From Minisyncoccia bacterium (lineage in GTDB: Bacteria > Patescibacteriota > Minisyncoccia > Phycocordibacterales > UBA9973), in assembly GCA_044229265.1 (NCBI GenBank), contig JBGATK010000001.1, positions 35,776 to 99,775 of the forward strand: DNA of 64,000 bases, in the 5' to 3' direction. A model generated the notes under the pieces. The model made no database searches. It saw nothing but the letters and a program-made list of their open reading frames with translations, and was not told the origin of the DNA. This document shows, piece after piece, positions 1 through 64,000 of the stretch (within the stretch, counting starts at the first letter, position 1; the number at the start of each line of letters is the position of its first letter). A program made the translations under genes and the position numbers.

Positions 1-434
1 GGAAAATTCTTTGGTCGTGGAGGGTAATTTATCAATCGAAAACTGCTAGTTTTCAACCCACCCATAGCTATGATACTGAGATCTACATTCACAGCTTCAC
101 TCATAATCTCAACCATATCAGACACAATTTTCTTGGCAGGAATAAGTAAATTTTTACCAGTCATGACTAGTTCTATGTCTACAAGTGATGACTTTTTTGG
201 TAATTCATATTCAGATGTAATATGAAAAATTTGCTTATAATCCCTTTTTTCAGGGCCATTGTATTCATAGCCACCTAAATAATCATCAAAGGTGTGAATT
301 AACCTATGTCTCATTGGTTGGGCATAGAACATTTGCCAAGACTTTCTGAATCTAGCAAATTGCTCTGCTAGTTTAGGGGGAATTGGGTATTCAAAATACC
401 CGTTTTCTAAGAAATCTTTTACGAATTGATTCAT
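1..434 (-). CDS. Partial ORF (N-terminal ~144 aa; C-terminus lies beyond the window start); possible 2OG-Fe(II) oxygenase-family protein
   Basis: Own translation of the minus strand from ATG (complement of 432-434) to the window edge: MNQFVKDFLENGYF...SSFRLINYPPRPKNF. The ...RLINYPP... segment resembles the conserved strand preceding the HxD motif in 2OG-Fe(II)/IPNS-type oxygenases. Not in the ORF track because it has no stop codon inside the window. Confidence 0.35.
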   Translation of the reverse strand, partial: MNQFVKDFLENGYFEYPIPPKLAEQFARFRKSWQMFYAQPMRHRLIHTFDDYLGGYEYNGPEKRDYKQIFHITSEYELPKKSSLVDIELVMTGKNLLIPAKKIVSDMVEIMSEAVNVDLSIIAMGGLKTSSFRLINYPPRPKNF

Positions 435-516
435 AAACAATAAATTTTTATGCCAAATTGGCAGTTAGCAATGAATTTCTAATGTTAGATTACCATTAAT
501 ACGGAAAAAGTAAAGA

Positions 517-549
517 AATAAAAAAAGCCGGACACAATGTTGTGCCGGC
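517..549 (-). terminator. Intrinsic terminator downstream of the 1130-aa gene
   Basis: GC hairpin gccggacacaatgttgtgccggc (527-549) preceded on the plus strand by an A-run, so on the minus strand the hairpin is followed by a T-run. Confidence 0.6.
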
Positions 550-610
550 CTTCGCAAACGAAGTCCTGATCGCCTCAGTGGTAACACTGCATGCGCCTCG
601 GGAAAATTTT

Positions 611-3600
611 CTATAATTTTAATACCTTAGCTTGGTATTTCTTAACATCTGTTATAACAGATATTATGTAAACACCGCTAGGGTATTTCTCTAAACTAAC
701 TTCAAGCTTATCACCATTTTGTACTGGCAATACTCTTGTTTCAATGCCTTCTGAACTAATTATGCTGACTTTAGCATTTTGAGTTCCTTTTGGCAAATCG
801 ATAAACAATACTCCCCCTGTTGGGTTTGGATGCACTGATATCTCAAATTTCATGGCATCAATCAAGATTTGGTTTCTTTGATATTCTATTTCAACATCCT
901 CTTTAGAAGAACGTGAAGAAAGTTTCTCATCGTCTCCAGAGGAATTATTAGCACTACCATCCACGTCTCCTATCTTGATGCCAAAAAAGTCAGCATTCAT
1001 GACATCACCTGGAGGTGTGCCGTAAGTAATACTCAAAAATTCAGGGAAATTCCAAGTCATTGAACCTGAAGGAAAAACAAAACTCTGTGGCACAAAGCGC
1101 CATGAATTATTGTTTTGAAACCTTGGGTTAATTCCTAGAATCAATTTCCTAATCTCGGAAATATCAGAGGCAGTGACTGAACCGCTATGGTTCACATCAG
1201 CAGCTATCATTTGATACGGACTAAGAGTATCTTTCCCTAAAACATATCGTTGTATTTTAACGATATCTCTAGTGCTGACACCAAATAACGGATCATCATC
1301 CTTAAAAGGACTTACCTTGTGGGTCTTAGGTGCTAAAGAATCGAACTTGTAAGATCCCGAGCATATCATGCTCGTAGAGTCTAAAGTCATTTTGACATCT
1401 TCAACAATAGAGCCATTTGGCCTTTGTAGCACACCTGCAACCATCAGTGTATCCTTGAAAGCTGTTGGGCAACGTTTAAAATTGTCTTGTATATGTATTT
1501 TTGTTTTGACAAAAGTATAATTGCCATAACAGTCGAAAGCATACACAGTAATATTTCTCCATCCTAAGGAATCACAAGGATAAAGCATTTCAGTAATAAT
1601 TGTATCTTTAAAGAATGAGAACTTAATATCTTCGTTTTTACAACAATTATCGCTGAAACTCTTGATGAATTTTTCCAGAATTACTTTTGCTCCTAATCCC
1701 ATCGGTGGACAATCTTGTATGTCAGTAGCAAGACCATCTAATAATATGAGGCTAGGTGCTTTTTTGTCGCTAACCGTGATATTCATTGAACAAGTCGATG
1801 TGGTACCACAGCTATCATAAACAGTGAAAACAACTTTATGAACACCATTTGGGTATTTACCACTCGCATTAGCTCCTTTGACGAAAGAATATTTAGAATC
1901 ATTACTGATTTTTAGAATACCCCCACAATCGATTGCTGTTACTGATTCTAAGTTTACTACAACTGAATCATTGCAAGCTCCATAGTTGGCAATACTCGTG
2001 TCTTTTGGACAAAAGGTGATTACTGGTTTTGTGGAATCCATTACCTCAATGATCTGAAGATGAGTCCAATATGGACCTGTTTTCGGATTAAAGTTGCACC
2101 AGTCTATAACTTTCCAAGTTCGTAAAATGCCTTTGCATTTTCCGTTCTTACGAAAATTAAAAACTTCGTCAATGTATGACCATGCTATTTGTTTAGAACA
2201 ACCAACATGATCAAACTTTGGATATAATCCTCTGTCCGGACCATAATTAGCATGACAATCCCAAAATACTGTGTCTCGTGGCCATTTGATATTACTTTCG
2301 TCAAACTTTCGGCCATCGATTATAGTGATAGTCTGACTACAAATAGCTGTATTCCCGTTTGATGCAGTTGCCGTAAAAGTACGAACAACAGTCCCGACAT
2401 TACACATAGTTAGAAAATTTATAAAAGTATCTTTTAAAGATACTCCACAACTACTATATGCAACTGCTTTGCCATATTTTGATAAGTTTAAAATATCAAA
2501 AGTATCACAAGCTACGGTTATGTCGCGAGGGCAAGTTATTCTCGGAATACTTTTGTCTTGAAGAGTTATTGTAGAAAAACATTGAGCGATTTGATTTGTG
2601 TCGCACTTACTTCTTGCTTGTAAACAGACTTGAATAGTTTTACCAACATCATTACAACATAATTCCACATACTTACCTTCTTTACCTGTATCGAGTCTTT
2701 TAACGGTAAGAGTATAACCACAGCAAAGACTAACCATATCAATGAAAAAACTTTCAGCATAAACTCTAGAACAACTGTCTGAATTTAAGCTTGTATTTAT
2801 AGCTTTTTCACAAACGATATTAAAGGAGTTGTCTTCCTTTACATTTACCCAATACGAAGAAATCGTTTGATTACCACATCCATCTGTAATGGTGTAAATT
2901 ACCTCAAATTTTTTGATTTGAACTCTAATACCAGCAATATAGCCACCATTACCACGAATATCTCCGTAGTCTGTGTGTATAAACACACTGGCATTTTTGT
3001 CGCAATCATCAAATTGAATCGCTGGAACAAAATATTCCGCTTCGCAATCTGTATTGTTAACATAAATTGTTACATCTTTGGGCTTGTTTGCCACCAAAGG
3101 TGCGTCAAAGTCTGTGAAGATATACTTTGCTACGTATTTTTCTCCACAACTGGAGTTCCATTCATAGTAAACTATTCTCTCACATCCATTAGTTTCCTCC
3201 CAAACTTTTTTGGCAGGTCCCCATTGGCAGAAATTTCCAAGGGCCGAACAAAGAAATTCTATTTTGAAACCATAGAATTCCCAAATCGGTGGATTACATT
3301 GTTGATCAAAAGGATTACACCATCCATGTATAGGATTTGTACCATATACGAGGATATGAAATCCTTTATTTGCGTCGAAATATTTATTAAAAACAAATTC
3401 GACTAAACCAGAAGAATCTTTAGTAAACTTTACATCCACATTTACAGAATCAATTGCCTTTAGATTCCAATTTGCGTCGTAAAGTTCAGCTACGAGCCAT
3501 TTAGGTGCATTGGGTTTATTCTGGTCAGGTCTAGCCATCATGCTTTTGGTTACCCAGACATAATTAACCCAGAATCTGTTTACAACTGTGCCATGCTTGG

Positions 3601-4003
3601 TGTTACCAGTAATATTTACGGTACTATCCTTATCCTTAAACTGCATTACGCAAGTAGGCTTTGGATTAACTAAATTATTACAGCTGTTCCCAAGCTTGTC
3701 TTCAAGGAAACCTTCAGCACACAAACCATTGAATGGCAAGCCTCCTTGTAAATTCAGAGCCACACATGAAAGATTTTTAATCTCAACCATGTCTGTATCA
3801 ATCTCAGGGTAGGGTAAAGGACCCGGAAAAATCTGAAACATTTTTACTTCATCCTTGCAGGATAACGTAATTGCTGTGTCAGCATTTGGCGGACCTCCGG
3901 CCACCACGGCAGAAGCAGGCGGAGCTTCTGGCTTGTAGGTTAAGAAACAAGCACCCACGCCAAGGAGTGCCAAAAAGCCGTTTCGGAAATTTTTTAAATT
4001 CAT
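611..4003 (-). CDS. Giant cysteine-rich secreted lipoprotein with a dockerin-like segment and a T9SS (Por) C-terminal sorting domain
   Basis: 1130-aa ORF. N-terminus MNLKNFRNGFLALLGVGAC is a signal peptide with a lipobox-like GVGAC. Very many Cys residues. The segment DIVKIQRYVLG...ADVNHSGSVTASDISEIRKLILG resembles a dockerin repeat pair. The C-terminus VHPNPTGGVLFIDLP...KVSIISSEGIETRVL...YPSGVYIISVITDVKKYQAKVLKL matches the T9SS C-terminal-domain pattern (YPNP...I.LP...G.Y...K..K). Confidence 0.7.
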   Translation of the reverse strand: MNLKNFRNGFLALLGVGACFLTYKPEAPPASAVVAGGPPNADTAITLSCKDEVKMFQIFPGPLPYPEIDTDMVEIKNLSCVALNLQGGLPFNGLCAEGFLEDKLGNSCNNLVNPKPTCVMQFKDKDSTVNITGNTKHGTVVNRFWVNYVWVTKSMMARPDQNKPNAPKWLVAELYDANWNLKAIDSVNVDVKFTKDSSGLVEFVFNKYFDANKGFHILVYGTNPIHGWCNPFDQQCNPPIWEFYGFKIEFLCSALGNFCQWGPAKKVWEETNGCERIVYYEWNSSCGEKYVAKYIFTDFDAPLVANKPKDVTIYVNNTDCEAEYFVPAIQFDDCDKNASVFIHTDYGDIRGNGGYIAGIRVQIKKFEVIYTITDGCGNQTISSYWVNVKEDNSFNIVCEKAINTSLNSDSCSRVYAESFFIDMVSLCCGYTLTVKRLDTGKEGKYVELCCNDVGKTIQVCLQARSKCDTNQIAQCFSTITLQDKSIPRITCPRDITVACDTFDILNLSKYGKAVAYSSCGVSLKDTFINFLTMCNVGTVVRTFTATASNGNTAICSQTITIIDGRKFDESNIKWPRDTVFWDCHANYGPDRGLYPKFDHVGCSKQIAWSYIDEVFNFRKNGKCKGILRTWKVIDWCNFNPKTGPYWTHLQIIEVMDSTKPVITFCPKDTSIANYGACNDSVVVNLESVTAIDCGGILKISNDSKYSFVKGANASGKYPNGVHKVVFTVYDSCGTTSTCSMNITVSDKKAPSLILLDGLATDIQDCPPMGLGAKVILEKFIKSFSDNCCKNEDIKFSFFKDTIITEMLYPCDSLGWRNITVYAFDCYGNYTFVKTKIHIQDNFKRCPTAFKDTLMVAGVLQRPNGSIVEDVKMTLDSTSMICSGSYKFDSLAPKTHKVSPFKDDDPLFGVSTRDIVKIQRYVLGKDTLSPYQMIAADVNHSGSVTASDISEIRKLILGINPRFQNNNSWRFVPQSFVFPSGSMTWNFPEFLSITYGTPPGDVMNADFFGIKIGDVDGSANNSSGDDEKLSSRSSKEDVEIEYQRNQILIDAMKFEISVHPNPTGGVLFIDLPKGTQNAKVSIISSEGIETRVLPVQNGDKLEVSLEKYPSGVYIISVITDVKKYQAKVLKL

Positions 4004-4116
4004 AAGATTATGATTTTTAAAAGTTAAAAAATATTTTTCAAAAAAACGAATATGTTCAGGGCTGATATTAAAACATATTTGCCAAAAAGTAAAGGGCTCG
4101 TATTCTAATAACTAAT

Positions 4117-4150
4117 ACAAAAAATACACAGGCAAGACCTGTGTATTTTT
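4117..4150 (-). terminator. Intrinsic terminator after rplK (bidirectional-looking)
   Basis: Hairpin atacacaggcaagacctgtgtat (4124-4146) flanked by an A-run upstream and a T-run downstream. The same acacagg/cctgtgt stem recurs at 27045-27064. Confidence 0.6.
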
Positions 4151-4166
4151 GTATGTTTTTATATTA

Positions 4167-4592
4167 TTAGTCTTTTACTTCTATTCCCATACTGCGAGCA
4201 GAGCCAGCTATGATATTTATGAGTCCCTCATCGTCTTTAGCATTTAGATCCACTGCCTTTTTCTTACCAATTTCTAGAGCTTGAGCGCGAGTAATTTTGC
4301 CTACTTTCGAAACTGCATTTTTACCAGAACCTTTTTCTATGCCTGCTGCTTTTAGGATAAGTCCTGAAGCTGGTGAAGTTTTGATATCAAAATCATAAGT
4401 TCTGTCTTCGTATACACGAACTTTTACACCCACCATCTCACCCATCATAGTTTGAGTAGCAGCATTAAACTTAGTAACAAAGTCGCCGATATTAATACCA
4501 GCCTGACCAAGTGCAGGACCAAGTGGTGGAGCTGGAGTTGCCCGGCCACCCATAATTTGAAGTTTTATTTTTTTAGTTATATTCTTTGCCAT
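4167..4592 (-). CDS. rplK: 50S ribosomal protein L11
   Basis: 141 aa; MAKNITKKIKLQIMGGRATPAPPLGPALGQAGINI... is a near-universal L11 sequence. Confidence 0.95.
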   Translation of the reverse strand: MAKNITKKIKLQIMGGRATPAPPLGPALGQAGINIGDFVTKFNAATQTMMGEMVGVKVRVYEDRTYDFDIKTSPASGLILKAAGIEKGSGKNAVSKVGKITRAQALEIGKKKAVDLNAKDDEGLINIIAGSARSMGIEVKD

Positions 4593-4635
4593 GATTTTTA
4601 CTCTACTATAAATTTAATTAAATTGCAAAATTTTC

Positions 4636-4680
4636 TTAACCCCCGACGCATTAAGTCGGGGAGCCGACTTTACGTCGGCT
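4636..4680. repeat. Two consecutive GC-rich hairpins in the nusG-rplK spacer (ccccgac-N7-gtcgggg; agccgac-N5-gtcggct)
   Basis: Read directly. Same style as the ccccgac...gtcgggg hairpins at 40279-40297 and 41554-41585. Possible rplK leader structure or attenuator. Confidence 0.5.
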
Positions 4681-4687
4681 TTGCTAA

Positions 4688-5233
4688 CTAGATTTTCTTC
4701 ACCTGAAGAAAATCTAGCTCGACTGGAGTTTCGCGACCGAACATGGAAACCAAAACCTTTACTTTACCGCGTTCATTATCTACAGCGCCTACTTTACCTT
4801 CGAGGTCTTTAAACGGACCATCAGCAATGCGCACTGTTTCATCTACGGCTAGATCAATATTGTGTTTTGGTGTACCGCCATCCATTTTCTTGAACAAATA
4901 ATCCACTTCTTCCTTCTTGAGTGGTACTGGATTTACCCCTGCACCTACGAAACCTGTAACACGTGGAGTATTGCGCACGATATACCAAGAATCATCATCC
5001 ACTATCATATCTACCAATACATAACCCGGATAAACCTTTTCTTCTACTTCTACTCTTTTCCCAGCTTTGATTTTTATTTTCTTTTCTACAGGAACAATAA
5101 CATTGAAAATCTTTTCTTGCATACCCAAGGATTCGATGCGTTGTTTTAAATTACGCAAGACAACATTTTCATACCCTGCATAAGTATGAATTGCGTACCA
5201 ATTTCTAGATCCATGTGTTTCTTGTTTTGACAT
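4688..5233 (-). CDS. nusG: Transcription termination/antitermination factor NusG
   Basis: 181 aa; NGN and KOW regions (WYAIHTYAGYENVV...; GFVG...PVPL); secE-nusG-rplK synteny. Confidence 0.9.
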   Translation of the reverse strand: MSKQETHGSRNWYAIHTYAGYENVVLRNLKQRIESLGMQEKIFNVIVPVEKKIKIKAGKRVEVEEKVYPGYVLVDMIVDDDSWYIVRNTPRVTGFVGAGVNPVPLKKEEVDYLFKKMDGGTPKHNIDLAVDETVRIADGPFKDLEGKVGAVDNERGKVKVLVSMFGRETPVELDFLQVKKI

Positions 5234-5250
5234 AAAAATTTAAAATAATT

Positions 5251-5436
5251 TTATAAAGTAATTGCTAGGCCAAGTAAGTATGAGAACAAAACATCAAAAG
5301 CACCTAAAAAGTAAGCAACTAAAATAGAAAAAAGAATAACCACTAAAGTATACAAAAAAGTATGCCTACGAGAAGGCCAAACTATATTTTTTGCTTCAGC
5401 TTTTGTTTGTTTTAAATAATCGATAATTTTTGACAT
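5251..5436 (-). CDS. secE: Preprotein translocase subunit SecE
   Basis: 61 aa, single C-terminal transmembrane segment, immediately upstream of nusG. Confidence 0.8.
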   Translation of the reverse strand: MSKIIDYLKQTKAEAKNIVWPSRRHTFLYTLVVILFSILVAYFLGAFDVLFSYLLGLAITL

Positions 5437-5454
5437 TTTTTGAAAATTTATTTT

Positions 5455-5480
5455 ATTAAAAAAGCCCTTTTCGGGGCTCT
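5455..5480 (-). terminator. Intrinsic terminator (hairpin agcccttttcggggct followed on the minus strand by a T-run)
   Basis: Read directly; lies between the SIMPL-domain gene and secE. Confidence 0.5.
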
Positions 5481-5515
5481 TTTAATATTACTCTAGTTTT
5501 TATCGAGAGTCAAGT

Positions 5516-5558
5516 TTTTCAGGTGTTGGACACCTTTGAGGTGTCCAACACCTGAAAA
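5516..5558. repeat. Perfect 20-bp inverted repeat with a 3-nt loop (ttttcaggtgttggacacct ttg aggtgtccaacacctgaaaa)
   Basis: Read directly; starts right after the stop of the 5559-6341 gene. Far longer and more perfect than the other terminators in the window. Confidence 0.8.
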
Positions 5559-6341
5559 TTAACGAATAGAATAAGTAATGCTAACTGATGAACTTATAGT
5601 ATTTTCACCTGGTGGGAGTTCTGCTCTACCAGAAGACTCATTTGCTGAATCTAGACTAGCACTTGTTTTAGCATACTGAATAAAAGGATAACCATCAGAA
5701 TTTTCAGAAAAAGAAGTAATTCTGCCTAGGCGAACACCTAAATCTTTAGCTAAAACTTTTGCTTTTGCCCTAGCATCTTCGATAGCCTTTTTACGAGCCT
5801 CAGCTTTTAAGCCTTCTTCATCATCTATGGCGAAATTTGGACCGTATAAATTACTAACACCAGTTTTTCCTAATTCTTCAATAATAGCACCAGTAGTATC
5901 TAATTTACGAACCTTTACAGAAATAGTTTCGTAAGCTTCGTAGCCAATAATTTTTGGCGACTTTTGAGGACAAGGATAAGTAATACAATATATAGCTGTA
6001 TTATCGTATTTTGGATTAAAAGACGCAGATTCTGTTTTAATATCTTTATCCTCCACTCCAGCAGCACGTAACGCTACGAGGGCTTTGCCCTCTACTTCCG
6101 CCACAGCAGTTTGAGCTTCAGCTACTGTTTTACCTTCTTTGGTAATAGTAAAACTAATATTTGCTATATCTGATTTACCTTGAACTTCGCCTACACCTGT
6201 TACTGTAATTATATTTTTTTCTCCACCATACATACCCGCGAAATCATGCATTTTCCCCATAGGAGAAAATCTTACGAGAACAATGAGAGCCACTAATACT
6301 ACACCGACTTTAAATATAAAAGTTTTATTTTCTTGAAACAT
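5559..6341 (-). CDS. SIMPL/DUF541-domain protein (BP26/OMP28-like), N-terminal membrane anchor
   Basis: 260 aa; ITVTGVGEV...ANISF near the N-terminus and AELPPGENTISSSVSITYSI at the C-terminus, as in SIMPL-domain proteins. Confidence 0.55.
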   Translation of the reverse strand: MFQENKTFIFKVGVVLVALIVLVRFSPMGKMHDFAGMYGGEKNIITVTGVGEVQGKSDIANISFTITKEGKTVAEAQTAVAEVEGKALVALRAAGVEDKDIKTESASFNPKYDNTAIYCITYPCPQKSPKIIGYEAYETISVKVRKLDTTGAIIEELGKTGVSNLYGPNFAIDDEEGLKAEARKKAIEDARAKAKVLAKDLGVRLGRITSFSENSDGYPFIQYAKTSASLDSANESSGRAELPPGENTISSSVSITYSIR

Positions 6342-6351
6342 AAATTAATTC

Positions 6352-6891
6352 TTATTGTTTAGGATTAATAGCAACTAATTCTACTTCAAAAATCAAAGTA
6401 GAATTAGCAGGAATAGAACCAATAGCACGATTACCATAACCTTTCTCAGGAGAAATAGTAAGAGTTTTCTTTTCACCTACTTTCATACCTACGAGACCTT
6501 CATCCCAACCTTGTATTACTTGACCTGCACCCAAGGTAAATACAAATGGCTCTACATGAGAAAACTTTGGATCCACATTGGAATCAAAGACTACTCCATT
6601 TTGCAGACGACCAGTATAATTCATGACTAACACATCCCCGGGTTTTGAAACTACTCCAGTATTTGTACTTGTATTTGCACTAGTATTTGTATTTGCACTA
6701 ACTTCATCCTCGGACTTACCTTCTAACTCATTGTTTGTTGTATTTTGCACGTTTGTTTCTATTGTATTATCTTCTAAAATGTCAGTATTTGAATTTGATC
6801 TGGTACTAAGATAAATTCCAATACCAACTACGACTATAACTATAATTATATATACCCAATTTGCACCGTTTTTTGGTTGATTGTTTTCCAT
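6352..6891 (-). CDS. FKBP-type peptidyl-prolyl cis-trans isomerase, membrane-anchored with a low-complexity N/T/S linker
   Basis: 179 aa; GDVLVMNYTGRLQNGVVFDS...FTLGAGQVIQGWDEGLVGMKVGEKKTL...ANSTLIFEVELV is a canonical FKBP fold sequence. Confidence 0.85.
   Translation of the reverse strand: MENNQPKNGANWVYIIIVIVVVGIGIYLSTRSNSNTDILEDNTIETNVQNTTNNELEGKSEDEVSANTNTSANTSTNTGVVSKPGDVLVMNYTGRLQNGVVFDSNVDPKFSHVEPFVFTLGAGQVIQGWDEGLVGMKVGEKKTLTISPEKGYGNRAIGSIPANSTLIFEVELVAINPKQ
6656..6702. repeat. Short tandem ~18-bp repeat inside the FKBP gene, encoding the NTSANTSTNT linker
   Basis: agtatttgtacttgtatttgcact agtatttgtatttgcact read directly. Confidence 0.4.
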
Positions 6892-6899
6892 AAATTTTC

Positions 6900-6929
6900 C
6901 TTGTCCTCTATAGCTTTAGCGAAAGAGGA
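6900..6929 (+). repeat. Palindromic element copy: cttg tcctct-atagctttagcgaa-agagga
   Basis: 6-bp inverted arms around the GAAGCTTTAGCGAA-like core; member of the family listed in the findings. Confidence 0.6.
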
Positions 6930-6957
6930 AAAAATTAGCCCTTCGGATACCTAAGGG
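6930..6957 (-). terminator. Intrinsic terminator after murB
   Basis: Hairpin cccttcggatacctaaggg, followed on the minus strand by taatttttt. Confidence 0.55.
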
Positions 6958-6996
6958 TGAACTATTAATAATCTTATTCTAAACTAAAAGCCACAT

Positions 6997-8055
6997 TTAC
7001 ACAAAATTGACTTCTGGGGTAATAGTGATGCCGAATTTTTTATGGACAGCAGAGATGATTTTTTCAGCGAGGTTTAAAATATCCTGCCCAGTAGCTTCGC
7101 CATGATTCACTAATACTAAAGCTTGCTTATCATGAACTCCTGCAAAACCAAAAATTTGCCCCTTGAAACCACACTCCTCTATTAGCCACGCTGTGGGGAT
7201 TTTGTATTGTATTTTTTCCCCCTCTCCTTCCAGGAGAGGGGCTAGAGGTGAGGTAATGTCTTCTTTATAATGTGGCATTTGCGGATAAGTTTTCAAAAGT
7301 TCCAAAACTTTTTCTTGTGGCACTATAGTATTTTTAAAAAAGCTCCCGGCATTACCTAGAACCCTCCAATCTGGGAGCTTGCTTCTTCGAACAGCCTCTA
7401 CTGCATTTGCTACATCTTTTGATGTTTTTACTTCTAAATTATTTTGTATTAAATATTCTTTTAAAGCTTTATATTCAATATTTACTCTCGGCACTTTAGA
7501 TAATTTTAAAATTATCGCTGAAATAAAGTACTTGTCTTTAGCTTCTTTTTTAAAAATGCTATCTCTATATCCAAAAGAGCATTCATTGTTTTTAAAAACT
7601 TTTTTCTCTCCTGTAGATAATTCATAAGCTTCAATTTCATACAAAGTATCGCAAAGCTCTATGCCATAAGCACCAATATTTTGTATAGGCGCAGCCCCTA
7701 CAGTGCCGGGCACAAAAGCGAGATTTTCTATACCCCAAAAATTATGCTCCACAGAAAACAAAACTAAATCATGCCAAACTTCACCCCCCATGGCTCTTAA
7801 TAATACGAATTCTGGTTTTTCTTCAATAATTTCTATGCCTTTTAATTCATTTTTAATAACAATACCTTCGTAATCTTTGGTAAATAAAACATTACTACCG
7901 CCACCTAAAAACATATATTTATTTTCTTTAAAAATACTATTATGTAAAAGCTCTATTAAATCCTGTTCCGATTTTAAAAAAGTAAAAAATTTAGCAAATA
8001 CAGATATGCCAAAAGTATTGTGTTCTTTTAAATTAAAATTTTCTTTTAGTTCCAT
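6997..8055 (-). CDS. murB: UDP-N-acetylenolpyruvoylglucosamine reductase
   Basis: 352 aa; FAD-binding N-terminal domain (NTFGIS...LGGGSNVLF) and the MurB C-terminal domain. Confidence 0.85.
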   Translation of the reverse strand: MELKENFNLKEHNTFGISVFAKFFTFLKSEQDLIELLHNSIFKENKYMFLGGGSNVLFTKDYEGIVIKNELKGIEIIEEKPEFVLLRAMGGEVWHDLVLFSVEHNFWGIENLAFVPGTVGAAPIQNIGAYGIELCDTLYEIEAYELSTGEKKVFKNNECSFGYRDSIFKKEAKDKYFISAIILKLSKVPRVNIEYKALKEYLIQNNLEVKTSKDVANAVEAVRRSKLPDWRVLGNAGSFFKNTIVPQEKVLELLKTYPQMPHYKEDITSPLAPLLEGEGEKIQYKIPTAWLIEECGFKGQIFGFAGVHDKQALVLVNHGEATGQDILNLAEKIISAVHKKFGITITPEVNFV

Positions 8056-9320
8056 GCCAAAAATATAATAGCTGTTATACCTATAACTGCCATTAAAATA
8101 AATATTATATAACCTATGATATTTGTAAAAATATTATTTTTGAATTTACCCATAGTATCCATACCAGCAATTCTAACTATAAAATATAATACTATAGGTG
8201 CGATTATGCCATTTAATATTGCAGAATAAAGAAGCATTTTTATAGGGCTAATACCTACAAAATTAATTCCTACACCAAGCAGTATTGCAAAAGCAAGAGT
8301 AATATAAAAAGAAAGTGCATCTTTAAAATTACGATAAAGTCCATGCCTCCATTCTAACGCTTCTGATATAGCATACGATGCCCCACCAGCAAGGACTGGT
8401 ATAGAAAGTAGTCCAGTTCCTAAAATACCTATGGTAAAAAGCAAAAAAGCATATTCACCAGCAAAAGGTCGCAGAGCTTCTGCACCTTGGCTAGCTGTCT
8501 CAATACTAAAAATTCCATTTTTATATAAAGTAGCACCAGCCACTAAAATAATAAAAAACATAACTGTATTTGAAGCAAGCATGCCAAACCAAGTATCTAT
8601 ACGCATATCAGATATGTCATGTTTACTAGTTTTACTTTCAATTTCTTCTGGAGTTGTCTCACCCTCGGAAATTTTTTCTTCGACTTCTTGATCTGTCTGC
8701 CAAAAAAATAAATATGGTGATATTGTAGTTCCAAAAGCAGCACAAATAAGTAATACTGTTTCTTTGTTGAAATAAATTTTTGGATGAAAAATACTATACC
8801 CAACCTCTTTCCAAGAAATATCAATAAAAAAAGCAGTTAAAATATAGGCTATCAAAATGAAAGCTAAATATTTTAAATATTTTGAATATTTTTTATATGG
8901 TATAAAAACTTGCAATACTAAAGAGAAGAAAGCAAAGAAAAAAATTAAAAAAACAAAATTTAATTTTGGAAAAATAAGCTGACTAACTTCAGCCATAGCA
9001 CCTAAATTTGCCCCTATATTAAAAACATTGGCAATAAACAAAAACAAGGTTACAAAAAACAAAACTTTCGCTGAATAATGTTTTTTTATATTTGTTGCGA
9101 GCCCCCTGCCAGTCGCAAGGCCTATGCGTGCACACATTTCTTGAACTACAGACATAAACGGATACAAAAATGGAGCAAGCCAAAGCATATTGAAACCATA
9201 TTTAGCACCCATTTGAGTATAAGTAGCTATACCAGAAGGATCATCGTCAGCTGCACCAGTAGTTAAGCCTGGGCCAATAATACTAGTTATATGCTTAAAT
9301 TTGCGTAAGATTTTTTTCAT
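8046..9320 (-). CDS. mntH: NRAMP-family divalent metal (Mn2+/Fe2+) transporter
   Basis: 424 aa polytopic; GPGLTTGAADDDPSGIATYTQMGAKYGFNMLW is the NRAMP signature region. Overlaps the murB stop by 10 bp. Confidence 0.8.
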   Translation of the reverse strand: MKKILRKFKHITSIIGPGLTTGAADDDPSGIATYTQMGAKYGFNMLWLAPFLYPFMSVVQEMCARIGLATGRGLATNIKKHYSAKVLFFVTLFLFIANVFNIGANLGAMAEVSQLIFPKLNFVFLIFFFAFFSLVLQVFIPYKKYSKYLKYLAFILIAYILTAFFIDISWKEVGYSIFHPKIYFNKETVLLICAAFGTTISPYLFFWQTDQEVEEKISEGETTPEEIESKTSKHDISDMRIDTWFGMLASNTVMFFIILVAGATLYKNGIFSIETASQGAEALRPFAGEYAFLLFTIGILGTGLLSIPVLAGGASYAISEALEWRHGLYRNFKDALSFYITLAFAILLGVGINFVGISPIKMLLYSAILNGIIAPIVLYFIVRIAGMDTMGKFKNNIFTNIIGYIIFILMAVIGITAIIFLAWN

Positions 9321-9883
9321 TATTCTCTAATTATAGACACAGAACCATCTTTATACAAATGAACTATACGTGAAGGGGTGCCACCTATAGGCAAAAATTT
9401 AGAATAAAAAGAAACTTTATCACCAAAATACTCTCTCGCCTCATTCTCATTCTTAGCCACAGGATTACCAACAGTATTAGCTGAAGGTGCTACAATTGGC
9501 CCAACTTCTCTCAAAAAATGGGCGAGATTTTTATTTTTTGGAACCCGAAAAGCAAGTGAATTTTTTCCTCTATGTAAATAGTTTAAATCTTTATTTTCTA
9601 TATCTAACACAAAACTAGTCGGCTTATCTGAAAAAACAATAATTTTATTTTTTTGCAATTCACTTAGAGATATATCAAATTTTAAAAGTTCATCGAAACT
9701 AGAAATTAAAATGATAAAAGGCTTATGCGTATCCCGCTCTCTTATACTATATAGCTTTTCAACTCCGTCTTTATTCAAAGCACTGCATACAATACCTAAA
9801 ATAGTATCAGTGGGTATTATGGCGAAATCACCTTTTAATATAGTTTTTATTAAATTCTGATCTGCCCAATAATCCTCTATCAT
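9320..9883 (-). CDS. tsaC: L-threonylcarbamoyladenylate synthase (YrdC/Sua5/TsaC family)
   Basis: 187 aa; PTDTILGIVCSA...AFRVPKNKNLAHFL...IVAPSANTVG matches YrdC-domain motifs. Confidence 0.75.
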   Translation of the reverse strand: MIEDYWADQNLIKTILKGDFAIIPTDTILGIVCSALNKDGVEKLYSIRERDTHKPFIILISSFDELLKFDISLSELQKNKIIVFSDKPTSFVLDIENKDLNYLHRGKNSLAFRVPKNKNLAHFLREVGPIVAPSANTVGNPVAKNENEAREYFGDKVSFYSKFLPIGGTPSRIVHLYKDGSVSIIRE

Positions 9884-9903
9884 AATAAGAGTATATCAGA
9901 AAA

Positions 9904-10968
9904 TTATTTTAAAGCTTGCATTCCTGGCAATGTGCCTTTCGCTAAAAATTCTAAAGCTGCACCTCCTCCAGTAGATACAAAAGTATATTTTTCTTCTAAT
10001 TTTAATTCATTTACAAGTTCTACAGTATCACCGCCGCCTATGATTGAAGAGATTTTTTTATCTGCAATAGTTTTTAAAATTTTTCGAGTTGCCTTGTCTC
10101 CACCATCTTCATATTTACCAAGTGGACCATTCCAAAGCACAAATTTTGTCTTGGCTAATTTTTCTTCTAACAAAACAATGCTTTCTTTTCCTATATCTAC
10201 GATAGTATCACCCTCATTAATTTCTTCTATTTTTTTATTTTGCAATACGCCACCATTTTCTACCAGCACATCGGTTGGTAATAAAATCTTCTTATTTTTT
10301 AAAATATTTTTTGGTACAGAAAAATTCTTATCTGTGATTGATTTCCCAACAGACAAGCCAGAACTTTCTAAAAATTCATTGAGAAGTGCTCCGCCGATAA
10401 AAATGTGATCAGCTGTGGCCAAAAATTTTTTCACTAATGGTAATTTAGTAGCAAATTTTACACCACCTAATATAAACAAAAATGGATGTTTTGGTTTTTT
10501 AAAAGCTAAGGATAAGTTTTTAATTTCAGCTTCAAATTGAAGTCCCATATATGCTGGCAGAAATTTTGGCAAACCTGATACAGAAGCATGGTTTCTATGA
10601 GAAACTGAAAAAGCATCATTTACATATAAATCAAAACCCTGCGCTAAAGATTTTGCAAAATTTTTATTATTTTCCATTTCACCAGTAAATTTTCTAATAT
10701 TTTCGGAAAAAGTAATTCTATTCTCTGGGAATTTGGTAATTTTAAAAAAATGTTTAATAACTGGACTGATATCTGCACTGCCATCGTCCCCCAGATGCAT
10801 TAATATATGCAGATTTGCCCCCTTACCCAATAAATAAAGTATAGTGGGTACTGATTTTTTAATACGAAAATCATCCTCTACCCTATCATCTTTTATAGGC
10901 ACATTATAATCTACTCGCAAGAGTACTTTTTTATTTTTTAAATTTTTTACTTTTTTAATACTTTGCAT
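9904..10968 (-). CDS. pgk: Phosphoglycerate kinase (short form)
   Basis: 354 aa; KKVLLRVDYNVP near the N-terminus, with hinge and C-domain motifs; adjacent to tpiA. Confidence 0.85.
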   Translation of the reverse strand: MQSIKKVKNLKNKKVLLRVDYNVPIKDDRVEDDFRIKKSVPTILYLLGKGANLHILMHLGDDGSADISPVIKHFFKITKFPENRITFSENIRKFTGEMENNKNFAKSLAQGFDLYVNDAFSVSHRNHASVSGLPKFLPAYMGLQFEAEIKNLSLAFKKPKHPFLFILGGVKFATKLPLVKKFLATADHIFIGGALLNEFLESSGLSVGKSITDKNFSVPKNILKNKKILLPTDVLVENGGVLQNKKIEEINEGDTIVDIGKESIVLLEEKLAKTKFVLWNGPLGKYEDGGDKATRKILKTIADKKISSIIGGGDTVELVNELKLEEKYTFVSTGGGAALEFLAKGTLPGMQALK

Positions 10969-11713
10969 TTTCGGTATTGTTAATAATTTCTAAAAATTTC
11001 TTTGAATTCAAACTATCGCGACCAACTAAAAATCCATCTGCTTTGCCTTCAACCATAAAACCGACAGAATTTTCTGGATGAACTGAACCTCCGTAAATAA
11101 TACGGATACCTTCAATACTCTTTATTCCAAATTTATCACTCAAAATTCTTTTCATAAAAATACTAATTTCTAAAAATTCAGAAGGAGTAGCTTCTCGAAT
11201 AGCTTTTTCGCCTATAGCCCAGATTGGTTCATAAGCTATGATAATTTTATCTAAAGTGGTTTTTGAAACGCCAACAAGAGCAGATTCGATTTGTTCTTTT
11301 ATAAAGAACAAATATTTATGTTCATTATCACGAACACTTTCACCAACACAAAGTATAGGTATAAAACCATTGTAAACTGCATTTTTTATTTTTTTATTTA
11401 CATCAATATTACTCTCTCCCATTGCTCTCCTTTCAGAATGCCCTATTATGCTATAGCGAGCACCGATATCATAAAGCATACCTCCTCCTATTTCACCCGT
11501 AAAAGCTCCAGAATTTTCATAAAAAATATTTTGAATACCGAGAATTATACGCTTAGAAATTTTACGTAAAGCTTCTATGTAAATAGAAGGCGGACAAATT
11601 ACCACATCTACACCCTTCCATTTGCCTTTGCTAATTTGTTTAAAAATTTTTTCTGCCTCTTTTTTTGAGGTAGGATTTTCTTTCCAATTACCAATAACTA
11701 TTCTTTTAGACAT
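10955..11713 (-). CDS. tpiA: Triosephosphate isomerase
   Basis: IVIGNWKEN...IAYEPIWAIG...GGSV motifs. The true start is probably the internal Met (MSKRIVIGNWK), so the start is trimmed from 11731 to 11713. Confidence 0.85.
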   Translation of the reverse strand: MSKRIVIGNWKENPTSKKEAEKIFKQISKGKWKGVDVVICPPSIYIEALRKISKRIILGIQNIFYENSGAFTGEIGGGMLYDIGARYSIIGHSERRAMGESNIDVNKKIKNAVYNGFIPILCVGESVRDNEHKYLFFIKEQIESALVGVSKTTLDKIIIAYEPIWAIGEKAIREATPSEFLEISIFMKRILSDKFGIKSIEGIRIIYGGSVHPENSVGFMVEGKADGFLVGRDSLNSKKFLEIINNTENAKY

Positions 11714-11736
11714 GAGAATATTATAACACAAGAAAA

Positions 11737-13485
11737 TTATTCAGTTTCCTGCCAGCTCTCGACACTCCACCCACCCGAAGGCCCAGAAACGAAATTTGCA
11801 TTTATTAGACCCGAATCGAAAGTAATGACAGCATTATTATTTAAACTTATTTTATACCCATTTACCGATGTCGCTCCAGCATTATTGCTAACACTGACTG
11901 TACCATTCGCAGCATAAAGAACCACTGCTCCAGCATTATTACCAAGAGTTATTGCTGAAGTAGATGTAGATGTAGAAAGCGCCATTATATAACTACCTGC
12001 GGTGCCAGAGCCGTGAAAATCCGCATTATTGCCGACAGTTATAGTACCATCAGCTATAACTGCCCCTTCTCCTGATCCATAACCAGAAGATAGTCTTATA
12101 TCGACATTATTACTAAAAGAAATATTCCCTGTCACCCATAAAGTACCGGTAATAGTAAGGTCGCTATTGTTTTGAACAGTCAAATTCCCAACAATTTTTT
12201 TAGGTCCGAGTGAAGTAGTAGTGCTATCTATAGTCATATTACCTGTATATGTACCTCCGGCTAATGCTTCATCTTTCCAATCTAAAATATTTTGGTCAGA
12301 AATAGGCATCGCAATTGCTGCTGGATCAGCAAGTGATGTGTTGCACGATTTGTTATTTCCACTTCCCGTCTGGCAATAATTCGTGCCTGCGATAGTCGAA
12401 TTATTCACTGTATGAGCGTAAGCATTACCTACTCCACCAGAGCCGACAGTAATACCACTTATAAGCCCAGTGAGTCCTCCTAAATATAATTTGAAAAAGC
12501 CATCCAGCCCTCCCGGTGTAGTATTATTCCAAGTGCTACTATATTGACCTATTTTCCCAGTGCCACTACTATAACCATTTGCATTTGCACCTATATAATA
12601 ATATCTAGAAGAATTTGTTCCGCCATCAATAACTATCCAATACGTAGTACCAGCAGTAAGCTGTGGATTTGTGGACATTGGTACTGACACCCAGCCATAA
12701 GTTGTAGATATGAGCGATGCAGAAAGAGTACCAGAAGCCAGTGTAGTGGTGCTAGGTACGCCACTATTATCAGAAACAATTCGCACGGTTAGATTGCTAG
12801 GTGTGCTTACTTTTTTCAAATAAAGTTCAACCTTATTTACTACATCGGTAATGCTCGGCACAAAACTTTGCGCAAAATCTTGGGTACCATTTGCATTACC
12901 AAATTGCACATCATAAGCTGGTGTGCCGGAACCATTTGTCTGATCTGCGGTAAGAGCAGCAGAATTTGCAGATGTTGCAGATCCAGTAATACTACCAGAA
13001 CCTGTAATATTACCATTGGAATAAACACTACCTATAACACTAGAATTATTAGCCATAGTAAGACCGCCTTGACCCGACTGCACTCCATAATTAAAAGAAA
13101 TACCTGTACCTGCCTCTAAAATTATCTCATTTGCTCTATCTCTATTCCCGACATCACCAGCTGATGTAATTGTTTTTTGATTTCCCGCGTCGATAATATT
13201 TGTAGTAGCACTATAGCCATCTATATCTATAGTTTCTGTTGAGCCAATAGTTTTACCTGAATTAATTCTATAATATGCATCTTCGACGCCAGACTCTGAG
13301 AGATAGAACGATTTTTTAGCTTTTAATCCCGTATCAGCGAGCTTGTATTCAGAAACTGTTGGTGAAACCAAGCCCACAATCAAAGAAGCTGACAAAGCTG
13401 TAAAAAAAACTAGTGATACTATGAGAGCTTGACCCTTTTGATATTCATTATTATATTTATTTTTTGAAAAATTTTTTTTAAACAT
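11737..13485 (-). CDS. PilX-like minor or tip type IV pilus component (large G/S/T/N-rich secreted protein)
   Basis: 582 aa; N-terminus ...YQKGQALIVSLVFFTALSASLIVGLVS fits the PilX_N pattern (Q/R-G-x-ALIV...); last gene of the pilin block. Confidence 0.5.
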   Translation of the reverse strand: MFKKNFSKNKYNNEYQKGQALIVSLVFFTALSASLIVGLVSPTVSEYKLADTGLKAKKSFYLSESGVEDAYYRINSGKTIGSTETIDIDGYSATTNIIDAGNQKTITSAGDVGNRDRANEIILEAGTGISFNYGVQSGQGGLTMANNSSVIGSVYSNGNITGSGSITGSATSANSAALTADQTNGSGTPAYDVQFGNANGTQDFAQSFVPSITDVVNKVELYLKKVSTPSNLTVRIVSDNSGVPSTTTLASGTLSASLISTTYGWVSVPMSTNPQLTAGTTYWIVIDGGTNSSRYYYIGANANGYSSGTGKIGQYSSTWNNTTPGGLDGFFKLYLGGLTGLISGITVGSGGVGNAYAHTVNNSTIAGTNYCQTGSGNNKSCNTSLADPAAIAMPISDQNILDWKDEALAGGTYTGNMTIDSTTTSLGPKKIVGNLTVQNNSDLTITGTLWVTGNISFSNNVDIRLSSGYGSGEGAVIADGTITVGNNADFHGSGTAGSYIMALSTSTSTSAITLGNNAGAVVLYAANGTVSVSNNAGATSVNGYKISLNNNAVITFDSGLINANFVSGPSGGWSVESWQETE

Positions 13486-13497
13486 TTTAAATTTAAA

Positions 13498-13995
13498 TTA
13501 ATAACTACCACGTAAAACTACCGTGTCATAAAATGTAGCTGAATTTACACCGCCATAACGAGTAGAAGTAATAGTGAATTCTATTTTTACGGCTACACTA
13601 TTTGCTGTCGTAATTTGAGTAAAAGTAAGCCCGGAGACAGAAAGAGTGCTGGGATTTAAATTACCCACCAAAACATCATCTTCATAGAAAAGTAAATTAC
13701 TGCCTGAAAGTGTAAATTGTGAGCTATCACCAACTAGGGTGCCGTCTTCAATGCGAACTTTTAAATCAGTGCTGCTAATACTCACGATACTACTTGCCTC
13801 ACGAACTTCGCGAGCTATACGCTCCATAATATTTGCGCCTTCAGCTAATTCTATATTTATTTTTGCATTTCTGAAAGATTTAGTCAGAACTATAGTTGAT
13901 TGTATTATCAGCATTGAAAGCATTAAGAAAATAGCGATATAAAAAATCATTTCAAGTAGCGAGAATCCTTTTTTATTTTTTAAAAAATTTTTCAT
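13498..13995 (-). CDS. Prepilin-type pseudopilin (minor pilin)
   Basis: 165 aa; KKGFSLLEMIFYIAIFLMLS is a class III (prepilin peptidase) cleavage and methylation N-terminus. Confidence 0.7.
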   Translation of the reverse strand: MKNFLKNKKGFSLLEMIFYIAIFLMLSMLIIQSTIVLTKSFRNAKINIELAEGANIMERIAREVREASSIVSISSTDLKVRIEDGTLVGDSSQFTLSGSNLLFYEDDVLVGNLNPSTLSVSGLTFTQITTANSVAVKIEFTITSTRYGGVNSATFYDTVVLRGSY

Positions 13996-14002
13996 TTAAA
14001 TT

Positions 14003-14500
14003 TTAAAATAAATCCGTTATGTAAAATTTTATATTTTTCTCCATAACAGTAGTGCCTTCTGTCCAACCCACTGACACTGTTACTAATTTTGTTCCTGTAT
14101 CGAGTACTCCCCCAGAAGAAACTATATCCTGCGTAGACGCATCACGATACACATCAGAAAAAACAATCCTTCGAGTAAAAATACCTATAGTGGAAGGAGT
14201 TTGACTTACACTCCACGTTCCATTTGAAAATGAAGCATAGTAATAACTAAGTGCAGTTGGGCCAGAAATATTAGTCCAATTATTATCACGCAAAATCCGA
14301 ACTATTTCAGCTCCTTCTTCTAAAATTAAACTAGCTTGCATTTGATGAAGTGATCTACGAGAAACTTCTATTCCTTTTTGTGCTACTGCTGATGCAGAAA
14401 TAATAAGCATTACCAAAACAGCAGCGATTACCAAAAGTTCTACCATCATAAAACCTCCTTTATTTTGTTTTTTATTTTTTAAAAAATAAAACATAAACAT
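14003..14500 (-). CDS. Prepilin-type pseudopilin (minor pilin)
   Basis: 165 aa; KGGFMMVELLVIAAVLVMLII has a G|F processing site followed by a hydrophobic helix. Confidence 0.7.
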   Translation of the reverse strand: MFMFYFLKNKKQNKGGFMMVELLVIAAVLVMLIISASAVAQKGIEVSRRSLHQMQASLILEEGAEIVRILRDNNWTNISGPTALSYYYASFSNGTWSVSQTPSTIGIFTRRIVFSDVYRDASTQDIVSSGGVLDTGTKLVTVSVGWTEGTTVMEKNIKFYITDLF

Positions 14501-14961
14501 TAATTCACACTTATGTGGCCAGTTGGACTAATTGTAATTGTTTTTGTGTATGAATCTGCTGACAAAACAATAGTTCCATTTACATTTGGTGCACCATATA
14601 TTCTACTAAAATACACATCGGTAGCTCCGCCCGTTAAAGAAATAGTTGATATACTAGCAGGAGAAGAAATAGTTGTAATAATATTACTCCCTGCTAGAGC
14701 TGAATAAGTAGTCCCTTCAAAAATTATAACTTGATTATTTGCAAAATGCACACCGTACTCTTTGGAATCAAGAGAAGATATAGTATTTGTGCGAGCTTTA
14801 TTTATAGCTGAAAAAACATCAGCTGTAGAATTTTGCAAACTTTGCAGAGTACGGAAACTGCTAAATTTTGGAATTACCACCACAAGTAAAATGCCAATAA
14901 TAGCTACAACTATTAAAACTTCAATTAAATTTATACCCTTATTAAAATTATTTTTTTTCAT
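14500..14961 (-). CDS. Prepilin-type pseudopilin, GspH/FimT-like
   Basis: 153 aa; KGINLIEVLIVVAIIGILLVVVIPKF matches the GspH/FimT N-terminal consensus. Confidence 0.7.
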   Translation of the reverse strand: MKKNNFNKGINLIEVLIVVAIIGILLVVVIPKFSSFRTLQSLQNSTADVFSAINKARTNTISSLDSKEYGVHFANNQVIIFEGTTYSALAGSNIITTISSPASISTISLTGGATDVYFSRIYGAPNVNGTIVLSADSYTKTITISPTGHISVN

Positions 14962-14968
14962 AATTTAA

Positions 14969-16180
14969 TTAACCTATATTATTTAGAACAGAATAAAGTG
15001 GAGTTATCATAGACAATGCAAAAAAACCAACTCCTGTTCCAATTAAAATCATCAAAATTGGCTCAATAATAGTGGAGAGATTTTTAGTTTTATTTTCAAT
15101 TTCATTTTCATAAAAAATAGCAATTTCTGTGAGCATATCAGCTAATTTACCTGTTTCTTCGCCAACTTGAACCATCTCGGTCATCATAATAGGGTAAAGT
15201 TTTGGATTATCTTCAAAAACTTTTGCAAAAGGTGCTCCTTTTTCTACGGATTTTACTGCATCCTCCATGACTTTTTTATAATAAACATTTTGCACAACAT
15301 CACGAGTAATCTCTATGGCCCGTGTTATAGACACACCAGATAAAATAAGTGAAGAAAGAGTGCGCGCTGTCCGAGCAGTATTGAGCTCGCGTGCCATTGT
15401 ACCAAAAACTGGTAATTTTAAAACTACAAAATCTATATATTTTTGACTAGCTTTTGCAGTAAAAAGAAAATATAATCCTACTCCAAATAAAATTGCTCCT
15501 AGTAAAGTAAGTATTAAATTATTTGATATGAAATCACCAAGCCAAAGCACAAAACGTGTAGTTGGAGGTAATTTTACGCCAAGTTCTTTGAAAGTATTAG
15601 CCAGTGTAGGAACCACGAAAGCAAACATTAATATACCTATTATTACCATAGCGGAAATAATTACCCCTGGGTACATCATCGCGCCTTTAATTTTTTTTGT
15701 AAGAGAATTAGATTTTTCTAAATTCATGCCTATCTCAGTAAGAGCTCCAGCTAAATTACCGGACTCTTCCCCAGCACGAACCATGGAAACAAAAAGTGGC
15801 GAAAAAGCTTTTGGTTTTTTAGCGAGCCCACTCGATAATGTTCCGCCATTATTAATTTCATCGATAAGACTAGCAATTATTTTTTTAAAAAACTCTTTTG
15901 GAGTTTGTTTTTCTAAAACCGAAAGAGCTCTACCTGCTGACAAGCCAGCTTTTAACATGCCTGCTAAATTTTTGGTAAATAAAATTAAATCCTGCATTTT
16001 CACCCCACCAAAAATGCCATCAAAAGAAATATTCCAAGAATTCTTTTTTTGTTCTTCAATTAGAATTGGTATTGAACCTTTTTCTCTAAAATCACGGGCC
16101 ACTGCAAAGCGATCCACAGCTTCTGTAGTGCCTTCTATTATATTTCCCTCTTTATTTTTTATTTTATATTTAAAAAGCAT
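14969..16180 (-). CDS. pilC: Type IV pilus assembly platform protein PilC (GspF family)
   Basis: 403 aa; two repeated GspF domains with three transmembrane segments; N-terminus MLFKYKIKNKEGNIIEG... as in PilC. Confidence 0.9.
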   Translation of the reverse strand: MLFKYKIKNKEGNIIEGTTEAVDRFAVARDFREKGSIPILIEEQKKNSWNISFDGIFGGVKMQDLILFTKNLAGMLKAGLSAGRALSVLEKQTPKEFFKKIIASLIDEINNGGTLSSGLAKKPKAFSPLFVSMVRAGEESGNLAGALTEIGMNLEKSNSLTKKIKGAMMYPGVIISAMVIIGILMFAFVVPTLANTFKELGVKLPPTTRFVLWLGDFISNNLILTLLGAILFGVGLYFLFTAKASQKYIDFVVLKLPVFGTMARELNTARTARTLSSLILSGVSITRAIEITRDVVQNVYYKKVMEDAVKSVEKGAPFAKVFEDNPKLYPIMMTEMVQVGEETGKLADMLTEIAIFYENEIENKTKNLSTIIEPILMILIGTGVGFFALSMITPLYSVLNNIG

Positions 16181-16189
16181 TATATAAAT

Positions 16190-17941
16190 TTACTCAGAAA
16201 CCACTCTAAATACTTCTTCTACGCTAGTATTCCCTAGTGCTGCTTGAAAAATACCATCTTCTATCATGGTCATCATTCCTTCTTTTTTTGCTTGAGCTTC
16301 AATATCGTCTTGTGAAGCACCTTTTAAAACTAATTCCTTGATAGCACCTGAAACCTTTAATACTTCATGAATACCTACACGGCTTTTATAGCCATCTTCC
16401 GATTCAGCACTTTTTACTGGCCGATAAAATGCTACTTTATCCCAACTATCATCTTTGCCAATAATATTTTCAGCTTTTAAAAAACCTAACATTCTATCTA
16501 AATCTACAATTTTAGCTAAATTTGCTAATTCGTCTTTATTCATAAAATATTTTTCTTTTGATGAAGTTAAACGTCGTACAAGACGCTGAGCAATAATAGT
16601 TTTCACAGTAGAAATAATCAGAAATGGCAATGCGCCCATATCTATCATACGAGGAACAGCACCAGCAGCTGAATTAGTGTGAATTGTAGAAAGCACTAAG
16701 TGTCCAGTAAGTGAAGCATTAATAGCAAGAGATACAGTTTCCCCATCACGAATTTCCCCTACCATTACGATATCAGGGTCCTGACGAAGAAGTGCACGTA
16801 GTCCTTGTGCAAAAGTTAAACCTATTTCTGGTTTTACTTGTGTTTGATTTACTCTTGGCATTTGATATTCCACTGGGTCTTCTACCGTAGAAATATTTAC
16901 ATCTGGCTTATTTAACATATCGAGCATAGTGTAAAGCGTAGTAGTTTTACCCGAACCGGTAGGGCCAGTAGCTAGTATCATACCTGTTTTTTGTTTCATG
17001 GATTCATAAATTTTCTCTAATCCTTCACCATGAAAACCTAATCCTTCCAACGAGAAACCATGAGAATTTTCTTTTAAAAGACGAATCACAGTTTTTTCAC
17101 CGAAAAATGTAGGTAGTGTAGAAACACGAAAAGAAACTTTTTCACCATTTTGTTCTATTTTAAAACGACCATCTTGTGGGAGTCTTTTTTCATCAAGCTT
17201 TAAATTCGACAATACTTTTATGCGTGCAGTTATGCCTGGTGCTGCACTTTTATCGAGTGTCATGGCATCATGCAAAATACCATCAATACGGTAGCGCACT
17301 ACTAATTTTTCTTCACCTGGTTCTATGTGAATATCAGAAGCATTTTGCAAAATAGCATGAAAAACTAATGAATCCACGATCTTAACTACAGGCAAATCTT
17401 CAGCCATTTCTTTTAATTCTTGCGCTGATTTTTCTCCTCCACCCTCATCGTTCTTTAATTTTAAAGAATTTGATTCTTCTTGAATAATATTTGAAAATTC
17501 TGCTTGTAAACTTTTGCGATATTGCACAAGAGCACTTTTTATAGATGCACTATCTGTGAGGCGTGGTAAAATTTTGAGCCCGGAACGCTTTTTAATAAAA
17601 TCAATAACAGGCAAATCGTCCACGTCGAGCATAGCTACTTCTAATTCTTTTTCTGTTTTTTTATAACCAATAATATTATAATTTCGAGCAATTGGCTCTG
17701 GGATAAGTGAAAGTATAGCTATATCTATTTTTTCTTTTTCCAAAGAAACAAAAGGTATACCTAGAACATGGGCTTCTATTTTGCGAAGCTCTGTTTCTTT
17801 TAATTTATTTTGAATAAGAAGAGTATCAGAAAGGGTTTGCCCTTTTTCACTCGCAATTTTTGCCATATCATTTAAATCCGATTCTGAAATTAATTTACTA
17901 TCAAGTAAAAATTTCTTGAGTTGTTTTTCATCTATCTCCAT
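16190..17941 (-). CDS. pilB: Type IV pilus assembly ATPase PilB (GspE family)
   Basis: 583 aa; GspE_N-like N-terminus, Walker A GPTGSGKTTTLYTML, Asp and His boxes. Confidence 0.9.
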   Translation of the reverse strand: MEIDEKQLKKFLLDSKLISESDLNDMAKIASEKGQTLSDTLLIQNKLKETELRKIEAHVLGIPFVSLEKEKIDIAILSLIPEPIARNYNIIGYKKTEKELEVAMLDVDDLPVIDFIKKRSGLKILPRLTDSASIKSALVQYRKSLQAEFSNIIQEESNSLKLKNDEGGGEKSAQELKEMAEDLPVVKIVDSLVFHAILQNASDIHIEPGEEKLVVRYRIDGILHDAMTLDKSAAPGITARIKVLSNLKLDEKRLPQDGRFKIEQNGEKVSFRVSTLPTFFGEKTVIRLLKENSHGFSLEGLGFHGEGLEKIYESMKQKTGMILATGPTGSGKTTTLYTMLDMLNKPDVNISTVEDPVEYQMPRVNQTQVKPEIGLTFAQGLRALLRQDPDIVMVGEIRDGETVSLAINASLTGHLVLSTIHTNSAAGAVPRMIDMGALPFLIISTVKTIIAQRLVRRLTSSKEKYFMNKDELANLAKIVDLDRMLGFLKAENIIGKDDSWDKVAFYRPVKSAESEDGYKSRVGIHEVLKVSGAIKELVLKGASQDDIEAQAKKEGMMTMIEDGIFQAALGNTSVEEVFRVVSE

Positions 17942-17954
17942 TACTATAATTATA

Positions 17955-17985
17955 ACAAAAAATTCCCCATACAGGGGAATTTTTT
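17955..17985 (-). terminator. Intrinsic terminator between the surface-protein operon and pilB
   Basis: Hairpin attccccatacaggggaat flanked by an A-run and a T-run. On the minus strand a TATAAT lies just downstream, about 7 nt from the pilB ATG. Confidence 0.55.
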
Positions 17986-18002
17986 GTTAATTATTTTTAT
18001 TT

Positions 18003-20309
18003 TTAATATAAAGTTCGCCAAGCATATGTATTTGCAGCATCTTTGGCGCATACTTCTACATTATCTTTTACACCTGTAGCACCCTGTACCACAAAAAACA
18101 TACCCCGAACACTGGCTGTGCATGATGGTTTAGCAGAATTATTATTATTTACGATAACTCCTCCATTAAAAGTATTTTGTGTTATTGCTGTATTACCAAA
18201 AACCATAGAATTACTTGCACTGACTATAGCTCCATTACCAATTGCTGTAGCATTAGTTAAACCACCAGTAGAAACATCCGCACTATAACCAATAGCTGTA
18301 TTGTTTGTTCCAGTAGTATTTGTTAGTAAGGAAAAATAACCAAAAGCTGTGTTATTTGAACCTGTTGTTGCATTTAAAGAACCATTACCAAATGCAGAAT
18401 TATTATTACCAGCAGTATTTAATTGCAAAGCACCTTTTCCAAAAGCACTATTTCTATCGCCATCTAAATTATTTAAAAGAGCTTGATATCCAAAAGCGGA
18501 ATTTTCGAAACCACCTGTATTTACAGCAAGAGCAGTAGAACCCACAGCTGTATTTCTATACCCTACAGTATTGTCTCTAAGAGCCCATTGTCCAAAACCA
18601 GAGTTAGCATCACCTGTAGTATTTGATTGTAAAACTTGATATCCAACAGCAGTATTATTTGCCAATCCAGAATTATTTCCACCGAGAGCATTAATACCTA
18701 CAGCCAAATTTGTTCCTAATTGGTTAGTGCCTTTACCTACAATTACACTACTGATAGATATATTACCCGAAGTATCTACTCTCATTCTCTCAACCCCACT
18801 CGTAGTTATTGCAAAAATATCAGCTCCTGGAGAAAATGTTCCCGTATTTGTATCACCTAAAAATGTCCGAGTTGGAGCACTTGCTGTGCCTAGTGTGGTA
18901 GCTACTGCTCCAGCCACTTCAAACTTTGAAACAAAAGTAGTTCCTACAGGTTGCCCCACACCAACACTTCCATTAACTGGATTTATTACGACATCTCCTT
19001 TCAAAGAACCATTGCTTGTAGAATCTAAAATTAAATCTCCATTTGCAGTAGAATTTCCATTTATTGTAAAACCAGCCATTTGCAATGCTTGTGTAGCTGT
19101 ATGATTTCCTAAATTATCAGCACCGCCACATGTTTGCCATTCAAAAGTTGCACCTGTAGTTTCGTAAGTTAAACAAAATTCATCAGTAGCAGTACCAGAA
19201 ATACTAACCTTTGATACAGTAACAGCGCCATTTAATATTTTTGTATTTGAAACAGCATTAACTGCTATTTTGGGATCATCTACAGCAAGAGCTGCTATTT
19301 TTCCATTGGTTATAGACAAAGCATCGACAGTCCAAACTGTGCCAGTACCAGAAACAGTAATGTCTCCTTTATCACCATCTGTAATACCACCATTAGCTGT
19401 AAAAGTAATATTACTATTATTTACATCATGAGTAATGGTAATTCCTGAACCGGCTATCAAACCTTTATATTCCAAACTAAGACCAGTATCATCTAAACCT
19501 AGAACCTTATTAGCACCTCCAAAAACTGCAGCTATATCAGTTTTAGATACACCATCAACAGCTATTTTGTCGCTAGTTATAGAATCTGCAGCTAATTCTG
19601 TATTACCAACCACTCCTGCATCTATATTCCAAACACTACCACTAGAGGAAACAGTGATGTCGCCTTTGTCGCCATCTGTTAGAGAATTTAACACTTGCCA
19701 AGATCCGTCGCCTCGCAAATAATTTGTAACGCCAGGAGTGCCTGTAATAGCAGATGAAAATAATGGTATTCTATTTGTATTAATTTCTTGCACAGGACCA
19801 GCTGAATTACCTAAATTCGCTAAAAATCTATTAGCTCCAACATTTTGAATTTTTGAATAGGTAACAGCCAAAGGATCTATAGTCCAAGTAGCTCCACTAC
19901 CAGAAACAGTAATGTCGCCTTTATCACCATCGGAAACACCTCCGGAACTAACATCCCAAGTTAAATTACCTGCACCATCAGTTTTTAAATATCCATTTGC
20001 AGTTTGGTTTGCAGGAAAAGTATATGTTTCTGTATTTAGAGTAAGTGTTTTGCCTGGAAAGATAGTTACATTACCTTTTAAATCTGAAGTTCCGTCTACT
20101 ACTAATACTGTACCAGAGCGTAGTCCACTCCATGCTACTATTCCTCCGTCTTTTGCTTGAGTAGTGGAGCTTGTGTTTATTGGGGGTTCGGTGTTGCCAA
20201 GAGGTGGAATACCGGACGGTGGAACCCAAGTAGCAAAAGCTTGTAAGCTTATACTAAAAAGTGATATCGCTAAAAATGATTTAAGAAAAATTTTCTTTTT
20301 TAAAGACAT
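18003..20309 (-). CDS. Large secreted surface protein with internal repeats (DGDKGDITVSGSG..WTID three times); paralogue of the next gene
   Basis: 768 aa; signal peptide ...SLQAFA|TWVPP; the N-terminal ~130 aa are near-identical to the 20348-22021 product; G/N/T/S-rich beta-solenoid-like composition. Confidence 0.7.
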   Translation of the reverse strand: MSLKKKIFLKSFLAISLFSISLQAFATWVPPSGIPPLGNTEPPINTSSTTQAKDGGIVAWSGLRSGTVLVVDGTSDLKGNVTIFPGKTLTLNTETYTFPANQTANGYLKTDGAGNLTWDVSSGGVSDGDKGDITVSGSGATWTIDPLAVTYSKIQNVGANRFLANLGNSAGPVQEINTNRIPLFSSAITGTPGVTNYLRGDGSWQVLNSLTDGDKGDITVSSSGSVWNIDAGVVGNTELAADSITSDKIAVDGVSKTDIAAVFGGANKVLGLDDTGLSLEYKGLIAGSGITITHDVNNSNITFTANGGITDGDKGDITVSGTGTVWTVDALSITNGKIAALAVDDPKIAVNAVSNTKILNGAVTVSKVSISGTATDEFCLTYETTGATFEWQTCGGADNLGNHTATQALQMAGFTINGNSTANGDLILDSTSNGSLKGDVVINPVNGSVGVGQPVGTTFVSKFEVAGAVATTLGTASAPTRTFLGDTNTGTFSPGADIFAITTSGVERMRVDTSGNISISSVIVGKGTNQLGTNLAVGINALGGNNSGLANNTAVGYQVLQSNTTGDANSGFGQWALRDNTVGYRNTAVGSTALAVNTGGFENSAFGYQALLNNLDGDRNSAFGKGALQLNTAGNNNSAFGNGSLNATTGSNNTAFGYFSLLTNTTGTNNTAIGYSADVSTGGLTNATAIGNGAIVSASNSMVFGNTAITQNTFNGGVIVNNNNSAKPSCTASVRGMFFVVQGATGVKDNVEVCAKDAANTYAWRTLY
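19874..20198. repeat. ~325-bp near-identical tract, copy 1 (within the 5' part of the 768-aa gene)
   Basis: Matches 21583-21907 with about 4 mismatches when read directly. The ORF track shows identical 82-aa shadow ORFs in both places. Confidence 0.85.
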
Positions 20310-20347
20310 ATAAATATTATAACAATAAAAAACTACTAACGAAAGAT

Positions 20348-22021
20348 TTATTTTATCTTTGCTTCGAGGATTTCTAAACGCCTACGCAAATCTTCATTTT
20401 CTTTTTTTAGTTCATTAATTTGAGCTTCATGTTTTTGAGTTTCTTTAAGTAGCAATACTGACAACATTGGATATTTAACAGAATCTGGGATTAGTAAATC
20501 TCTTGTGCTACCGGCAATTACATTCTTCTCTGGAATATAGTCCACCAAAGCAGGCACAACTTTATCTACATCTTCGGCTATAAGACCAAAATACCTAAGT
20601 CCATCACTTTTTGAAGTATAAGAAACTGGTTTCAAATCATAAATTTTTGAAGTATCTATTTCTAAATCCGCGACATCTTTTTTATATCTTATAGAAGAAG
20701 TTGAGCGAAGTAATTTACTAGTACCTGTATCATAATACGCATTTGCAGCATTTGCTGTCGTTCCAATACTTCCAAATGAAGGATTGGTTAGTGTTTTCCC
20801 CGATAGAGTTTGAGTGCCTGTTGTATCTACTGGGGTAAAAGTAGTCCACCCTGTACCTGAATTAACTCTACGTAAAGCATCATTATTACCAGGGCATTTC
20901 TCTACAAGAATACCTGTAGTTTCGGCAGCCAACATACAACCTCCGGTGACGCTTGATACTCCAGTACCTCCTTTACCTACAGGTAAAATACCCGCAACCT
21001 CAGTCGTAGCTAGGTCAACTTGAGCTGTAGTTCCACCACCAGTAGCAAATATGTAATTATTAGCAGTTATAACACCAGCACCAGTTGGACCCAACGTACC
21101 TGAGGTCAGTAGTGCTACTGTATTTGTACCTGTTGTAACACTCGCAAATGATACTGACCCTCCACCTCCAGATGTTCCACAAGAAAAAGTATTTGTAGCA
21201 ATAACATAATTTAAATGATTTCCTCCAGAATCAGGACAATTTAAAAGTGCTTTTGCTTCCCAAGCAGAACCATTTGAAACAAGTAGGGTATCGTCAACAG
21301 CACTTGAAAGGCCTGTGCCACCTTTGGCAAAAGGCACGACATTGTTATAAGTAGTAGAGAGTCCGGTAGAAGTAACGTCCCCAGTTAAGTTTCCCATAGT
21401 AGGTGTTCCCCAAGTATTATCGCCTCGCAAAAAAGTAGTAGAATCTTTTGTGCCAGTAGCTGAGAGCTTTGTAGTCGCTACTATAGTAGCATCAGTAATT
21501 TTTATATTAGTTATTGCATTGTCTGCAATTTTTGAATTTCCTACTGCATTGTCTACAATCTTTCCTGTTGTAATAGTAAGTGGGTCTATAGTCCAAGTAG
21601 CTCCACTGCCAGTAACAGTAATGTCGCCTTTATCACCATCAGAAACACCTCCGGAACTAACATCCCAAGTTAAATTTCCTGCACCATCAGTTTTTAAATA
21701 TCCATTTGCAGTTTGGTTTGCAGGAAAAGTATATGTTTCTGTATTTAGAGTAAGTGTTTTGCCTGGAAAGATAGTTACATTACCTTTTAAATCTGAAGTT
21801 CCGTCTACTACTAATACTGTACCAGAGCGTAGTCCACTCCATGCTACTATTCCTCCGTCTTTTGCTTGAGTAGTGGAGCTTGTGTTTATTGGGGGTTCGG
21901 TGTTGCCTCCTGTTGGAGGAGTGCCTATTGGAGGCACCCACACTGCAAATGCTTGCAAAGCTATTGCAAAGGCTGTGAGGACGAAAACAGATTGAAGAAA
22001 AATTTTTGTTTTATAAGTCAT
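20348..22021 (-). CDS. Tail-fibre-like surface protein with a C-terminal intramolecular chaperone auto-processing (peptidase S74-like) domain
   Basis: 557 aa; signal peptide ...LQAFA|VWVPP; C-terminus RSTSSIRYKKDVADLEIDTSKIYDLKPVSYTSKSDGLRYFGLIAEDVDKVVPALV...YPMLSVLLLKETQKHEAQINELKKENEDLRRRLEILE matches the endosialidase/tail-fibre chaperone domain pattern. Confidence 0.7.
   Translation of the reverse strand: MTYKTKIFLQSVFVLTAFAIALQAFAVWVPPIGTPPTGGNTEPPINTSSTTQAKDGGIVAWSGLRSGTVLVVDGTSDLKGNVTIFPGKTLTLNTETYTFPANQTANGYLKTDGAGNLTWDVSSGGVSDGDKGDITVTGSGATWTIDPLTITTGKIVDNAVGNSKIADNAITNIKITDATIVATTKLSATGTKDSTTFLRGDNTWGTPTMGNLTGDVTSTGLSTTYNNVVPFAKGGTGLSSAVDDTLLVSNGSAWEAKALLNCPDSGGNHLNYVIATNTFSCGTSGGGGSVSFASVTTGTNTVALLTSGTLGPTGAGVITANNYIFATGGGTTAQVDLATTEVAGILPVGKGGTGVSSVTGGCMLAAETTGILVEKCPGNNDALRRVNSGTGWTTFTPVDTTGTQTLSGKTLTNPSFGSIGTTANAANAYYDTGTSKLLRSTSSIRYKKDVADLEIDTSKIYDLKPVSYTSKSDGLRYFGLIAEDVDKVVPALVDYIPEKNVIAGSTRDLLIPDSVKYPMLSVLLLKETQKHEAQINELKKENEDLRRRLEILEAKIK
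21583..21907. repeat. ~325-bp near-identical tract, copy 2 (within the 5' part of the 557-aa gene)
   Basis: See copy 1. Confidence 0.85.
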
Positions 22022-22044
22022 AATTTTTTACTAAATAATAATAA

Positions 22045-23604
22045 TTAATTTTCTTTGTATTTTCTAGTTTGTTTACCAGAACTAGGATTAATATCTAAGG
22101 TTGTGGAATAAATTTGGTTTGAATTACCTGTGCAAGTAATAGTAAATTTATTATTACCTGCTGGAACATCGATATTAACCTCTTCGTGTGAACCATCAGA
22201 ACTGTCTTTAGGATTTGGTGTTTGCCACGAAGGATTGTTTGGCGCGGAAGTAGGGACACAAGAATTTGCCTGCATTCCAAGCACTGTCCATTTGAGCGTG
22301 GTTTTATTTCCCACAACTTTTGTATTAGAAAATGTAAGTTGCTCATTGAAACCCTTATTCACAAAAACAGGCTGGGCATTCACTGGCACTCCCCCATCAA
22401 AACATTGCAAATCAAAACGAACTGGGGCACTGATGTTTGCAATAGAATAATCGTATTTTGTTTGAGTAGTTGTATTTGAAGTAAAAGGACTTACCTTCCA
22501 ATCTGCCTGTGAATTTCCGAAAGAATCAGTAGTGTGTGCTATACAGCCTGTAAGCGGAGCATCAGAATACCAAGTAAGGTCAACATCAAAAGGTGAATAT
22601 GATACAAAGCTATCTGGAGCAAGGAATAATCGTATACCTACGTGAACTACTACACGTTCTACTACAGACCAAATAGTGCCAGTAGTGTCTAGACATTTTA
22701 TTTCATATATATAATCTCCTTTAGTATTCAAAATACCTGTATTAAAAGTGCCACTTGGTGAATTTTTTTCTGGCACTGGATTTATCCATGCTCCTGTATC
22801 CTGTGAACCTGCACCTTGGCTAGCCAAACATCCAGTAGGACTATTTATTAAATTAAGACCATCCCAAAATATTGTAGTTTGACCACCTTGAGGGATATAA
22901 ATATCTTGCGCTGAAATTGTAACCATGGGTTCATTGATAGGATCATAAAAAACATTTGAAAAATCTAACCAACCTACGACTTGTTCATCGTGAATACCTG
23001 AGCCATCATTTCCACCAAAGGCATAACCACCAAAAGTTTTTAAATTAGCATCATAACTGACACCATAGCCAGTGCCACGAAGAGAAAGCCATCCATCCCA
23101 ACCCCCATTTGAAGCATTTTTACCAGCATTGCCAGTACAAAGAGAAGGGACAGCTGAAGGCGAACAAAAACGAGCCCAGCCTCGAACTTCATTTCCGACT
23201 ACTTGGGCATTTTGAGTATAAGTTCCAAAACCAGTAGGCATTTCACTAGTATTTAATCCTCCGAATTTTACCCAACCATAGTGAGCTGAATAAGCATAAC
23301 CTTCTAAATAACCAGTATTTGGATCGAAATTTACACCATAATTTGAATCACTACATCCATTATGAGAGACACAATTAAAAGAAAGCCATTCTGTTCCACC
23401 TCTGACTAAACCATAGCCAAAATCACCTTCATCCATACCCCAAGCTGCACCCTGCAAACTATCTAGAGTGCTACCTTTGACTAAATTATTTGAAAAAGAG
23501 AATAAAAATCCAAAAACAACTACAATTACTAAAAACTTGATTGCTTTTACATGATCAAATTTAATCAAACTAACTTTTTTAAATATTTTTTTAAAAATTT
23601 GCAT
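22045..23604 (-). CDS. Secreted hypothetical protein (N-terminal anchor, Gly/Trp/Cys-rich)
   Basis: 519 aa ORF with an N-terminal hydrophobic segment; no recognisable family. Confidence 0.5.
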   Translation of the reverse strand: MQIFKKIFKKVSLIKFDHVKAIKFLVIVVVFGFLFSFSNNLVKGSTLDSLQGAAWGMDEGDFGYGLVRGGTEWLSFNCVSHNGCSDSNYGVNFDPNTGYLEGYAYSAHYGWVKFGGLNTSEMPTGFGTYTQNAQVVGNEVRGWARFCSPSAVPSLCTGNAGKNASNGGWDGWLSLRGTGYGVSYDANLKTFGGYAFGGNDGSGIHDEQVVGWLDFSNVFYDPINEPMVTISAQDIYIPQGGQTTIFWDGLNLINSPTGCLASQGAGSQDTGAWINPVPEKNSPSGTFNTGILNTKGDYIYEIKCLDTTGTIWSVVERVVVHVGIRLFLAPDSFVSYSPFDVDLTWYSDAPLTGCIAHTTDSFGNSQADWKVSPFTSNTTTQTKYDYSIANISAPVRFDLQCFDGGVPVNAQPVFVNKGFNEQLTFSNTKVVGNKTTLKWTVLGMQANSCVPTSAPNNPSWQTPNPKDSSDGSHEEVNIDVPAGNNKFTITCTGNSNQIYSTTLDINPSSGKQTRKYKEN

Positions 23605-23607
23605 AAT

Positions 23608-23913
23608 TTACTGTGTAATATTTAGTAGATCTTGCTTGGAATCTGTTTCATTTCTAGTGTATATATCTTTAGGAGGTGCGACTCTATTCAAATCTTTCTT
23701 CGCTTCAACATCAGATTTTAAATCTGCTGGAGGCTGAAAAGAATTCAAAGTTTCAAGACTTTTCGCATTTTTTTCTTCTTGAGTAAGCTCGGTATTCGGC
23801 ACAACTTGTTCAATCCTAGGAGCAGAATCTTTCTTGATTAAGAAATAAAAAATACCGGCAATTAACAAAACTACTAAAATGCCTACAAAAATAAAAATTT
23901 TTTGTTTTGCCAT
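23608..23913 (-). CDS. Small membrane-anchored hypothetical protein
   Basis: 101 aa; single N-terminal transmembrane segment (IFIFVGILVVLLIAGIFYFLI); first gene of the minus-strand surface-protein operon. Confidence 0.45.
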   Translation of the reverse strand: MAKQKIFIFVGILVVLLIAGIFYFLIKKDSAPRIEQVVPNTELTQEEKNAKSLETLNSFQPPADLKSDVEAKKDLNRVAPPKDIYTRNETDSKQDLLNITQ

Positions 23914-24017
23914 ACAAATATATTATATAAAATAAACGCTATAAAATTTAACTTATATGTGGATAACTAAAAAGTATTTGCCTTTTAGTTTTAAATTTGA
24001 TATTATATGCATATTAA

Positions 24018-24046
24018 AGTCCTGTCGAAAAAGGGACTTTTTTTAT
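24018..24046 (+). promoter_or_regulatory. Terminator-like hairpin plus T-run in the nusA 5' leader (possible attenuator)
   Basis: aagtcc tgtcgaaaaag ggactt followed by ttttttt, ~65 nt upstream of the nusA ATG. No plus-strand gene ends upstream of it. Confidence 0.35.
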
Positions 24047-24073
24047 TCCTCCTACGCCAAAGGCTACGGAGGA
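24047..24073 (-). repeat. Palindromic element copy (variant, reverse orientation): tcctcc-tacgccaaaggctac-ggagga
   Basis: Arms tcctcc/ggagga; the core is related to ttcgccaaagcttc at 35370. Confidence 0.5.
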
Positions 24074-24110
24074 TAAATAAAAATTTAATAGTTAATATAA
24101 AATTAAATAT

Positions 24111-25295
24111 ATGTTAGATATAAAAACATTCAAATCAGCCTTAGACCAATTAGAACTCGAACGAAAAATCCCAAAAGAAAAAATACTAGACGCCATCGAA
24201 CAAGCCATGGCTGCCGCTTATAAAAAAGATTACGGTAAAAAGGGGCAAATAGTTCGTGCTAAATTTGATCTTGAAACAGGTAAAACTGATTTCTATCAAG
24301 TAAAAATAGTCGTCGATGAAAGTATCGCTCGTATCGCACCTGTCGCAGAAGAAGAAACTGAATACGAAATAGCGGAGGAAAATGGCGATGAACGTGTTCG
24401 TTTCAATGAAGAGCACCACATTATGCTTGAAGACGCTCGCTTAATTAAAAAAGACGCTGAAATAAACGATGAAATAGTTTTCCCTCTTGATGCAAAAGAA
24501 GACTATGGCCGTATTGCTGCTCAAACCGCAAAGCAAGTCATAATTCAACGTATTCGTGAAGCAGAACGCACAAGTATTATGGATGAATATGGCACCAAAG
24601 AAGGTGAAATTATCTCTGGTATCGTTCAAAAAATTGAACGCGGAAATGCTTTTGTGGATTTTAATCGTGCAACAGGAATACTCCCAGCTGAAGAACAAAT
24701 TCCAGGCGAATACCTCGCTCGTGGTCAAAGAATAAAGGCATATTTATACTCTGTTGAAGATTCACCTCGTGGTGTTTCCCTGCGTCTTTCTCGCACACAT
24801 CCAAAATTTGTTGAGAAATTATTCTCTATCGAAGCTCCAGAAATAGAATCTGGAGTAGTAGAAATAAAATCCGTGTCTCGTGAAGCAGGTTCACGAAGTA
24901 AAATCGCAGTATTTTCAAACGATGAACATATAGACCCAGTAGGTTCTTGTGTTGGTCAAAAAGGTACACGCGTAAATACTGTGACTTCCGAATTAGGCGG
25001 AGAAAAAATCGATATTATCCCTTGGTCAACCGATCCAAAAGTATATGTAGCAAATTCTCTCTCTCCAGCAAAAGTACTTTCTATAGAAATAGATGAAAAA
25101 GAACACAAAGCTCTGATTGAAGTAGCTGAAGACCAACTATCTCTTGCTATTGGTAAAGGCGGACAAAATGTTCGTTTAGCGGCAAAATTAACTGGCTGGA
25201 GAATAGATATCAAAGGCAATGGTGCAGTAGAAAATAAAGAAGAAAATTCAGATGAAAATTCTGAATCTAAAGAAGAAGTTGCGGAAGAAAATTAA
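24111..25295 (+). CDS. nusA: Transcription termination/antitermination factor NusA
   Basis: 394 aa; N-terminal domain, S1 and tandem KH regions (…GEIISGIVQKIERGNAFVDF…; …GSCVGQKGTRVNTV…). Confidence 0.95.
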   Translation: MLDIKTFKSALDQLELERKIPKEKILDAIEQAMAAAYKKDYGKKGQIVRAKFDLETGKTDFYQVKIVVDESIARIAPVAEEETEYEIAEENGDERVRFNEEHHIMLEDARLIKKDAEINDEIVFPLDAKEDYGRIAAQTAKQVIIQRIREAERTSIMDEYGTKEGEIISGIVQKIERGNAFVDFNRATGILPAEEQIPGEYLARGQRIKAYLYSVEDSPRGVSLRLSRTHPKFVEKLFSIEAPEIESGVVEIKSVSREAGSRSKIAVFSNDEHIDPVGSCVGQKGTRVNTVTSELGGEKIDIIPWSTDPKVYVANSLSPAKVLSIEIDEKEHKALIEVAEDQLSLAIGKGGQNVRLAAKLTGWRIDIKGNGAVENKEENSDENSESKEEVAEEN

Positions 25296-25337
25296 TAAAT
25301 CTATAATTTAATTATTAATTAAATAAAAAATAAAACT

Positions 25338-25880
25338 ATGAGTTTAAATCTTTGGCACGATATAGAAATAGGAAAAAATGCACCAGAAGAATTCAATTGC
25401 ATAATTGAAATTCCAAAAGGTTCACACAATAAATACGAAATAGACAAAGCAACAGGTATTATCAAGCTCGACCGAGCAAATTACAATGCTTCACCTTATC
25501 CATGTGAATACGGCTTTATTCCTCAAACATTATGGGAAGATGGCGACGCTATCGATGTTTTACTACTTGCTACATACCCTATACATCCAGGTATATTAGT
25601 AGAGGCTAGACCTGTCGGACTCATGGAATTAGTAGATGAAGATGAATCAGACTACAAAATAATCGCAGTGCCAGTAGATGATCTAAGATGGAATGACGTA
25701 AAAGACATTGAGGATGTGAATAAACATACTTTAAAAGAATTTAAACACTATTGGGAAGTTATAAAACACTTAAAACCAAAACCTTCTACGGGAGTAATCA
25801 ATGCTTTTAAGGGCAAAACAGAAGCCATGGAAGCTATAAAACGTTCTCAAGAATTATATAAAGAGAAATTTGGTAAATAA
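25338..25880 (+). CDS. ppa: Inorganic pyrophosphatase
   Basis: 180 aa; EIPKGSHNKYEIDKATG...DGDAIDVLLL are family I PPase motifs. Confidence 0.95.
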   Translation: MSLNLWHDIEIGKNAPEEFNCIIEIPKGSHNKYEIDKATGIIKLDRANYNASPYPCEYGFIPQTLWEDGDAIDVLLLATYPIHPGILVEARPVGLMELVDEDESDYKIIAVPVDDLRWNDVKDIEDVNKHTLKEFKHYWEVIKHLKPKPSTGVINAFKGKTEAMEAIKRSQELYKEKFGK

Positions 25881-25912
25881 TATAAATTTTACCCAATACG
25901 AAATATGCTATA

Positions 25913-25944
25913 ATAGACTACGGAGCTAATCCATAGTCTATTTT
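25913..25944 (+). terminator. Putative intrinsic terminator after ppa
   Basis: tagact-N15-agtcta hairpin followed by tttt. Confidence 0.4.
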
Positions 25945-25976
25945 AGCTTCAAATTAGAAATAACATTAAAATAAAT

Positions 25977-26753
25977 ATGAAAAATACATTAAAATTATTC
26001 TTAATACTGTCCTTGGTTTTTGCTTTAGGGGCAAATACAGCAAAAGCTCGTGAAGAAGAGCCAGGAGACGATCGTGGAAGTGATAGGTCAACGTTAGAAG
26101 ATAGTTCTGAAAGGAATCTTCCCCCACCAGTGCCTGGTCGCGAAGAAGAATTTCAAAAAGCATTACAAGCTTTTATTGAATCACAAAAAGCCAAAGGTTT
26201 TTCCGAAGCTGAAGTGAAAAAATTCATAAATTTAAAAGCTGAAGATAGAAAAGAAAAAATAGAGAAACTTCATGATGAATTGAAAGAAAAACGTGAAGAA
26301 AATAAACAAAAGCTCGAAGATTTCAAAGAAAAGGCAAAAACAGAAAAAATTAAAAGTGTAATCGAAGGTCGCAAGCAAGCCCTAGAGAGATTTGAGAAAA
26401 GCGTAGACCGCCTAGAAGAATTACAAGACAAAGTGCAAACTATAATAGACAGAGTAAGTGCTAAAGGCGTTGATACCACAAATGGAGTAAAAGCAATTAG
26501 TGAAGTTGATGCGAAAATCATTACTATAGAAAGTAAAGTAAATGAAATGCATGCTATTCTTTCAAAATCTACTTCTGACCTTACAAAAGCTGACAAAGAA
26601 GCTTTATTAAAATTACAAAAAGAAGTTCGAACGCTGGTGACAGATTCACAAAAATTATTGCAAACAGCAATCAAAAATCTAAAAGATGCTATTAAAGTAA
26701 AAACCTCAAATTCATCATCTTCAAATACATCTACTAGCACAACTACACAATAA
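25977..26753 (+). CDS. Secreted coiled-coil protein with a Ser/Thr-rich tail
   Basis: 258 aa; signal peptide MKNTLKLFLILSLVFALGANTAKA; K/E-rich heptad-like sequence; ends SSSSNTSTSTTTQ. Confidence 0.55.
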   Translation: MKNTLKLFLILSLVFALGANTAKAREEEPGDDRGSDRSTLEDSSERNLPPPVPGREEEFQKALQAFIESQKAKGFSEAEVKKFINLKAEDRKEKIEKLHDELKEKREENKQKLEDFKEKAKTEKIKSVIEGRKQALERFEKSVDRLEELQDKVQTIIDRVSAKGVDTTNGVKAISEVDAKIITIESKVNEMHAILSKSTSDLTKADKEALLKLQKEVRTLVTDSQKLLQTAIKNLKDAIKVKTSNSSSSNTSTSTTTQ

Positions 26754-26777
26754 TTATTATTTAACTAAAACAAAAAT

Positions 26778-27020
26778 ATGGAAAACGATAAAAAATCAAA
26801 TGGTGCGTTCATAGGAGCAGTTGTAGTTATTATTCTTATAGTTGTCGGTGCTATCTACATGTGGAACAAAAAATCAGAACCAGTAGAATCACCTGTAGAA
26901 AATAATGAAGTTTCTGAGGATGCAACAGTAATAAATGCTTACGAAGAATTAAATACTATAGAGGGCGATGTAAATGCCATGAATACAACTGAACTAAATT
27001 TAGATAGTTCTGTGCAATAA
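26778..27020 (+). CDS. Small single-pass membrane protein
   Basis: 80 aa; one transmembrane segment (AFIGAVVVIILIVVGAIYMW). Confidence 0.45.
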   Translation: MENDKKSNGAFIGAVVVIILIVVGAIYMWNKKSEPVESPVENNEVSEDATVINAYEELNTIEGDVNAMNTTELNLDSSVQ

Positions 27021-27039
27021 AAATATATACTAAATAAAT

Positions 27040-27070
27040 TAAAAACACAGGCAAAAACCTGTGTTTTTAA
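27040..27070 (+). terminator. Intrinsic terminator
   Basis: acacaggcaaaaacctgtgt followed by ttttt. Confidence 0.6.
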
Positions 27071-27075
27071 TTTAT

Positions 27076-27104
27076 TTGAAAATTCTAAAAATTTAATGTA
27101 AGAT
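27076..27104 (+). promoter_or_regulatory. Sigma70-type promoter TTGAAA-N17-TAAGAT, 9 nt upstream of the tig ATG
   Basis: Hexamers and spacer read directly; there is no Shine-Dalgarno between the -10 and the ATG. Confidence 0.45.
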
Positions 27105-27113
27105 ACGAGAACT

Positions 27114-28172
27114 ATGACCATACAAATAAAAATAAACAAATTACCAAAAAGCGCAGTAGAGATTGAGGGCGAACTAGAAGCTAATGCCTTTGAAAGCTAT
27201 TTCGACAAAGCAGTAAAGCACTTGGGCGAACATTTTGAATTAGATGGTTTCCGCAAAGGCAAAGTGCCTACTGATGTAATGCTATCCAATATTCCCGAAA
27301 TTCGTATTTTAGAAGAAATGGCACAGTTAGCTATAAGCGAGCATTACCCAAAAGCCATAGCCGAGCAAAAACTAGACATTATTTCACAACCAGAAATTTC
27401 TATCACTAAACTCGCTCGTAATAATCCACTAAATTTTAAAATTAAAGTTGCTGTTCTACCAGAATTTTCTTTGCCAGATTATAAATCTATCGCTAAGAAA
27501 ACTTTAGCTAGTTTAACTGAAGCTGATAAATCTACTGAAATTACAGAAGCTGAAGTAGAGCAAACTATTATGGATATTCGTAAATCTCGCGCTCCTAAAG
27601 TAAAAACAGAAGATTTAGCAAATAACACACCAAACTCTGAAGTTAAAGAAGAATTACCGGACTTTAATGATGAATTCGTGCAAGCTCTTGGACCGTTTGA
27701 AAACATAGCTGACTTCACAGAAAAGTTAAAAGAAAATTTAAAACTTGAAAAAACAAATCTAGTTCGTGAAAAAACTCGCCTAAAAATCATGGAAGCCATA
27801 ATAGAGGCTACCACTATTGAAGTACCAGAAATAATAGTTGCATTAGAAACTGAAAAAATACTTTATAGAATGGAGTCCGACATTACCCAAATGGGTATGA
27901 AGTTCGAGGACTATTTAAAACATTTAAATAAAACCAAAGAAGATCTTAAAAAAGAATTTGAAAAAGATGCTGAGAAAAAAGCTATCCTTTCCCTCATCTT
28001 AAACCAAATAGCTAAAGTCGAAAACCTAGAACCAAATCAAGAAGATGTAGAAAAAGAAGTTTCCCATATCATGGAGCACTACAAAGACGCGGACAAATCT
28101 CGCGCCGAAGCTTATGCTCATAATATGCTAACAAATGAAAAGATTTTCCAATTCTTGGAAGAGCAGAAATAA
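27114..28172 (+). CDS. tig: Trigger factor (short form lacking the central PPIase domain)
   Basis: 352 aa; N-terminal ribosome-binding domain with GFRKGKVP; the sequence then passes directly into a C-terminal-arm-like region; clpP lies downstream. Confidence 0.8.
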   Translation: MTIQIKINKLPKSAVEIEGELEANAFESYFDKAVKHLGEHFELDGFRKGKVPTDVMLSNIPEIRILEEMAQLAISEHYPKAIAEQKLDIISQPEISITKLARNNPLNFKIKVAVLPEFSLPDYKSIAKKTLASLTEADKSTEITEAEVEQTIMDIRKSRAPKVKTEDLANNTPNSEVKEELPDFNDEFVQALGPFENIADFTEKLKENLKLEKTNLVREKTRLKIMEAIIEATTIEVPEIIVALETEKILYRMESDITQMGMKFEDYLKHLNKTKEDLKKEFEKDAEKKAILSLILNQIAKVENLEPNQEDVEKEVSHIMEHYKDADKSRAEAYAHNMLTNEKIFQFLEEQK

Positions 28173-28174
28173 AA
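28140..28174. repeat. Direct repeat copy 1 (tig 3' end, aagattttccaattcttggaagagcagaaataaaa)
   Basis: Repeated at 29507-29539 with a single-base indel. Confidence 0.8.
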
Positions 28175-28256
28175 TCTCAAACTTCACTCTTGCTTTAAAG
28201 CAGGCAAAACTTTGACAAACTATTCTGAAAGAGTTAGATTTTAAGAAAATTAAAAA

Positions 28257-28898
28257 ATGAATAAAGAAAAAATGATTGAACTGGCCCACGCTAATCGCGT
28301 GCTCCAAATTAATTTTACCGATCAAATTACTACCAGCCAAGGAGATTTAGTCCCTATTTATTTTGATTGGCGAAACAGTGGAGAATCTCCAGAACTTATG
28401 AATTTGATCTCTGACGCAATTTACGAAAAAATGTGGAGACTGGAGGTTGATGTGATTGTTGGTGTAGCAAACGGAGGTTCTTTGCATGCTGACTGGTTGG
28501 CTTCAAGGATTAACCACAAGATCGCGTTCGTAAGACCTAAGGCCGAGCCGAAGGGACACGGATTTAGAAACGTGATCGAAGGAGCTATGGTGAAAGATCG
28601 TAAAGTTTTCGTAATAGAAGACGTACTGACCACAGGCACCTCGCTCGAACAAGCTATTTGGGCTCTTAAAAAAGAAGGGGCTATAATTGTTAAGGCATGT
28701 GCTATATACGCTCGTAATAGAAATATTATTGACGTATTTAATAATAAAGGCATAAAATTGGATTTATTATTAGACTTGAATGATTTTTCTGAATTATTTA
28801 ACAGTATTTTTAGTCCAGAAGATCACAAGGCTTTCAATGCTTGGATATACAAGCAAATGTCAGAAGGCATGAAGCCAAGACCTAGGCTTCATAGTTAA
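28257..28898 (+). CDS. pyrE: Phosphoribosyltransferase, orotate phosphoribosyltransferase-like
   Basis: 213 aa; ...SQGDLVPIYFDWRNSG... (PRPP/orotate loop-like) and VFVIEDVLTTGTS (PRPP-binding motif). Confidence 0.55.
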   Translation: MNKEKMIELAHANRVLQINFTDQITTSQGDLVPIYFDWRNSGESPELMNLISDAIYEKMWRLEVDVIVGVANGGSLHADWLASRINHKIAFVRPKAEPKGHGFRNVIEGAMVKDRKVFVIEDVLTTGTSLEQAIWALKKEGAIIVKACAIYARNRNIIDVFNNKGIKLDLLLDLNDFSELFNSIFSPEDHKAFNAWIYKQMSEGMKPRPRLHS

Positions 28899-28925
28899 AT
28901 CTCTATTATTCTCTTTGAACAATTA

Positions 28926-28954
28926 AGCGGAAATTCGTATTTCCGCTTTTTTTA
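28926..28954 (+). terminator. Intrinsic terminator
   Basis: agcggaaattcgtatttccgct followed by ttttttt. Confidence 0.6.
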
Positions 28955-28955
28955 T

Positions 28956-29516
28956 TTAGGTAAATAATATATAGTTAAAACTTAAATTTATTAGAAAATG
29001 AGAAACTGAAATCAAATAAATATTTCTAAATTTCAAGAAATGCTGACCCCAGAAATAACCTGCTATAAAAGTTAACCCGGCAAAAATAACTCCGGTAGTA
29101 GTCCAAGTATATGGAGCAATTAAATGGAAAAGTACGAAAATGGCTATGCTTATCCATAATGCTTTCTTTTCACCAAATTTTTCAAAATAATTTATTATTA
29201 AACTTCTAAATAATATTTCTTGAAAAAATGTGATTGCAAATAATGGTAAAATAGGGTCTTTATCTAGCACCCATTCCGGTAAATTAATGAATTTAGTATA
29301 AATTGCCAGTTGCACTGAAACAAAAACAAGAATATTAAATAACAAAACTTGCCACCAACCAGCAGTAAATTTATGTGGAGCAAATCCAAACTTTTTCCAA
29401 TTAATATTTTTAACAAAAATAATTAAAAAAATAAAAACCAAACCACTTAAACATATAAAGATATTCTCTGCAAAAGTCATACTGGTCATACTAGCATACA
29501 CAAAAAAGATTTTCAA
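28956..29516 (-). CDS. CPBP-family intramembrane metalloprotease (CAAX protease/Abi)
   Basis: 186 aa polytopic; motifs FFQEILFRS (EExxxR), FVLFHL (FxxxH), VSHFLINL (HxxxN). The track start corresponds to TTG; an ATG lies 9 codons downstream. Confidence 0.7.
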   Translation of the reverse strand: MKIFFVYASMTSMTFAENIFICLSGLVFIFLIIFVKNINWKKFGFAPHKFTAGWWQVLLFNILVFVSVQLAIYTKFINLPEWVLDKDPILPLFAITFFQEILFRSLIINYFEKFGEKKALWISIAIFVLFHLIAPYTWTTTGVIFAGLTFIAGYFWGQHFLKFRNIYLISVSHFLINLSFNYILFT

Positions 29517-29539
29517 TTCTTGGAAGAGCAGAAATAAAA
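29507..29539. repeat. Direct repeat copy 2 of the tig 3' end
   Basis: See 28140-28174. Confidence 0.8.
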
Positions 29540-29566
29540 AAAGCGCTCAATCATTTATAAGCGCTG
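29533..29566 (-). terminator. Terminator overlapping the coaE stop codon
   Basis: agcgct-N12-agcgct stem followed on the minus strand by ttttttt; the TAA stop lies in the loop. Confidence 0.45.
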
Positions 29567-30170
29567 TTTTGGAAACTATTTTTTTTATTTGATTATAAAG
29601 TTCTTGAACTCTTTTTGGCATTTCTTTGAGCTCACATTCTGTGTTTATTACCAGAGTAGTTTCAGACTCTAAATCAGGGCGATCCTTTTGAGAAGACATC
29701 CTGCTCTCAATATCAGTTAAGCTCATATTGCGATAAAGCTCTAACCTTCTCACCCTCTCAACTTTGTCGCAAACTGTAGAAATAACACCAAGCTCAAATT
29801 TACTTTGGCTATTTGTTTCATAAAGCATTGCCATCTCTACAATGCAAATATGGTCTTTAGAATAAAATGCCACAATTTCTTTAATCCTTTGCCAAACCTT
29901 TGGGTGAATAAAAAGCTCAAGTTTGGTTTTTTTACCGATATCATTAAAAATGATTTCAGCGACAAGTTTTGTTTGTAAAATCCCATCCCAAAAAACTTCT
30001 TTGCCTAAAATTTGGGAAATTATTCTTTGGTTTTGTACCTCCGACATTATTTGTTTAGCTATGTCGTCAGTATTAATTGTGTGAATATCACAATAATGGG
30101 CTAATAGTGTGGCCACGGTTGACTTTGCTGAACCTATCGGCCCAGTCAAAGCAAAAGCGTTTAATTCCAT
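29547..30170 (-). CDS. coaE: Dephospho-CoA kinase
   Basis: 207 aa; ALTGPIGSAKSTV P-loop at the N-terminus, typical of CoaE. Confidence 0.8.
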   Translation of the reverse strand: MELNAFALTGPIGSAKSTVATLLAHYCDIHTINTDDIAKQIMSEVQNQRIISQILGKEVFWDGILQTKLVAEIIFNDIGKKTKLELFIHPKVWQRIKEIVAFYSKDHICIVEMAMLYETNSQSKFELGVISTVCDKVERVRRLELYRNMSLTDIESRMSSQKDRPDLESETTLVINTECELKEMPKRVQELYNQIKKIVSKTALIND

Positions 30171-30247
30171 TTATTTCAAATTTTCCCCATACTAATACTT
30201 AATTAGACTTTTTGCAAACACAATTGCACTCTATGTTTTGTATTAAC

Positions 30248-30276
30248 TTGAAAATTTTAAGATTAAAGTATAAGAT
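30248..30276 (+). promoter_or_regulatory. Sigma70-type promoter TTGAAA-N17-TAAGAT, 6 nt upstream of the clpP ATG (leaderless geometry)
   Basis: Same hexamers as the tig promoter; the expected transcription start coincides with the ATG. Confidence 0.45.
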
Positions 30277-30282
30277 AAACTT

Positions 30283-30876
30283 ATGTTAATACCAACAGTT
30301 ATAGAAAAATCACAATTTGGCGAAAGGGCGTATGATATATACTCTCGCCTGCTTCGCGAACGCATAGTATTTATGGCAGGACCCATAGACGACAATACTG
30401 CAAATATCGTCATAGCTCAGCTACTCTTCCTCGAGAGCGAAGACCCAAAGAAAGATATTTTCCTTTATATCAATTCCCCAGGTGGCTCTGTCACTAGCAC
30501 TATGGCTATCGTAGACACTATGAACCATATTCGCCCTGATGTTTCGACTGTATGCGTAGGACTCGCTGCTTCGGGTGGAGCTATCATACTCTCTGCAGGT
30601 AAAAAAGGTAAACGCATGATATTGCCAAATGCAGAAGTCATGATTCATCAACCGCTCGGTGGCGCTGAAGGTCAAGCTACAGATATTGCCATCTCTGCAA
30701 AACACATTCTAAAAACTAAAGACAATTTGAATAAACTACTAGCAAAAAATACAGGAAAATCCCTTTCTCAAATAGAAAAGGATGTAGAGAGAGACTTTTT
30801 TATGGATGCAGTTGAAGCCAAAGCTTACGGTATAGTAGATGACCTACTAACTAAGAGCAAAGCTCCAACAAAATAA
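30283..30876 (+). CDS. clpP: ATP-dependent Clp protease proteolytic subunit
   Basis: 197 aa; catalytic Ser in GLAASGGA, plus His and Asp context (MIHQPLGG). Confidence 0.95.
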
Positions 30877-30878
30877 TT

Positions 30879-31616
30879 TTACTTCTTAACGAAACCTTCT
30901 AAAGCTTTTAAAGCTTCTATTGGAACCATATATACTACAGTGTTTGATTGGTCAGAAGACATATCATTTATGGATTGAAGGGTGCGCAAATGCAGTGCAC
31001 CAGGAGTAGCTGCTAGCATTGCGGCAGCTTTTGAAATATTTTCTGAAGCTGCTAGCTCTCCTTCAGAATTTATAATTACAGCCCTCTTCTCACGTTCTGC
31101 TTCTGCTTGTTTACCTATAGTGCGCTCCATTTCAGCTGGAAGACTTACATCTTTGAGTTCTACATTTTGAACTTTTAGACCCCAAGCATCGGTTTCTTTA
31201 TCTACAATTTCTCTTATTCTATCTGCAATTTTATCTCTACTAGAAAGAAGCTCATCCAAAGTCACTTCACCTACGATATTTCGCATAGTGGTTTGTGCGT
31301 ATTGAGAAATTGCATAGCGAAAATCTTCCACTTCTATAATAGCTTTCTGCGCTTCTGAGACTTTGTAGTAGATAACTGCATTTACTCGCACAGAAACATT
31401 ATCCCGAGTAATGGCATTCTGATCTGGCACGTCTACTGCTTTAGTGCGCACATCTACCTTTTGATAACTTTGAATAACTGGAAATACTAGTCTCCACCCT
31501 GGCTCCATCATTCCGGTAAATTTACCCAAAGTAAAACGCACACCTTTTTCGTATTGATTTATTTGACGAATACTTACGAGAACTATAAGTAGAACAAAAA
31601 TTATTACATATATCAT
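30879..31616 (-). CDS. SPFH/band 7 (stomatin/prohibitin-like) protein
   Basis: 245 aa; N-terminal transmembrane segment then QYEKGVRFTLGKF...PDQNAITRDNVSVRVNAVIYYKV is the SPFH core. Confidence 0.85.
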   Translation of the reverse strand: MIYVIIFVLLIVLVSIRQINQYEKGVRFTLGKFTGMMEPGWRLVFPVIQSYQKVDVRTKAVDVPDQNAITRDNVSVRVNAVIYYKVSEAQKAIIEVEDFRYAISQYAQTTMRNIVGEVTLDELLSSRDKIADRIREIVDKETDAWGLKVQNVELKDVSLPAEMERTIGKQAEAEREKRAVIINSEGELAASENISKAAAMLAATPGALHLRTLQSINDMSSDQSNTVVYMVPIEALKALEGFVKK

Positions 31617-31640
31617 AAAAAAATAAATAAAACTTAAAAA

Positions 31641-32267
31641 TTAATAAATATATTCTAACACATTATCCAAATCTAAAATACCGAAAATATCTAAAATATG
31701 AGATAAAACCAAGATACTACCTACAATAATACTGATTATATTAATAATACCGATCATTTTATTCCTATTTTTTGGTATTAAATAAAATCCCCACATTGCG
31801 AGAAGTAAAGTTTCTTTATTTTTAAAATCTAAACTAGTTTCCGTGGATACTTCTTTCATCACAGGAAATCCTTTAATTGTTTTAAAACTCATGACAATTT
31901 GATCATTTGAATCTTTCCACGCATATGATGTTGAAAAAATATTTTTTGAAGAAAATTTATAAATTTTGCCATTGTATTCAAGCATAGTACCTTTGGCATC
32001 TTTCTTTGGCAAAATAGTTGCTTTTGATAACAATTTTTTTTCTTTATCAAACAAAGATAAATAGGTGTACTGACTAAGCATTTTGGTTATCTTTTCTTCT
32101 GTAATTTCAAAAATCTCCCCCTGCATTTCTATCTTTGCATTACCAAAAGAAATCACAATAGACCTTGAGTTGGATTTTTGGTAATTTATAGAAGACCACA
32201 CATTATGCCCATCTGAAAACACATATTCATCTTCACCTTTTAGCTTTATTGAGAAATTCATATACAT
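31641..32267 (-). CDS. Hypothetical protein with a C-terminal membrane anchor
   Basis: 208 aa ORF; hydrophobic C-terminus; no family recognised. Confidence 0.45.
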   Translation of the reverse strand: MYMNFSIKLKGEDEYVFSDGHNVWSSINYQKSNSRSIVISFGNAKIEMQGEIFEITEEKITKMLSQYTYLSLFDKEKKLLSKATILPKKDAKGTMLEYNGKIYKFSSKNIFSTSYAWKDSNDQIVMSFKTIKGFPVMKEVSTETSLDFKNKETLLLAMWGFYLIPKNRNKMIGIINIISIIVGSILVLSHILDIFGILDLDNVLEYIY

Positions 32268-32454
32268 ATTATATGCCAGCTAGACACAATATGCTATATT
32301 TGGTATATTAAAGATGTTGAATTTTAGAAATTTTATTGAAATCGGCTTATAGGAATACTCCAATGATATTGAAAGTTTTGAACAAAATTTACTTAGTAAA
32401 ACAGGCAAATAAACTACAAATATAGTGGTTGTTTTTATAAGCTGAAAAAAGCTT

Positions 32455-33984
32455 ATGAGTATATTACAAATAATATTGATCGGGGCAGGCGCTCTTTCTT
32501 TGGGCGTTCTTGTTGGTTATTATTTGCGAAGACTTGTAGCTTTGAGTAAACGCCGAAGTATAGAAATAGACATCAAGCAAATGATGGTCGGCGCTAAAGA
32601 AGAAGCTCAAAGACTATTAGATGAAGCAAAAAATAAATCCGAAGAGAGGCTCCAGAAATTAAAAGAAGAGGAAGAAAAGAAAACCGAAGAATGGCGCACT
32701 AAAGAAGAACGTCTTGCAAAAAAAGACGAGTTCTTGGATGCCCGTCAGTTAGATATCGACAAAGAAGTCGAAAATATTAAAAACAAAGTCGAAGAAATAA
32801 AAAAAATACAGGAAAAAGCGCAAAATATTGAGCTGGAAAAATCACGTGAATTAGAACGTGTATCTCAACTCTCACAAGAAGAAGCAAAAGAAGAACTTTT
32901 GCATGATATCGAGAAAAAATACGAACAAGATTTACTTATTCGTATGCAAAAAATGGAAACAGCTAATGATGAAAAATTAGACAGAAGGGCTAAAGACATC
33001 TTGGCTACTTCTATCCAACGCTTAGCCTCTTCTACCGCTTCAGACCTTATGACAACTTCGGTAAATATTCCGAATAATGACATAAAAGGTAAGATTATCG
33101 GTAAAGAAGGCCGAAATATTCGTGCTTTTGAACGCGCCGCGGGGGTAGAATTAATTGTAGACGATACTCCAGGAACTATTATAATCTCATCTTTCGACCC
33201 AGTACGCAGGCAAGTAGCCCGCCTTGCTCTTGAGAATCTAATTTTAGACGGTCGTATTCAACCAGCTAAAATAGAAGAACTGGTAGAGAAAGCTCGTGAA
33301 GATATAAATAAAATCATTAAGGAAAAAGGTGAACAAGCAGTATACGAATGTGGAATTTATAATTTCGATCCACGCATTGTAGCTATTATCGGTCGCTTAT
33401 ACTTCCGCACTAGTTATGGACAAAATGTTTTGCAACACTCTATCGAGATGGCACATATAGCAGGCATGCTTGCAGAAGAGCTGGGTGCTGATGTGGCTAT
33501 AGCCAAAGCTGGAGCTCTGGTGCACGACATAGGTAAAGCTCTCGACCACGAAGTTCAAGGTACTCACGTAGAGATAGGTATGCGTATTTTGCAAAAATTC
33601 GGAGCAGATGAACGCATAGTAACAGCTATGAAATCTCACCATGAGGATTACCCTTATGAAACTGTCGAATCTGTAATAGTCCAAACCGCAGATGCTATTT
33701 CTGGTGGTAGACCAGGTGCTCGCCGAGATAGTGTTGAAAATTACTTGAAACGCTTAAAAGAATTAGAAACTCTAGTAGCAGGCTTCCCTGCTGTCGAAAA
33801 ATCTTACGCACTATCAGCTGGCCGTGAAATCCGCATCTTTGTAACTCCAGAAAAAATTACAGATGCTGAGTGCAAACTCCTAGCCCGTGAAATAGCCGAA
33901 AAGATAGAGCAAGAGCTAAAATATCCGGGTGAAATCCGCGTAACCATGATCCGCGAAACTAGAATTATCGATTACGCAAGGTAA
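32455..33984 (+). CDS. rny: Ribonuclease Y
   Basis: 509 aa; N-terminal transmembrane segment, coiled coil, KH (IIGKEGRNIRAFE) and HD domain (HSIEMAHIAGMLA...LVHDIGKA). Confidence 0.9.
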   Translation: MSILQIILIGAGALSLGVLVGYYLRRLVALSKRRSIEIDIKQMMVGAKEEAQRLLDEAKNKSEERLQKLKEEEEKKTEEWRTKEERLAKKDEFLDARQLDIDKEVENIKNKVEEIKKIQEKAQNIELEKSRELERVSQLSQEEAKEELLHDIEKKYEQDLLIRMQKMETANDEKLDRRAKDILATSIQRLASSTASDLMTTSVNIPNNDIKGKIIGKEGRNIRAFERAAGVELIVDDTPGTIIISSFDPVRRQVARLALENLILDGRIQPAKIEELVEKAREDINKIIKEKGEQAVYECGIYNFDPRIVAIIGRLYFRTSYGQNVLQHSIEMAHIAGMLAEELGADVAIAKAGALVHDIGKALDHEVQGTHVEIGMRILQKFGADERIVTAMKSHHEDYPYETVESVIVQTADAISGGRPGARRDSVENYLKRLKELETLVAGFPAVEKSYALSAGREIRIFVTPEKITDAECKLLAREIAEKIEQELKYPGEIRVTMIRETRIIDYAR

Positions 33985-34007
33985 AATAATTAAATGAAAA
34001 TACAAAA

Positions 34008-34037
34008 AGCCACCGAAATGGGTGGCTTTTTGTTTTA
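34008..34037 (+). terminator. Intrinsic terminator after rny
   Basis: agccaccgaaatgggtggct followed by ttttgtttt. Confidence 0.65.
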
Positions 34038-34163
34038 AATCAAAAAGTTTTTTGTAATTTTGTCAATGTTTAAAACATTTGCATTAAAAAACCCTTATTA
34101 TATAATGGTTATGTAAAGAAAAGGGTCGAAATATTTTTTAAAAGACTTTATTAAAAACAAAAA

Positions 34164-34436
34164 ATGAATAAACAATCATTAGTTGAGTTAGTTCAAGGGA
34201 AATTAGGAGGCACAAAAGTGCAAGCAGAAGAAGTAGTAGACACTATTTTCGATGGCATCACAGGTGCTATGAAGAAAGGTGGCGAAGTTTCAATCGCTGG
34301 CTTCGGAATCTTCTCTGTAAAGGGTCGTGCGGCTCGTATGGCTCGCAATCCGAAAACTGGTGAGCAAGTAAAAGTTGCTGCTAAAAAAGTTCCGAAATTC
34401 CGCCCTGCGAAAGCTCTAAAGGACGCAGTGGAATAA
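34164..34436 (+). CDS. hup: DNA-binding protein HU
   Basis: 90 aa; ...GFGIFSVKGRAARMARNPKTGE... is the HU/IHF arm. Confidence 0.9.
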   Translation: MNKQSLVELVQGKLGGTKVQAEEVVDTIFDGITGAMKKGGEVSIAGFGIFSVKGRAARMARNPKTGEQVKVAAKKVPKFRPAKALKDAVE

Positions 34437-34470
34437 AAAATTGTGCAAACGTTTTCACACTTACAAAAAT

Positions 34471-34499
34471 ACCCGCTTTATGCGGGTGTTTTTGTTTTT
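34471..34499. terminator. Intrinsic terminator between the convergent hup and lexA
   Basis: acccgctttatgcgggt with an A-run before and a T-run after. Confidence 0.6.
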
Positions 34500-35058
34500 A
34501 GTATTTTCTAATTACAGCTTTGACTATGCCTACTATCTTCAGATCATACTCAGGGTAAATAGGTTTGTATTTTTTATTAGCAGGTTGTAGCCACATTTTA
34601 GCGCCTTTGATTCGCAAATATTTCATAGTGAACTCGCCATCGATGTTTGCGATCACTATATCCATATCTTTCCCTGTATTTACTTTTTCTACTAATACCA
34701 TGTCGCCTTTTTCTATGTGAGCTTCTATCATAGAATCACCATCGACTTCGAGCATATAAGTATTTTCTTTTTTTGGAGCAAGCATAGCAGTTATGTCCAC
34801 GCGATCAGTTAACTCCGCATCTACATCAGCTGGCAAACCTGCGGTCACATATCCGAGCATCGGAATTTCATTTTGATTTTGATTCGGCACTAGTCTGCCT
34901 AAATGATCTTTCTCTACTGCACCTTCTTCTACTAAATGATTTACTATTTTATAAATAGCATTTTTAGAACGCAAACCAAAAAGCTTCAGCATTTCCGTAT
35001 AGGTGGGCATTCTACTATTGCTATCGTAAAAAGAGTAAATTTTTTTCTTGTAGTCCAT
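34498..35058 (-). CDS. lexA: LexA repressor (S24 peptidase)
   Basis: 186 aa; N-terminal wHTH; C-terminal domain with EVDGDSMIEAHIEKGD and a downstream Lys. Confidence 0.85.
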   Translation of the reverse strand: MDYKKKIYSFYDSNSRMPTYTEMLKLFGLRSKNAIYKIVNHLVEEGAVEKDHLGRLVPNQNQNEIPMLGYVTAGLPADVDAELTDRVDITAMLAPKKENTYMLEVDGDSMIEAHIEKGDMVLVEKVNTGKDMDIVIANIDGEFTMKYLRIKGAKMWLQPANKKYKPIYPEYDLKIVGIVKAVIRKY

Positions 35059-35087
35059 TTGTTTTTATTTAATATATTTTACCAAAT

Positions 35088-35282
35088 TTAAAACTGAAAC
35101 ACACTTGGTAAAAATTTAGACAAGAAGCTACGATGAGTGTGATAGCGCAATCTGCGAAGCATGAGCCTGTGGTCATGCGCTTCCCTGCGATAATCCTCAC
35201 CACGCATTATCTTGAAATCGATCTTTTTATTTATCTTTTGTATCTCTTTTTCTAAAATTTTTAGATATTGTTTTTGTGACAT
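35088..35282 (-). CDS. Small basic protein upstream of lexA and co-oriented with it, behind a LexA box
   Basis: 64 aa ORF; a Cheo-type box lies 42 bp upstream of its start. Confidence 0.45.
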   Translation of the reverse strand: MSQKQYLKILEKEIQKINKKIDFKIMRGEDYRREAHDHRLMLRRLRYHTHRSFLSKFLPSVFQF

Positions 35283-35323
35283 ATGTTTATATAAATGTTA
35301 ATTACTAATATCTATATTATAGA

Positions 35324-35338
35324 TGAACGAGCGTTCAC
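35324..35338. promoter_or_regulatory. LexA operator (Cheo-box type, GAAC-N4-GTTC): tGAACgagcGTTCac
   Basis: Perfect GAAC-N4-GTTC palindrome read directly, immediately followed on the minus strand by TATAAT. Confidence 0.65.
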
Positions 35339-35363
35339 CTGTCAAACATACCTCTGTGGAAAA

Positions 35364-35389
35364 CCCTGCTTCGCCAAAGCTTCGCAGGG
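35364..35389 (-). repeat. Palindromic element copy (reverse orientation): ccctgc-ttcgccaaagcttc-gcaggg
   Basis: The core is the reverse complement of GAAGCTTTGGCGAA. Lies just 3' of the comM stop; may also act as its terminator (followed on the minus strand by tttt). Confidence 0.6.
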
Positions 35390-35395
35390 CAGGCT

Positions 35396-36940
35396 CTAAG
35401 TATTCAATTTCGGTCTATACTGCAATGCTTCGAGTATGTGATTCTCAGATATATTAGGTACTCCTTCTAAATCCGCAATTGTGCGAGCGAGTTTTATGAC
35501 ACGATGGTAAGCCCTGGCCGAGAGTGCAAACCTCTCTGCAGACTTATCTAAAACATCTCTTACATTTTGAGAAAGGATTGCGAAAGTATCTAAATCTTTG
35601 GCAGACATTTCACTATTGGATTTTATTTTTTTAGAAAAATTTTTAAAACGTTCTTGTTGTATTTTGCGAGCACTCTCTACCCTCTTTTTTATTTCACTAC
35701 TCTTCTCGCCTTCTTCTCCTCCCGAAAGTTTTTTATAATCAACTTGCGATACAGGTACCCACATATCTATACGATCCATTATTGGTCCCGAAAGTTTTCT
35801 TTTATATCTATCGAGATCACTTGGTTTACAAATACAAGCTCGAATTTTTGAATCTAAGTTTCCACAAGGACAAGGGTTCATGGCCGCGACTAAAATAAAA
35901 TTACTTGGAAAAATTGCATTACCTTTTGCACGAGAAATAGAAACTATGTTGTCTTCGAGTGGTTGGCGCAAACTCTCGATAACTCTTTTTTCAAATTCTG
36001 GAAATTCGTCTAGAAAAAGCACTCCGCGGTGTGCCAGTGTAACCTCACCGGGTTTTGGAAAAGTTCCACCACCAATTAGTGAAACGTAAGAAGAGGTATG
36101 GTGTGGGGAGCGAAAGGGTGGATAACAAACTAGCTCACCTTGGTTGGCGCCAACTATAGAATGTATCCCTGTGACTTCTAAAATTTCATCCAGAGATAAA
36201 TTCGGAAGTAATCCTGCGAATGCTCGCGCTAGCATTGTCTTGCCTGTGCCTGGAGGTCCATACATAGCTATGTTATGCCCACCAGCTGCTGCAATTTCAA
36301 GACCTCGTTTTGCACTCTCTTGTCCACGCACTTCAGCAAAGTCTAAATAAATTTTATTTTTATCAAATACAACTTCTATTTTTGGTGCAGGTAATAATTT
36401 TTTGCTATCCATTTTTTCTCTACTCTTTTCTAAATGATCTATAACTTCACGTAAATTTTTAGCGCCAAAAATTTTTATACCACCCACAAGTGATGCTTCG
36501 TAAACATTATCAATAGGTAAAAATATTTCTATGAAACCCACTTCACGTGCTTCAAGCACTATAGGTAAAATTCCTCGCACTGGCCGAAGAGTGCCATCGA
36601 GTCCTAGTTCGCCTATAAATAATTTTCCTTCACTATCAAAATCTATCTCATTGGCTGAGAGTAGAAAACCTAGTGCAATAGCCAAATCAAAAAAAGGTCC
36701 TTCTTTTTTTATATCAGCTGGTGAAAGTGAAACCACGATTTTTTGGTTTAATGATTTTGGAGATTTAAAATCTGAATTCTTGATTGCCGATGAAACACGA
36801 TCCCTTGCTTCGTCTACTGCTTTATCTGGTAAACCCACAACGGAAAACGCATGCAGTCCACGTGACATGTCTACCTCAACAACAACAATATTACCTTTTA
36901 GTAGTGAAACCTGTGCGGAATATACTTTAGCGAATGACAT
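35396..36940 (-). CDS. comM: YifB/ComM-family Mg-chelatase-like AAA+ ATPase
   Basis: 514 aa; Lon-like N-terminal domain, Walker A GPPGTGKT, Mg-chelatase-like C-terminus. Confidence 0.9.
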   Translation of the reverse strand: MSFAKVYSAQVSLLKGNIVVVEVDMSRGLHAFSVVGLPDKAVDEARDRVSSAIKNSDFKSPKSLNQKIVVSLSPADIKKEGPFFDLAIALGFLLSANEIDFDSEGKLFIGELGLDGTLRPVRGILPIVLEAREVGFIEIFLPIDNVYEASLVGGIKIFGAKNLREVIDHLEKSREKMDSKKLLPAPKIEVVFDKNKIYLDFAEVRGQESAKRGLEIAAAGGHNIAMYGPPGTGKTMLARAFAGLLPNLSLDEILEVTGIHSIVGANQGELVCYPPFRSPHHTSSYVSLIGGGTFPKPGEVTLAHRGVLFLDEFPEFEKRVIESLRQPLEDNIVSISRAKGNAIFPSNFILVAAMNPCPCGNLDSKIRACICKPSDLDRYKRKLSGPIMDRIDMWVPVSQVDYKKLSGGEEGEKSSEIKKRVESARKIQQERFKNFSKKIKSNSEMSAKDLDTFAILSQNVRDVLDKSAERFALSARAYHRVIKLARTIADLEGVPNISENHILEALQYRPKLNT

Positions 36941-36955
36941 ATTTTTAATAAAATA

Positions 36956-36979
36956 AAAACGCCAGTCTGGCGTTTTTAT
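36956..36979. terminator. Bidirectional-looking intrinsic terminator
   Basis: aaaac gccagtctggc gtttt. Confidence 0.55.
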
Positions 36980-36983
36980 TTAT

Positions 36984-37223
36984 TTACATATTTTTTAATT
37001 TTTCTTCTACGTCTTTTAAACGCTCTTCTAATACTGCAAGGACTGAAGATCTAGATTCAAAATCTTCTGCTCTGTCTGCCATATCACTTTCATCAGCTTC
37101 GCCATATTCTTGTGAGAATGGCACAGCATTCCAGCGACCCGTTGCTGGATCCATAACACCGAGACTTTTCATTTCTTCTAAAAGCAAATCGTATTCTTGT
37201 TGTAATTCTTCTTTTTGATTCAT
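36984..37223 (-). CDS. Small acidic hypothetical protein
   Basis: 79 aa ORF with predicted helical ends; no family recognised. Confidence 0.4.
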   Translation of the reverse strand: MNQKEELQQEYDLLLEEMKSLGVMDPATGRWNAVPFSQEYGEADESDMADRAEDFESRSSVLAVLEERLKDVEEKLKNM

Positions 37224-37260
37224 GCCTAAATAATAACAATTATTAATTTTAATGCAATAT

Positions 37261-38148
37261 CTATTTGCGAATATTAGAGGAAGATTTTCTTTCTATAATC
37301 TCATCTGCTATACCAGCATAATTACTGATGAGCACAGTTGTGTCGTCGAGATAAACATACATGATAACTATAGAGCCAAGATCATCGTAAAGGACGCGTG
37401 CATTTTTATTTTGAATAATTTCATCTTCAAAATCTCTGGTTAACAATTGCTGAGTATTTGGAGAAATTTCATAATTAAAAATCTGTCCTAAATCATAGAG
37501 CATTTTATTTTCCCAATTACGCATCGTAGTAAAAGCATCATTCATACTTTTTACTTTAAAAACAAAAAATGGGTGATTACCTTTATTACTAAAAACTCCA
37601 TACATAAAATCAGAGCTAAAAATATTCCCTTCTGGTAGAGATATATTTGCCTCAGTAATTTGCAAAAATCTAGCAAGAGAAAGTTGTTTCTTATTTTCGA
37701 CAAGATTAAAAGCTTGAATTTGCCCTTCTGGTAAGACAACTTTTTCTGACTCATCAGCTATGATTTTTAAAGATTTTGTTTTGTTTAAACCTGCAATTTC
37801 GATACTATCCAATTTATCAACTAAAAACATATTTTTTGCATCTTGAACAAATTGATTTTCCCCGCTATTATTTTTTACTGCTATAAAAAAAATAAAATAA
37901 TAAAGAAGTCCTACAGAAAGTATAAGTGCAACAAAACCAAAAATCATATACAGTTGATTTACACTGTAGCCAATTTTCATATGTTCTTTTTCATTCTCTC
38001 TACCTTCTTCAGCATCGATAATAGCGCGAATAGTTCCTGGTGTTCCAGCCTCAGCCTCATGAGCTATGTCATTACTCAAAGTATGCACGCCTTTGCGTGG
38101 CACTTCGAGTGTATCGTTATTTTTATTTTGATTAGAATTAATTTCCAT
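37261..38148 (-). CDS. Membrane-anchored hypothetical protein
   Basis: One transmembrane segment (IFGFVALILSVGLLYYFIFFIAV). The start is trimmed from 38199 to the internal Met at 38148 to limit overlap with pnp; the start is uncertain. Confidence 0.4.
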   Translation of the reverse strand: MEINSNQNKNNDTLEVPRKGVHTLSNDIAHEAEAGTPGTIRAIIDAEEGRENEKEHMKIGYSVNQLYMIFGFVALILSVGLLYYFIFFIAVKNNSGENQFVQDAKNMFLVDKLDSIEIAGLNKTKSLKIIADESEKVVLPEGQIQAFNLVENKKQLSLARFLQITEANISLPEGNIFSSDFMYGVFSNKGNHPFFVFKVKSMNDAFTTMRNWENKMLYDLGQIFNYEISPNTQQLLTRDFEDEIIQNKNARVLYDDLGSIVIMYVYLDDTTVLISNYAGIADEIIERKSSSNIRK

Positions 38149-40267
38149 TTTTATCAGGTGCAAAAAAGTTTTTGTCTGCTTCTTTGATTGAAAGTCCAAC
38201 TTTACCTCTTTCTTTGTCTACAGAAATAACTTTCACTGGGACTATCATACCTGCTTTTATTATACTATCTACTCGTTCAACACGGAAAGGTGCTATCTCA
38301 GATACATGCACCATACCATCAGTAAAATCATTGAGTTTTACAAAAGCTCCAAATTCTGCGATGCGAACAACTTCTCCTTTTAACATTTCACCTACTTCAA
38401 ATTCGTGAGTCATTTCTTCGACTATGGCTTTAGCTTTTCCGGCAGATCCACCCTTGCCAGTAAAATACACTGTGCCGTCTTCATCGATATCTATGTCCGC
38501 ACCGGAGCGTTCTTTTATTTCTTTAATAGTTTTACCACCAGAACCTATGACCATACCTATCTTGTCTGGATTTATTTTTGTAATTAAAATTTCTGGTGCA
38601 TTTGGCGAAATATTTGGCCTGTGAGTAGGTATTTCTTTTGTAATAGTTTCGAGGATTGTGTGTCTTGCTTTCTTACCAGCCTCAAGAGCTTCTGCAAGAA
38701 TTTTTATCGGCACACCATCTACCTTTACGTCGAGTTGTATTGCTGTAACTCCTTCCTTTGTTCCTGCAACTTTGAAATCCATATCACCATGATGGTCTTC
38801 AGGGCCTTGGATGTCAGTGAGGACTTTGTACGCGTTATCATTTTCATACATCAGCCCCATCGCAATTCCAGCCACAGGATTTTTTATTGGCACACCGCCG
38901 TCCATGAGGGCAAGAGTTGATGCACAAATACTTGCCTGTGAAGTCGAACCATTGGAAGCCATACTTTCAGAAACAATACGGACAGTATATGGGAATTCTT
39001 CTTTACTTGGTAGAACCATAAGTAATGCTTTTTCTGCGAGTGCTCCGTGCCCCACTTCACGACGATTTGTGAATCCTGATCTTCCCGGTTCGCCAGCAGA
39101 AAATGGAGGAAAGTTATAGTGATGCATAAACCTACGAGAAGACGTAACGTCCATACCATTTACTTCTTGTTTATCACCAGGACCTCCGAGAGTGAGTGCC
39201 GAGAGCACATGTGTTCCACCTCTGTAAAAAATACCAGATCCGTGAAGTATAGAGGAAAGTCCTCCGGCTTGCGCATACAGCTCGCGAACTTCGTCCATAG
39301 CTCTACCGTCTGCTCTTTTATTTTCTTTGATAGCTTTCTCGTGCAAAATATTGTTTTCTGTTTCATCAAATAGATTTTCTTCAGGAGCAAAGCTATCACG
39401 GTCGCTATTTGCATATTTTTCTTTAAATAATTTTTTCCATTCATCATGCAATGCTTCTATTTTTACTTTTCCAGCACCTGCAAAAATCGCTTCTTCCATT
39501 TTTGGCAAAATATTTTCATTAAAAAGCGCTGCAGACTCAGCTGAAATCTCTTCATGCTCTATTACCCTTTTTATTTTGCCTATTTCAGCAACGATTTTCT
39601 TTTGAAATTCTTCGAGTTTTGTAATTTCAGCACTTGCGAGCTCAAGCGCCTGCACTAATTCAGCTTCAGGTACTTGCCGAGCTGCCGCTTCGATCATATT
39701 TATGGTTCCAGCGCGTCCGCACACAGTCAGGTCGTACTGATACGGGTATTCTTCGGCGCGCAGTGTCATACCAGCATTGATTTGCATATTTTGACCATCG
39801 TATTTCCCAACTCTCACACAACCAATAGGTCCAGCCCAAGGAATATCAGATACTGCAAGGGCGAGGGACGCTGCATTTACTGCAAGCATTGCTGTATCAT
39901 TATCATCACAAGCGAGCACAGTAGTTATTACTTGCACGGCATGACGAATTCTTTGATCAAAAAGTGGGCGAATTGTTCGGTCTATAACTCGACTAGCTAG
40001 TATAGCTTCAGTAGAAGGTTTACCTTCACGGCGCACATATTGTGAACCCAAGATTTTACCTGAAGCATAAAACTTCTCCGCATAATCTACAGTTAAATTA
40101 AAAAAACCGAGTCCTGCTTGAGGCTCTTTGCTCATACAAGCAGTAGCGAGCACGATACTCTCGCCATATTTAAGCATTACCGAACCATGAGCTTGGTCTG
40201 TCAAATCACTAAAAATAGCAGTAAGCATCTTGCCCCCTATCTCTACACTAAATTCTTTTTTATTCAT
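38138..40267 (-). CDS. pnp: Polyribonucleotide nucleotidyltransferase (PNPase)
   Basis: 709 aa; two RNase PH domains, KH (...GSGGKTIKEIKERSG...) and S1 (GEMLKGEVVRIAEFGAFVKL). Confidence 0.95.
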   Translation of the reverse strand: MNKKEFSVEIGGKMLTAIFSDLTDQAHGSVMLKYGESIVLATACMSKEPQAGLGFFNLTVDYAEKFYASGKILGSQYVRREGKPSTEAILASRVIDRTIRPLFDQRIRHAVQVITTVLACDDNDTAMLAVNAASLALAVSDIPWAGPIGCVRVGKYDGQNMQINAGMTLRAEEYPYQYDLTVCGRAGTINMIEAAARQVPEAELVQALELASAEITKLEEFQKKIVAEIGKIKRVIEHEEISAESAALFNENILPKMEEAIFAGAGKVKIEALHDEWKKLFKEKYANSDRDSFAPEENLFDETENNILHEKAIKENKRADGRAMDEVRELYAQAGGLSSILHGSGIFYRGGTHVLSALTLGGPGDKQEVNGMDVTSSRRFMHHYNFPPFSAGEPGRSGFTNRREVGHGALAEKALLMVLPSKEEFPYTVRIVSESMASNGSTSQASICASTLALMDGGVPIKNPVAGIAMGLMYENDNAYKVLTDIQGPEDHHGDMDFKVAGTKEGVTAIQLDVKVDGVPIKILAEALEAGKKARHTILETITKEIPTHRPNISPNAPEILITKINPDKIGMVIGSGGKTIKEIKERSGADIDIDEDGTVYFTGKGGSAGKAKAIVEEMTHEFEVGEMLKGEVVRIAEFGAFVKLNDFTDGMVHVSEIAPFRVERVDSIIKAGMIVPVKVISVDKERGKVGLSIKEADKNFFAPDKNGN

Positions 40268-40274
40268 ATTTTTT

Positions 40275-40320
40275 CTTGCCCCGACCTTGCGTCGGGGTTG
40301 TGTCCATACCCGGTATGGAC
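40275..40320. repeat. pnp 5' leader hairpins: cttg ccccgac-cttgc-gtcgggg, then gtccatacc-cgg-tatggac
   Basis: Read directly; first hairpin 40279-40297 (with the cttg prefix, 40275-40297), second 40302-40320; GC-rich structures immediately upstream of the pnp ATG. Confidence 0.5.
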
Positions 40321-40469
40321 ATTAGTTCGTGGACAGACTGGAGTATTGTTTCATACATATATATATGTACAAACACTACTATGTGTCTACCCGCGAACCG
40401 ATTAACTTGTAAAATATCTCAATACTCTTGAAATATGTTTTTATACTAGCATTTTGAAGATTTAAAATC

Positions 40470-40497
40470 AAAAAAAACCTCATACAAATACGAGGTC
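40470..40497 (-). terminator. Intrinsic terminator after the 124-aa gene
   Basis: acctcatacaaatacgaggt preceded on the plus strand by aaaaaaaa. Confidence 0.5.
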
Positions 40498-40521
40498 TTT
40501 CTATAATGACTAATAATGAAT

Positions 40522-40896
40522 TTAGTGAACCATTGATACTGTTCTTCCTTCAATTTTTGATACATAAAGAAAAAATTCAACCCAATCCTCTTTTAGGTAA
40601 CCTAAAAACATGCCTTCATTAAATTCACACCATCTTACACAATCTTTTTCCCACTGTTCTTTAGTGAGTTTACATTTACTTGATCTACCAATTTGGAAAC
40701 GAATAATTCCTAATGACAAACACTCTTTAATCTCTTTTTCCTTAGTATGATCAAAATCTTTGGATTCTAAAAACATTTTGATAATACCTTCTTTAAACCC
40801 TGTGTGATCAGCAAGTGTAGCTAACATTGAAAAGTTTTCAGTACTTATGTTTTGATTTTTAAGTAAAGAAATAGCCATTTCTCTAAAATTTTTCAT
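40522..40896 (-). CDS. Hypothetical protein (Cys-containing)
   Basis: 124 aa ORF; no family recognised; sits between rpsO and pnp. Confidence 0.45.
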   Translation of the reverse strand: MKNFREMAISLLKNQNISTENFSMLATLADHTGFKEGIIKMFLESKDFDHTKEKEIKECLSLGIIRFQIGRSSKCKLTKEQWEKDCVRWCEFNEGMFLGYLKEDWVEFFLYVSKIEGRTVSMVH

Positions 40897-40972
40897 ATCT
40901 GTGTTTTTAATTATAAATTAAACAATATAAATTCCCCCTATTTTTAACACTAAATAAAAAATAATGCAAACT

Positions 40973-41004
40973 AAAAAACCTGAATATGATGTTCAGGTTT
41001 TTTA
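40973..41004. terminator. Bidirectional-looking terminator after the NYN gene
   Basis: aacctgaatatgatgttcaggtt flanked by aaaaa and tttt. Confidence 0.55.
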
Positions 41005-41019
41005 GTTTATTTTTACAAT

Positions 41020-41529
41020 TTATCTAGCGCCGATGATGTATTTGCGAGGATTGTCGGATAGGTCGACGAAGTCGTCGACTGTTTCGATCAGTGCTGAGGA
41101 AGTTGATTTTCCAAAGGAAACCACTTCGACTTGCACACCCATAGTCTGCAAATATTCTACGAGGGGTATATAGTCGCCATCACCACTAATGATGACTACA
41201 GAGTCTAGTCGTGGAGCCATCTTGATGGCATCCACAGTCAAGCCTACATCCCAATCACCCTTTTTTGTACCAGAGTGAAATACTTGCAGGTCTTTTGTCT
41301 TGGTTTCAATGCCGAGCTTTGTAAGGGCTTCGAAAAAATTCTTCTCGTCACCTGCTTCGGTAGTGATGACATAAGCCACAGCTCGCACGAGCTTGCGCCC
41401 TGCTACTGCATCTTTCAAAACCACACCAAAATTTACCCGTCCTTTATATAAATTGCGAGCAGAGTGATACAAATTTTGTGTATCTATGAACACGCCCACA
41501 CGTTGTTCTTTATGTTTAATTACAGTCAT
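41020..41529 (-). CDS. NYN-domain (LabA-like) predicted RNase
   Basis: 169 aa; RVGVFIDTQNLYHSARNLY...VITTEAGDEKNFFEAL...VIISGDGDYIPLVEYLQ shows the NYN acidic motifs; visibly GC-richer than its flanks. Confidence 0.75.
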   Translation of the reverse strand: MTVIKHKEQRVGVFIDTQNLYHSARNLYKGRVNFGVVLKDAVAGRKLVRAVAYVITTEAGDEKNFFEALTKLGIETKTKDLQVFHSGTKKGDWDVGLTVDAIKMAPRLDSVVIISGDGDYIPLVEYLQTMGVQVEVVSFGKSTSSALIETVDDFVDLSDNPRKYIIGAR

Positions 41530-41549
41530 ATATTTAAATTTGTTCTTTA

Positions 41550-41585
41550 CTTGCCCCGTATGAAGCCTATGGCTTTCGTTCGGGG
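41550..41585 (+). repeat. GC hairpin element: cttg ccccg-(tatgaagcctatggctttcgtt)-cgggg
   Basis: Read directly; ccccg/cgggg arms as at 4641 and 40279. Confidence 0.45.
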
Positions 41586-41619
41586 TGTTTTATTACTGTC
41601 ATATATTTTATTAAAAATT

Positions 41620-41681
41620 CTTGTCCTGCGTAGCTTCTTGTCCTCCCGAAACTTTACGTGAAGGAGGATAGCGAAGCAGGG
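41620..41681 (+). repeat. Nested pair of palindromic elements: tcctgcgtagctt [cttg tcctcc-cgaaactttacgtgaa-ggagga] tagcgaagcaggg
   Basis: The outer copy is interrupted between gtagctt and tagcgaa (compare the intact copy at 47450) by a complete inner copy carrying its own cttg prefix. Confidence 0.6.
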
Positions 41682-41710
41682 ATTAAATTCGACCTTTGTT
41701 ATATTTTAGC

Positions 41711-41743
41711 ATACAAATAAATAAACTCCTTTTGAAGGAGTTT
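41711..41743 (-). terminator. Intrinsic terminator after rpsO
   Basis: aaactccttttgaaggagttt adjoining the stop codon, followed on the minus strand by atttatttg. Confidence 0.55.
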
Positions 41744-42005
41744 ATTTAAGTTCTAATTTTTTAGTTAAAGCGTCGTAGCGAGCTTTGTCTTTTCTTTCTA
41801 AGTATTTCAGATGTCCACGGCGATCCGCAACCATCTTGATAAGACCTCGGCGTGAGCCATTGTCTTTCTTGTGCTTCTTCAAATGTTTTGAAAGTTCATC
41901 AATTTGAGCAGACAAAACAGAAACTTGCACTTCGGCAGAGCCAGTATCCTTCTCGTGAACTTGGCTTTTCTTTATTATTGCTTGTTTTTTCTTTGTAGCT
42001 AACAT
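41742..42005 (-). CDS. rpsO: 30S ribosomal protein S15
   Basis: The track ORF extends to 42128; the S15 sequence proper starts at the internal Met (MLATKKKQAIIKK...LKKHKKDNGSRRGLIKMV...RYDALTKKLELK, 88 aa). The upstream extension has no S15 homology. Confidence 0.85.
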   Translation of the reverse strand: MLATKKKQAIIKKSQVHEKDTGSAEVQVSVLSAQIDELSKHLKKHKKDNGSRRGLIKMVADRRGHLKYLERKDKARYDALTKKLELK

Positions 42006-42150
42006 GCTTATAATATAGCATATTTCATAAAAAAATGCAAGGTCTCTGCATTTAATGTGCAGACCGCAGTCCTGAACCGAGCTTTGCTCTGGTTTAGGGC
42101 AATACCTACCCCAAATATTGGGCGACACAATAATATGCTAAAATAATACT

Positions 42151-43098
42151 ATGAAAAACGAGTTATCTAACCTAAAAAGACAATTTCTAGAATACCTGGA
42201 AATAGAAAAAGGTTCTGCGTTGCGCACTATAGAGAATTATGACCATTATTTAACGAAGATTTTTGAAAATGGGGGTTTTGAAAAAGTAGATGATATCACT
42301 CCTGAAGCAATTCGTGAATATCGCCTCAAATTAAATCGCCAAATTAGTGGCAATAACAAAAAATCTGGCAAAACCACTAGCAAAAAAACTCAAAATTACT
42401 ACATGATAGCTCTGCGCATGTTTTTAAAATACTTAGCCAAGCGAGATATCACTGCTATGCCAGCCGATAAAATAGAACTTGCAAAGATTCCCGAACGTTC
42501 ACTCGACTTAATAACTCCCGCTGAACTCTCGCGCCTACTAAACGCACCTCTGCTTCGTCAAGACTTCGCAGGGCAAGCCAAAAATATAGACATAAAAACA
42601 CTTAGAGATAAAGCAATATTGGAATTACTTTTTTCTACAGGACTTCGTGTTTCCGAACTATGCTCACTGACAAATGACATAGATATAAATACCGAAGAGT
42701 TTGCAATTCGTGGAAAAGGCGGAAAGGTTCGCGTGGTGTTCGTATCCGATGAAGCACGCAGTGCTGTAAAAGCTTACCAAAATGCTCGCAAAGACATGAA
42801 TGATGCGATGTTTGTGCAAGTAGGCAAAGAAATAAAAAGCAAAGAACCTACCCCGCTGACCCGCCGATCAATCGAAAGAATTGTAAAAAGTTATGCTACT
42901 AAAGCTGGTATTTATAAAAAAGTTACCCCGCACGTACTGCGACACTCATTTGCCACTGATCTACTTAGTAATGGTGCGGATATTCGCAGTGTGCAAATAA
43001 TGCTCGGCCACGCTAGTATTTCAACTACTCAAGTTTACACTCACCTTACCGACAAACAACTTCGTGATACACATAAAAAATTCCACGGAAAAAGATAA
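42151..43098 (+). CDS. Tyrosine site-specific recombinase XerC/XerD-like
   Basis: 315 aa; N-terminal SAM-like domain; catalytic region ...RDKAILELLFSTGLRVSEL...HVLRHSFATDLLSNGADIRSVQIMLGHASISTTQVYTH. Confidence 0.85.
   Translation: MKNELSNLKRQFLEYLEIEKGSALRTIENYDHYLTKIFENGGFEKVDDITPEAIREYRLKLNRQISGNNKKSGKTTSKKTQNYYMIALRMFLKYLAKRDITAMPADKIELAKIPERSLDLITPAELSRLLNAPLLRQDFAGQAKNIDIKTLRDKAILELLFSTGLRVSELCSLTNDIDINTEEFAIRGKGGKVRVVFVSDEARSAVKAYQNARKDMNDAMFVQVGKEIKSKEPTPLTRRSIERIVKSYATKAGIYKKVTPHVLRHSFATDLLSNGADIRSVQIMLGHASISTTQVYTHLTDKQLRDTHKKFHGKR
42547..42573 (-). repeat. Degenerate palindromic element copy inside the xerC-like CDS (cctctgc-ttcgtcaagacttc-gcaggg)
   Basis: Core ttcgtcaagacttc against ttcgccaaagcttc at 35370; translates in-frame as PLLRQDFAGQA in a variable loop between the two Xer motifs. 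Confidence 0.4.
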
Positions 43099-43234
43099 TA
43101 AATAAATCCAACTTTTGGTAATAATTTTTTAGAGACATTGCGCAGGCGGACGCGCCGAGCATAGCAAATTTTCAGCAGAAAATTATGTGTGTCGATAAAA
43201 AATTGATTAGCAAAAGTTATGCTATTATTAAAAC

Positions 43235-44020
43235 ATGAAAATCATCAGCTGGAACACAAATGGCCTACGCGCTACTATAAAGCAAGGACACTTTGAACCC
43301 TTATTCAAAAAATACAAACCAGACATAGTGTGTTTCCAAGAAACTAAATCTGAAGAAATTCAAATTCCTGAAAAATACAGAAATTTTCTAGGTTATCATT
43401 CTTATTTCTCACATTCCAAAGAAAGAAAGGGCTACAGCGGCACCGCTATTTATTCTAAAGAAAAACCAATAGAAGTTTTTGAAGGCATGGAGAAAATTCT
43501 CGGAAAAAGTGCAAAAATTTTCGATACCGAAGGGCGTCTCCTGACTGCTCGCTATAAAGATTTTACTCTTATCACTGGATACTATCCAAATGGGGGCCAA
43601 GGTCCACACCGCCTCGAATACAAATTAAAATTTTATGATATGTTTTTGAAATTTATTTTAAAACTCCGCGCTGCTGGCGAAAATGTTATTTTCTGCGGAG
43701 ATGTAAACACTGCGCACGAAGCCATCGACCTCGCCCGCCCAAAAGCCAACGAAGAAAATACTGGCTTCCTCCCCATCGAGCGCGCATGGATTACAAAAGT
43801 CATCAAAAATAATTTCCTCGATGTCTGGCGAGAAATGAACCCAAATAAAAAAGATGTCTATACATACTGGGATCAAAAGACTGCTTCGAGGGAACGCAAT
43901 GTCGGCTGGCGTATAGATTACTTTTTTGCAGACAAGCCCCTGATGAAAAAAATAAAATCTGCTGGAATGCTTAGCGACTACATGGGCTCAGACCACTGCC
44001 CTATCTTGCTTGAACTATAA
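43235..44020 (+). CDS. xth: Exodeoxyribonuclease III / AP endonuclease
   Basis: 261 aa; MKIISWNTNGLRA...DIVCFQETK...SDHCPI are ExoIII/EEP motifs. Confidence 0.9.
   Translation: MKIISWNTNGLRATIKQGHFEPLFKKYKPDIVCFQETKSEEIQIPEKYRNFLGYHSYFSHSKERKGYSGTAIYSKEKPIEVFEGMEKILGKSAKIFDTEGRLLTARYKDFTLITGYYPNGGQGPHRLEYKLKFYDMFLKFILKLRAAGENVIFCGDVNTAHEAIDLARPKANEENTGFLPIERAWITKVIKNNFLDVWREMNPNKKDVYTYWDQKTASRERNVGWRIDYFFADKPLMKKIKSAGMLSDYMGSDHCPILLEL
43940..44004. repeat. xth 3' end segment that is duplicated at 45337-45401
   Basis: 65-bp identical match read directly. Confidence 0.8.
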
Positions 44021-44040
44021 AAATAGCTATACTAAAGAAT

Positions 44041-44931
44041 ATGTACAATAACATAGAGAATCCAAATTCCAACAAACAAGTAAGTAGCCAAGTAATGGAA
44101 TCGACAGAAATAGATTTAGATGAAATAAAAATATCTAAATTAAAATCACAAAAGGAAGACATTTTAAATTCAAATAATTTTTCATCTAAGAAAGAAATCT
44201 TGGGTGGCAATATTGGTGACGCAACTTTTGTATCCATAGAAGGTGACGGTAATGGAGTATTTAAACCACACACTAAATATAATTATGACCCAGAAAGAAA
44301 AATGAATTTTATCAATAGCGAGCGAGCAGCATATTTATTTAGTCAGTTTTTAGGTTTTGACATTGTTCCACTCACAATAGTAAAAAATGTAGAATATCGA
44401 AATACTGAGGATAATGATAATGATGTCATCACCCAAATAGGAAGCTTGCAAGAATTTATAGAAAATGCCGAGGAAGGTCGTGAATGCAACATAGCCGAAA
44501 TTCCTAAATTAGAAATTTTAAAACTTCATATTTTTGATATTATTATTGCCAACGACGATAGGCATGGAGCAAATTTTTTAATTAAAAACAATAAAATTTA
44601 TGCTATTGATAACGGATTAGCCCTAAAAAAAACAGACCTTCTTGATATAAATATTGAAAGTAATAGACCGTTAGTAAATAATGACTACTTAATAAAAATT
44701 TCACAAAATGATGAATTACCTGCTGAAATTACTAATAAAATAAAAGAATTACTAAAATGGGAAAATGGTGTAAAAATTTTAAAGCAACAAATAGAAGAGT
44801 TATTAGGGAAAGAAGTAGCAGAAATATCTATAGAAAGATTAAAAATCTTATCAGATTGCATCAATGAAGAAAATAAATTTGACATAAATAATTTTAAACA
44901 ATCAATTCGTGAATTAAAAAGGAAGTCTTAA
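44041..44931 (+). CDS. PI3/PI4-kinase-like atypical kinase domain protein
   Basis: 296 aa; IFDIIIANDDRHGANFLIKNNKIYAIDNGLAL reproduces the catalytic-loop DRHxxN and the activation-loop IDNG(L) spacing typical of type II PI4-kinase-like catalytic domains. Confidence 0.5.
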   Translation: MYNNIENPNSNKQVSSQVMESTEIDLDEIKISKLKSQKEDILNSNNFSSKKEILGGNIGDATFVSIEGDGNGVFKPHTKYNYDPERKMNFINSERAAYLFSQFLGFDIVPLTIVKNVEYRNTEDNDNDVITQIGSLQEFIENAEEGRECNIAEIPKLEILKLHIFDIIIANDDRHGANFLIKNNKIYAIDNGLALKKTDLLDINIESNRPLVNNDYLIKISQNDELPAEITNKIKELLKWENGVKILKQQIEELLGKEVAEISIERLKILSDCINEENKFDINNFKQSIRELKRKS

Positions 44932-44956
44932 ATAGACACACTAACTAATAAAAAAT

Positions 44957-45217
44957 ATGAAATACGTAGAAATATATAAATTGCAAAATAATGGGGATCA
45001 AAAGGTAGTGTTAAAATGCTTTTTACGTGGAGAAAATGTAGAGTTTGAAGGTGAAGGAGAACAATTAGCAAAAAACTTAATCACTGATGGAATCAAGAAC
45101 TATCTTGAAGAATCCATTGAAGCCTTGTATCCCAAAGATGGCTTAAAATTTCTACAAAACATGATGTATAATTTCACTTCTGGATATTTAAATGCATCTG
45201 ATGTGCTAGAACAATAG
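44957..45217 (+). CDS. Small hypothetical protein
   Basis: 86 aa ORF; no family recognised. Confidence 0.35.
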   Translation: MKYVEIYKLQNNGDQKVVLKCFLRGENVEFEGEGEQLAKNLITDGIKNYLEESIEALYPKDGLKFLQNMMYNFTSGYLNASDVLEQ

Positions 45218-45233
45218 AAACCCAGAAACTCAA

Positions 45234-45326
45234 ATCCTAGCGACAAAAAATAAACTTTTGCTATAATATAAATATGCTTAAATCAACAAGGCTCGATGAA
45301 CTCGCCGACGGTATCTTTGCTATTTT
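45234..45326. repeat. Duplicate of the MscS-3'/DUF1211-5' junction (copy of 46332-46424)
   Basis: 93 bp with one mismatch; includes the TATAAT and ATG of the DUF1211 gene. Confidence 0.8.
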
Positions 45327-45420
45327 AATGACAACTCTGATGAAAAAAATAAAATCTGCTGGAATGCTTAGCGACTACATGGGCTCAGACCACTGCCCTA
45401 TAAGTCTTGAATTAAAATAA
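45274..45420 (+). pseudogene. Chimeric remnant ORF: the first ~22 codons of the DUF1211 gene fused to the last ~26 codons of xth
   Basis: Own translation MLKSTRLDELADGIFAILMTTLMKKIKSAGMLSDYMGSDHCPISLELK; the junction lies in a shared ctgatgaaaaaaataaaatc microhomology. Confidence 0.55.
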
Positions 45421-45429
45421 AATTTAACA

Positions 45430-45478
45430 TTTAGAATTTTTGTGTTATACCCGTACACTTAAATTTGTAAAAAATTAA
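45430..45478 (+). promoter_or_regulatory. Imperfect 17-bp inverted repeat with a 12-nt spacer upstream of the MscS-like gene (candidate operator)
   Basis: tatacccgtacacttaa - atttgtaaaaaa - ttaagtgttggggtata. Confidence 0.25.
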
Positions 45479-45491
45479 GTGTTGGGGTATA

Positions 45492-46352
45492 TTGAAAAAT
45501 ATGGATATTTTTGAATTTTTTGGACAATTTAATACCCACCAAACTACAATACTTTGGGTTTTGTTTGGACTTCTTATCATAGAAGTTTATTTACGCATAG
45601 CCAAAAAGAAACTCAAAGTAAAATATAAATACAATAAAGATAAAGTCGAAGATTTTGAAGACATGGAAAAGATCTGGATTGAGTATTACAAAAAGAATCA
45701 AAATTTATTCGTCATTCGTGTTATCAGTATTTTTATCGCCATAGCGGTAATATTGGTGAGTTTTGATGTAAATGCTTTTAATTTGCTCGCAGTAGTAGCC
45801 GGTGCGACGATAATTATTTTCCGTGATTATATATTTTCTTTTATTACATTTTTCTATATAATTTCTATCTATAAAATCGGTGATGACGTAAAAACAGATA
45901 CAATCTTAGGAGAAATACTACGCATCAATCCCCTGTATGTAGCCATAGCCGGTAAAGATGAAGATGGTGAATACAATGGCAAATTACATCGTGTTCCAAA
46001 TAGTATTTTCATTACTCAAAAAATAGAAGCCCAAGAACTAAAAGCAGATGATTATCGTAGAGTAATGATAACTGCAGTATTTTCAACTGAAAAATTCATG
46101 GATGGTTTTAGTATATGGTTAGACAAAGTAAGAAATTTCTTAGAAGAAACATTGCCAGCTCGCACACTAGAACGTGTAGGACATTTTAAAGGATATCTAG
46201 GTGTAAAATATAAAATTAATTTTGATTATAATGATAAAGGTGATACAGTGGTGCGCATTTCATTCATTGCTCGCCCACCAAAAAATATAGAACTAAAAGA
46301 AAAAATCATAGAATATATTGAAACTCTACGTAATCCTAGCGACAAAAAATAA
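45492..46352 (+). CDS. Mechanosensitive ion channel, MscS family
   Basis: 286 aa; transmembrane helices, then IYKIGDDVKTDTILGEILRINPLYVAIAGKDEDGEYNGKLHRVPNSIF matches the MscS beta-domain pattern (V.IG...G.V..I.LR.T..R..DG....IPNS). Confidence 0.7.
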   Translation: MKNMDIFEFFGQFNTHQTTILWVLFGLLIIEVYLRIAKKKLKVKYKYNKDKVEDFEDMEKIWIEYYKKNQNLFVIRVISIFIAIAVILVSFDVNAFNLLAVVAGATIIIFRDYIFSFITFFYIISIYKIGDDVKTDTILGEILRINPLYVAIAGKDEDGEYNGKLHRVPNSIFITQKIEAQELKADDYRRVMITAVFSTEKFMDGFSIWLDKVRNFLEETLPARTLERVGHFKGYLGVKYKINFDYNDKGDTVVRISFIARPPKNIELKEKIIEYIETLRNPSDKK

Positions 46353-46424
46353 ACTTTTGCTATAATATAAATATGCTCAAATCAACAAGGCTCGATGAAC
46401 TCGCCGACGGTATCTTTGCTATTG
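46332..46424. repeat. Original MscS-3'/DUF1211-5' junction (duplicated at 45234-45326)
   Basis: See 45234-45326. Confidence 0.8.
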
Positions 46425-46999
46425 TGATGACGATACTGGTTTTTGAAATAAAAATTCCAGATGCTCTCGGAGAAATTTCAAATTTTGAACTTTGGAAACA
46501 CTTGGTAAACCTTATTCCTTCTATGCTTTCTTATATACTTTCTTTTGCTTTACTATTTACTTACTGGCGAGCACACCACTTCTTTATATCTGTATATGCA
46601 AAAAATATCGACACTGCCCTTATGAATATAAATGGTTTCTTTTTCATGATCATTGCTCTCATCCCCTTTTCAGCCAGCGTTCTTGGTCAGCACAGTAATA
46701 ATGAACTTTCTATAATTCTTTTTGGTAGCAATATCGTAATCATTGGTCTTACTCTTTATTTTATGCGTAGATATGTACTATACTCACCTCATATTAAAAA
46801 TCCTGAAATAACTCATCGTGAACTTTTTGGATCCACTGTTCGAACCATGGTGCCAGTGATATTCGCGCTCATAGCTATATCACTTTCTTTTTGGAATACG
46901 ACTTTATCACTCGCTCTTTTTACACTAGCGGTAATATTTAATTTACTACCACAAAGCACAACACTAGCCGAAAAATTCTTCCATCATGAAGAAGAATAA
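46373..46999 (+). CDS. DUF1211/TMEM175-like potassium channel family membrane protein
   Basis: 208 aa; RLDELADGIFAIVMTILVFEI is the DUF1211 signature (RxxxFSDGVFAIAxTLLVLE); 6 predicted transmembrane segments; TATAAT sits 8 nt before the ATG. Confidence 0.75.
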   Translation: MLKSTRLDELADGIFAIVMTILVFEIKIPDALGEISNFELWKHLVNLIPSMLSYILSFALLFTYWRAHHFFISVYAKNIDTALMNINGFFFMIIALIPFSASVLGQHSNNELSIILFGSNIVIIGLTLYFMRRYVLYSPHIKNPEITHRELFGSTVRTMVPVIFALIAISLSFWNTTLSLALFTLAVIFNLLPQSTTLAEKFFHHEEE

Positions 47000-47025
47000 C
47001 AAATAACTAAGGCTTTTTTTATTAA

Positions 47026-48633
47026 TTATTTTCTAACTCCGTGCTTGCTATGCAATTTTTCTACCTCAGCTTCTTCAAGCTCTTCTTTTTTTTCTTTAGC
47101 TTTTTCGCCTAGGGCTCGCAGGTCTGCATCAGAAAGTTGCTCTAGTTCCCCTACTCTATTTTTTAAATATTCTATTTCATTCTTTTCTGGATTTTCCAAT
47201 ACTTCTTCTAGTAATGCATTTAATATCCATCCCATTCTCGGCCCCGGCTTCATTTGCATATCTTTCATAAGAAAATTTCCATCAATTTTTAATTGAGATA
47301 CCGATATAGGGTCCCGCAGGCATTCCTCTATCATCGCATGATATTTGCGCAAGCGGTAAGGTGCCTCTTTTTTGGCCATACCTACCCTGTCGCATTCTCG
47401 CACTTTCATTAAAGTCCAAATCGGATGTTCGTAAGAATCATCCGATTTGTCCTGCGTAGCTTTATGCGAAGCAGGACCCTTGTCCTCCGAAGCTTTAGCG
47501 AAGGAGGATACTTTCACAATTATTCGGCGCACTGCAGAAAGAGTGATCTGCTCTGTATCAGAGAAAAACATATGATTCCTCACCAAACTCTCCACCATAT
47601 TTATTTCATCACGAGAAAATTTCATCCGCTCCATTATCTTCTTTGCCATCCGCGCACCCACTACTTCATGACCATAAAATGTATAAGCTTTCTTTTCCCC
47701 CCTCCTGCGAGTTCTCGGCTTGCCTATATCGTGCATAAGGGCAGACATACGAATAACAAACGACCAATTTTTATCTGCCGCGTGGCCGAGTGCCTGAACT
47801 AAGTGTTCAAACACATCATACCTATGTGCACCTCCCTGCTCACAATTTATTCCTTCTTCGAGTTCTGGGATAATATATTTTAATAAACCAAATTTTTGCA
47901 ACATTCCAATTCCAGACATTGGATTATTCGACATAATTATTTTTACAAATTCATCTCTAATTCTTTCTTGCGAAATATTTTTTATCAAATCTGCATTTTT
48001 TACGATACTTGTCATCGTCTCGCCTGATATAGCAAAATCAAGTTCGCAAGCAAAACGAACTGCGCGAAGCATTCGAAGTGCATCCTCATTGAATCTCTCA
48101 TCCGCATTACCTACTGTTCTTATTACTTTGTCCTTTATGTCCTTTATACCCCCAAACATGTCTGTTATGCTTATTTTTTCTTTTGCACTATTAGACATAG
48201 CGAGTGAATTCACTGTAAAATCACGTCTTTTAAGATCATCTTCTATGTTTTGACTAAACCTTACCTCGTCTGGGTGCCTATTATCACTATATTTACCTTC
48301 TAGTCGATACGGAGTAACCTCTATAGTTTCATAAGAAACATCTTCTTCTTGTCCAGATCCGACTTGGACAGATGTTTCAAGTGAAACTTTAGGTATAAAT
48401 ACTGCCACAGTACCAAATTTATTTTCATAAACAGTTTTTTCAAATAAAGATATAATCTGATCTGGTGTAGCATTAGTTGTCAGATCCCAATCCTTTGGTT
48501 TTCTATCTAAAATCAAATCTCTAACACAACCACCAACTAAAAAGGCTGAAAAACCTCCCTGAGAGAGCTTTTCTATCACGATCAATACTTCTTTCGGAAT
48601 GTTTCTTGTGAAATTGTTTGAGTTATTTTCCAT
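47026..48633 (-). CDS. cca: CCA-adding enzyme / poly(A) polymerase-family tRNA nucleotidyltransferase with an HD domain
   Basis: 535 aa; head domain GGCVRDLILDRKPKDWDLTT; HD region HDIGKP; contains a low-complexity insert at residues ~371-393 encoded by the palindromic elements. Confidence 0.85.
   Translation of the reverse strand: MENNSNNFTRNIPKEVLIVIEKLSQGGFSAFLVGGCVRDLILDRKPKDWDLTTNATPDQIISLFEKTVYENKFGTVAVFIPKVSLETSVQVGSGQEEDVSYETIEVTPYRLEGKYSDNRHPDEVRFSQNIEDDLKRRDFTVNSLAMSNSAKEKISITDMFGGIKDIKDKVIRTVGNADERFNEDALRMLRAVRFACELDFAISGETMTSIVKNADLIKNISQERIRDEFVKIIMSNNPMSGIGMLQKFGLLKYIIPELEEGINCEQGGAHRYDVFEHLVQALGHAADKNWSFVIRMSALMHDIGKPRTRRRGEKKAYTFYGHEVVGARMAKKIMERMKFSRDEINMVESLVRNHMFFSDTEQITLSAVRRIIVKVSSFAKASEDKGPASHKATQDKSDDSYEHPIWTLMKVRECDRVGMAKKEAPYRLRKYHAMIEECLRDPISVSQLKIDGNFLMKDMQMKPGPRMGWILNALLEEVLENPEKNEIEYLKNRVGELEQLSDADLRALGEKAKEKKEELEEAEVEKLHSKHGVRK
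47450..47508 (+). repeat. Tandem pair of palindromic elements inside the cca CDS: tcctgc-gtagctttatgcgaa-gcagga, spacer cccttg, tcctcc-gaagctttagcgaa-ggagga
   Basis: Read directly; on the coding (minus) strand it translates in-frame as VKVSSFAKASEDKGPASHKATQD. Confidence 0.7.
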
Positions 48634-48644
48634 TGGGAAAAATG

Positions 48645-48715
48645 TGCGGCGTAGGAGAATCGAACTCCTGTCTCATCCTTGGCAAGGACGTGTTCTACCA
48701 CTAAACCAACACCGC
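48645..48715 (-). tRNA. tRNA-Gly (anticodon GCC)
   Basis: Cloverleaf folded by hand: acceptor GCGGTGT/ACGCCGC, anticodon loop TTGCCAA, T-loop TTCGATT; no encoded CCA. Confidence 0.8.
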
Positions 48716-48863
48716 ATTTTGTTAATATTTATAAAATAACCTATATATTATATACCTTTTTAGTATAAATGCAAAACTTTAAAAAAAGCTTATAAAATAA
48801 AGCTATTTGTATATATTAAAAATATATTATATAATTTGTTAGTTATTATTTTATTATATTTTC

Positions 48864-48935
48864 GCACCCGTAGTGAAATGGATATCACTACAGTCTTCGG
48901 AACTGTCGTTCCAGGTTCGAATCCTGGCGGGTGCA
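48864..48935 (+). tRNA. tRNA-Arg (anticodon TCG)
   Basis: Acceptor GCACCCG/CGGGTGC, anticodon loop CTTCGGA, T-arm CCAGG-TTCGAAT-CCTGG; no encoded CCA. Confidence 0.75.
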
Positions 48936-49229
48936 CATTAAAGTCCTTGAAACAAATTAAATTTCTGTCCCATAGTTATACCCATATAAAATAAGGATTT
49001 TGTTCAAAACTGTGGATAACTATGTGGGTATTGTTTATAAATGTCCTTTATCAAAATGTCTTTTAAATAGACAATTTCCTAAAATATCCTTTAAAATCAA
49101 GACAAAATGATAAAAGACTATAAATTTTCACACTTTTCATTAATTCTTTCACGTGAAACATATTAAATAGTTTCATCTGAAACATTATAAAGATATGCTG
49201 TTTAATTAAAGAATAAGGCTTACTATTTT

Positions 49230-49655
49230 ATGCCAAAAGTATTTACTTCTAAAACTCAACAAACAGGTGAACTAGGAGAAAACATTGCTTGTAAGTTTCT
49301 CATGAAACAAGGTTTCGCTATTGTTGAAAGAAATTATACTAAAAAGTGGGGAGAAATAGATATTATTGCTAAAAAAGAAGAAAAACTCTATTTTATTGAG
49401 GTAAAAAGTGTTTCCAGAGAGGTCTTACCTGTAAAGGACACTAAAAATAGTGTATCGGACATAAATGGAGAATACAAAGCAGAAGATAATATGCATCCTT
49501 GGAAATTAAAACGTCTATCAAGGACAATACAAACATATTTACTGTCTAAAAATGTTTCAGATGAAACAGATTGGCAATTAGATCTTTTAATTGTTTATTT
49601 GGATTTAAATAACAAAAAAGCACGTATAAAAATAATCAACGATATAATTTTATAG
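49230..49655 (+). CDS. YraN-family (UPF0102) predicted endonuclease
   Basis: 141 aa; GELGENIACKFLMKQGFAIVERNYTKKWGEIDIIAKKEEKLYFIEVKS fits the UPF0102 PD-(D/E)xK core. Confidence 0.75.
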   Translation: MPKVFTSKTQQTGELGENIACKFLMKQGFAIVERNYTKKWGEIDIIAKKEEKLYFIEVKSVSREVLPVKDTKNSVSDINGEYKAEDNMHPWKLKRLSRTIQTYLLSKNVSDETDWQLDLLIVYLDLNNKKARIKIINDIIL

Positions 49656-49666
49656 ATAATTATCTG

Positions 49667-49737
49667 TGCGGGATAGGGGAATCGAACTCCTAACCTCAGT
49701 TTGGAAAACTGATGTTTTACCATTAAACTAATCCCGC
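49667..49737 (-). tRNA. tRNA-Gly (anticodon TCC)
   Basis: Acceptor GCGGGAT/ATCCCGC, anticodon stem TCAGT/ACTGA with loop TTTCCAA; the T-stem has one mismatch in my hand fold. Confidence 0.65.
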
Positions 49738-49770
49738 CTTCGCTAAAGCTTCGTCGGGCAGGCCCGCAAA
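49738..49770 (-). repeat. Degenerate palindromic-element copy between two tRNA genes (core ttcgctaaagcttcg, then cgggcaggcccg)
   Basis: The core is the exact reverse complement of GAAGCTTTAGCGAA. Confidence 0.45.
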
Positions 49771-49781
49771 AAACTCTAGTG

Positions 49782-49852
49782 TCGGGCCGCCGCGAATCGA
49801 ACGCGGTCTAAACGGTCCCAAACCGCTTGTACTACCGGTATACTACGGCCCG
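49782..49852 (-). tRNA. tRNA-Pro (anticodon TGG)
   Basis: Acceptor CGGGCCG/CGGCCCG, anticodon loop TTTGGGA, T-arm CCGCG-TTCGATT-CGCGG. Confidence 0.75.
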
Positions 49853-49944
49853 ATGTATATTTTCAATACTGAACAAAGAATATTCTAGCATAGAAATATT
49901 AATTTTGCCAAATAAAAAAGCCCTAAAGGGAAAAGGGCTTTAAA

Positions 49945-50730
49945 TCAAACTAATTGAGTATTAATTTTAATTTCAAATTTAATAATTCCTAACCAGCGTA
50001 GGAATCTAAGAATTTGAAAGAATGGATCAATTTCACCTTTCTTTACAGCAAAATTTGCACGTTCTGGATGTTTATGATGATTATTTTGAAACCACTCACC
50101 GCCAAGTGCAAAATCAGCATGGAGAACATTTTGTGAATCATCCTCTAATTCAAAATTTCTATAACTAAGCAAGCTTTTTTTGTGTCCATACCAATTTACT
50201 AGAGAGCCTTGTATAGCACCAGAAAAAATATTTAGTAAAATCAGGGGCCAAAGCCACACAGTAGGGCAGAACATGTAGTATAAATAAATGTACAAAAATA
50301 TAAAACCATACATGGAAATACTACTATTTGCAATATTTTCAAAATCTGGCCAACTAGGAAATTTTTTGTCTTTCCAAAGCTTTATTAAGCTGCTTTTACC
50401 TTTATTTATTTCTTCTAAAATTTTTAAAGCTCTGTGCATCATACGCACAACGTCAAAGAAAAAACTTTTCCAAAATCTAGGCGAATGTGGATCGCCTTTT
50501 TCATCAGAATGTAAATGATGTGTTAAATGCATTATTGCATAAGATTTCGGGCACATATAAGCTGAGCCCATGGTAAGATAAGTCTTAATCCAAAATAACT
50601 TTTCCCAAAATAAATTTGTAAAAGATATGGATTTGTGAGTAGCGTATCGATGAATAAAAACACTATGATAAAAAAGCGTTATTCCATACCAAAATACACC
50701 AAAAATCAAGAAAAATAAAAAAGGAGTCAT
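49945..50730 (-). CDS. Membrane fatty-acid desaturase, acyl-CoA delta-9 (stearoyl-CoA desaturase)-like
   Basis: 261 aa; histidine boxes HRYATHKS, HLTHHLHSDEKGDPHSP, NWYGHKK and QNNHHKHPERA match the HxxxxH/HxxHH/QxxHH arrangement of delta-9 desaturases. Confidence 0.75.
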   Translation of the reverse strand: MTPFLFFLIFGVFWYGITLFYHSVFIHRYATHKSISFTNLFWEKLFWIKTYLTMGSAYMCPKSYAIMHLTHHLHSDEKGDPHSPRFWKSFFFDVVRMMHRALKILEEINKGKSSLIKLWKDKKFPSWPDFENIANSSISMYGFIFLYIYLYYMFCPTVWLWPLILLNIFSGAIQGSLVNWYGHKKSLLSYRNFELEDDSQNVLHADFALGGEWFQNNHHKHPERANFAVKKGEIDPFFQILRFLRWLGIIKFEIKINTQLV

Positions 50731-50840
50731 AATATTTTAATTTAAATTTTCAAGAACTAAAACCATCTCTGAAATTATAACACAATGCTAAATCTAAAAA
50801 ATTATTTGCAATAAATATAAAAATATGGAAAACTATCGAT

Positions 50841-51044
50841 ATGGAACACGAAACTTTTTGGGACCTCTTTAATAGTGCTGCGCATTGGCAGTTTGAGATC
50901 TTTTTAATCATTATTTTTGATGGTATTATTGGTTTACTAATTTGGCCAAAAATTAAAAAATGGTTTACTCATCATGAAGAAGACGATGCAAAAATAGCTT
51001 CACTAGAAAAAAGGCTAGATATGTTAGAAAGAAAAGACAAATAA
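50841..51044 (+). CDS. Small membrane protein
   Basis: 67 aa; one transmembrane segment, then a charged coiled tail. Confidence 0.35.
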   Translation: MEHETFWDLFNSAAHWQFEIFLIIIFDGIIGLLIWPKIKKWFTHHEEDDAKIASLEKRLDMLERKDK

Positions 51045-51048
51045 TCTG

Positions 51049-51097
51049 GGCAAAATAAAAATCCTCTTACATTGTAGAGGATTTTTATTTTGCCCAG
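51049..51097. terminator. 21-bp perfect inverted repeat with a 5-nt loop between convergent genes (gggcaaaataaaaatcctcta cattg tagaggatttttattttgccc)
   Basis: Read directly; overlaps the last codons of the M23 peptidase gene. Confidence 0.6.
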
Positions 51098-52236
51098 CTA
51101 TTATCAAAACCCGGATTCTTTGCACCTCGAACTTCAAAGTGTAAATGCGGACCAGTCGAGCGACCAGTATTACCTACATAACCAATTACTTGACCTTGAA
51201 TAACTTCATCTCCAACACCTACAGCCAATTTGGATTGATGAGCGTAGAAAGTTTGAGTGCCATTTGGATGAGCAATAATTATAAGATTTCCATAAGCACC
51301 ATTCCATCCATATTTTGCAAAGATTACCTTACCCGAAGCTGCTGCATAAATAGGTGTGCCGATTTTACCGCAAGCTAAGTCCACAGCGTATGTATCATGC
51401 TTACCTTGAGTTTGGATACCACATTTAAGCGGTCTAATATAATAACCACCGGAAAACTTATTATTATCACTGGATTGATTTGTATTTGAAGGTTTCTTCG
51501 GAGCTATAGTTTCTACATGAATTTCAGCACCGGGGACGATTATTTCATCACCAATAGCGAGTTTAGCGTCTTCGTCCAAGTTATTAAATGCAAATATATC
51601 ATCTGGATCAACTTTGTAAAGTTTAGCAATACTTTTAATGGTTTGCCCTTTAACGACAATGTGTTTTACTCCAGAAATTGGCAAAATAATCAGGGCATCA
51701 CCTTCTTTTAATTTTTCACCAGCCTTAAGGCCATTTGCCCAAAGTATCGTATTATTTGTTACTCCGAATAGTTTAGCTATAGTGGGCACAGTATCACCCT
51801 TACGAACTACATATATACTTATATCTTCAGAAGTATAATCACCATCTTTGCCAGTAAGGGCTCCGAGAGGGCTAACTGTCGGTAAAAGGGCATTTTCTGA
51901 TAAAATGTTAATTTCTTTAGATTCATCAATCTTAGAGTCTTTGGAGTTTTTATCTTCTACAATAGAAGAGCTAGACACATTGGCTTGCAAAAGGTTCAGG
52001 TTTTGAGAATTTTGGTCTGAAACAGGCTCGGTTTCTTCAATTTCTTTTTCATCACTGCCAATGCCAAACAAATCAGCGAAGAATCCGGCTTGGGCTCGCG
52101 GTGGAAAAGCAAAAATCCCTATTGCGAGGAATAGAGTAAATATCTGAATAAATAAGGATATTTTAGAGATTTTTTTTATAAAACAATTTTGTATCGCAAG
52201 AAATCTATCTGGCTTCAGGCATAAATATGCGAACAA
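51085..52236 (-). CDS. LysM-domain M23-family peptidoglycan endopeptidase
   Basis: 383 aa; N-terminal transmembrane segment; two LysM-like segments (DTVPTIAKLFGV...; QTIKSIAKLYKV...); M23 core ...HDTYAVDLA...GNLIIIAHPNGTQTFYAHQSKL...GNTGRSTGPHLHFEV. Confidence 0.85.
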   Translation of the reverse strand: MFAYLCLKPDRFLAIQNCFIKKISKISLFIQIFTLFLAIGIFAFPPRAQAGFFADLFGIGSDEKEIEETEPVSDQNSQNLNLLQANVSSSSIVEDKNSKDSKIDESKEINILSENALLPTVSPLGALTGKDGDYTSEDISIYVVRKGDTVPTIAKLFGVTNNTILWANGLKAGEKLKEGDALIILPISGVKHIVVKGQTIKSIAKLYKVDPDDIFAFNNLDEDAKLAIGDEIIVPGAEIHVETIAPKKPSNTNQSSDNNKFSGGYYIRPLKCGIQTQGKHDTYAVDLACGKIGTPIYAAASGKVIFAKYGWNGAYGNLIIIAHPNGTQTFYAHQSKLAVGVGDEVIQGQVIGYVGNTGRSTGPHLHFEVRGAKNPGFDNSWAK

Positions 52237-52423
52237 GCTTATACAGAACGACCATATGAATATGTGCTGTAAAAAATAAAGTTCTTACGAAATTACTGTC
52301 CTTCTAGCGTATCAGCCATGTAAACCCTGCTATCTATCTGTGTAAATTCATACTATCATAAAAACCATCCTAGCTCAATACTATGCAATAATTGCTGTGG
52401 ATAAGCAAAATGGGGTATAATTA

Positions 52424-54115
52424 ATGTATCTTATGAATCTAGATAAACACAACCCATCAAGAACCACTAAAATAAAAAAAATTGAGGAGGCTGAGGGCTT
52501 TGGACATATTGATAGTTTCGCAGATCTTAAAAACTCTTTAAATTTAGAAAAAAATGAACAAGGAGAAAAACCTACCGAAAACACAACAAAAGAAATTCTA
52601 GAGCGAGAAAAGGATGAGGCTCAAATTATCGAATGGCTAAAAAATGAAAAGATCGCGCAGATAGTAATTCATGGAGGCAAAAGAGAAAAAGGGGAAAATG
52701 GGGAAGATATTTGGGATTTAACTCCTGATTTAGATGCGCAAAGTGCTTCTATCTTTTTAAGTGAATACAATAAAAAGAAAGGTAAAGATCTTTACACAGA
52801 AAATGCTGTTTCTTCTATAGTACCAAAAGGCGGAAATGAGAAAGATTTAGATATAAATAAAGAAAAAGATGGTCTGCAAATTTGGCTAGATACTGGAAAT
52901 CGCTGGATGGAAGTAGAAAAGGACGGTGAAAAAAAGAAAATTTATTTTGATCATCATGGTGAAGGCAAAAAAAAATGGACTTCATCCACAGAAATGGTTT
53001 ACAACATGATGAAAAACGCAAATATACTAAAGGAAGAAAAGTGGATGAAAAATTATGTTCACAATTTAACCAGTTTTGATAACCTGGCTTATGCTTTCAG
53101 CAAAAAAGAACCTTGGACTACGGAAAAATTTCAACACGAATGGCCAAAAACACTAAACCATTTGGCTCGCGAAATGGAACCACTCGATGTTATAGAAATT
53201 TTCAAAAGAGGTATTGTTAGAAACTTTAACACTGAATTTACAGAAAAAGATTTAAATGGAGATATAAGCAAAATAGTATTAAAAAATGGAAGAACTCTAA
53301 AAGAACAAATTGAAAAAGAATCCAGTTTGGATCCAACAGTAAGTGAAGTTGCAAAAACTGAAGAAGCTATCCAAAATTCTGCTGTATATGCCATAAATGA
53401 AAAATTAGATATTACAGACACAAGAGTAGGTAATTTAATCTACAACAATATCCCAACAATAAATGGAAAAAGGAATATAATTCCTCATCATTTAGCATTC
53501 CTAGGAGCTAGAGCAAATAATTTTGATACTTATCTAATACTAAATCATCCTAAAGGTAAAGATAGAAATAGAACATTTTTTATAAATTCTAATTATCCAG
53601 GATTTGAAAAAGTATTAAAAAGATTAAAGAGACATAAAAGAATTAAACTTACCGACGTGCGTGGGGTAATGATTCACGGTGAGACAAACTTAACAGAAAG
53701 AGATTTTTTAGGAGAAATTGATCCAAAAATAATTGAAAATGCAAATTTTGCTAAAAATGGTGAACTCCGAAAAAATATCGAAAATGAAATATTAAAAAAA
53801 GAAAAAGCTAGAAATGAAAAAATTAATGAATCGGCGGAGAAAACAGAACCTGTGGTAGAAAAAGTAAAAGAAACAAAACCTGAAGCATTAGAAACTGCAC
53901 CTGTAGTAGAAGTAGAAAACAAAACAATAACTGAAGCAAAAGAAGAAAGTAAAATAGAAACAAAAACAGATATAGAAAAAGTACGCGAAGAAAAATTAAA
54001 AAAAATAGAGGAAATAAAAATTCGCGAAACAGAATTACAAACAAAAATTAAAGAGGTAGAAGCTAATCTGCAAAAAATTCTAGAAAAAATTGAGAAAATG
54101 GAGAAAAAAAATTAA
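52424..54115 (+). CDS. Hypothetical protein with a DHH-phosphoesterase-like N-terminal region and a K/E-rich coiled-coil tail
   Basis: 563 aa; candidate DHH motifs DLTPDLDAQSAS, IWLDTGNR and YFDHHGE spaced as DHH motifs I-III; C-terminus strongly K/E-rich. Weak call. Confidence 0.35.
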   Translation: MYLMNLDKHNPSRTTKIKKIEEAEGFGHIDSFADLKNSLNLEKNEQGEKPTENTTKEILEREKDEAQIIEWLKNEKIAQIVIHGGKREKGENGEDIWDLTPDLDAQSASIFLSEYNKKKGKDLYTENAVSSIVPKGGNEKDLDINKEKDGLQIWLDTGNRWMEVEKDGEKKKIYFDHHGEGKKKWTSSTEMVYNMMKNANILKEEKWMKNYVHNLTSFDNLAYAFSKKEPWTTEKFQHEWPKTLNHLAREMEPLDVIEIFKRGIVRNFNTEFTEKDLNGDISKIVLKNGRTLKEQIEKESSLDPTVSEVAKTEEAIQNSAVYAINEKLDITDTRVGNLIYNNIPTINGKRNIIPHHLAFLGARANNFDTYLILNHPKGKDRNRTFFINSNYPGFEKVLKRLKRHKRIKLTDVRGVMIHGETNLTERDFLGEIDPKIIENANFAKNGELRKNIENEILKKEKARNEKINESAEKTEPVVEKVKETKPEALETAPVVEVENKTITEAKEESKIETKTDIEKVREEKLKKIEEIKIRETELQTKIKEVEANLQKILEKIEKMEKKN

Positions 54116-56196
54116 TGTCAGAGAAAATAAAAAAAGAAAATATAGAGGCAAATAAAGAATGGACCACAGAAGACGAGGAGACTCTGAATAATTTGCTCAT
54201 GCTTATAGAAAAAACAAAAGCTCGTATCGAAGAAATCGATAAGAAGTTAGAAACTTTAGAGACACAAGAAGAACAATCTATACCAGAAATTATAGAACAA
54301 GAAATAACTCAAGTTGAGGAAAAAATAGAAATAGTAAATGAAAAGATAATTGAAGAAAAAATAAATGAAAGCTTAGATGAAGAAAAAGATCCTGTAATAA
54401 AAACGAAAACAAAAAATAAAATCTTCAAAATCCCAAAATTTCTGAGAAGTAAACTTATGAAGTATATCGTCATTCCACTTGGTCTCGCTACTAGCGTAGC
54501 TAGTGTTTACCATACCCCTCAAGAATATTATGAGATGTTTAAAAATTACAAAGAAAGACATATAGATAAAAATGAAACTGATGACCCAAATATAGTGGGT
54601 ATTGATGAATTTTATGCTGATAAAGTAGACACAGAAAAAAGCACTATGGACTTTTTGGGTGAACAAAAAATTGATTACAAATTTGGATACTATCGATCTT
54701 CGGTATTTGATTTATCTGACAGAACTCCTCCTAAATTTAAAATAATAAATGGTAGAGAAAATTATTCAAAAATTGATTCTGCTGCAGGAATTACCACAAA
54801 TTTCTTTAAACCTTTTCAAAAATTTGGTGAATTTACTCCTGTATTGAAAGGTCACCAAGAAAAGAATACTGATGAAGCAAAAGGTGACATACCTGTAATT
54901 GGATATAATAAAAATAGCCAAACAATAAAGGCTGGACATTATAAAGAATTTAACGACGACTGGCTTGTATCAGAAACTTACGAAATACCTTTAAATTTTA
55001 AATTAAATGCTGACAGTACTATCAACTTAGCTTATCACGATCAAGCCATGAGGATGGTTCCCTTAACTACAAATGAACAAGGAAAACAAATACCTTTTCC
55101 GATAGGAATAACTTATGACAAGAAAATTAAAAATATCAAACCTGAAGATTGTACACGTTTTGGCACGCTAGAAGGAGGTAAGGTATTGATGTCATGCGGT
55201 GAAAAACAAGTGCAGGTTAATGGTAATTTTTCTGACATGTATCGTGTATATCAAAGATTACAAAAAGAAAATCCTGCAACCCCAATTCAAGCATATTTAC
55301 TAGACAATGGGTCCTATAATTTACCAATATGGGACAATGATAATATCATCACTAAAGAAGAAATAAATAGCCATTTACTTAGAAATAGAGATGGCGGTAC
55401 CGCCTTAGTCCTTATTAACGATGGCAAAATCTCTCCTTTCGAATATAAAAATAAATATAAAGAACAAGAACATTACACTATAAACTTCACGAAGGATTCT
55501 GTCACGGGTAAACCGGTAATAAATGAAAAGTCTGTTATTGTGTTACATCACACAGGGTATTACCCGAACTCAAGTACAATTATTAAACAATTTGAAAGTG
55601 ATACCACTATGGGAAATGCTCATGTTCTTATCTTGAAAGATGGCACTAGACATATATTCAATAATGATGATTATGTATTAGCTCATGCTGGTAAAAGCAA
55701 ATTTAATGGGAGAGATAAGGTAAATTTCTTTTCTATTGGAATTGAAATGGAAGGCGATTCTAGAGATAAAAATGCTTTTACAATAGCTCAAATAGAAAGC
55801 ATGCTTGAATATATTCGCCCGAGAGTAGAAAAATACAACATAAAATTTGATAATATTACTGACCACAAGCGAATTCGTGACAATTGGCTAAAAGCAAATC
55901 CGTCGGGTGTGGACGAAAAGGGTAATAAGGTTTTTGAAAAAGAGGATATGGATGATAAAGTTTGGCTACAATTACAAAAACTCATAAAGGAAAAGGTCTA
56001 TACAAAAACAGAAAATAAAGACTTAGGTATGAATGAACAGAAATTACTTGGAATGCTGGCTTTCCAAGATGAATACAGAAGAACTGCAGACTCCAAGCTA
56101 TCGCTATTAAAATCTAGTAAAATATTGAAAGATTGTGGCGTATCACAAAAATATATAAAGCAAGTTTTAAAAAATATAGAAAGTAAATTAGTTTAA
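54115..56196 (+). CDS. Membrane-anchored protein with an N-acetylmuramoyl-L-alanine amidase (amidase_2/PGRP-like) domain
   Basis: 693 aa; N-terminal coiled coil, transmembrane segment (YIVIPLGLATSVASVY); IVLHHTGYYPNS...GNAHVLILKDGTRH...LAHAGKSKFNGRDKVNFFSIGIEMEGD matches amidase_2; its start overlaps the previous stop (TAATG). Confidence 0.65.
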   Translation: MSEKIKKENIEANKEWTTEDEETLNNLLMLIEKTKARIEEIDKKLETLETQEEQSIPEIIEQEITQVEEKIEIVNEKIIEEKINESLDEEKDPVIKTKTKNKIFKIPKFLRSKLMKYIVIPLGLATSVASVYHTPQEYYEMFKNYKERHIDKNETDDPNIVGIDEFYADKVDTEKSTMDFLGEQKIDYKFGYYRSSVFDLSDRTPPKFKIINGRENYSKIDSAAGITTNFFKPFQKFGEFTPVLKGHQEKNTDEAKGDIPVIGYNKNSQTIKAGHYKEFNDDWLVSETYEIPLNFKLNADSTINLAYHDQAMRMVPLTTNEQGKQIPFPIGITYDKKIKNIKPEDCTRFGTLEGGKVLMSCGEKQVQVNGNFSDMYRVYQRLQKENPATPIQAYLLDNGSYNLPIWDNDNIITKEEINSHLLRNRDGGTALVLINDGKISPFEYKNKYKEQEHYTINFTKDSVTGKPVINEKSVIVLHHTGYYPNSSTIIKQFESDTTMGNAHVLILKDGTRHIFNNDDYVLAHAGKSKFNGRDKVNFFSIGIEMEGDSRDKNAFTIAQIESMLEYIRPRVEKYNIKFDNITDHKRIRDNWLKANPSGVDEKGNKVFEKEDMDDKVWLQLQKLIKEKVYTKTENKDLGMNEQKLLGMLAFQDEYRRTADSKLSLLKSSKILKDCGVSQKYIKQVLKNIESKLV

Positions 56197-56236
56197 TTGA
56201 TTTAGAAGCTACAAAAAGCTATTATTAATAAACAAT

Positions 56237-59191
56237 ATGTCAAAAGATTCTATGCCTACAAAAGAAGAGCTCAAAAAAGAAAAAGCTGAAGCTTTAGAGA
56301 TTTTAAAGAATGCAACCGATGCCGCTAATGCTTTAACTGCAAAAAAAGAAAGTGCGAATAAATCTAAAGCAGAGACAAGCAACTCAGAGCTAGAAGATTT
56401 AAAGAAAATGGTATTAGAACAACAAGCTAGTCTTTCAGGCATGAAAGGTGAGCTCAGCGCACTAGGGGAAGAAAGGCAAAAACTCGAACAAGAAGTAATA
56501 CCGGTAGCAGAAATAGAAGAAACAAAACCTGAAATAACAGAAATAAAAGAAGAAATTACAACTCCAGAAGAAACTCCAGAAAATACAGAGGTAAAACAAG
56601 AGGAAATAAAAGCAATACCTGAACCAGAAAAAATTCCAGAAAATAAGTCAAAAACTAAAGCTGAAAAAAGAGCTGAAAACAGAAAAAAGAATGGCATAGA
56701 AGAAAAACCTAAAAAAGATAAGCAGAAAATAGATGAAACTCGCGAAAAAGTTTTAGCGAGCATGGAGCAAAAAGAAGAAGAAAAAGAAGAAATAAAAAAT
56801 TTAGATTTGGAAGACAAAAAAGATGCTGATAAGGATACTTTAGAACAAAAGGTAGAATATTTTAATCTAACTGGTAAAGATATAAATAGAATAGCTCAAA
56901 AAATAAAAGATAAAGAATATTTAGAAGCAGACGACCGTGCTTTGTATGAACAGAATCCACAACTATTCGAATCAGCAGTAAAAACAAAATGGCGCAGTGC
57001 TACAAGCTGGCTTGCTGGTGGATACCTTTGGTTGCAACAGAAATTTCTAACGACTCCAAAAACAGAAAAAATAGTAATTACTGATGAAGAAATTGCGGAA
57101 AATCATCCGGAAACTGTAGTAGATGAGGATAAAGAAACTAAAAAAGCAGAGTATGCTAAAAGGCTTCATGAAACTCTTAGTATTACAGACATGGGGGCGG
57201 CTTATGGTATTGAAAGAGCAAAAATGGCAACTGATGCTCCAGAAATACAAGAAGAAAATAAAAAACCAAAGAAAGAATCTAGCAAAGAAAGAGAGGCTCG
57301 CTTAACTCAAGAATTTATAGAGAAAGTTCAAAACCAAATCGATGCAAAAATGACAGGCGAGTGGAAAGGCGCGAGCGAAAATGAGCGAGCAGAAAAAGCT
57401 CGTGCTCTGTATGTTTCAGAAAAACAAATTTTTGATAAAGAAAAAATTGAACGCGCAGGTATATTTACAAAAAGCTTGCACGCCACAGAAAATTGGTGGA
57501 AGAATTTAGAAAATAAAAAAGGTGGTGCGTTTTGGAAAACTGCTATTAGCTCTTCGATGGTGGGCACAGGAATTGTTCTTGGTGGAATAGCTACTGGTAG
57601 CCTAGAAGCAAGCTTTGGAAAAATAGCTTGGCGTTTAGGCTCACGCATAGGCCTCGCTACTGGACTAAACTCGATGTTAGCTTCAAATAGAATGAAGACT
57701 ATAATTTCTGGTTTAAAGCCAAAAGACCAAGCAGATATCAAGAAAATGAAATATGTATTAGCCGGGACAGGAATTGCAGTTTCTGGAATTATGGGTGGTT
57801 GGGTAGTAGCAGGTATTGCTGCTGGTGGTTATGGAGTAAGGCAAATACTAAATAAAATAGACCAATACGGTGTAAAAAAAATAGCTGAACAAAAAATGGA
57901 AACAGAGAAAATTCTTAAATCAGCAGATTTTAAAGATGGTTATGATAGAAATAAAATGATAAAAAACATTTCTGTATTTAATGATGCTTACAATAAATTA
58001 GAAAAAACGATCAGACTTGAAAATAGATACAGTGCTGCAACAAAATATATTCTTTCTACTGGTATTGGTTTAGCCACACTTACAGCGATGACTCCATCAG
58101 TAGCTCATGCACAACATGACACTACTAGCGAAGTGCATAAAGACATGATTCAAGACAAAAATGGAAGCTGGATCGAGAAGCCAAAATTATCTGATGCACA
58201 CGGAACACAACCTACAGACCAAAACACAACAGCTCCGATAACTAATCCAGAAACAAAAACTCCAGAAATAGAATTTACAGAAGTAAAAGCTGGTGATGGA
58301 GTAACTCAAACCTTAAAACGACTTGTCGATGAAGACAAAGCTCCAAAATGGGTGCTCGATGAACTTGGTAAAAATCCAAAAGCTGATGATTATGCAAAAT
58401 TCGCAGAAAAATTCGGCATGCTTCACGCCAAAGATTTTGAAGATAGTATTCGTGTATCGAAGGGCGATAGTTTTGGTTTCGATGAAAAAGAAAATTTCAT
58501 CTGGAAACATGGTGACCAAAATTACACAGTAATAGAGATAGATAAAAATGGTGATGCCGAGGAAGGTGATTGGATGGATAAAATGCAAGATGAGAAGTTT
58601 ATTCACTCTCAAAGTAATCATATAAATAGTGTTGAAAATTCTAATCAAGATCTAAATGCAGAGAATCCAGAAACTGGAGATAAGTCTGTAGATACAGGTG
58701 GGGAAGGTAATCCAAGTGAAGAAAAAATTGATCCAAATAAAATAGTTGAACCAGAGCCTCTCGACAATAAAAATGCTCCAATTGAAAATACTCCAGAGAA
58801 TACTACAGGGCCAACTGTACCACCTGAAACAAATATAGAGCCTACAAATATGAATCCTTATAGCCTACCGCAAGAACAATTAGATTATGTAAATGATATT
58901 TATAAAAATTATTTAGAAAGAATGTTTCCAAATAATGAATCATTAAAATATTGGTCAGGTATTCAAAACAATAGCGCTCTTGATTTAATTCAAGTCAAAG
59001 CAGATGTTGTTGCTACAGAGAGTAGGGGATTATACCGTTTAGCTCAGACTATTTTCCACCAAACAGGATTAGAACCAAAGCATCCTACCCTAGCAAATCC
59101 ACTTGAAGAAAAAGAAACTATCAAAAATTACATTATTCGTGGTATGCAATATGCAGCTTCAAAAAATAACTTAAACCAAATAACATTATAA
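56237..59191 (+). CDS. Giant K/E-rich protein with central Gly-rich transmembrane segments
   Basis: 984 aa ORF; long charged low-complexity N-terminal half; transmembrane helices (GIVLGGIATGSL; GIAVSGIMGGWVVAGIAAGG); no family recognised. Confidence 0.55.
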   Translation: MSKDSMPTKEELKKEKAEALEILKNATDAANALTAKKESANKSKAETSNSELEDLKKMVLEQQASLSGMKGELSALGEERQKLEQEVIPVAEIEETKPEITEIKEEITTPEETPENTEVKQEEIKAIPEPEKIPENKSKTKAEKRAENRKKNGIEEKPKKDKQKIDETREKVLASMEQKEEEKEEIKNLDLEDKKDADKDTLEQKVEYFNLTGKDINRIAQKIKDKEYLEADDRALYEQNPQLFESAVKTKWRSATSWLAGGYLWLQQKFLTTPKTEKIVITDEEIAENHPETVVDEDKETKKAEYAKRLHETLSITDMGAAYGIERAKMATDAPEIQEENKKPKKESSKEREARLTQEFIEKVQNQIDAKMTGEWKGASENERAEKARALYVSEKQIFDKEKIERAGIFTKSLHATENWWKNLENKKGGAFWKTAISSSMVGTGIVLGGIATGSLEASFGKIAWRLGSRIGLATGLNSMLASNRMKTIISGLKPKDQADIKKMKYVLAGTGIAVSGIMGGWVVAGIAAGGYGVRQILNKIDQYGVKKIAEQKMETEKILKSADFKDGYDRNKMIKNISVFNDAYNKLEKTIRLENRYSAATKYILSTGIGLATLTAMTPSVAHAQHDTTSEVHKDMIQDKNGSWIEKPKLSDAHGTQPTDQNTTAPITNPETKTPEIEFTEVKAGDGVTQTLKRLVDEDKAPKWVLDELGKNPKADDYAKFAEKFGMLHAKDFEDSIRVSKGDSFGFDEKENFIWKHGDQNYTVIEIDKNGDAEEGDWMDKMQDEKFIHSQSNHINSVENSNQDLNAENPETGDKSVDTGGEGNPSEEKIDPNKIVEPEPLDNKNAPIENTPENTTGPTVPPETNIEPTNMNPYSLPQEQLDYVNDIYKNYLERMFPNNESLKYWSGIQNNSALDLIQVKADVVATESRGLYRLAQTIFHQTGLEPKHPTLANPLEEKETIKNYIIRGMQYAASKNNLNQITL

Positions 59192-59227
59192 TTTAACAAA
59201 ACTCTAAAAAGAGAGTAAAATAAATAT

Positions 59228-59539
59228 ATGCTCACAAATAAAAATGAAGTTCGTCAAAATATCATCGACCTGTTTGAGATAGACAAAATGCCAGAAGATA
59301 AACAAGAAGAGATGATAGCTAAAATAGGTGGAATTATTTTCCAATCAGTAATTATGCGAATATTGCCACTAATGCCCGAGGAAGATTTAGCAGAATACAA
59401 TAAAATGATGGAAGAAAATGCTAACCCTGAAAAAGTTTTTGATTTTCTTTTTGAAAAAGTTCCAAATTTCTTTGGTATTATAGCCGAAGAATCCGAGAAT
59501 TTCCGCAAAGAAGCTGGTGAAGTTTTAAGTAAAATATAA
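59228..59539 (+). CDS. Small hypothetical protein, translationally coupled to uvrD (TAAATG)
   Basis: 103 aa ORF. Confidence 0.45.
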   Translation: MLTNKNEVRQNIIDLFEIDKMPEDKQEEMIAKIGGIIFQSVIMRILPLMPEEDLAEYNKMMEENANPEKVFDFLFEKVPNFFGIIAEESENFRKEAGEVLSKI

Positions 59540-61579
59540 ATGCTACACTTAGAAGGATTAAATGAAAAACAAAAACAAGCAGCGCTCCACACAACTGGAG
59601 CGCTCTTAGTTATCGCTGGCGCAGGTGCTGGTAAAACCAAAACCATTACCCACAGAATTGTAAATTTAATTCATACTGGTGTGGCGCCCGAAAATATTTT
59701 AGCTGTCACATTTACTAACAAATCTGCTAAAGAAATGCGCGAGCGTATAATAAATGAAATAGCAAAAAATGCTAAAGGTCAAAATACTCATCCTTTTGTA
59801 TCTACATTTCACTCGCTCGGGGTTTATATCATAAAAGAATGGGCGAGCATGCTTTCTCTAACAAAACACTTCTCAATACTCGATGAAGATGATGCTATAA
59901 AAATAATAAAAAATATAATCAAAGAGCTCGGCCTCGATCCCAAAGAAAACGAACCGCGTAAAATAAAAGGTGCTATATCTCGTGAAAAAGGTAAGTTTGT
60001 AAATTTTGAAAATTATCGCGAGCGCGCTCAAAGCTATTTTGAAAAAACTGTAGGTGAAATTTGGGCATTATACGAAACACAAAAACACAAAGAAAATTCG
60101 CTCGATTTTGATGACCTATTATTAAAAAGCGTCGAACTTTTGCGTAAAAATCCTCATATATTAGAGCATTATCAAAACAAATGGAGTCATATTCATATCG
60201 ATGAATATCAAGATACAAATGAAGTGCAGTATTTGATGTCAAAAATGCTTTCCGCTAAACACAAAAATATTTGTGTAGTTGGCGACGCTGACCAAAATAT
60301 ATATTCTTGGCGCGGGGCAAATTTAAAAAATATTTTGAATTTTGAAAAAGATTATCCAGGTGCTACTGTAATATTTCTCGAACAAAATTATCGTTCAACA
60401 CAAAATATTTTACTCGCTGCTAATGAAGTAATAAAGAAAAATAAATTCCGTCCTGAGAAAAATTTATTTACGAAAAATATTGAAGGCGAGAAACTCGGCC
60501 TATACGAAGCACTCGACGAAGGCGATGAGGCGGATTTTGTGGCAACTAAAATCCTAGAGATTATAGACAGCGAAGGGAAAAGTGTTTTTGAGGGAACCCT
60601 TGGTAGGAGCGACGGCGACGGACAGAGAAAATCTTCAGCAGAAGATTTTCGTGGTGAGTCCAAAAATAATTTTCCCGTAGCTAGAGAAATTGCCGTACTA
60701 TATCGTGCCAATTTTCAATCTCGCGCGCTCGAAGAAGCGATGCTACGATACAATATCCCATATCAAGTTCTAGGAACAAAATTTTTCGAAAGAAAAGAAA
60801 TCAAAGACACGCTCGCATACCTGCGCTCTGCACTCAATCCGGCAAACCTCGCCGACATAAAACGCATTATAAATTTCCCAGCTCGTGGCATAGGTAAAAC
60901 TACTTTGGTAAAACTTTTTGCTGGGGAACAAGAAGGTTTGCCAATTAAAATGCAAATAAAAATAAAAAGTTTTTATGAATTACTAGAGGATATAAAAAAT
61001 AAAATTACAGAAATGAAGCCGAGTGAAGTCATACAATATGTAGTCAAAAAATCCGGCATAGAAAGAGAACTCAAAGAAGGTGGGGAAGAAGAACTAGAAA
61101 GACTCGAGAATATAAAAGAACTCGCAACACTAGCTATCAAATACGACAATTTAGAAAATGGTCTCGGTGTCGAAAAATTACTCGAGGACGCATCACTGGC
61201 TTCTGATCAAGACAGCTTAATAGACAGTGATAAAAACCAAAAAGAAAAAAATAAAAATGCCATAAAACTCATGACTGTGCACGCTTCAAAAGGCCTTGAA
61301 TTTGATTCTGTGTTTTTAGTAGGCCTCGAAGAAGGGCTTTTCCCTCATGAGCGTATGGGTGAGCGCATGAATGAAGAAGATGCTGAAGAAGAACGCAGGC
61401 TTTTTTATGTAGCACTCACTCGCGCTCGCCACAAACTTTACCTATCATTTGCAAACTTCCGCACAATATTCGGTTCTCGCCAAATTAATTCTCCATCATC
61501 ATTTCTATCTGACATACCAAATGATATAATCGAAGGTGAAAATAAAAGCGAAGGCAGAATAAAGACTATTTATATATAA
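59540..61579 (+). CDS. uvrD: ATP-dependent DNA helicase UvrD/PcrA
   Basis: 679 aa; motif I AGAGAGKTKTITHRI; motif II DEYQDTN; motif VI VALTRAR. Confidence 0.9.
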   Translation: MLHLEGLNEKQKQAALHTTGALLVIAGAGAGKTKTITHRIVNLIHTGVAPENILAVTFTNKSAKEMRERIINEIAKNAKGQNTHPFVSTFHSLGVYIIKEWASMLSLTKHFSILDEDDAIKIIKNIIKELGLDPKENEPRKIKGAISREKGKFVNFENYRERAQSYFEKTVGEIWALYETQKHKENSLDFDDLLLKSVELLRKNPHILEHYQNKWSHIHIDEYQDTNEVQYLMSKMLSAKHKNICVVGDADQNIYSWRGANLKNILNFEKDYPGATVIFLEQNYRSTQNILLAANEVIKKNKFRPEKNLFTKNIEGEKLGLYEALDEGDEADFVATKILEIIDSEGKSVFEGTLGRSDGDGQRKSSAEDFRGESKNNFPVAREIAVLYRANFQSRALEEAMLRYNIPYQVLGTKFFERKEIKDTLAYLRSALNPANLADIKRIINFPARGIGKTTLVKLFAGEQEGLPIKMQIKIKSFYELLEDIKNKITEMKPSEVIQYVVKKSGIERELKEGGEEELERLENIKELATLAIKYDNLENGLGVEKLLEDASLASDQDSLIDSDKNQKEKNKNAIKLMTVHASKGLEFDSVFLVGLEEGLFPHERMGERMNEEDAEEERRLFYVALTRARHKLYLSFANFRTIFGSRQINSPSSFLSDIPNDIIEGENKSEGRIKTIYI

Positions 61580-62355
61580 TGACTTACAAACATAAAGCAA
61601 AAAAGAGCTTAGGGCAGAATTTCCTTAAATCTGGGGCTATTTTGAATAAGATTATTGCCGGTGCAGAACTAAAAGAAAATGACATTATCTTAGAAATAGG
61701 TCCCGGAAAAGGTGCTTTAACTGAAAAACTACTAGAAAAAGTGGGAAAAGTGATAGCAGTCGAGAAAGACGATGCACTTTTTGCATTTTTGCAAGAAAAA
61801 TTTGCTGAAAACATAAAAAAAGGTAAATTAATCTTATTAAATCAAGACATTTTGGAATTTGAGATAAAAAGTTTATTTATTTTAAACTATAAAATAGTAG
61901 CAAATATACCTTATAACATTACAGGAGCAATTTTAAAGAAGTTTTTAACTAATAAATGCCAACCAGAGAGTATGACCTTGCTTGTGCAGAAAGAAGTTGC
62001 TCAGAGAATAGTGGCAAATGATAAAAAAGAGAGTCTTTTATCTATATCTGTAAAAGCTTATGGAGAGCCTAAAGTTCTTTTTAAGGTTCAAGCACGTTTT
62101 TTTAGCCCAGCACCAAAAGTTGATTCAGCAGTAATACACATAAAAGACATTTCTCGTGAACTTTTTGAAAAAAACAACATAAAAGAAGAAGATTTTTGGG
62201 AAGTTTTACGAGCCGGTTTTGCTCAAAAACGTAAAAAACTCAGTAATAATCTAAAAAAAGTAGTAAAAAAGGAAATTTTAGAAGAATACAAAGACAAAAG
62301 AGCAGAAGACCTCACCGTTCATGACTGGATTAATATTACAAAAGGGAATAATTAA
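61579..62355 (+). CDS. rsmA: 16S rRNA (adenine1518/1519-N6)-dimethyltransferase
   Basis: 258 aa; LGQNFL...ILEIGPGKGALT; ...NIPYNIT. Confidence 0.9.
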   Translation: MTYKHKAKKSLGQNFLKSGAILNKIIAGAELKENDIILEIGPGKGALTEKLLEKVGKVIAVEKDDALFAFLQEKFAENIKKGKLILLNQDILEFEIKSLFILNYKIVANIPYNITGAILKKFLTNKCQPESMTLLVQKEVAQRIVANDKKESLLSISVKAYGEPKVLFKVQARFFSPAPKVDSAVIHIKDISRELFEKNNIKEEDFWEVLRAGFAQKRKKLSNNLKKVVKKEILEEYKDKRAEDLTVHDWINITKGNN

Positions 62356-62399
62356 CTTTTTCACAGCTTGTTTTATAGAAAAAATGATATAATTATATT

Positions 62400-62786
62400 A
62401 TGCGAAAAATTTTTGCATATGTATTTATAATATCTTTAGGATTTTTGGCAATTTTTAATTTTACTTCTGCATCTAGCCAGTCTTTTGGTGGAACCGTAGC
62501 CGAAACAAAAGCTGATGCAATAAAAAGGGCAGAAGAAGCAGGATATAAATGCGAAGTTCGAGGAAAAACAACAAAAATCAAGCTAACTAGTGGAGCTTCT
62601 TTGGATTTTTACATTCCTAGTTCTGTAAAATCAGCGACAGGTAATGAATTATCAAAAGATCAACAATTTTTAGGAAATAGAAGTGGTGCTTATTCTACAA
62701 TAACATGTACTAAGAAAGATTCTGATGGTAAAAAAGTGTATAAACAAGTAAAATTAAGGAAGGTTAACTATTACGGTAATCAATAA
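62400..62786 (+). CDS. Small secreted hypothetical protein
   Basis: 128 aa; signal peptide MRKIFAYVFIISLGFLAIFNFTSA. Confidence 0.45.
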   Translation: MRKIFAYVFIISLGFLAIFNFTSASSQSFGGTVAETKADAIKRAEEAGYKCEVRGKTTKIKLTSGASLDFYIPSSVKSATGNELSKDQQFLGNRSGAYSTITCTKKDSDGKKVYKQVKLRKVNYYGNQ

Positions 62787-62796
62787 TTTCATAAAT

Positions 62797-63735
62797 ATGC
62801 ATAAGTATAAAAAATACCTACCTAGCAAAAAATTTTCAATAATGATGGGCTCTATAGTTTTTGTCTTACTCTTAACTTTTGGTTTATTTTATTATTTTTC
62901 AAAAAAACAAACTTTTAAAACAGAAAATTCTGATTTAAAAGTAACCAATGCTTTAACCGAGAGTAAAGACATCGTGGACCTTATAGGAAGTGATACAGAT
63001 AATGACGGTGTTTTAGATTGGGAAGAAGCATTGTGGGGTACTGACAAGAACAAAAGAGCTACATTTGAAGGTAAAAGCGACGCATCATATATTGCCGAAA
63101 AGAAAAAAGCACTAAATATTGAGACAGATTTAAATAATGAAAAAAATATCAGTGAGACAGATTTATTTGCTAGAGAATTTTTTACAGCATACACTGCTCT
63201 CAAAGCTTCTGGTCAAGTCGACAGTAATACTATAAATGAATTTTCCAGTGTTCTTGGAGAGAGAGTATCAAATCCAAATCTTGTAGATATATATACCACA
63301 GAAAATATAAAATACACCCTAGTCGATAGCGATACGCCACGAAATACTTATTATAATACTCTGAAAAAATACTTCGATCAGCAAAGTGCAAATGGCTTGG
63401 GTGATGAAATAAACATTATTTCAGGAGGTCTTTTAGAATACGCGGAAAATGGTTCAGAGGGTAAATATGAACAATTAAATATAATAGCTGATTCTTATAA
63501 AGAATTTGCAAAGAAAGTTATATCTACTCCTGTACCTGAAGGCTTAGCTACTATACATCTAAAGATAGCGAACTCTGCTTACAATACTGGCATAAGCGTT
63601 GGCAATATGACAAAAATTACTTCCGATCCGATTATAGGAATATCTGGCTTATCTCAGTATGAACAGTACAGCGAAGCATTGATTCAAGCGGTTGCGGATT
63701 TAGATACAGCGATAGATACCGGTGCTTCGGAATAA
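62797..63735 (+). CDS. Membrane-anchored hypothetical protein
   Basis: 312 aa; N-terminal transmembrane segment; no family recognised. Confidence 0.45.
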   Translation: MHKYKKYLPSKKFSIMMGSIVFVLLLTFGLFYYFSKKQTFKTENSDLKVTNALTESKDIVDLIGSDTDNDGVLDWEEALWGTDKNKRATFEGKSDASYIAEKKKALNIETDLNNEKNISETDLFAREFFTAYTALKASGQVDSNTINEFSSVLGERVSNPNLVDIYTTENIKYTLVDSDTPRNTYYNTLKKYFDQQSANGLGDEINIISGGLLEYAENGSEGKYEQLNIIADSYKEFAKKVISTPVPEGLATIHLKIANSAYNTGISVGNMTKITSDPIIGISGLSQYEQYSEALIQAVADLDTAIDTGASE

Positions 63736-63813
63736 TAATTAACAATTTATATTATTCATAATTCGAAACAGTGTTATAATATAATGGCAAGTTTTAAAAA
63801 CGAGATATATTAA

Positions 63814-64000
63814 ATGGAAAAAATTTTTAAAAAAATTATATCTTTGACTCTAATTTTGAGTTTTGTTTTTTCGCCATACCTACTGGCAATACAAAAAGTA
63901 AATGCGCAATCTTACAATGCAAATGGTTCTTATCAATACGGTAATTCATTTAGTAGTTCTAGCCTTGGAGTATCAGCGTATTTGACGGGCCTTGCTCCTG
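63814..64000 (+). CDS. Partial ORF (N-terminus only), probably a secreted protein
   Basis: Own translation MEKIFKKIISLTLILSFVFSPYLLAIQKVNAQ...; runs off the window end. Confidence 0.3.
   Translation, partial: MEKIFKKIISLTLILSFVFSPYLLAIQKVNAQSYNANGSYQYGNSFSSSSLGVSAYLTGLAP

Follow-up and report, generated by a model that had tools for sequence, protein, structure and literature searches.

To our knowledge, the T9SS is restricted to diderm lineages of the FCB group, and CPR (Patescibacteria) cells have no outer membrane. Organisms with a T9SS usually encode many proteins that bear a C-terminal sorting domain (CTD), which PorU cleaves off before the cargo is fixed to A-LPS or set free. GhpA of Saprospiria/Bacteroidota, a heptameric protein of 5898 residues, is outer-membrane-anchored (bioRxiv 10.1101/2024.01.29.577165). 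Like GhpA and SprB, which are T9SS-secreted and act in cell–cell contact (bioRxiv 10.1101/2024.01.29.577165), the protein described here combines disulfide-containing tandem Ig-like repeats with a terminal T9SS sorting domain. Its gene lies in DNA assigned to an ultra-small Parcubacterium (CPR). A literature search found no paper linking T9SS CTDs to CPR/Patescibacteria, and one orthologue of the protein is already annotated as 'T9SS type A sorting domain-containing protein'. We consider it probable that the gene encodes a horizontally acquired, Sec-exported host-attachment adhesin of the Parcubacterium, and that export through a T9SS is no longer the function of its CTD.

The gene, its locus and the host lineage

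The window, meaning the whole stretch of 64 kb that was analysed, contains a complete CDS on the minus strand (611..4003) that ends in TAG. The product is a modular surface protein of 1130 amino acids with 45 Cys. The ORF is genuine, which confirms the observation made in an earlier note from the sequence. Exact copies of the gene are present in one NCBI assembly (a 155-kb contig) and one Logan assembly. The features of the protein and its flanks are collected in Table 1. The hairpin and T-run downstream of the gene imply that it forms a monocistronic unit. The earlier note also saw in the gene an interruption of the usual rplK-rplA order, and this was not supported; the absence of rplA at the locus is more likely a lineage trait.

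Table 1. Features of the gene, its product and the neighbouring region, in window coordinates.
Feature	Residues	Window position	Strand	Remarks
Terminator-like hairpin and T-run 3' of the gene		531..546	-	
T9SS type-A C-terminal sorting domain	1057-1130 (last 74)	614..835	-	Profiles and fold
Acidic/Ser-rich disordered linker	1018-1056	836..952	-	pLDDT <50 at 1018-1053
Dockerin-like module	906-1017	953..1288	-	Pfam Dockerin_1 at residues 909-956 (window 1136-1279)
Small β-sandwich	851-905	1289..1453	-	AlphaFold strands 853-900; equivalent of the Bacteroidota CarboxypepD_reg-like domain
Stalk of about six Cys-containing HYR-like Ig modules	301-850	1454..3103	-	All-β beads in the AlphaFold model
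Recombination breakpoint zone within the gene	~401-505	2487..2803	-	Identity drop against L002
Family-specific β-rich N-terminal head	32-300	3104..3910	-	Orphan domain
N-terminal signal sequence	1-21	3941..4003	-	Direct sequence reading; AlphaFold helix 4-21, then a disordered segment
Promoter-like site TTGAAA-17-AAAAAT		4013..4041	-	Directly 5' of ATG; consensus match only
Terminator-like hairpin 3' of rplK		4120..4150	-	Sets the gene apart from the secE-nusG-rplK unit
rplK		4167..4592	-	Conserved in every relative as the upstream anchor of the locus; listed for context, outside the protein

Judged by its marker protein and gene content, the source is a Nomurabacteria-like Parcubacterium (CPR/Patescibacteria), not a member of the Bacteroidota. 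The best named matches of its PNPase (74–82% identity) all belong to Nomurabacteria, Paceibacterota, Minisyncoccia or Patescibacteria. This marker check puts the genome in the Patescibacteria/Parcubacteria and rules out a Bacteroidota origin of the window. The window carries pilB/pilC, RNase Y, TIM/PGK and many large orphan proteins, a gene content that is CPR-like. None of the 42 scanned window ORFs matched a T9SS or outer-membrane family. The precomputed Pfam lists of the relatives' flanks contained no T9SS machinery (GldK/L/M/N, SprA/Sov, PorV, PorU, PorZ and others) and no outer-membrane family. In all, the survey took in the 64 kb of the window and some 40 kb from contigs of relatives. 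Custom HMMs found no other ORF with a CTD, dockerin or head domain in the 64-kb window. A T9SS and an outer membrane are not expected in the CPR lineage from what is known of it, an expectation that was borne out by observation for the scanned window ORFs and the listed flanks of relatives. On this expectation, the CTD would be unable to act as an outer-membrane export signal in this Parcubacterium.

Nine or more independent assemblies of CPR (NCBI, ENA and Logan) have the gene at rplK or one gene away. They share a junction in which secE-nusG-rplK is followed by the gene, and CPR genes stand on both flanks. Conservation of this synteny across so many independent assemblies excludes a chimera.

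Domain organization of the protein

The protein has a basic n-region and a hydrophobic helix at residues 4–21, which we read, from the sequence and the model, as a Sec signal peptide. At Cys19, the window allele and L002 have LGVGA↓C, which on manual inspection fits a lipobox. The orthologues have clear SPase-I-like signal peptides without Cys19, and the lipobox Cys is missing from P0005, P0006, P0007, L041, P0152, P0153 and L006. Neither Lgt nor LspA was seen within the scanned window ORFs. The lipoprotein proposed earlier may hold for the window allele, but is not supported as a trait of the family. In an exhaustive search of representative sequences, the head domain was confined to this protein family; it is possibly CBM-like.

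The stalk of the window protein scored 16.1 bits with HYR (PF02494/PF23237), under the 21.7 cut-off. At the aligned position, the orthologues and a copy from Absconditabacterales scored 22.8–37.2 bits, above the cut-off, and HYR_4C was just under its own cut-off in the orthologues. Bacteroidota homologues P0008, P0018 and P0010 match CarboxypepD_reg at the position equivalent to the small β-sandwich.

The dockerin-like segment, which had been noticed earlier, lies above the Pfam cut-off for Dockerin type I (PF00404; 27.7 versus 22.9 bits). The family profile matches solved dockerins at E values of 1e-6 to 1e-5, and the AlphaFold model has three helices at residues 911–955. By direct reading, the second Ca-binding loop, DVNHSGSVTASD, is canonical and fits DxNxxGxxxxxD. 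The first loop, DDDPLFGVSTRD, is degenerate and keeps only positions 1, 3 and 12. Against Bacteroidota, the module is the most conserved part of the protein, with 38% identity to P0018. Cohesin is absent from the protein and from the scanned window ORFs. In four scanned Bacteroidota homologues it is present, either between the dockerin and the CTD (P0008, P0018, P0020) or after the repeats (P0009). The linker of the CPR protein occupies the place of this cohesin domain, and its identity among orthologues is 12–20%.

The CTD suggested by the earlier note passed the profile check with both PF18962 (27.9 bits; cut-off 27) and TIGR04183 (29.8 bits; cut-off 23), using the curated cut-offs. The model of this domain has seven strands and a pLDDT of 82.6. 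It is a β-sandwich like the solved CTDs, with 8glk_D, 8qb1, 5ag8 and 8gl6_D among its best fold matches, and the family profile matches 8glj_D/8glk_D at an E value of 1e-4. Six of the seven orthologues scanned carry a CTD above the Pfam cut-off (35.2–49.3 bits), and that of P0004 is partly eroded (24.8 bits). The CTD of the Absconditabacterales copy is shortened and sub-threshold, with no profile match. Selection was compared through dN/dS, which gives rough values here, as most comparisons have reached saturation at synonymous sites: the dockerin-like module has the lowest ratio of the protein (0.06–0.16), and the CTD, at 0.36–0.69, is less constrained.

Bacteroidota relatives, probable acquisition and allelic variation

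The closest relatives outside the CPR are T9SS cargo proteins of Saprospiraceae/Bacteroidota, with 30–36% identity over residues ~300–1060. In Saprospiraceae the adhesin family occurs in tandem arrays, with several paralogues per genome (e.g. L007–L009). The domain order in Bacteroidota is CarboxypepD_reg, dockerin, cohesin and CTD, and the CPR copies are without the cohesin. The CPR copies form one bipartition (99/100 bootstrap replicates in neighbor joining, NJ), and in the midpoint-rooted NJ tree the CPR clade falls among the Bacteroidota paralogues. A putative acquisition of the stalk, dockerin-like module and sorting tail from Saprospiraceae-like Bacteroidota is thus supported; of the two options in the earlier note, an unusual lineage assignment and a domain that was acquired or put to a different use, acquisition is the one that agrees with these results. 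The proposed direction of transfer is drawn from the midpoint rooting, together with the wealth of paralogues and with where T9SS CTDs are native. The CPR CTDs share only 16–21% identity with those of the nearest Saprospiraceae paralogues, though both are type-A, so the tail may have an origin separate from that of the stalk. The GC3 of the gene (0.293) is inside the range of the window, which indicates that transfer into the Parcubacteria lineage was not recent.

A scan of JGI metagenomes returned only Bacteroidota-type relatives, at ≤35% identity, and no further CPR members. No phage relatives were found in IMG/VR, and phage as a vector was set aside on this ground. The CPR and Saprospiraceae copies do not overlap among the visible Logan sample accessions, which is uninformative for co-occurrence. 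In Foldseek, the full-length model matches GhpA (PDB 9flp) best, and cadherins and contactins score almost equally. Searching the family profile against PDB sequences gave no match to GhpA. Homology to GhpA thus has no support at the sequence level, and the structural likeness is that of generic tandem-Ig proteins.

Near-identical strains carry mosaic alleles that are hypervariable, with head and stalk diversified by inter-allele recombination. Compared with L002, RplK is 99–100% identical and the upstream flank 96% identical. The nucleotide identity within the gene is 100% over residues 1–350 and 99% over 351–400; it then falls to 85–90% over 401–500 and to 44–72% beyond; the 3' two-thirds do not exceed 72%. 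RplK is also 99–100% identical in L041, yet the head is only 31% identical. The copy in Absconditabacterales, which use code 25, sits at a different locus. It has no TGA in 1004 codons, whereas the flanking genes have 57 in 2117 codons (Poisson P about 2e-12). The lack of TGA indicates a recent transfer, and the contig illustrates cleanly how a gene has lately entered a recoded genome.

Proposed role and comparison with known systems

We propose that the product is a disulfide-rich, beads-on-a-string surface protein that would be exported by Sec. From the N-terminus, it would comprise the signal peptide, the head, about six HYR-like Ig modules, the small β-sandwich, the dockerin-like Ca-binding module, the acidic linker and the CTD. 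Residues ~300 to 1060 probably descend from the T9SS-secreted adhesin family that expanded in tandem arrays in Saprospiraceae. An ancestor of the CPR clade would have gained the gene horizontally, lost the cohesin and gained a new head. The gene would then have been inherited at the rplK locus and also passed on to Absconditabacterales. The CTD would have no role in outer-membrane export and would be retained as a folded terminal module. Judging from the architecture, attachment to a partner or host cell is the most likely role.

The same tail might instead be a vestige, in a protein whose role is unrelated to Bacteroidota. The protein could then belong to the generic components of the envelope or S-layer, or it could be a surface antigen that varies or a phage-receptor decoy, and its hypervariability would be driven by phage or predator pressure instead of host attachment. 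Loci for phage receptors and antigenic variation, too, typically show such pronounced mosaicism of alleles among near-identical strains, and the shortened Absconditabacterales CTD and the partly eroded CTD of P0004 fit such decay. However, most copies keep the CTD fold and motifs, phage relatives were not found in IMG/VR, and an Ig-repeat stalk with a dockerin-like module and a lectin-like head is a classical adhesin architecture. We regard this explanation as unlikely. Alternatively, the CTD and/or the cohesin-less dockerin could work towards the partner cell, by mimicry, being captured by PorV/PorU-type T9SS attachment machinery or by cohesins of the host's own paralogues. A CPR epibiont would in that case have obtained the adhesin from its Saprospiraceae host and retained just those parts to which the surface machinery of the host responds. 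The CTD does stay above the Pfam cut-off in most orthologues despite saturated synonymous divergence, and the dockerin-like module is both the most constrained and the most Bacteroidota-like part. It is specifically the cohesin accompanying the dockerin in the four Bacteroidota relatives that the CPR copies have shed, and the donor family comes from Saprospiraceae, builders of T9SS-dependent surface adhesins such as GhpA. T9SS surface components, on the other hand, are not known to accept substrates from outside the cell, and the visible sample accessions provide no host link. The CTD is also less constrained than the rest of the protein, degenerated in the Absconditabacterales copy and strongly unlike the CTDs of the Saprospiraceae paralogues. 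Such docking is unlikely in our view. If it is true, the gene would mark the identity of the host for a Parcubacteria clade that has not been cultivated, and a T9SS sorting signal would for the first time be in use between species.

A signal peptide joined to a bona fide type-A CTD, in a genome seen in part, is what a conventional T9SS cargo would present, either in a Bacteroidota/FCB organism or in a CPR with a T9SS encoded elsewhere in its genome. We hold this to be very improbable: the marker protein and gene content are those of Patescibacteria, the scanned window ORFs yielded no T9SS or outer-membrane family, and a single CTD-bearing ORF in 64 kb contrasts with the many usual in T9SS organisms. 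The established confinement of the system to diderm FCB-group lineages, and the lack of an outer membrane in CPR, speak against it as well. The contigs of relatives often end within or beside the gene, as they might if a Bacteroidota gene had been wrongly joined to a CPR contig during assembly or binning. The chance of such an artefact is nevertheless minimal, given the recurrent secE-nusG-rplK junction, the CPR genes on both flanks, a GC3 that fits the window and the lack of any Bacteroidota protein above 36% identity.

We therefore return to the acquired attachment adhesin. For almost all Parcubacteria, the hosts and the mechanisms of attachment are unknown, and a conserved, rapidly diversifying surface protein of foreign derivation offers a concrete, testable lead to the partner and to the molecules that take part. 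Saprospiraceae-like Bacteroidota are the candidate partner to which it points. For automated annotation it matters that secretion by a T9SS does not follow from a match to a T9SS CTD profile alone.

With cellulosomal type I dockerins (PF00404; e.g. 4uyp_B, 4dh2_B), the protein shares the profile match, the three-helix module and the canonical second loop. It differs from them in the degenerate first loop, in the absence of cohesin from protein and window, and in a context that is not cellulosomal. The tail has the fold of the solved T9SS type-A CTDs, those of NucA/RemA in the F. johnsoniae translocon (8glk_D, 8gl6_D), mirolase (8qb1) and RgpB (5ag8). These work with SprA/PorV/PorU in diderms, whereas for the CPR protein such components are not expected and were not seen in the sequence surveyed. 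Compared with the Saprospiraceae HYR/dockerin/cohesin proteins (e.g. P0010, 'T9SS type A sorting domain-containing protein [Saprospiraceae bacterium]'), it is shorter and single-copy, and has an orphan N-terminal domain and a divergent CTD subtype but no cohesin; unlike them, it belongs to a lineage from which no T9SS is known. Over residues ~300–1060 the two are homologous, and they share the same module order: Cys-containing HYR-like modules, a CarboxypepD_reg-like sandwich, a dockerin-like module and a C-terminal CTD.

The gene and its domains

The gene downstream of rplK (see the table) is an unbroken open reading frame, and its 1130-residue product contains 45 cysteines (4.0%), 24 of which are invariant. 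The gene looks monocistronic, since it is bracketed by terminator-like hairpins and has a promoter-like site. The earlier note had described a cysteine-rich lipoprotein with a dockerin-like segment and a T9SS-type C-terminal sorting domain (CTD). Profile searches bore out both domains, the CTD comprising residues 1057–1130. Pfam Por_Secre_tail (PF18962) matches residues 1057–1127 at 27.9 bits against a cut-off of 27, a marginal score in this protein, and NCBIfam TIGR04183 reaches 29.8 bits (cut-off 23). The CTD is recovered in the orthologues at 24.8–49.3 bits, over the cut-off in six of seven, and among solved structures of T9SS CTDs the family profile matches 8glj_D and 8glk_D (E 1e-4). Dockerin_1 matches residues 909–956 at 27.7 bits (cut-off 22.9), and solved dockerins are matched by the family profile with E 1e-6 to 1e-5. 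Modelled at full length (pLDDT 72.8), the protein is a string of beta-sandwich beads with a three-helix dockerin (911–955), a disordered linker (1018–1053) and the CTD. The protein would leave the cell through Sec. The lipoprotein claim may hold for this allele, through lipid anchoring at Cys19, but most alleles carry ordinary cleavable signals.

Features of the window (nucleotide positions)
Feature	Position	Strand	Remark
Terminator-like hairpin	546–531		other end of the gene
Gene under study	611–4003	−	1130 aa
Promoter-like site	4041–4013
Terminator-like hairpin	4150–4120		after rplK
Type IV pilus block with flanking orphan proteins	11737–23604	−
Large orphan protein	11737–13485	−	choice-of-anchor R domain
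Three pilin-sized ORFs	13498–14961	−
pilC	14969–16180	−
pilB	16190–17941	−
Large orphan protein	20348–22021	−	Peptidase_S74
PNPase	38138–40267	−
PI3/PI4-kinase-like protein	44041–44931	+	31 bits
tRNA cluster	48644–49852		Gly-GCC, Arg-TCG, Gly-TCC, Pro-TGG
Fatty-acid desaturase family protein	49945–50730	−
LysM-M23 peptidase	51085–52236
Three large ORFs	52424–59191	+	563, 693, 984 aa

Host lineage and locus

PNPase has hundreds of relatives at 74–92% identity, and those with names are all Candidatus Nomurabacteria, Paceibacterota, Minisyncoccia or "Patescibacteria group". The gene content is CPR-like (pilB/pilC and pilins, RNase Y, TIM/PGK, Nramp, a LexA-type S24 peptidase, peptidoglycan hydrolases, as well as numerous large proteins that match no family). 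These results uphold the non-Bacteroidota context that had been suspected. Under table 11 the long ORFs show no breaks, so the window uses the standard genetic code. The earlier note's further claim, that the window holds no T9SS component, agrees with the scan: none of the 42 ORFs covered matched a family of the T9SS or the outer membrane. When the window was searched with an HMM of the family's own CTDs, no other ORF with such a domain came up.

Large orphan proteins flank the pilus block; Peptidase_S74, found in one, is an intramolecular-chaperone domain of a kind that occurs in phage tail spikes. The three large successive ORFs have one recognisable domain among them, an Amidase_2 (peptidoglycan amidase) in the 693-aa ORF, and with the LysM-M23 peptidase they may form a cluster attacking cell walls. 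One would not expect the PI3/PI4-kinase-like protein or the desaturase in a reduced CPR genome. The tRNA cluster lies around a small UPF0102/NucS-like ORF.

The gene had been thought to interrupt the usual rplK-rplA order. This now seems less likely: rplA is absent after rplK in every syntenic relative examined and ribosomal protein L1 has been reported wholly missing from the OD1-L1 part of Parcubacteria (PMC5220378). Lineage explains the absence better, whether or not the host belongs to that group.

An assembly artefact was considered and rejected. The exact protein is encoded both by a 155-kb contig from NCBI and by an independent one from Logan, and full-length orthologues (47–72% identity) lie immediately after secE-nusG-rplK in NCBI, ENA and Logan assemblies from different samples; at one locus (L005) the gene is shifted one ATP-grasp gene further from rplK. 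Both flanks are CPR genes, and the GC3 of 0.293 is within the range of other window genes (0.15–0.32).

Some relatives carry a second gene of about 350 aa a few kb downstream (L041, 14741–15790; L050, 6320–7381; probably L049, 13527–14603). It encodes one stalk module and a dockerin-like module (29% identity to residues 793–1052) without a CTD, and no copy lies within the window. In one relative (L049, 1–114) a VKOR-family protein is encoded close by; it may represent a system that forms disulfides outside the cytoplasm, of interest for a protein with so many invariant cysteines.

Allelic mosaicism and probable horizontal transfer

RplK of the relative's locus L002 (GCA_964617005.1) is identical to that of the window, and the upstream DNA is 96% identical. 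Nucleotide identity within the gene is 100% for residues 1–350, 99% for 351–400, 85–90% for 401–500 and just 44–72% further on. It falls sharply at window position ~2487 (zone 2487–2803, in comparison with L002, L041, L049, L050 and L052). Over its first 1.2 kb the gene is fully identical to that of L002, against only 96% identity in the flanks, a sign of very recent exchange. In L041, RplK is 99.3% identical but the head domain shares only 31% identity; L049 has flanks of ~70–75% identity, yet reaches 86% at residues 401–500 and 77–84% at 751–850. These segment-wise patterns show the gene to be a mosaic of swapped segments, and few loci in the clade vary more: single domains differ by up to ~70% between strains with 99–100% identical RplK. 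Downstream, L002 (13508–15475) and window 1–434 (minus strand) are not conserved despite the 96% identity of the strains. The window lacks the ATP-grasp (Ddl-like) gene found in L002, and the two 2OG-Fe(II) oxygenase-like genes share only 30% identity, so the variable region reaches past the gene and the window edge. Constraint is strongest in the dockerin module (dN/dS 0.06–0.16) and intermediate in the CTD (0.36–0.69); these values are rough, with synonymous sites largely saturated.

Beyond about ten CPR members, the nearest relatives are Saprospiraceae and other Bacteroidota proteins of 1200–1900 aa, 30–36% identical over residues ~300–1060. Their genomes have several paralogues each, often in tandem (three in L007, five in L009). 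Saprospiraceae loci (L007, L008, L009 and others) carry three to five paralogues of 1000–1560 aa arranged in tandem, with giants of 4000–5000 aa at some Bacteroidota loci (L025, L028, L029, L036); this expanded adhesin family seems undescribed as such. In a neighbor-joining tree over 573 shared trimmed columns, a single bipartition (99/100 bootstrap) unites the CPR sequences, which, with midpoint rooting assumed, fall among Bacteroidota paralogue clades. Bacteroidota are the native home of T9SS CTDs. Paralogue richness, tree placement, native CTDs and the narrow CPR distribution favor transfer from Bacteroidota to CPR, given the assumed root.

A further homologue (1004 aa) lies on a Candidatus Absconditabacterales contig (DAOQQF010000032.1; L006, 3995–7009), at an unrelated locus not adjoining rplK. 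It shares the orphan head (E 1e-34), stalk and dockerin module, and its CTD-like end is shortened and under profile thresholds. Its neighbors are readable only with code 25 (57 TGA in 2117 codons), whereas not one of the homologue's 1004 codons is TGA, against 27 expected (Poisson P about 2e-12), and its GC is higher. This indicates that a recoded genome recently received the gene by horizontal transfer from a donor using the standard code. The sole alternative, a double chimeric junction within one 11.5-kb contig, is unlikely.

Proposed function and known systems

The gene is conserved at a fixed locus in a Parcubacteria clade and diversified by recombination; its product is a modular protein of secreted type, with ancestry among Bacteroidota adhesins and the CTD fold intact. 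Its variable head and stalk would mediate attachment to a partner cell. CPR envelopes are not known to have an outer membrane, nor is T9SS known outside the FCB group; the window check of this point covered the scanned ORFs. The CTD would thus be unable to serve as an export tag for the outer membrane in a lineage expected to have neither such a membrane nor the machinery. The CTD and the cohesin-less dockerin might actively engage a Saprospiraceae-type surface, which we consider improbable, or be merely tolerated. The literature searched contained no paper tying T9SS CTDs to CPR bacteria, and the NCBI pipeline already labels one orthologue "T9SS type A sorting domain-containing protein". The main value of the gene is as a lead to host identity and a caution for annotation.

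The protein probably descends from Bacteroidota T9SS cargo adhesins and may work like them. In contrast to theirs, its host is no FCB diderm, and T9SS machinery was not found among the scanned window ORFs. In Foldseek the full-length model matched best to the neck of GhpA, a grappling-hook protein that Aureispira, a member of the Saprospiraceae, secretes by T9SS. Cadherins and contactins score almost equally, and the family profile gave no sequence-level match to GhpA; the protein therefore resembles the GhpA class, that of disulfide-stabilized tandem Ig adhesins, without being a member.

What the first reader, a model, noticed from the sequence alone, without database searches (positions are those of the whole stretch)
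11737..23913. Surface-protein operon feeding into a compact type IV pilus module
A 12-kb minus-strand array begins with an operon of four genes: a small membrane protein, a 519-aa secreted protein and two large paralogous surface proteins. An intrinsic terminator at 17955-17985 separates that operon from what follows. Next come pilB and pilC, three prepilin-type pseudopilins and a PilX-like protein. Transcription then continues into tpiA and pgk. No pilM/N/O/Q, pilT or prepilin peptidase is in the window. The architecture suggests a pilus with dedicated large tip or surface adhesins. Reading it as an attachment apparatus is inference.
Basis: partly seen in the sequence, partly recalled or inferred. 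Interest (0 to 1): 0.6.

Follow-up and report, generated by a model that had tools for sequence, protein, structure and literature searches.

The report
Phage-fibre-like adhesin cassette beside pilus genes
An ultra-small, probably host-attached bacterium of the Patescibacteria (CPR) group carries swappable surface fibres built like phage tail fibres, together with a dedicated anchor-like protein, right next to a minimal type IV pilus operon, which makes this locus a good candidate for how such uncultivated bacteria recognise their hosts.

Summary
The 12-kb minus-strand array holds a 101-aa membrane protein, a 519-aa protein and two paralogous large proteins (557 and 768 aa). A strong hairpin terminator follows, then pilB, pilC, three class-III-signal pilins, a 582-aa PilX/GspK-type pilin, tpiA and pgk.

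The new findings are:
- The two large proteins are phage-tail-fibre-like. The 557-aa one ends in an S74 self-cleaving chaperone domain.
- Both carry a Sec signal and a shared N-terminal module. A roughly 330-nt tract encoding it is nearly identical between the two genes.
- The closest known analogue is the Bdellovibrio MAT fibre family.
- In about 80 related Patescibacteria loci this N-module occurs only next to relatives of the 519-aa protein, which has an N-terminal membrane helix and an Ig-like stalk. That protein is the likeliest docking partner.
- PilB follows the cassette in 14 of 27 informative loci, including rearranged, divergent ones. In five loci the pilus block is missing.
- A conserved terminator followed by a -10 promoter box separates the two units.

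The best reading is two separately transcribed host-attachment modules that cooperate. Fibres mounted on the pilus remain possible but unsupported. I rate this a new variant of a known kind, of moderate to high interest.

The parts
23608..23913 (-). 101-aa single-pass membrane protein, first gene of the fibre cassette. It has an N-terminal TM helix and a low-complexity C-terminal tail.
   Evidence: ORF. No family hit. Orthologues of 61-63% identity sit at the same position in L002 and L003, and one of 35% in L016. Small ORFs of 95-104 aa occupy the same position in L004 and L005. A TATAAT lies 8 nt upstream of its ATG.
22045..23604 (-). 519-aa protein ('sec519'): N-terminal membrane helix or signal anchor, a Trp/Gly-rich beta domain (about residues 50-220), then three Ig/FN3-like domains. 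It is the proposed cell-surface dock for the fibres.
20348..22021 (-). 557-aa secreted fibre: Sec signal (…LQAFA|VW), conserved N-module (to about residue 145), Gly/Thr-rich shaft, then a C-terminal Peptidase_S74 intramolecular chaperone with S442-x4-K447 and a terminal coiled coil.
   Evidence: Pfam Peptidase_S74 8.1e-9, 36.1 bits against a cutoff of 22. PHROG tail-fibre families down to 1.9e-11. SSIRYK motif at residue 442. In the AF2 model residues 440-557 mostly have pLDDT above 90 and the rest is low. The top five Foldseek hits are 3GW6 but not significant. Viral contig matches cover only residues 132-556.
18003..20309 (-). 768-aa secreted fibre without S74: same Sec signal type and N-module, three [ST]DGDKGDITV repeats, an 'NTAxG..AL' repeat region (about 500-720) and a small Cys-containing C-terminal knob.
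   Evidence: PHROG virion structural and tail spike families 5e-26 to 1e-10. Repeats at residues 126, 211 and 310. Nine viral contigs match residues 374-750 at 35-71% identity, and several of those phage proteins end in S74.
21570..21869 (-). DNA tract encoding the shared N-module in the 557-aa gene. Its twin lies at 19861-20160 in the 768-aa gene.
   Evidence: 300-nt direct repeat at 97% identity. Sliding identity is 100% from nt +120 to +330 and at least 93% up to +420, against about 50-60% on both sides, including the signal-peptide codons. This is the signature of recent gene conversion.
19861..20160 (-). Second copy of the N-module DNA tract, in the 768-aa gene.
17953..17989 (.). Palindromic intrinsic terminator (A-tract, 16-bp stem, T-tract) that ends the fibre cassette.
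   Evidence: Folding energy -22.8 kcal/mol. An equivalent hairpin follows the last fibre gene in L001, L005, L006, L010, L012, L014 and L016.
17949..17957 (-). Extended -10 element TGTTATAAT, with TATAAT ending 7 nt before the pilB ATG. It is the proposed promoter of the pilus operon, possibly giving a leaderless mRNA.
   Evidence: Sequence read. The same TATAAT plus 6-7 nt plus ATG arrangement is seen in L001, L005, L006, L012, L014 and L016, and before tpiA in L010. Promoter function is inferred.
16190..17941 (-). PilB-type assembly ATPase (583 aa) with an N-terminal MshEN domain.
   Evidence: Pfam T2SSE 1.2e-121 and MshEN 3e-11. NCBIfam PilB 515 bits and GspE 505 bits, both below the equivalog cutoffs.
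14969..16180 (-). PilC/GspF-type platform protein (403 aa).
   Evidence: Pfam T2SSF 2.8e-55, two repeats. NCBIfam GspF 305 bits and PilC 283 bits.
14500..14961 (-). 153-aa prepilin (G|INLIE) with a GspH/FimU-like domain. It is either a minor pilin or the filament subunit.
   Evidence: Pfam GspH 2.3e-4 (22.1 bits, cutoff 21) and N_methyl. TIGR02532 passes its cutoff. Motif conserved in orthologues.
14003..14500 (-). 165-aa prepilin (GG|FMMVE).
   Evidence: Motif scan. Orthologues keep G|F-x3-E. No family model hit.
13498..13995 (-). 165-aa prepilin (KG|FSLLE).
   Evidence: Pfam N_methyl 1.4e-5. Weak ComGE/ComGF-type hits. Motif conserved.
11737..13485 (-). 582-aa PilX/GspK-type large pilin. The N-terminus KG|QALIVSLVFF lacks Glu5. 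It also has a 'choice-of-anchor R' domain (192-323) and a C-terminal beta-helix-like repeat region. It is the candidate pilus-tip adhesin.
   Evidence: NCBIfam choice_anch_R 4.1e-9, 36.6 bits against a cutoff of 30. DUF5649 repeats are weak. The N-terminal G|Q…/no-Glu5/…SESG(V/I)(E/D)xA motif is conserved in L001, L012 and L089. Pfam PilX_N is not detected.
9904..11731 (-). tpiA and pgk, co-directional with the 582-aa gene and within a few bases of it. No terminator lies between.
   Evidence: ORFs. No minus-strand terminator lies in the junction. Pfam TIM and PGK hit the L001 orthologues. In L010 the terminator plus promoter sits directly before tpiA.

Best explanation
The region holds two adjacent, separately transcribed surface modules of a Patescibacteria (CPR) cell. 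Together they probably form its host-attachment equipment.

Module 1 (23913-18003) is a fibre cassette. It encodes a small membrane protein, a membrane-anchored protein with an Ig-like stalk (519 aa), and two fibres built like phage receptor-binding proteins. The proposed steps are as follows.
- The fibres are exported by Sec.
- They trimerise outside the membrane.
- The 557-aa fibre then removes its C-terminal S74 chaperone by Ser442/Lys447 autoproteolysis.
- The shared N-terminal module, kept identical between the two genes by gene conversion, fixes each fibre to the cell surface. The 519-aa protein is the most likely dock.
- The variable, recombining distal parts bind structures on the host cell.

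Module 2 (17941-11737) is a minimal type IV pilus or pseudopilus operon with its own promoter. It contains PilB, PilC, three pilins with class III signals, and a large PilX/GspK-type pilin whose bulky head is the likely pilus-tip adhesin. It depends on a prepilin peptidase, and perhaps a major pilin, encoded elsewhere.

What is shown: the domain identities, the shared N-module, the strict pairing of that module with relatives of the 519-aa protein, the recurrent but optional adjacency to pilB, and the conserved terminator with a -10 box behind it.

What is inferred: surface location, trimerisation, docking on the 519-aa protein, host binding, and cooperation with the pilus (long-range tether by the pilus, close adhesion by the fibres).
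For: Domain identities:
- Peptidase_S74, PHROG tail-fibre and tail-spike families, T2SSE, T2SSF, N_methyl, GspH and choice_anch_R.
- The S-x4-K dyad at residue 442.
- A confident AF2 S74 domain.

Shared N-module:
- 71% identity over 206 aa between the paralogues, about 100% over residues 40-145.
- A roughly 330-nt tract of near-identical DNA flanked by about 55% identity.
- The signature A-x-W-x2-P-x3-P-P-x2-N-x3-P-[IV]-N-x5-Q-x-K-x-G across 16 fibres from 12 loci.
- HMM hits fall only in cassette ORFs. None were found elsewhere in about 330 kb of flanks, in the rest of the window, or in 12 viral loci.

Tip shuffling: the L001 fibre is 768-like over residues 1-675 but ends in S74, while its upstream neighbour ends in the 768-type knob.

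Pairing with the 519-aa family: 17 of 20 genome loci, plus divergent metagenome loci with and without pilB.

Link to the pilus: pilB lies within 10 kb downstream in 14 of 27 informative loci. These include L020, L059, L062 and L075 (PilB 56-69% identical); in L059, L062 and L075 no NusA gene lies in the sequence upstream, whereas L020 still has it.

Separate transcription: terminator plus TGnTATAAT, 7 nt before the ATG, in seven loci.

Precedents:
- Bdellovibrio MAT fibres have a signal peptide, a conserved ~130-aa N-domain, and S74 or other tips. They lie on the predator surface and bind prey glycans (PMC10769870).
- In Saccharibacteria TM7x, type IV pili and the large pilin PilX2 contribute to host binding (PMC12206443).
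Against: - There is no direct evidence that the fibres are cell-bound, trimeric or host-binding.
- The monomer AF2 model of the 557-aa protein is poor outside the S74 domain (pLDDT 60). Its Foldseek hits are not significant.
- The docking role of the 519-aa protein rests only on gene neighbourhood. Its domains also occur in thousands of other multidomain proteins, so the pairing could reflect a shared regulon rather than binding.
- General gene order in this clade is very conserved (RNase Y, ClpP, trigger factor, pyrophosphatase and NusA all syntenic). Part of the pilB adjacency may therefore be inherited rather than selected.
- Five informative loci have tpiA and no pilB after the cassette. 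Eight more distant ones show neither.
- The host of this organism is unknown.
Confidence: 0.5

Rival explanations
1. The fibres are carried by the pilus itself. Their N-module binds the minor-pilin tip complex (153/165/165/582-aa proteins), so the pilus presents exchangeable large tip adhesins.
For: The cassette lies directly upstream of pilB in 14 of 27 informative loci, including divergent, rearranged ones. The operon encodes a set of pilins in the FimU-PilV-PilW-PilX order, and no obvious separate major pilin is in the window. The MAT paper itself raises a possible interplay of fibres with type IV pili.
Against: The fibres have Sec signals, not class III signals. The N-module tracks relatives of the 519-aa protein even where pilB is absent (L010, L043/44, L049, L088, L063, L070, L078, L086). 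A conserved terminator and own promoter separate the units. The 582-aa pilin already supplies a large head domain.
Confidence: 0.15
2. Secretion reading. The PilB/PilC/pseudopilin set works like a type II secretion piston without a secretin. It pushes the Sec-exported, folded fibres, and perhaps the 519-aa protein, through the wall or S-layer. The neighbouring cassette would then encode its cargo.
For: GspE and GspF models score about as well as PilB and PilC models (505 vs 515 bits; 305 vs 283 bits). The first pilin hits GspH. The last pilin lacks Glu5, as GspK does. The proposed cargo has Sec signals, as type II substrates do. No retraction ATPase and no clear major pilin are in the operon. 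Saccharibacteria have been said to possess a T2SS-like system (PMC10633639).
Against: Type II secretion through a monoderm-type envelope has no established precedent (own knowledge). The cassette exists without the pilus block in several genomes. In cultivated Saccharibacteria the homologous machines make real pili seen by cryo-ET.
Confidence: 0.1
3. Neighbours by descent only. The fibres are an independent surface coat or adhesin set, and their position next to the pilus operon has no functional meaning.
For: Gene order is strongly conserved across the whole clade. A terminator and own promoter lie between the units. The pilus block is cleanly absent in L010, L043/44, L049 and L088. Pairs of a 519-aa relative and an N-module fibre occur in other contexts.
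Against: The adjacency survives in loci where the other flank has changed and PilB is only 62-69% identical (L059, L062, L075). That is hard to get by chance for one gene among several hundred.
Confidence: 0.22
4. Remnant of a prophage or a tailocin whose tail-fibre genes were left behind.
For: There are PHROG tail fibre, tail spike and virion protein hits and an S74 domain. Viral contigs carry relatives of the distal fibre parts at 24-48% identity.
Against: No other phage gene is nearby. The 101-aa and 519-aa proteins have no PHROG hit. The fibres carry Sec signals. The cassette sits at the same chromosomal site in dozens of genomes. The N-module is absent from the 12 viral loci fetched.
Confidence: 0.03

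Closest known systems
Mosaic adhesive trimer (MAT) fibres of Bdellovibrio bacteriovorus (Caulton et al. 2024, PMC10769870)
   Same: Chromosomal, non-phage genes for large secreted fibres. Each has a signal peptide, a conserved N-terminal domain shared by all paralogues, a phage-like shaft, and exchangeable tips. Some end in an S74 chaperone (SDxxxK) and some do not. The organism lives by attaching to other bacteria. The authors also propose that the N-domain binds an unidentified surface element.
   Different: - The envelope here is probably monoderm-type in a Patescibacteria cell, not a diderm predator.
- There are only 1-3 fibres, clustered in one cassette, rather than 21 scattered genes.
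- There is a constant partner gene (the 519-aa family) and frequent adjacency to pilB.
- The fibres are shorter.
- Homology of the N-module to the MAT N-domain could not be tested here.
- Patescibacteria are not among the lineages listed in that paper's Table S3.
Phage tail fibres and tailspikes with a C-terminal intramolecular chaperone (K1F endosialidase 3GW6; T5 L-shaped tail fibre pb1)
   Same: An S74 domain with the Ser-Lys dyad, repeat-rich Gly/Thr shafts, DGDKGDITV-type (DUF5907-like) repeats, and mosaic exchange of distal parts.
   Different: The N-terminus is a Sec signal plus a cell-specific module instead of a virion-attachment domain. No other virion genes are present. The chromosomal position is fixed.
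Type IVa pilus minor-pilin/PilY1 tip complexes, and PilX2 of Nanosynbacter lyticus TM7x (PMC12206443)
   Same: Several small pilins are followed by one large pilin with a non-canonical signal (no Glu5) and an expanded C-terminal domain. In TM7x, deleting such a pilin reduces host binding about as much as deleting the major pilin or pilB2.
   Different: The head of the 582-aa protein is a choice-of-anchor-R / beta-helix-like domain, not a beta-propeller. No pilM/N/O, pilT or pilD lies in this locus. The major pilin is unidentified.
ComG competence pseudopilus operon of Firmicutes, and type II secretion pseudopili
   Same: Compact gene order of ATPase, platform, then a run of pilins, with the peptidase elsewhere and no retraction ATPase or alignment proteins in the operon. 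There are weak ComGC/E/F and GspG/H hits.
   Different: The ATPase is PilB-like with an MshEN domain (515 bits, against 251 for ComGA). The last pilin is very large. No com DNA-uptake genes are adjacent.

Membership tests
MAT (mosaic adhesive trimer) fibre superfamily | N-terminal signal peptide | tested here: met
   Both fibres and all 16 aligned relatives have a Lys-rich n-region, a hydrophobic core of about 15 aa, and an A-x-A|x-W site. No signal-peptide predictor was available.
MAT (mosaic adhesive trimer) fibre superfamily | Conserved beta-rich domain of about 130 aa directly after the signal peptide, shared by all paralogues | tested here: inconclusive
   A shared N-module of about 110-120 aa exists. 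Four strands at residues 89-120 are modelled at pLDDT 71-79. Homology to the Bdellovibrio N-domain could not be tested because no MAT N-terminal sequence was obtainable here.
MAT (mosaic adhesive trimer) fibre superfamily | Tip is either an S74 chaperone with SDxxxK or another adhesive domain | tested here: met
   The 557-aa protein has Peptidase_S74 at 8e-9 with S442-SIRY-K447. The 768-aa protein has no S74 and a different C-terminal knob. Cassette relatives have canonical SDxRxK.
MAT (mosaic adhesive trimer) fibre superfamily | Intertwined trimeric beta-helix or beta-prism shaft; surface location; prey or host binding | not testable with these tools
   Only monomer prediction was available, and the shaft modelled at pLDDT below 50.
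Peptidase_S74 (intramolecular chaperone autocleavage domain) | Domain match above the curated cutoff, plus the catalytic Ser and Lys five residues apart | tested here: met
   36.1 bits against a cutoff of 22. S442 and K447 are present. The AF2 domain mostly has pLDDT above 90. The top Foldseek hits are 3GW6 but with E>1. Cleavage itself was not tested.
Type IV pilus (T4aP-like) system | PilB-type assembly ATPase and PilC-type platform | tested here: met
   T2SSE 1e-121, T2SSF 3e-55. NCBIfam scores are below the equivalog cutoffs for PilB, GspE, PilC and GspF alike, so the subtype is not resolved.
Type IV pilus (T4aP-like) system | Pilins with a class III signal (G|F/I-x3-E plus a hydrophobic helix) | tested here: met
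   Three genes carry it. N_methyl or TIGR02532 passes for two of them. The motif is conserved in orthologues.
Type IV pilus (T4aP-like) system | Prepilin peptidase, PilM/N/O alignment proteins, PilT retraction ATPase, identifiable major pilin | tested here: not met
   None is in the 64-kb window. The rest of the genome (the source contig is 155 kb) could not be read, so absence from the organism is not shown.
PilX (Pfam PilX_N, PF14341) | Match to the PilX N-terminal model | tested here: not met
   No Pfam hit for residues 1-130 of the 582-aa protein or its L001 orthologue, even at E<=10. The resemblance is limited to the G|Q-hydrophobic start without Glu5, the ...SESG(V/I)(E/D)xA motif, and the gene position.
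Prophage or tailocin | Other virion or tail genes next to the fibre genes | tested here: not met
   No PHROG hit for the 101-aa and 519-aa proteins. The flanks are NusA on one side and pilB on the other. The site is conserved across genomes.

The most novel reading that the evidence does not exclude
This cassette is the host-range determinant of a large group of uncultivated Patescibacteria. On this reading it is a cell-borne equivalent of a phage receptor-binding apparatus. The Ig-stalk protein acts as a fixed socket. The gene-converted N-module is the plug. Fibre tips are swapped by recombination, some of them with phages. The whole is genetically coupled to the type IV pilus that brings the cell to its host.
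Probability: 0.3. Interest if true: 0.75.

Novelty: new variant of a known kind. Interest (0 to 1): 0.58.

Why it matters
How CPR/Patescibacteria episymbionts find and choose hosts is largely unknown outside a few cultivated Saccharibacteria. There, type IV pili and unnamed adhesins have been implicated.

This locus offers a concrete, sequence-defined candidate for most-uncultivated Paceibacteria-type lineages. It encodes fibres whose tips look like phage receptor-binding domains. The constant N-module and the partner gene make them easy to find in metagenomes.

The fibre tips could be expressed and used as probes to fish out the unknown hosts. Tip turnover could be read as a record of host switching.

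The finding also extends the Bdellovibrio MAT idea, in which a bacterium uses phage-style fibres to hold other bacteria. The extension is to an unrelated phylum with a different cell envelope, and it comes with a candidate for the still-unidentified surface anchor.

Tried and rejected
- Homologue search with only the first 105 residues of the 557-aa protein returned nothing.
- The search for related loci with the N-module alignment A2 failed because no stretch was conserved enough. I used an HMM of A2 on the fetched loci instead.
- The afdb50 fold library was unavailable.
- Sequence search of PDB with the 557-, 768- and 582-aa proteins gave no hits. The 519-aa family profile gave only marginal gp130 FN3 hits.
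- The apparent strain difference between L005 and L006 was rejected as evidence of hypervariability. They share an identical 563-aa protein but appear to have different fibre genes. However, L006 has a run of N (seen as X in translation) inside the fibre region, so the difference is an assembly gap or collapse.
- The prophage reading was rejected (and synteny).
- A weak similarity between the N-module motif (PINTSSTTQAKDGG) and the N-terminus of phage proteins carrying T4_gp9_10_N (INTGTSANAGDG…) was noted. Most of that alignment score comes from the DGDKGDITV repeats, so I make no claim from it.
- Literature searches for tail-fibre-like, S74 or MAT proteins in Patescibacteria found nothing in the held library. 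That is absence from that library only.

Full report
**Observation.** In transcription order these are:
- a 101-aa membrane protein (23913-23608);
- a 519-aa protein (23604-22045);
- a 557-aa protein (22021-20348);
- a 768-aa protein (20309-18003);
- a 16-bp-stem palindromic hairpin with flanking A and T tracts at 17953-17989 (-22.8 kcal/mol);
- PilB (17941-16190; T2SSE 1e-121 plus MshEN) and PilC (16180-14969; T2SSF 3e-55);
- three small proteins of 153, 165 and 165 aa with G|INLIE, G|FMMVE and G|FSLLE class III signals (N_methyl/TIGR02532 and GspH hits);
- a 582-aa protein (13485-11737);
- tpiA and pgk.

A motif scan finds no further pilin in the window. Inspection and Pfam scans of the other ORFs find no PilD, PilT, PilM/N/O or secretin.

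**Organism.** The window's proteins are in NCBI on a 155-kb contig without names. Relatives found with the 519-aa family come from metagenome-assembled Patescibacteria. Their records are labelled Ca. Nomurabacteria, Ca. Paceibacterota or 'Patescibacteria group'. One automated series labels them Ca. Saccharibacteria. The low GC content (about 0.31-0.39 across most 2-kb windows) fits this placement.

**The fibre cassette.**
- The 557-aa protein ends in a Peptidase_S74 intramolecular chaperone domain (8e-9, above cutoff). It keeps the Ser-x4-Lys pair (S442, K447) and is followed by a coiled coil. This is the only part that AlphaFold models with high confidence.
- The 768-aa protein lacks S74. It matches PHROG virion, tail-spike and tail-fibre families (5e-26 to 1e-10). 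It also matches nine viral contigs over residues 374-750 at 35-71% identity, and several of those phage proteins themselves end in S74.
- Both proteins start with an ordinary Sec-type signal (…A-x-A|x-W).
- The two are paralogous only at the N-terminus: 71% identity over 206 aa, essentially 100% over residues 40-145.
- At the DNA level, a tract of about 330 nt is 93-100% identical, while both flanks, including the signal-peptide codons, are about 50-60% identical. This pattern points to recent gene conversion, not mere common descent.

**The 519-aa protein.** It has no family annotation. Its model (pLDDT 68) shows an N-terminal membrane helix, a Trp/Gly-rich beta domain and three Ig/FN3-like domains. 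The closest solved folds are tandem Ig arrays, with the intimin and invasin stalks at the top.

**Comparative genomics.** The full-length 519-aa family is small (15 hits). Its domains recur in thousands of larger proteins (6582 representatives at E<=1e-3).

I used the family alignment to fetch 15 genome loci and 60 metagenome loci. Six more loci came from exact-protein look-ups. I mapped the window's proteins and an HMM of the fibre N-module onto all of them. The results are:

1. The N-module has the signature A-x-W-x2-P-x3-P-P-x2-N-x3-P-[IV]-N-x5-Q-x-K-x-G after a conserved signal peptide. It heads 1-3 large genes directly beside the 519-aa homologue in 17 of 20 genome-derived loci. It is found nowhere else in about 330 kb of flanks, in the rest of the window, or in 12 viral loci.
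2. The distal parts of these genes differ completely in length (337 to 2682 aa) and content, with or without S74. Between the window and its closest relative L001 (PilB 89% identical), the tips are shuffled. L001's pilB-proximal fibre is 768-like to residue 675 but ends in S74. Its upstream neighbour ends in the 768-type knob.
3. PilB follows within 10 kb in 14 of 27 informative loci.
   - These include L020, L059, L062 and L075. PilB there is only 56-69% identical. In L059, L062 and L075 no NusA gene lies in the sequence upstream; L020 keeps it.
   - In L010, L043/L044, L049 and L088, tpiA follows with no pilus block.
   - Several more distant pairs of a 519-aa relative and an N-module fibre sit in unrelated contexts.
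4. After the last fibre gene there is always the same kind of A-tract, GC-stem, T-tract hairpin. It is followed by TATAAT, in most loci with a preceding TG (TGnTATAAT), ending 6-7 nt before the ATG of pilB, or of tpiA in L010. The two units are therefore insulated, and the pilus operon has its own, possibly leaderless, start.
5. Overall gene order in the clade is very conserved. This weakens simple synteny arguments.

**The pilus module.**
- The order ATPase, platform, GspH/FimU-like pilin, two further pilins and a large last pilin resembles both the FimU-PilV-PilW-PilX set of type IVa pili and the ComG or type II pseudopilus operons.
- GspE/GspF models score about as well as PilB/PilC models, and none reaches an equivalog cutoff.
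- The 582-aa protein begins KG|QALIVSLVFF, without Glu5, as tip subunits such as GspK and PilX do (own knowledge). It keeps this, and a following …SESG(V/I)(E/D)xA motif, in orthologues.
- The 582-aa protein also carries a choice-of-anchor-R domain (4e-9) and beta-helix-like repeats.
- Pfam PilX_N does not detect it, so 'PilX-like' describes its likely role, not its family membership.
- In Nanosynbacter TM7x, a large pilin with a non-canonical signal (PilX2) is the proposed adhesin of the host-binding pilus (PMC12206443). The 582-aa protein is the natural counterpart.

**Mechanism.** I propose two cooperating but separately expressed attachment modules.
- The fibres are exported by Sec, trimerise, and shed the chaperone in the S74 case.
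- They are held at the cell surface through the shared N-module, most likely on the Ig-stalk protein encoded next to them.
- Their variable tips bind host surface structures.
- The pilus, tipped by the 582-aa pilin, provides reach.

I give this reading a confidence of 0.5. Three rivals remain open, listed here with my confidence in each; the evidence for and against each is given under rival explanations:
- the fibres are mounted on the pilus tip (0.15);
- the pseudopilus acts as a secretin-less piston that exports the fibres (0.10);
- the adjacency has no functional meaning (0.22).

A prophage or tailocin remnant is essentially excluded (0.03).

**Comparison with what is known.**
- The closest system is the Bdellovibrio MAT fibre superfamily. 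MAT fibres have a signal peptide, a conserved ~130-aa N-domain in all 21 paralogues, and a trimeric phage-like shaft.
- MAT tips are either S74 (SDxxxK) or non-S74. The fibres lie on the predator surface and bind prey glycans, and the anchor for the N-domain is still unknown (PMC10769870).
- That paper lists MAT-like proteins from Oligoflexia, PVC, Alpha- and Deltaproteobacteria, FCB and Omnitrophica, but not from Patescibacteria.
- Searches of the held literature found no description of S74, tail-fibre-like or MAT-like proteins in Patescibacteria.
- What is new here is the lineage, the cassette organisation with a constant partner gene, the gene-converted plug module, and the recurrent link to pilB.
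- Homology of the N-module to the MAT N-domain could not be tested.

**Verdict.** The pilus module itself is ordinary for Patescibacteria. The fibre cassette is a new variant of a known kind and a practical handle on host recognition in uncultivated episymbionts. Interest: 0.58.

Noticed in passing
window 611-4003 (-): A 1130-aa Cys-rich protein carries a Dockerin_1 domain (909-956) and a Por_Secre_tail T9SS C-terminal sorting domain (1057-1127; 27.9 bits against a cutoff of 27). It lies in what otherwise looks like a Patescibacteria genome, where no T9SS is expected. Horizontal transfer from Bacteroidota, or a chimeric or mis-joined contig end, are both possible.
   Followed up: no
window 17949-17957 and 23917-23945; L001, L005, L006, L010, L012, L014, L016 intergenic regions: TATAAT, often as TGnTATAAT, ends 6-8 nt before the ATG of the first gene of a transcription unit (pilB, tpiA in L010, and the 101-aa gene). 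No Shine-Dalgarno sequence is evident. This suggests leaderless mRNAs in this lineage.
   Followed up: partly
window 51085-59191: A cluster of large secreted or wall-acting proteins: a LysM plus Peptidase_M23 protein (51085-52236, -), a 693-aa protein with Amidase_2 (54115-56196, +), and 563-aa and 984-aa proteins that are Lys/Glu-rich and mostly unannotated. These may be tools for attacking a host cell wall.
   Followed up: no
window 44041-44931 (+): A 296-aa protein with a PI3_PI4_kinase-like domain (3e-7), which is unusual for a bacterium with a reduced genome.
   Followed up: no
L010 11267-15120; also L043, L044, L049, L088: In these relatives the last fibre gene is followed by the same terminator and -10 box, and then directly by tpiA-pgk. 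The whole pilB-to-582-aa block therefore behaves as one insertion/deletion unit placed between a promoter and tpiA.
   Followed up: partly
L006 about 11715-15405, compared with L005: Two scaffolds encode an identical 563-aa homologue of the 519-aa protein but show different fibre genes. L006 contains a run of N inside the fibre region, so paralogous fibre genes appear to collapse or break assemblies. Fibre cassettes may be systematically mis-assembled in metagenomes.
   Followed up: partly
window 21400-21890 (residues 45-207 of the 557-aa protein); P0065, P0072, P0074, P0089, P0105: This stretch aligns at about 40% identity with the extreme N-termini of phage-like proteins that carry T4_gp9_10_N (INTGTSANAGDG…LRAG against PINTSSTTQAKDGG…LRSG). 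This hints that part of the N-module derives from a phage fibre or baseplate attachment domain. Most of the score comes from the DGDKGDITV repeats.
   Followed up: partly
L004 11569-19617; L014 11569-17754: In some relatives the cassette holds a single giant fibre (2682 aa and 2061 aa) instead of two or three shorter ones. In L004 the deposited gene calls break this region into small ORFs with gaps, whereas my ORF scan reads it as one frame.
   Followed up: no

Follow-up and report, generated by a model that had tools for sequence, protein, structure and literature searches.

Organization of the locus and architecture of the fibre proteins

The stretch of DNA analysed here, hereafter the window, comprises 64 kb and most likely derives from a Patescibacteria/CPR episymbiont with a small, AT-rich genome. 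It carries two tandem genes for fibre-like proteins of 768 and 557 residues, which are preceded by genes for a 101-aa and a 519-aa protein and followed by a hairpin and a set of type IV pilus genes (Table 1).

Table 1. Features of the fibre locus and of the adjoining pilus genes (window coordinates)
Feature	Position	Strand	Remarks
101-aa protein	23608-23913	-	first gene of the unit; one predicted TM helix, acidic tail
519-aa protein	22045-23604	-	membrane-anchored; GYAWS/GW..F repeats and Ig-like repeats
557-aa fibre gene	20348-22021	-	ORF, secreted, S74 type
Tract copy in the 557-aa gene	21582-21907	-	gene nt 115-440, codons 39-147
S74 chaperone/autoprotease-coding region	20348-20698	-	residues 442-557 of the 557-aa protein
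768-aa fibre gene	18003-20309	-	ORF, secreted, non-S74 type
Tract copy in the 768-aa gene	19873-20198	-	gene nt 112-437, codons 38-146; mature N-terminal module
Terminator-like hairpin	17953-17989		16-bp stem with flanking A/T runs, between the stop of the 768-aa gene and the start of pilB
Type IV pilus genes	11737-17941	-	same order in L001 and L011
pilB	16190-17941	-	
pilC	14969-16180	-	
Three pilin-like genes	13498-14961	-	

Both fibre proteins start with an n-h-c signal peptide of the Sec type, which covers residues 1-26 and has AFA at its end, as in signal peptidase I sites (LQAFA↓T in the 768-aa and LQAFA↓V in the 557-aa protein). Neither gave an N_methyl match, indicative of a class III signal peptide with the N-methylation motif G↓F/M-x-x-x-E, and they are thus not type IV pilins. 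The signal peptide is followed by an N-terminal module (N-module) of ~120 residues composed of three pieces, that is a leader motif (W..P...PP..N...P[IL]N.[GS]...Q.K.G), a ~60-residue unit (YTFP..Q.ANG.LKTDGAGNLTW), which recurs in other giant proteins, and the first of the repeats with the motif GDKGDITVSGSG.W.ID. Three of these repeats are present in the 768-aa protein and one in the 557-aa protein. We call them DUF5907-like only, because DUF5907 (PF19264) scores 13.7 bits in the 768-aa protein, which is below its gathering cut-off of 27, and gives no match in the 557-aa protein, while the motif is common to many homologues that carry PF19264. A model of the N-module (pLDDT 80) depicts an extended chain and yielded no significant structural match in the PDB or BFVD.

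In the 768-aa protein, a shaft of NTA.G head-like repeats leads to a two-cysteine knob at about residues 708-768. Residues 468-737 match PHROG families of virion structural proteins, tail spikes and tail fibres, and Pfam returned no Peptidase_S74 match. The 557-aa protein continues with a Gly/Thr-rich shaft and ends, as stated in the original prediction, with a Peptidase_S74 auto-processing chaperone domain (PF13884 at residues 442-493, E = 8.1e-9, 36.1 bits as compared to a cut-off of 22). Its Ser442/Lys447 pair is intact (SSIRYK; pattern S-D/S-x-x-x-K), and the Ser and Lys columns are kept in 12 of 13 aligned homologues, namely in all those for which the C-terminal segment retrieved extends over the motif. 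An AF2 monomer model of the full protein, which is unreliable overall (pLDDT 37), contains a helix at residues 3-26, corresponding to the signal peptide, and a C-terminal helix at residues 527-556 (pLDDT 72-91). The S74 domain would act as an intramolecular chaperone that aids folding of the 557-aa fibre, with a predicted self-cut before Ser442. Taken together, these features suggest that both proteins are Sec-secreted, tail-fibre-like and presumably trimeric.

The order of small membrane protein, ~520-aa protein, two fibre genes, terminator, pilB, pilC and minor pilins is kept in divergent relatives. The fibre locus is conserved in the relatives L001, L007-L010 and L011 (PilB 78-89% identical) and occupies the same chromosomal position between nusA and pilB in divergent genomes; the neighbours in the window are nusA, ppa, pilB, pilC, tpiA, pgk and the like. 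The fibre pair is present in L001, L007 and L011 and thus consists of old paralogues. For the 101-aa protein, positional counterparts in L007 and L011 show only 23-28% identity, so that its conservation is one of position. The 519-aa protein, encoded directly upstream of the fibre genes, has homologues of 41-43% identity at the same position in the same two genomes and no match in Pfam, PHROG or NCBIfam; we regard it as a candidate partner of the fibres. The hairpin is followed by a TATAAT-like box and is kept before pilB in L001 and L011, where the stems have changed yet are still complementary. Because this conserved terminator separates the fibre genes from pilB, fibres and pilus are linked by position only. 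The pilus genes include one for a 582-aa protein with a choice-of-anchor R domain, and N_methyl matches were obtained for the neighbouring 153-aa gene and for one of the two 165-aa genes.

The shared tract and the constant N-module

Alignment and a script delimited a direct repeat of 326 bp that is common to both fibre genes, and a repeat search returned a 300-nt direct repeat of 97% identity with a spacing of 1709 nt. The original prediction, which had put the tract at ~325 bp with about four differences across residues ~37-145, was essentially right: there are five differences, located at window positions 19968, 19932, 19904, 19899 and 19875. None of them falls within the first 230 bp and all five lie in the last 96 bp; four are synonymous, the remaining one is a Ser/Thr exchange. 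The divergence of the flanks was likewise confirmed. The first 96 nt of the genes, which encode the signal peptide immediately 5' of the tract, are 64% identical and also differ by a codon indel, and on the 3' side identity drops to 30-50%, making the two genes barely alignable. The further copies for which a search had been proposed did not turn up, as no third copy is present within the 64-kb window searched.

Over the tract, the window genes and the related gene g819 of L001 share 57-87% identity when counted per 30 nt, and synonymous changes are numerous. Against such a diverged background, a run of 230 identical bases is not a product of chance. Since the relative's gene reaches only this identity over the segment and the signal-peptide codons only ~64%, the near-identity of the 326 bp is attributable to recent intragenomic gene conversion between tandem paralogues, which supports the conversion originally proposed for these adjacent surface-protein genes. 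Indeed, the signs of gene conversion are all found: an internal near-identical patch that includes synonymous sites, diverged bounds, and paralogues that are closer to each other than to the relative's gene. In L007, the N-termini of the two fibre genes are clearly diverged at the DNA level, and thus the complete homogenisation appears to be specific to the window genome and recent; in L001, the closest relative, and in L013, a second strain, contigs end in such a way that the upstream paralogue or its N-terminus is missing. As a process, gene conversion is nothing out of the ordinary.

At the protein level, the N-terminal 135 residues of the tandem paralogues are 88%, 60% and 61% identical within three genomes, as compared to 29-38% between those three lineages. 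The N-module of the window genes is 78% identical to that of protein P0003 of L001. Shafts and tips are mosaic and constitute the exchanged parts. In L001, the knob resides on the upstream gene and the S74 domain on the gene with the 768-like shaft, which means that the tips are swapped relative to shaft and position; P0003 joins a 557-like signal-peptide end (GG insertion) to a 768-like shaft and an S74 tip. With N-termini far more alike within than between genomes and with mosaic shafts and tips, the N-module represents the constant part and the tips the variable part, and the N-module probably functions as an anchor. Interchangeable N-modules as a source of surface variation, as initially envisaged, do not agree with these comparisons: the N-module is constant per genome, and it is shafts and tips that are exchanged. 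The within-genome similarity of N-modules could alternatively have arisen if each lineage had duplicated its fibre gene independently and the tips had been replaced later.

As the best explanation of the whole, which we hold to be fairly probable, the locus encodes a fibre pair that is diverse in its tips and whose N-module was homogenised by recent gene conversion. Non-reciprocal recombination would have copied the mature N-module from one fibre gene to the other. This event may be the latest episode of a long process that leaves the N-module uniform per genome and exchanges shafts and tips with a wider pool of phage and bacterial fibre genes. The N-module may dock both fibres to one surface partner encoded nearby, either the 519-aa protein or a pilus/minor-pilin complex, and the tips may bind different ligands on host cells. 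A bolder version, to which we assign only a small chance, takes the leader-bearing N-module for a docking signal in wide use in this bacterial group that plugs phage-derived receptor-binding fibres onto a surface platform of the same locus. Candidates for this platform are the 519-aa membrane protein and the complex of minor pilins at the tip of the type IV pilus, and gene conversion would keep every fibre compatible with it. If so, an ultrasmall episymbiont would recognise its hosts by exchangeable phage-style fibres on or beside a retractile pilus.

Alternative explanations

The two direct repeats share the reading frame and have a spacing of 1709 bp, so that a crossover between them would leave an intact hybrid gene. 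It is conceivable, albeit unlikely, that their identity is maintained for phase or antigenic variation, in which RecA would mediate deletions, duplications or unequal exchanges by way of the 326-bp repeats and so determine which shaft and tip is expressed, or alter the copy number. The mixed composition of P0003 attests to shuffling over evolutionary time. However, no alternative junctions were seen, the window and the same-strain Logan contigs being in agreement, and a Pfam scan of the ORFs detected no dedicated recombinase nearby. Moreover, the paralogue N-modules of L007 and L011, which are about 60% identical in protein and in L007 clearly diverged in DNA as well, are too diverged for efficient homologous recombination, and the locus as such therefore does not conserve a tract of high identity.

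The tract might also be the leftover of an event in which an entire fibre gene was very recently duplicated in tandem and its 3' part subsequently replaced, which would account for tandem paralogues of the same overall layout. This scenario is improbable to a greater degree: diverged sequence bounds the tract on both sides, the 5' signal codons with their 64% identity and codon indel are unlike those expected from a recent duplication, and the pair is old, being present in three relatives.

We attach a similarly low probability to the view that the genes are the remnant of a prophage or tailocin and encode true virion tail fibres rather than cellular adhesins. The S74 domain and the PHROG tail-fibre matches would fit, as would the shaft, which is shared by viral contigs (IMG/VR) at 35-48% identity. 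Virion tail fibres assemble in the cytoplasm and need no Sec signal, whereas both proteins carry Sec signal peptides. In addition, divergent genomes likewise have the genes between nusA and pilB, none of the patterns scanned placed the N-module in a viral contig, and a Pfam scan of 26 window ORFs that are neighbours or of large size detected no phage genes, which bears out the absence of phage context noted at the outset. Thus, the two genes neither lie among phage structural genes nor lack a secretion signal, as members of a virion would.

Still less credible is an artefact, that is, identity made by repeat collapse or consensus formation in a metagenome assembly. It is true that the source is probably a metagenome-assembled genome and that contigs of related assemblies break in the fibre-gene region. 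However, repeats are broken or mis-joined by assemblers but not created by them. The two ORFs are also uninterrupted and in frame, and five positions distinguish the copies. An assembly of read set SRR28480387 represents essentially the same strain (99.99% identical). Its contig L015 ends 30 nt (k-1) into the 557 copy, at the 5' edge of the tract, and its contig L012 restarts at window position 19934 in the 768 copy, 2 nt before a copy-specific variant. Because this assembly breaks at the 5' edge of the 557 copy and inside the variant-bearing 3' part of the 768 copy, an artefact is unlikely; the breaks fit two left and right contexts entering one common sequence, in a read set that need not be independent of that of the window.

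Extreme purifying selection on the N-module without recombination has practically no chance of being correct: the protein is conserved between genomes, but selection on protein leaves synonymous sites free, and the relative differs at many of these sites while over 230 bp no such difference separates the two copies in the window, a comparison that refutes purifying selection alone.

Relation to known fibres and adhesins

The closest analogue of the fibre pair with its homogenised N-module is provided by the MAT (mosaic adhesive trimer) fibres of Bdellovibrio bacteriovorus (Caulton et al. 2024), of which HD100 has 21, 13 of them with S74 (PMC10769870). In these fibres, a signal peptide is followed directly by a conserved N-domain of ~130 residues that is common to all paralogues, and the tips are either of the S74 or of the non-S74 type (PMC10769870). 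In the same way, the two fibres are encoded by the cell and not by a phage, a signal peptide precedes a shared module that extends to about residue 147 (as compared to the beta-rich MAT N-domain), and S74 and non-S74 members with swapped tips occur side by side (S74 in the 557-aa and knob in the 768-aa protein; swap in L001). The window organism, too, would be a bacterium living on other bacteria. The likeness is one of architecture. The two systems differ in lineage (CPR-like versus Bdellovibrionota), in number (two tandem genes versus 21 in HD100) and in the N-module, which here combines the leader motif, the unit repeated in giant proteins and a DUF5907-like repeat. Linkage to pilB/pilC and the 519-aa protein on the one hand and recent gene conversion on the other are both absent from the MAT passages of PMC10769870. 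The MAT authors do consider it possible that the fibres act together with type IV pili (PMC10769870), and such pili have been implicated in host binding by Saccharibacteria (PMC9894109, PMC12206443).

The notion that the S74 domain is normally found on phage proteins holds insofar as phage fibres and spikes such as K1F endosialidase and T5 pb1 carry it (cited in PMC10769870), but the MAT fibres set a precedent outside phages. With the phage proteins the pair shares PF13884 at the extreme C-terminus, the Ser...Lys pair and the terminal helix, as well as PHROG-matching shaft modules and the combination of conserved N-terminal attachment, variable distal part and mosaic exchange. Unlike them, it has Sec signal peptides, a stable chromosomal position without virion genes nearby and an N-terminal part for which the patterns scanned gave no hit in viral contigs.

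Gene conversion and concerted evolution operate in paralogous surface-protein genes such as Neisseria opa/pil and in tandem adhesin families. The present case resembles these in its near-identical patch within diverged paralogues, in the identity at synonymous sites and in the closeness of paralogues within one genome. In opa/pil-type cases, however, conversion diversifies the exposed variable part, whereas here the constant, presumably cell-proximal part is homogenised. Concerted evolution of the N-module while tips swap offers a testable idea for anchor compatibility.

The locus provides concrete candidates for host-range determinants of ultrasmall episymbionts. The phage-style fibres with their constant attachment module, which parallel the MAT fibres employed by Bdellovibrio against its prey (PMC10769870), lie beside pilus genes, and the locus is kept across relatives with PilB only 78% identical.

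The shaft of the 768-aa protein contains NTA.G/NSAFG repeats (about residues 520-705), which we take to resemble YadA-type heads, and in this respect it is akin to YadA-like trimeric autotransporter adhesins. Unlike YadA, the fibres have no C-terminal membrane-anchor beta-barrel, the C-terminus being a soluble knob or S74, and Pfam Hep_Hag/YadA gave no match in the fibre proteins. As a further example of tip exchange, the S74 domain of the 557-aa protein is 55-57% identical to those of the homologues P0009 and P0010, as compared to 29% to the S74 domain of the relative; P0009 is labelled Bacteroidetes, and P0010 is named 'trimeric autotransporter adhesin' by its source.

A conversion tract shared by two tandem fibre genes

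ORF calling placed the genes of the 768-aa and 557-aa fibre-like surface proteins in tandem on the same strand, and a repeat search of the window returned a direct repeat of 300 nt with 97% identity and a spacing of 1709 nt. Alignment and a script extended this repeat to a tract of 326 bp, confirming the extent and the few differences given in the original prediction. The two copies are identical over the first 230 bp, and the final 96 bp contain five differences, that is four synonymous changes and one Ser/Thr exchange. Upstream, the 96 nt comprising signal-peptide codons are 64% identical between the genes, an indel of one codon comes next, and downstream of the tract identity drops to 30–50%. 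No third copy was detected within the 64-kb window.

Coordinates of the features in the window and in contigs of other assemblies
Feature	Contig	Position	Strand	Remarks
1130-aa protein	window	611-4003	minus	
582-aa protein	window	11737-13485	minus	after three pilin-like genes
Terminator-like hairpin	window	17953-17989		last fibre gene/pilB gap; strong, bidirectional
768-aa fibre gene	window	18003-20309	minus	
Tract copy 1	window	19873-20198	minus	nt 112-437, codons 38-146 of 768-aa gene
557-aa fibre gene	window	20348-22021	minus	
Tract copy 2	window	21582-21907	minus	nt 115-440, codons 39-147 of 557-aa gene
519-aa protein	window	22045-23604	minus	N-terminal TM helix, GYAWS/GW..F repeats, Ig-like repeats with conserved Cys
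101-aa TM protein	window	23608-23913	minus	first of two genes ahead of fibres
984-aa ORF	window	56237-59191	plus	
Terminator-like hairpin	L001	2944-2980		last fibre gene/pilB gap; strong, bidirectional
Leader carrier	L002	9992-10813		
Two PG_binding_1 proteins	L011	14812-18679		between fibre genes and pilB
Terminator-like hairpin	L011	18687-18722		last fibre gene/pilB gap; strong, bidirectional

Because diverged sequence flanks the tract on both sides, its sequence identifies it as an internal gene-conversion patch. A suitable comparison is provided by P0003, an 819-aa homologue from the syntenic relative L001 (ENA ERZ4210451), which carries a matching mature N-terminal module (N-module). Over the tract, the P0003 gene shares 57–87% DNA identity per 30-nt window with each of the two window genes, from which it differs by numerous synonymous changes. 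These changes, the 230 bp devoid of differences and the diverged flanks bear out gene conversion, one of the two origins suggested originally.

Gene conversion in itself is an ordinary process, and it appears improbable that the direct repeats act as a recombination-driven switch for variation. Even less credible is the view that the identity was created by the assembly, as assemblers break at repeats and do not invent them. A further assembly, from what is practically the same strain, was built from read set SRR28480387, which is perhaps not independent of the reads behind the window contig, and is 99.99% identical over 13.7 kb. Its contig L015 terminates 30 nt, i.e. k-1, into the tract copy of the 557-aa gene, and its contig L012 begins at window position 19934, 2 nt ahead of a variant that is specific to the copy of the 768-aa gene. 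Such break points are the behaviour of a de Bruijn graph at a genuine repeat with two copies. Protein-level selection cannot account for the tract, because the window copies lack even synonymous differences over 230 bp, whereas the P0003 gene differs at many synonymous sites, and a recent whole-gene duplication is excluded by the divergence of both flanks. Internal conversion is therefore the reading that we retain.

Contigs of a second strain (L013 from GCA_964617005.1 and Logan contig L014), which is 97–99% identical, both end at window-equivalent 19644, short of the tract. They break at one identical base (position 1 of L013 and L014) within the second DUF5907-like repeat of the 768-aa gene orthologue. 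As this repeat is without a long exact copy elsewhere in the window's genome, the repeat structure may differ between the strains.

Constant N-terminal modules and mosaic shafts and tips

The original prediction had also proposed that interchangeable N-terminal modules could vary the cell surface, and in this it is only partly right. The comparison with relatives reverses the roles: within a genome the N-module is the constant part, whereas shafts and tips are exchanged. Over the N-terminal 135 aa, identity amounts to 88% between the two window fibres and to 60% and 61% between the two fibres of the relatives L007 and L011, respectively, as compared to 29–38% between these three lineages. The L007 pair has N-termini that differ clearly in DNA, so that no recent conversion has taken place there. 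Shafts and tips, in contrast, are mixed. The P0003 shaft resembles that of the 768-aa protein (54% identity over 724 aa), yet it carries an S74 tip, and in L001 the two-cysteine knob sits on the upstream gene, with ~90% identity by eye over the last 60 aa. Likewise, the 557-aa protein shares 55–57% identity in its S74 domain with P0009, labelled Bacteroidetes by its source, and with P0010, but only 29% with P0003. Judged from these identities, each genome keeps its N-modules alike, and it is the shafts and tips that are mosaic.

Both fibres begin with a typical Sec signal composed of lysines, a hydrophobic core and ..LQAFA at residue 26. The mature common module that follows has three parts, the first of which is the leader W-V-P-P-x-G-x-P-P-x-G-N-T-E-P-P-I-N-T-S-S-T-T-Q-A-K-D-G-G. 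An exhaustive HMMER search with the N-module found relatives and, together with motif scans, revealed that this leader opens many otherwise unrelated secreted metagenome proteins. In these it follows the pattern A-x-W-x-x-P-x-x-x-P-P-x-x-N-x-x-x-P-[IL]-N-x-[GS]-x-x-x-Q-x-K-x-G, located straight after the signal peptide and ahead of various downstream domains in proteins of 160 to 1577 aa. Its carriers include contigs L003-L006 and the proteins P0021, P0146, P0148, P0156, P0166, P0181, P0183 and P0193. Scanning of genome contigs for the motif yielded a sole carrier, the distant L002 from a MAG labelled Candidatus Saccharibacteria, and scanning of metagenomes yielded four short contigs with the leader only. 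The leader matched no family in Pfam, PHROGs or NCBIfam; it looks like a common docking or sorting element. The second part, a unit of ~60 aa terminating in YTFPANQTANGYLKTDGAGNLTW, is present 10–13 times ('YTFP..Q.ANG.LKTDGAGNLTW') in the giant proteins P0121-P0123 of 2,225–4,405 aa, and hence the tract consists in part of a fibre repeat unit of wide occurrence rather than of a unique domain. The third part is the first copy of a GDKGDITVSGSG.W.ID repeat, which is DUF5907-like with a below-threshold score of 13.7 bits (Pfam threshold 27).

Beyond the N-module, the 768-aa protein contains two further GDKGDITVSGSG.W.ID repeats, an NTA.G-repeat shaft and a C-terminal knob of ~60 aa with two cysteines. 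This shaft matches PHROGs for virion structural proteins, tail spikes and tail fibres of phages (residues 468–737 of the protein, E-values down to 5e-26), and IMG/VR contigs resemble the shaft with 35–48% identity. The 557-aa protein has a different, Gly/Thr-rich shaft. As predicted originally, this protein ends in a chaperone domain, Peptidase_S74 (Pfam, E 8e-9, above threshold), and it matches phage tail-fibre C-termini in PHROGs. Ser442 and Lys447 are retained and are conserved in 12 of 13 aligned homologues, namely the 12 whose fetched segment covers the motif. The protein also has a terminal helix, displayed by an AF2 model of the full chain that was calculated with no alignment and is of no use as a whole (pLDDT 37). 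PDB sequence searches gave no match.

A conserved locus beside the pilus genes

On the minus strand, the genes for the 101-aa TM protein, the 519-aa protein, the 557-aa fibre and the 768-aa fibre are followed by a hairpin, pilB, pilC, three pilin-like genes, the gene for the 582-aa protein, tpiA and pgk. This arrangement is retained in the relatives L001, L007-L010 and L011. L001 comprises a gene truncated at the contig boundary, P0003, pilB, pilC and onwards, and L007-L010 comprise nusA (opposite strand), genes for 124-aa and 521-aa proteins, the knob-type P0183 (805 aa) and a second fibre gene that is likewise truncated at the boundary of the contig. L011, a contig of 712 kb, encodes 105-aa and 510-aa proteins, a 488-aa fibre, P0148 (1577 aa, S74), two PG_binding_1 proteins, PilB, PilC and pilins. 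PilB is 89% (L001) and 78% (L011) identical to its counterpart in the window. The window lacks the PG_binding_1 proteins of L011 (678 and 578 aa).

In the relatives L007 and L011, too, the fibre genes invariably come after counterparts of the 519-aa and 101-aa genes, with homologues of the 519-aa protein sharing 41–43% identity. The 519-aa protein, a candidate partner of the fibres, has no match in Pfam, PHROGs or NCBIfam. The three lineages in which pilB is covered (window, L001, L011) all have a terminator-like hairpin and then a TATAAT-like box just before this gene, and the hairpin stems have changed yet remain complementary (CCCC/GGGG, CCC/GGG, CCCTC/GAGGG). Owing to the conservation of both elements, the adjacent fibre unit and pil operon are probably transcribed separately. 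An Rfam search of the window detected tRNAs only.

Pfam scanning of neighbouring and large ORFs in the window, including nusA, ppa, tig, tpiA, pgk, murB, pnp, rny and uvrD, found no phage genes, in agreement with the initial impression that none are nearby. A prophage remnant was rejected on this ground, as well as on the Sec signals and on a pattern scan of viral contigs, in which the patterns used did not turn up the N-module. The fibres are also no pilins, as their signal ends in ..LQAFA.

The closest match is the mosaic adhesive trimer (MAT) family of Bdellovibrio, described in PMC10769870 as trimeric fibres with a signal peptide, a conserved N-domain of ~130 aa and tip swapping, with 13 S74 and 8 non-S74 members; a possible interplay with type IV pili is mentioned there. 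The window fibres have the same architecture, and by this analogy they would work like MAT fibres, yet we do not class them as members. Both proteins would leave the cytoplasm through Sec and assemble into trimeric fibres; in the 557-aa protein, the S74 domain would aid trimer folding and then cleave before Ser442. The common N-module would attach both fibres to one partner, candidates being the 519-aa membrane protein and a minor-pilin/pilus complex, and the tips would bind ligands on host cells. Sharing of one attachment partner would explain why the N-modules need to match within a genome. The bacterium probably belongs to the CPR, judging from its small and AT-rich genome, its gene content, the 712-kb contig of the relative L011 and the occurrence of the leader in the MAG labelled Saccharibacteria. 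No paper linking S74 fibres to Patescibacteria was found in the literature searched, and the conserved fibre locus, lying next to pilus genes in what is likely an episymbiont, provides a useful lead on host recognition.

Three further proteins of the window deserve mention. The 984-aa ORF has no Pfam match at E<=0.001. In the 582-aa protein, which is 67% identical in L001, NCBIfam recognises a choice-of-anchor R domain (E 4e-9), and the protein may act as an adhesin associated with the pilus. The 1130-aa protein has a marginal match to Por_Secre_tail, the T9SS C-terminal sorting domain (27.9 bits, cut-off 27), and another to the dockerin domain, which would be unexpected in a Patescibacterium.
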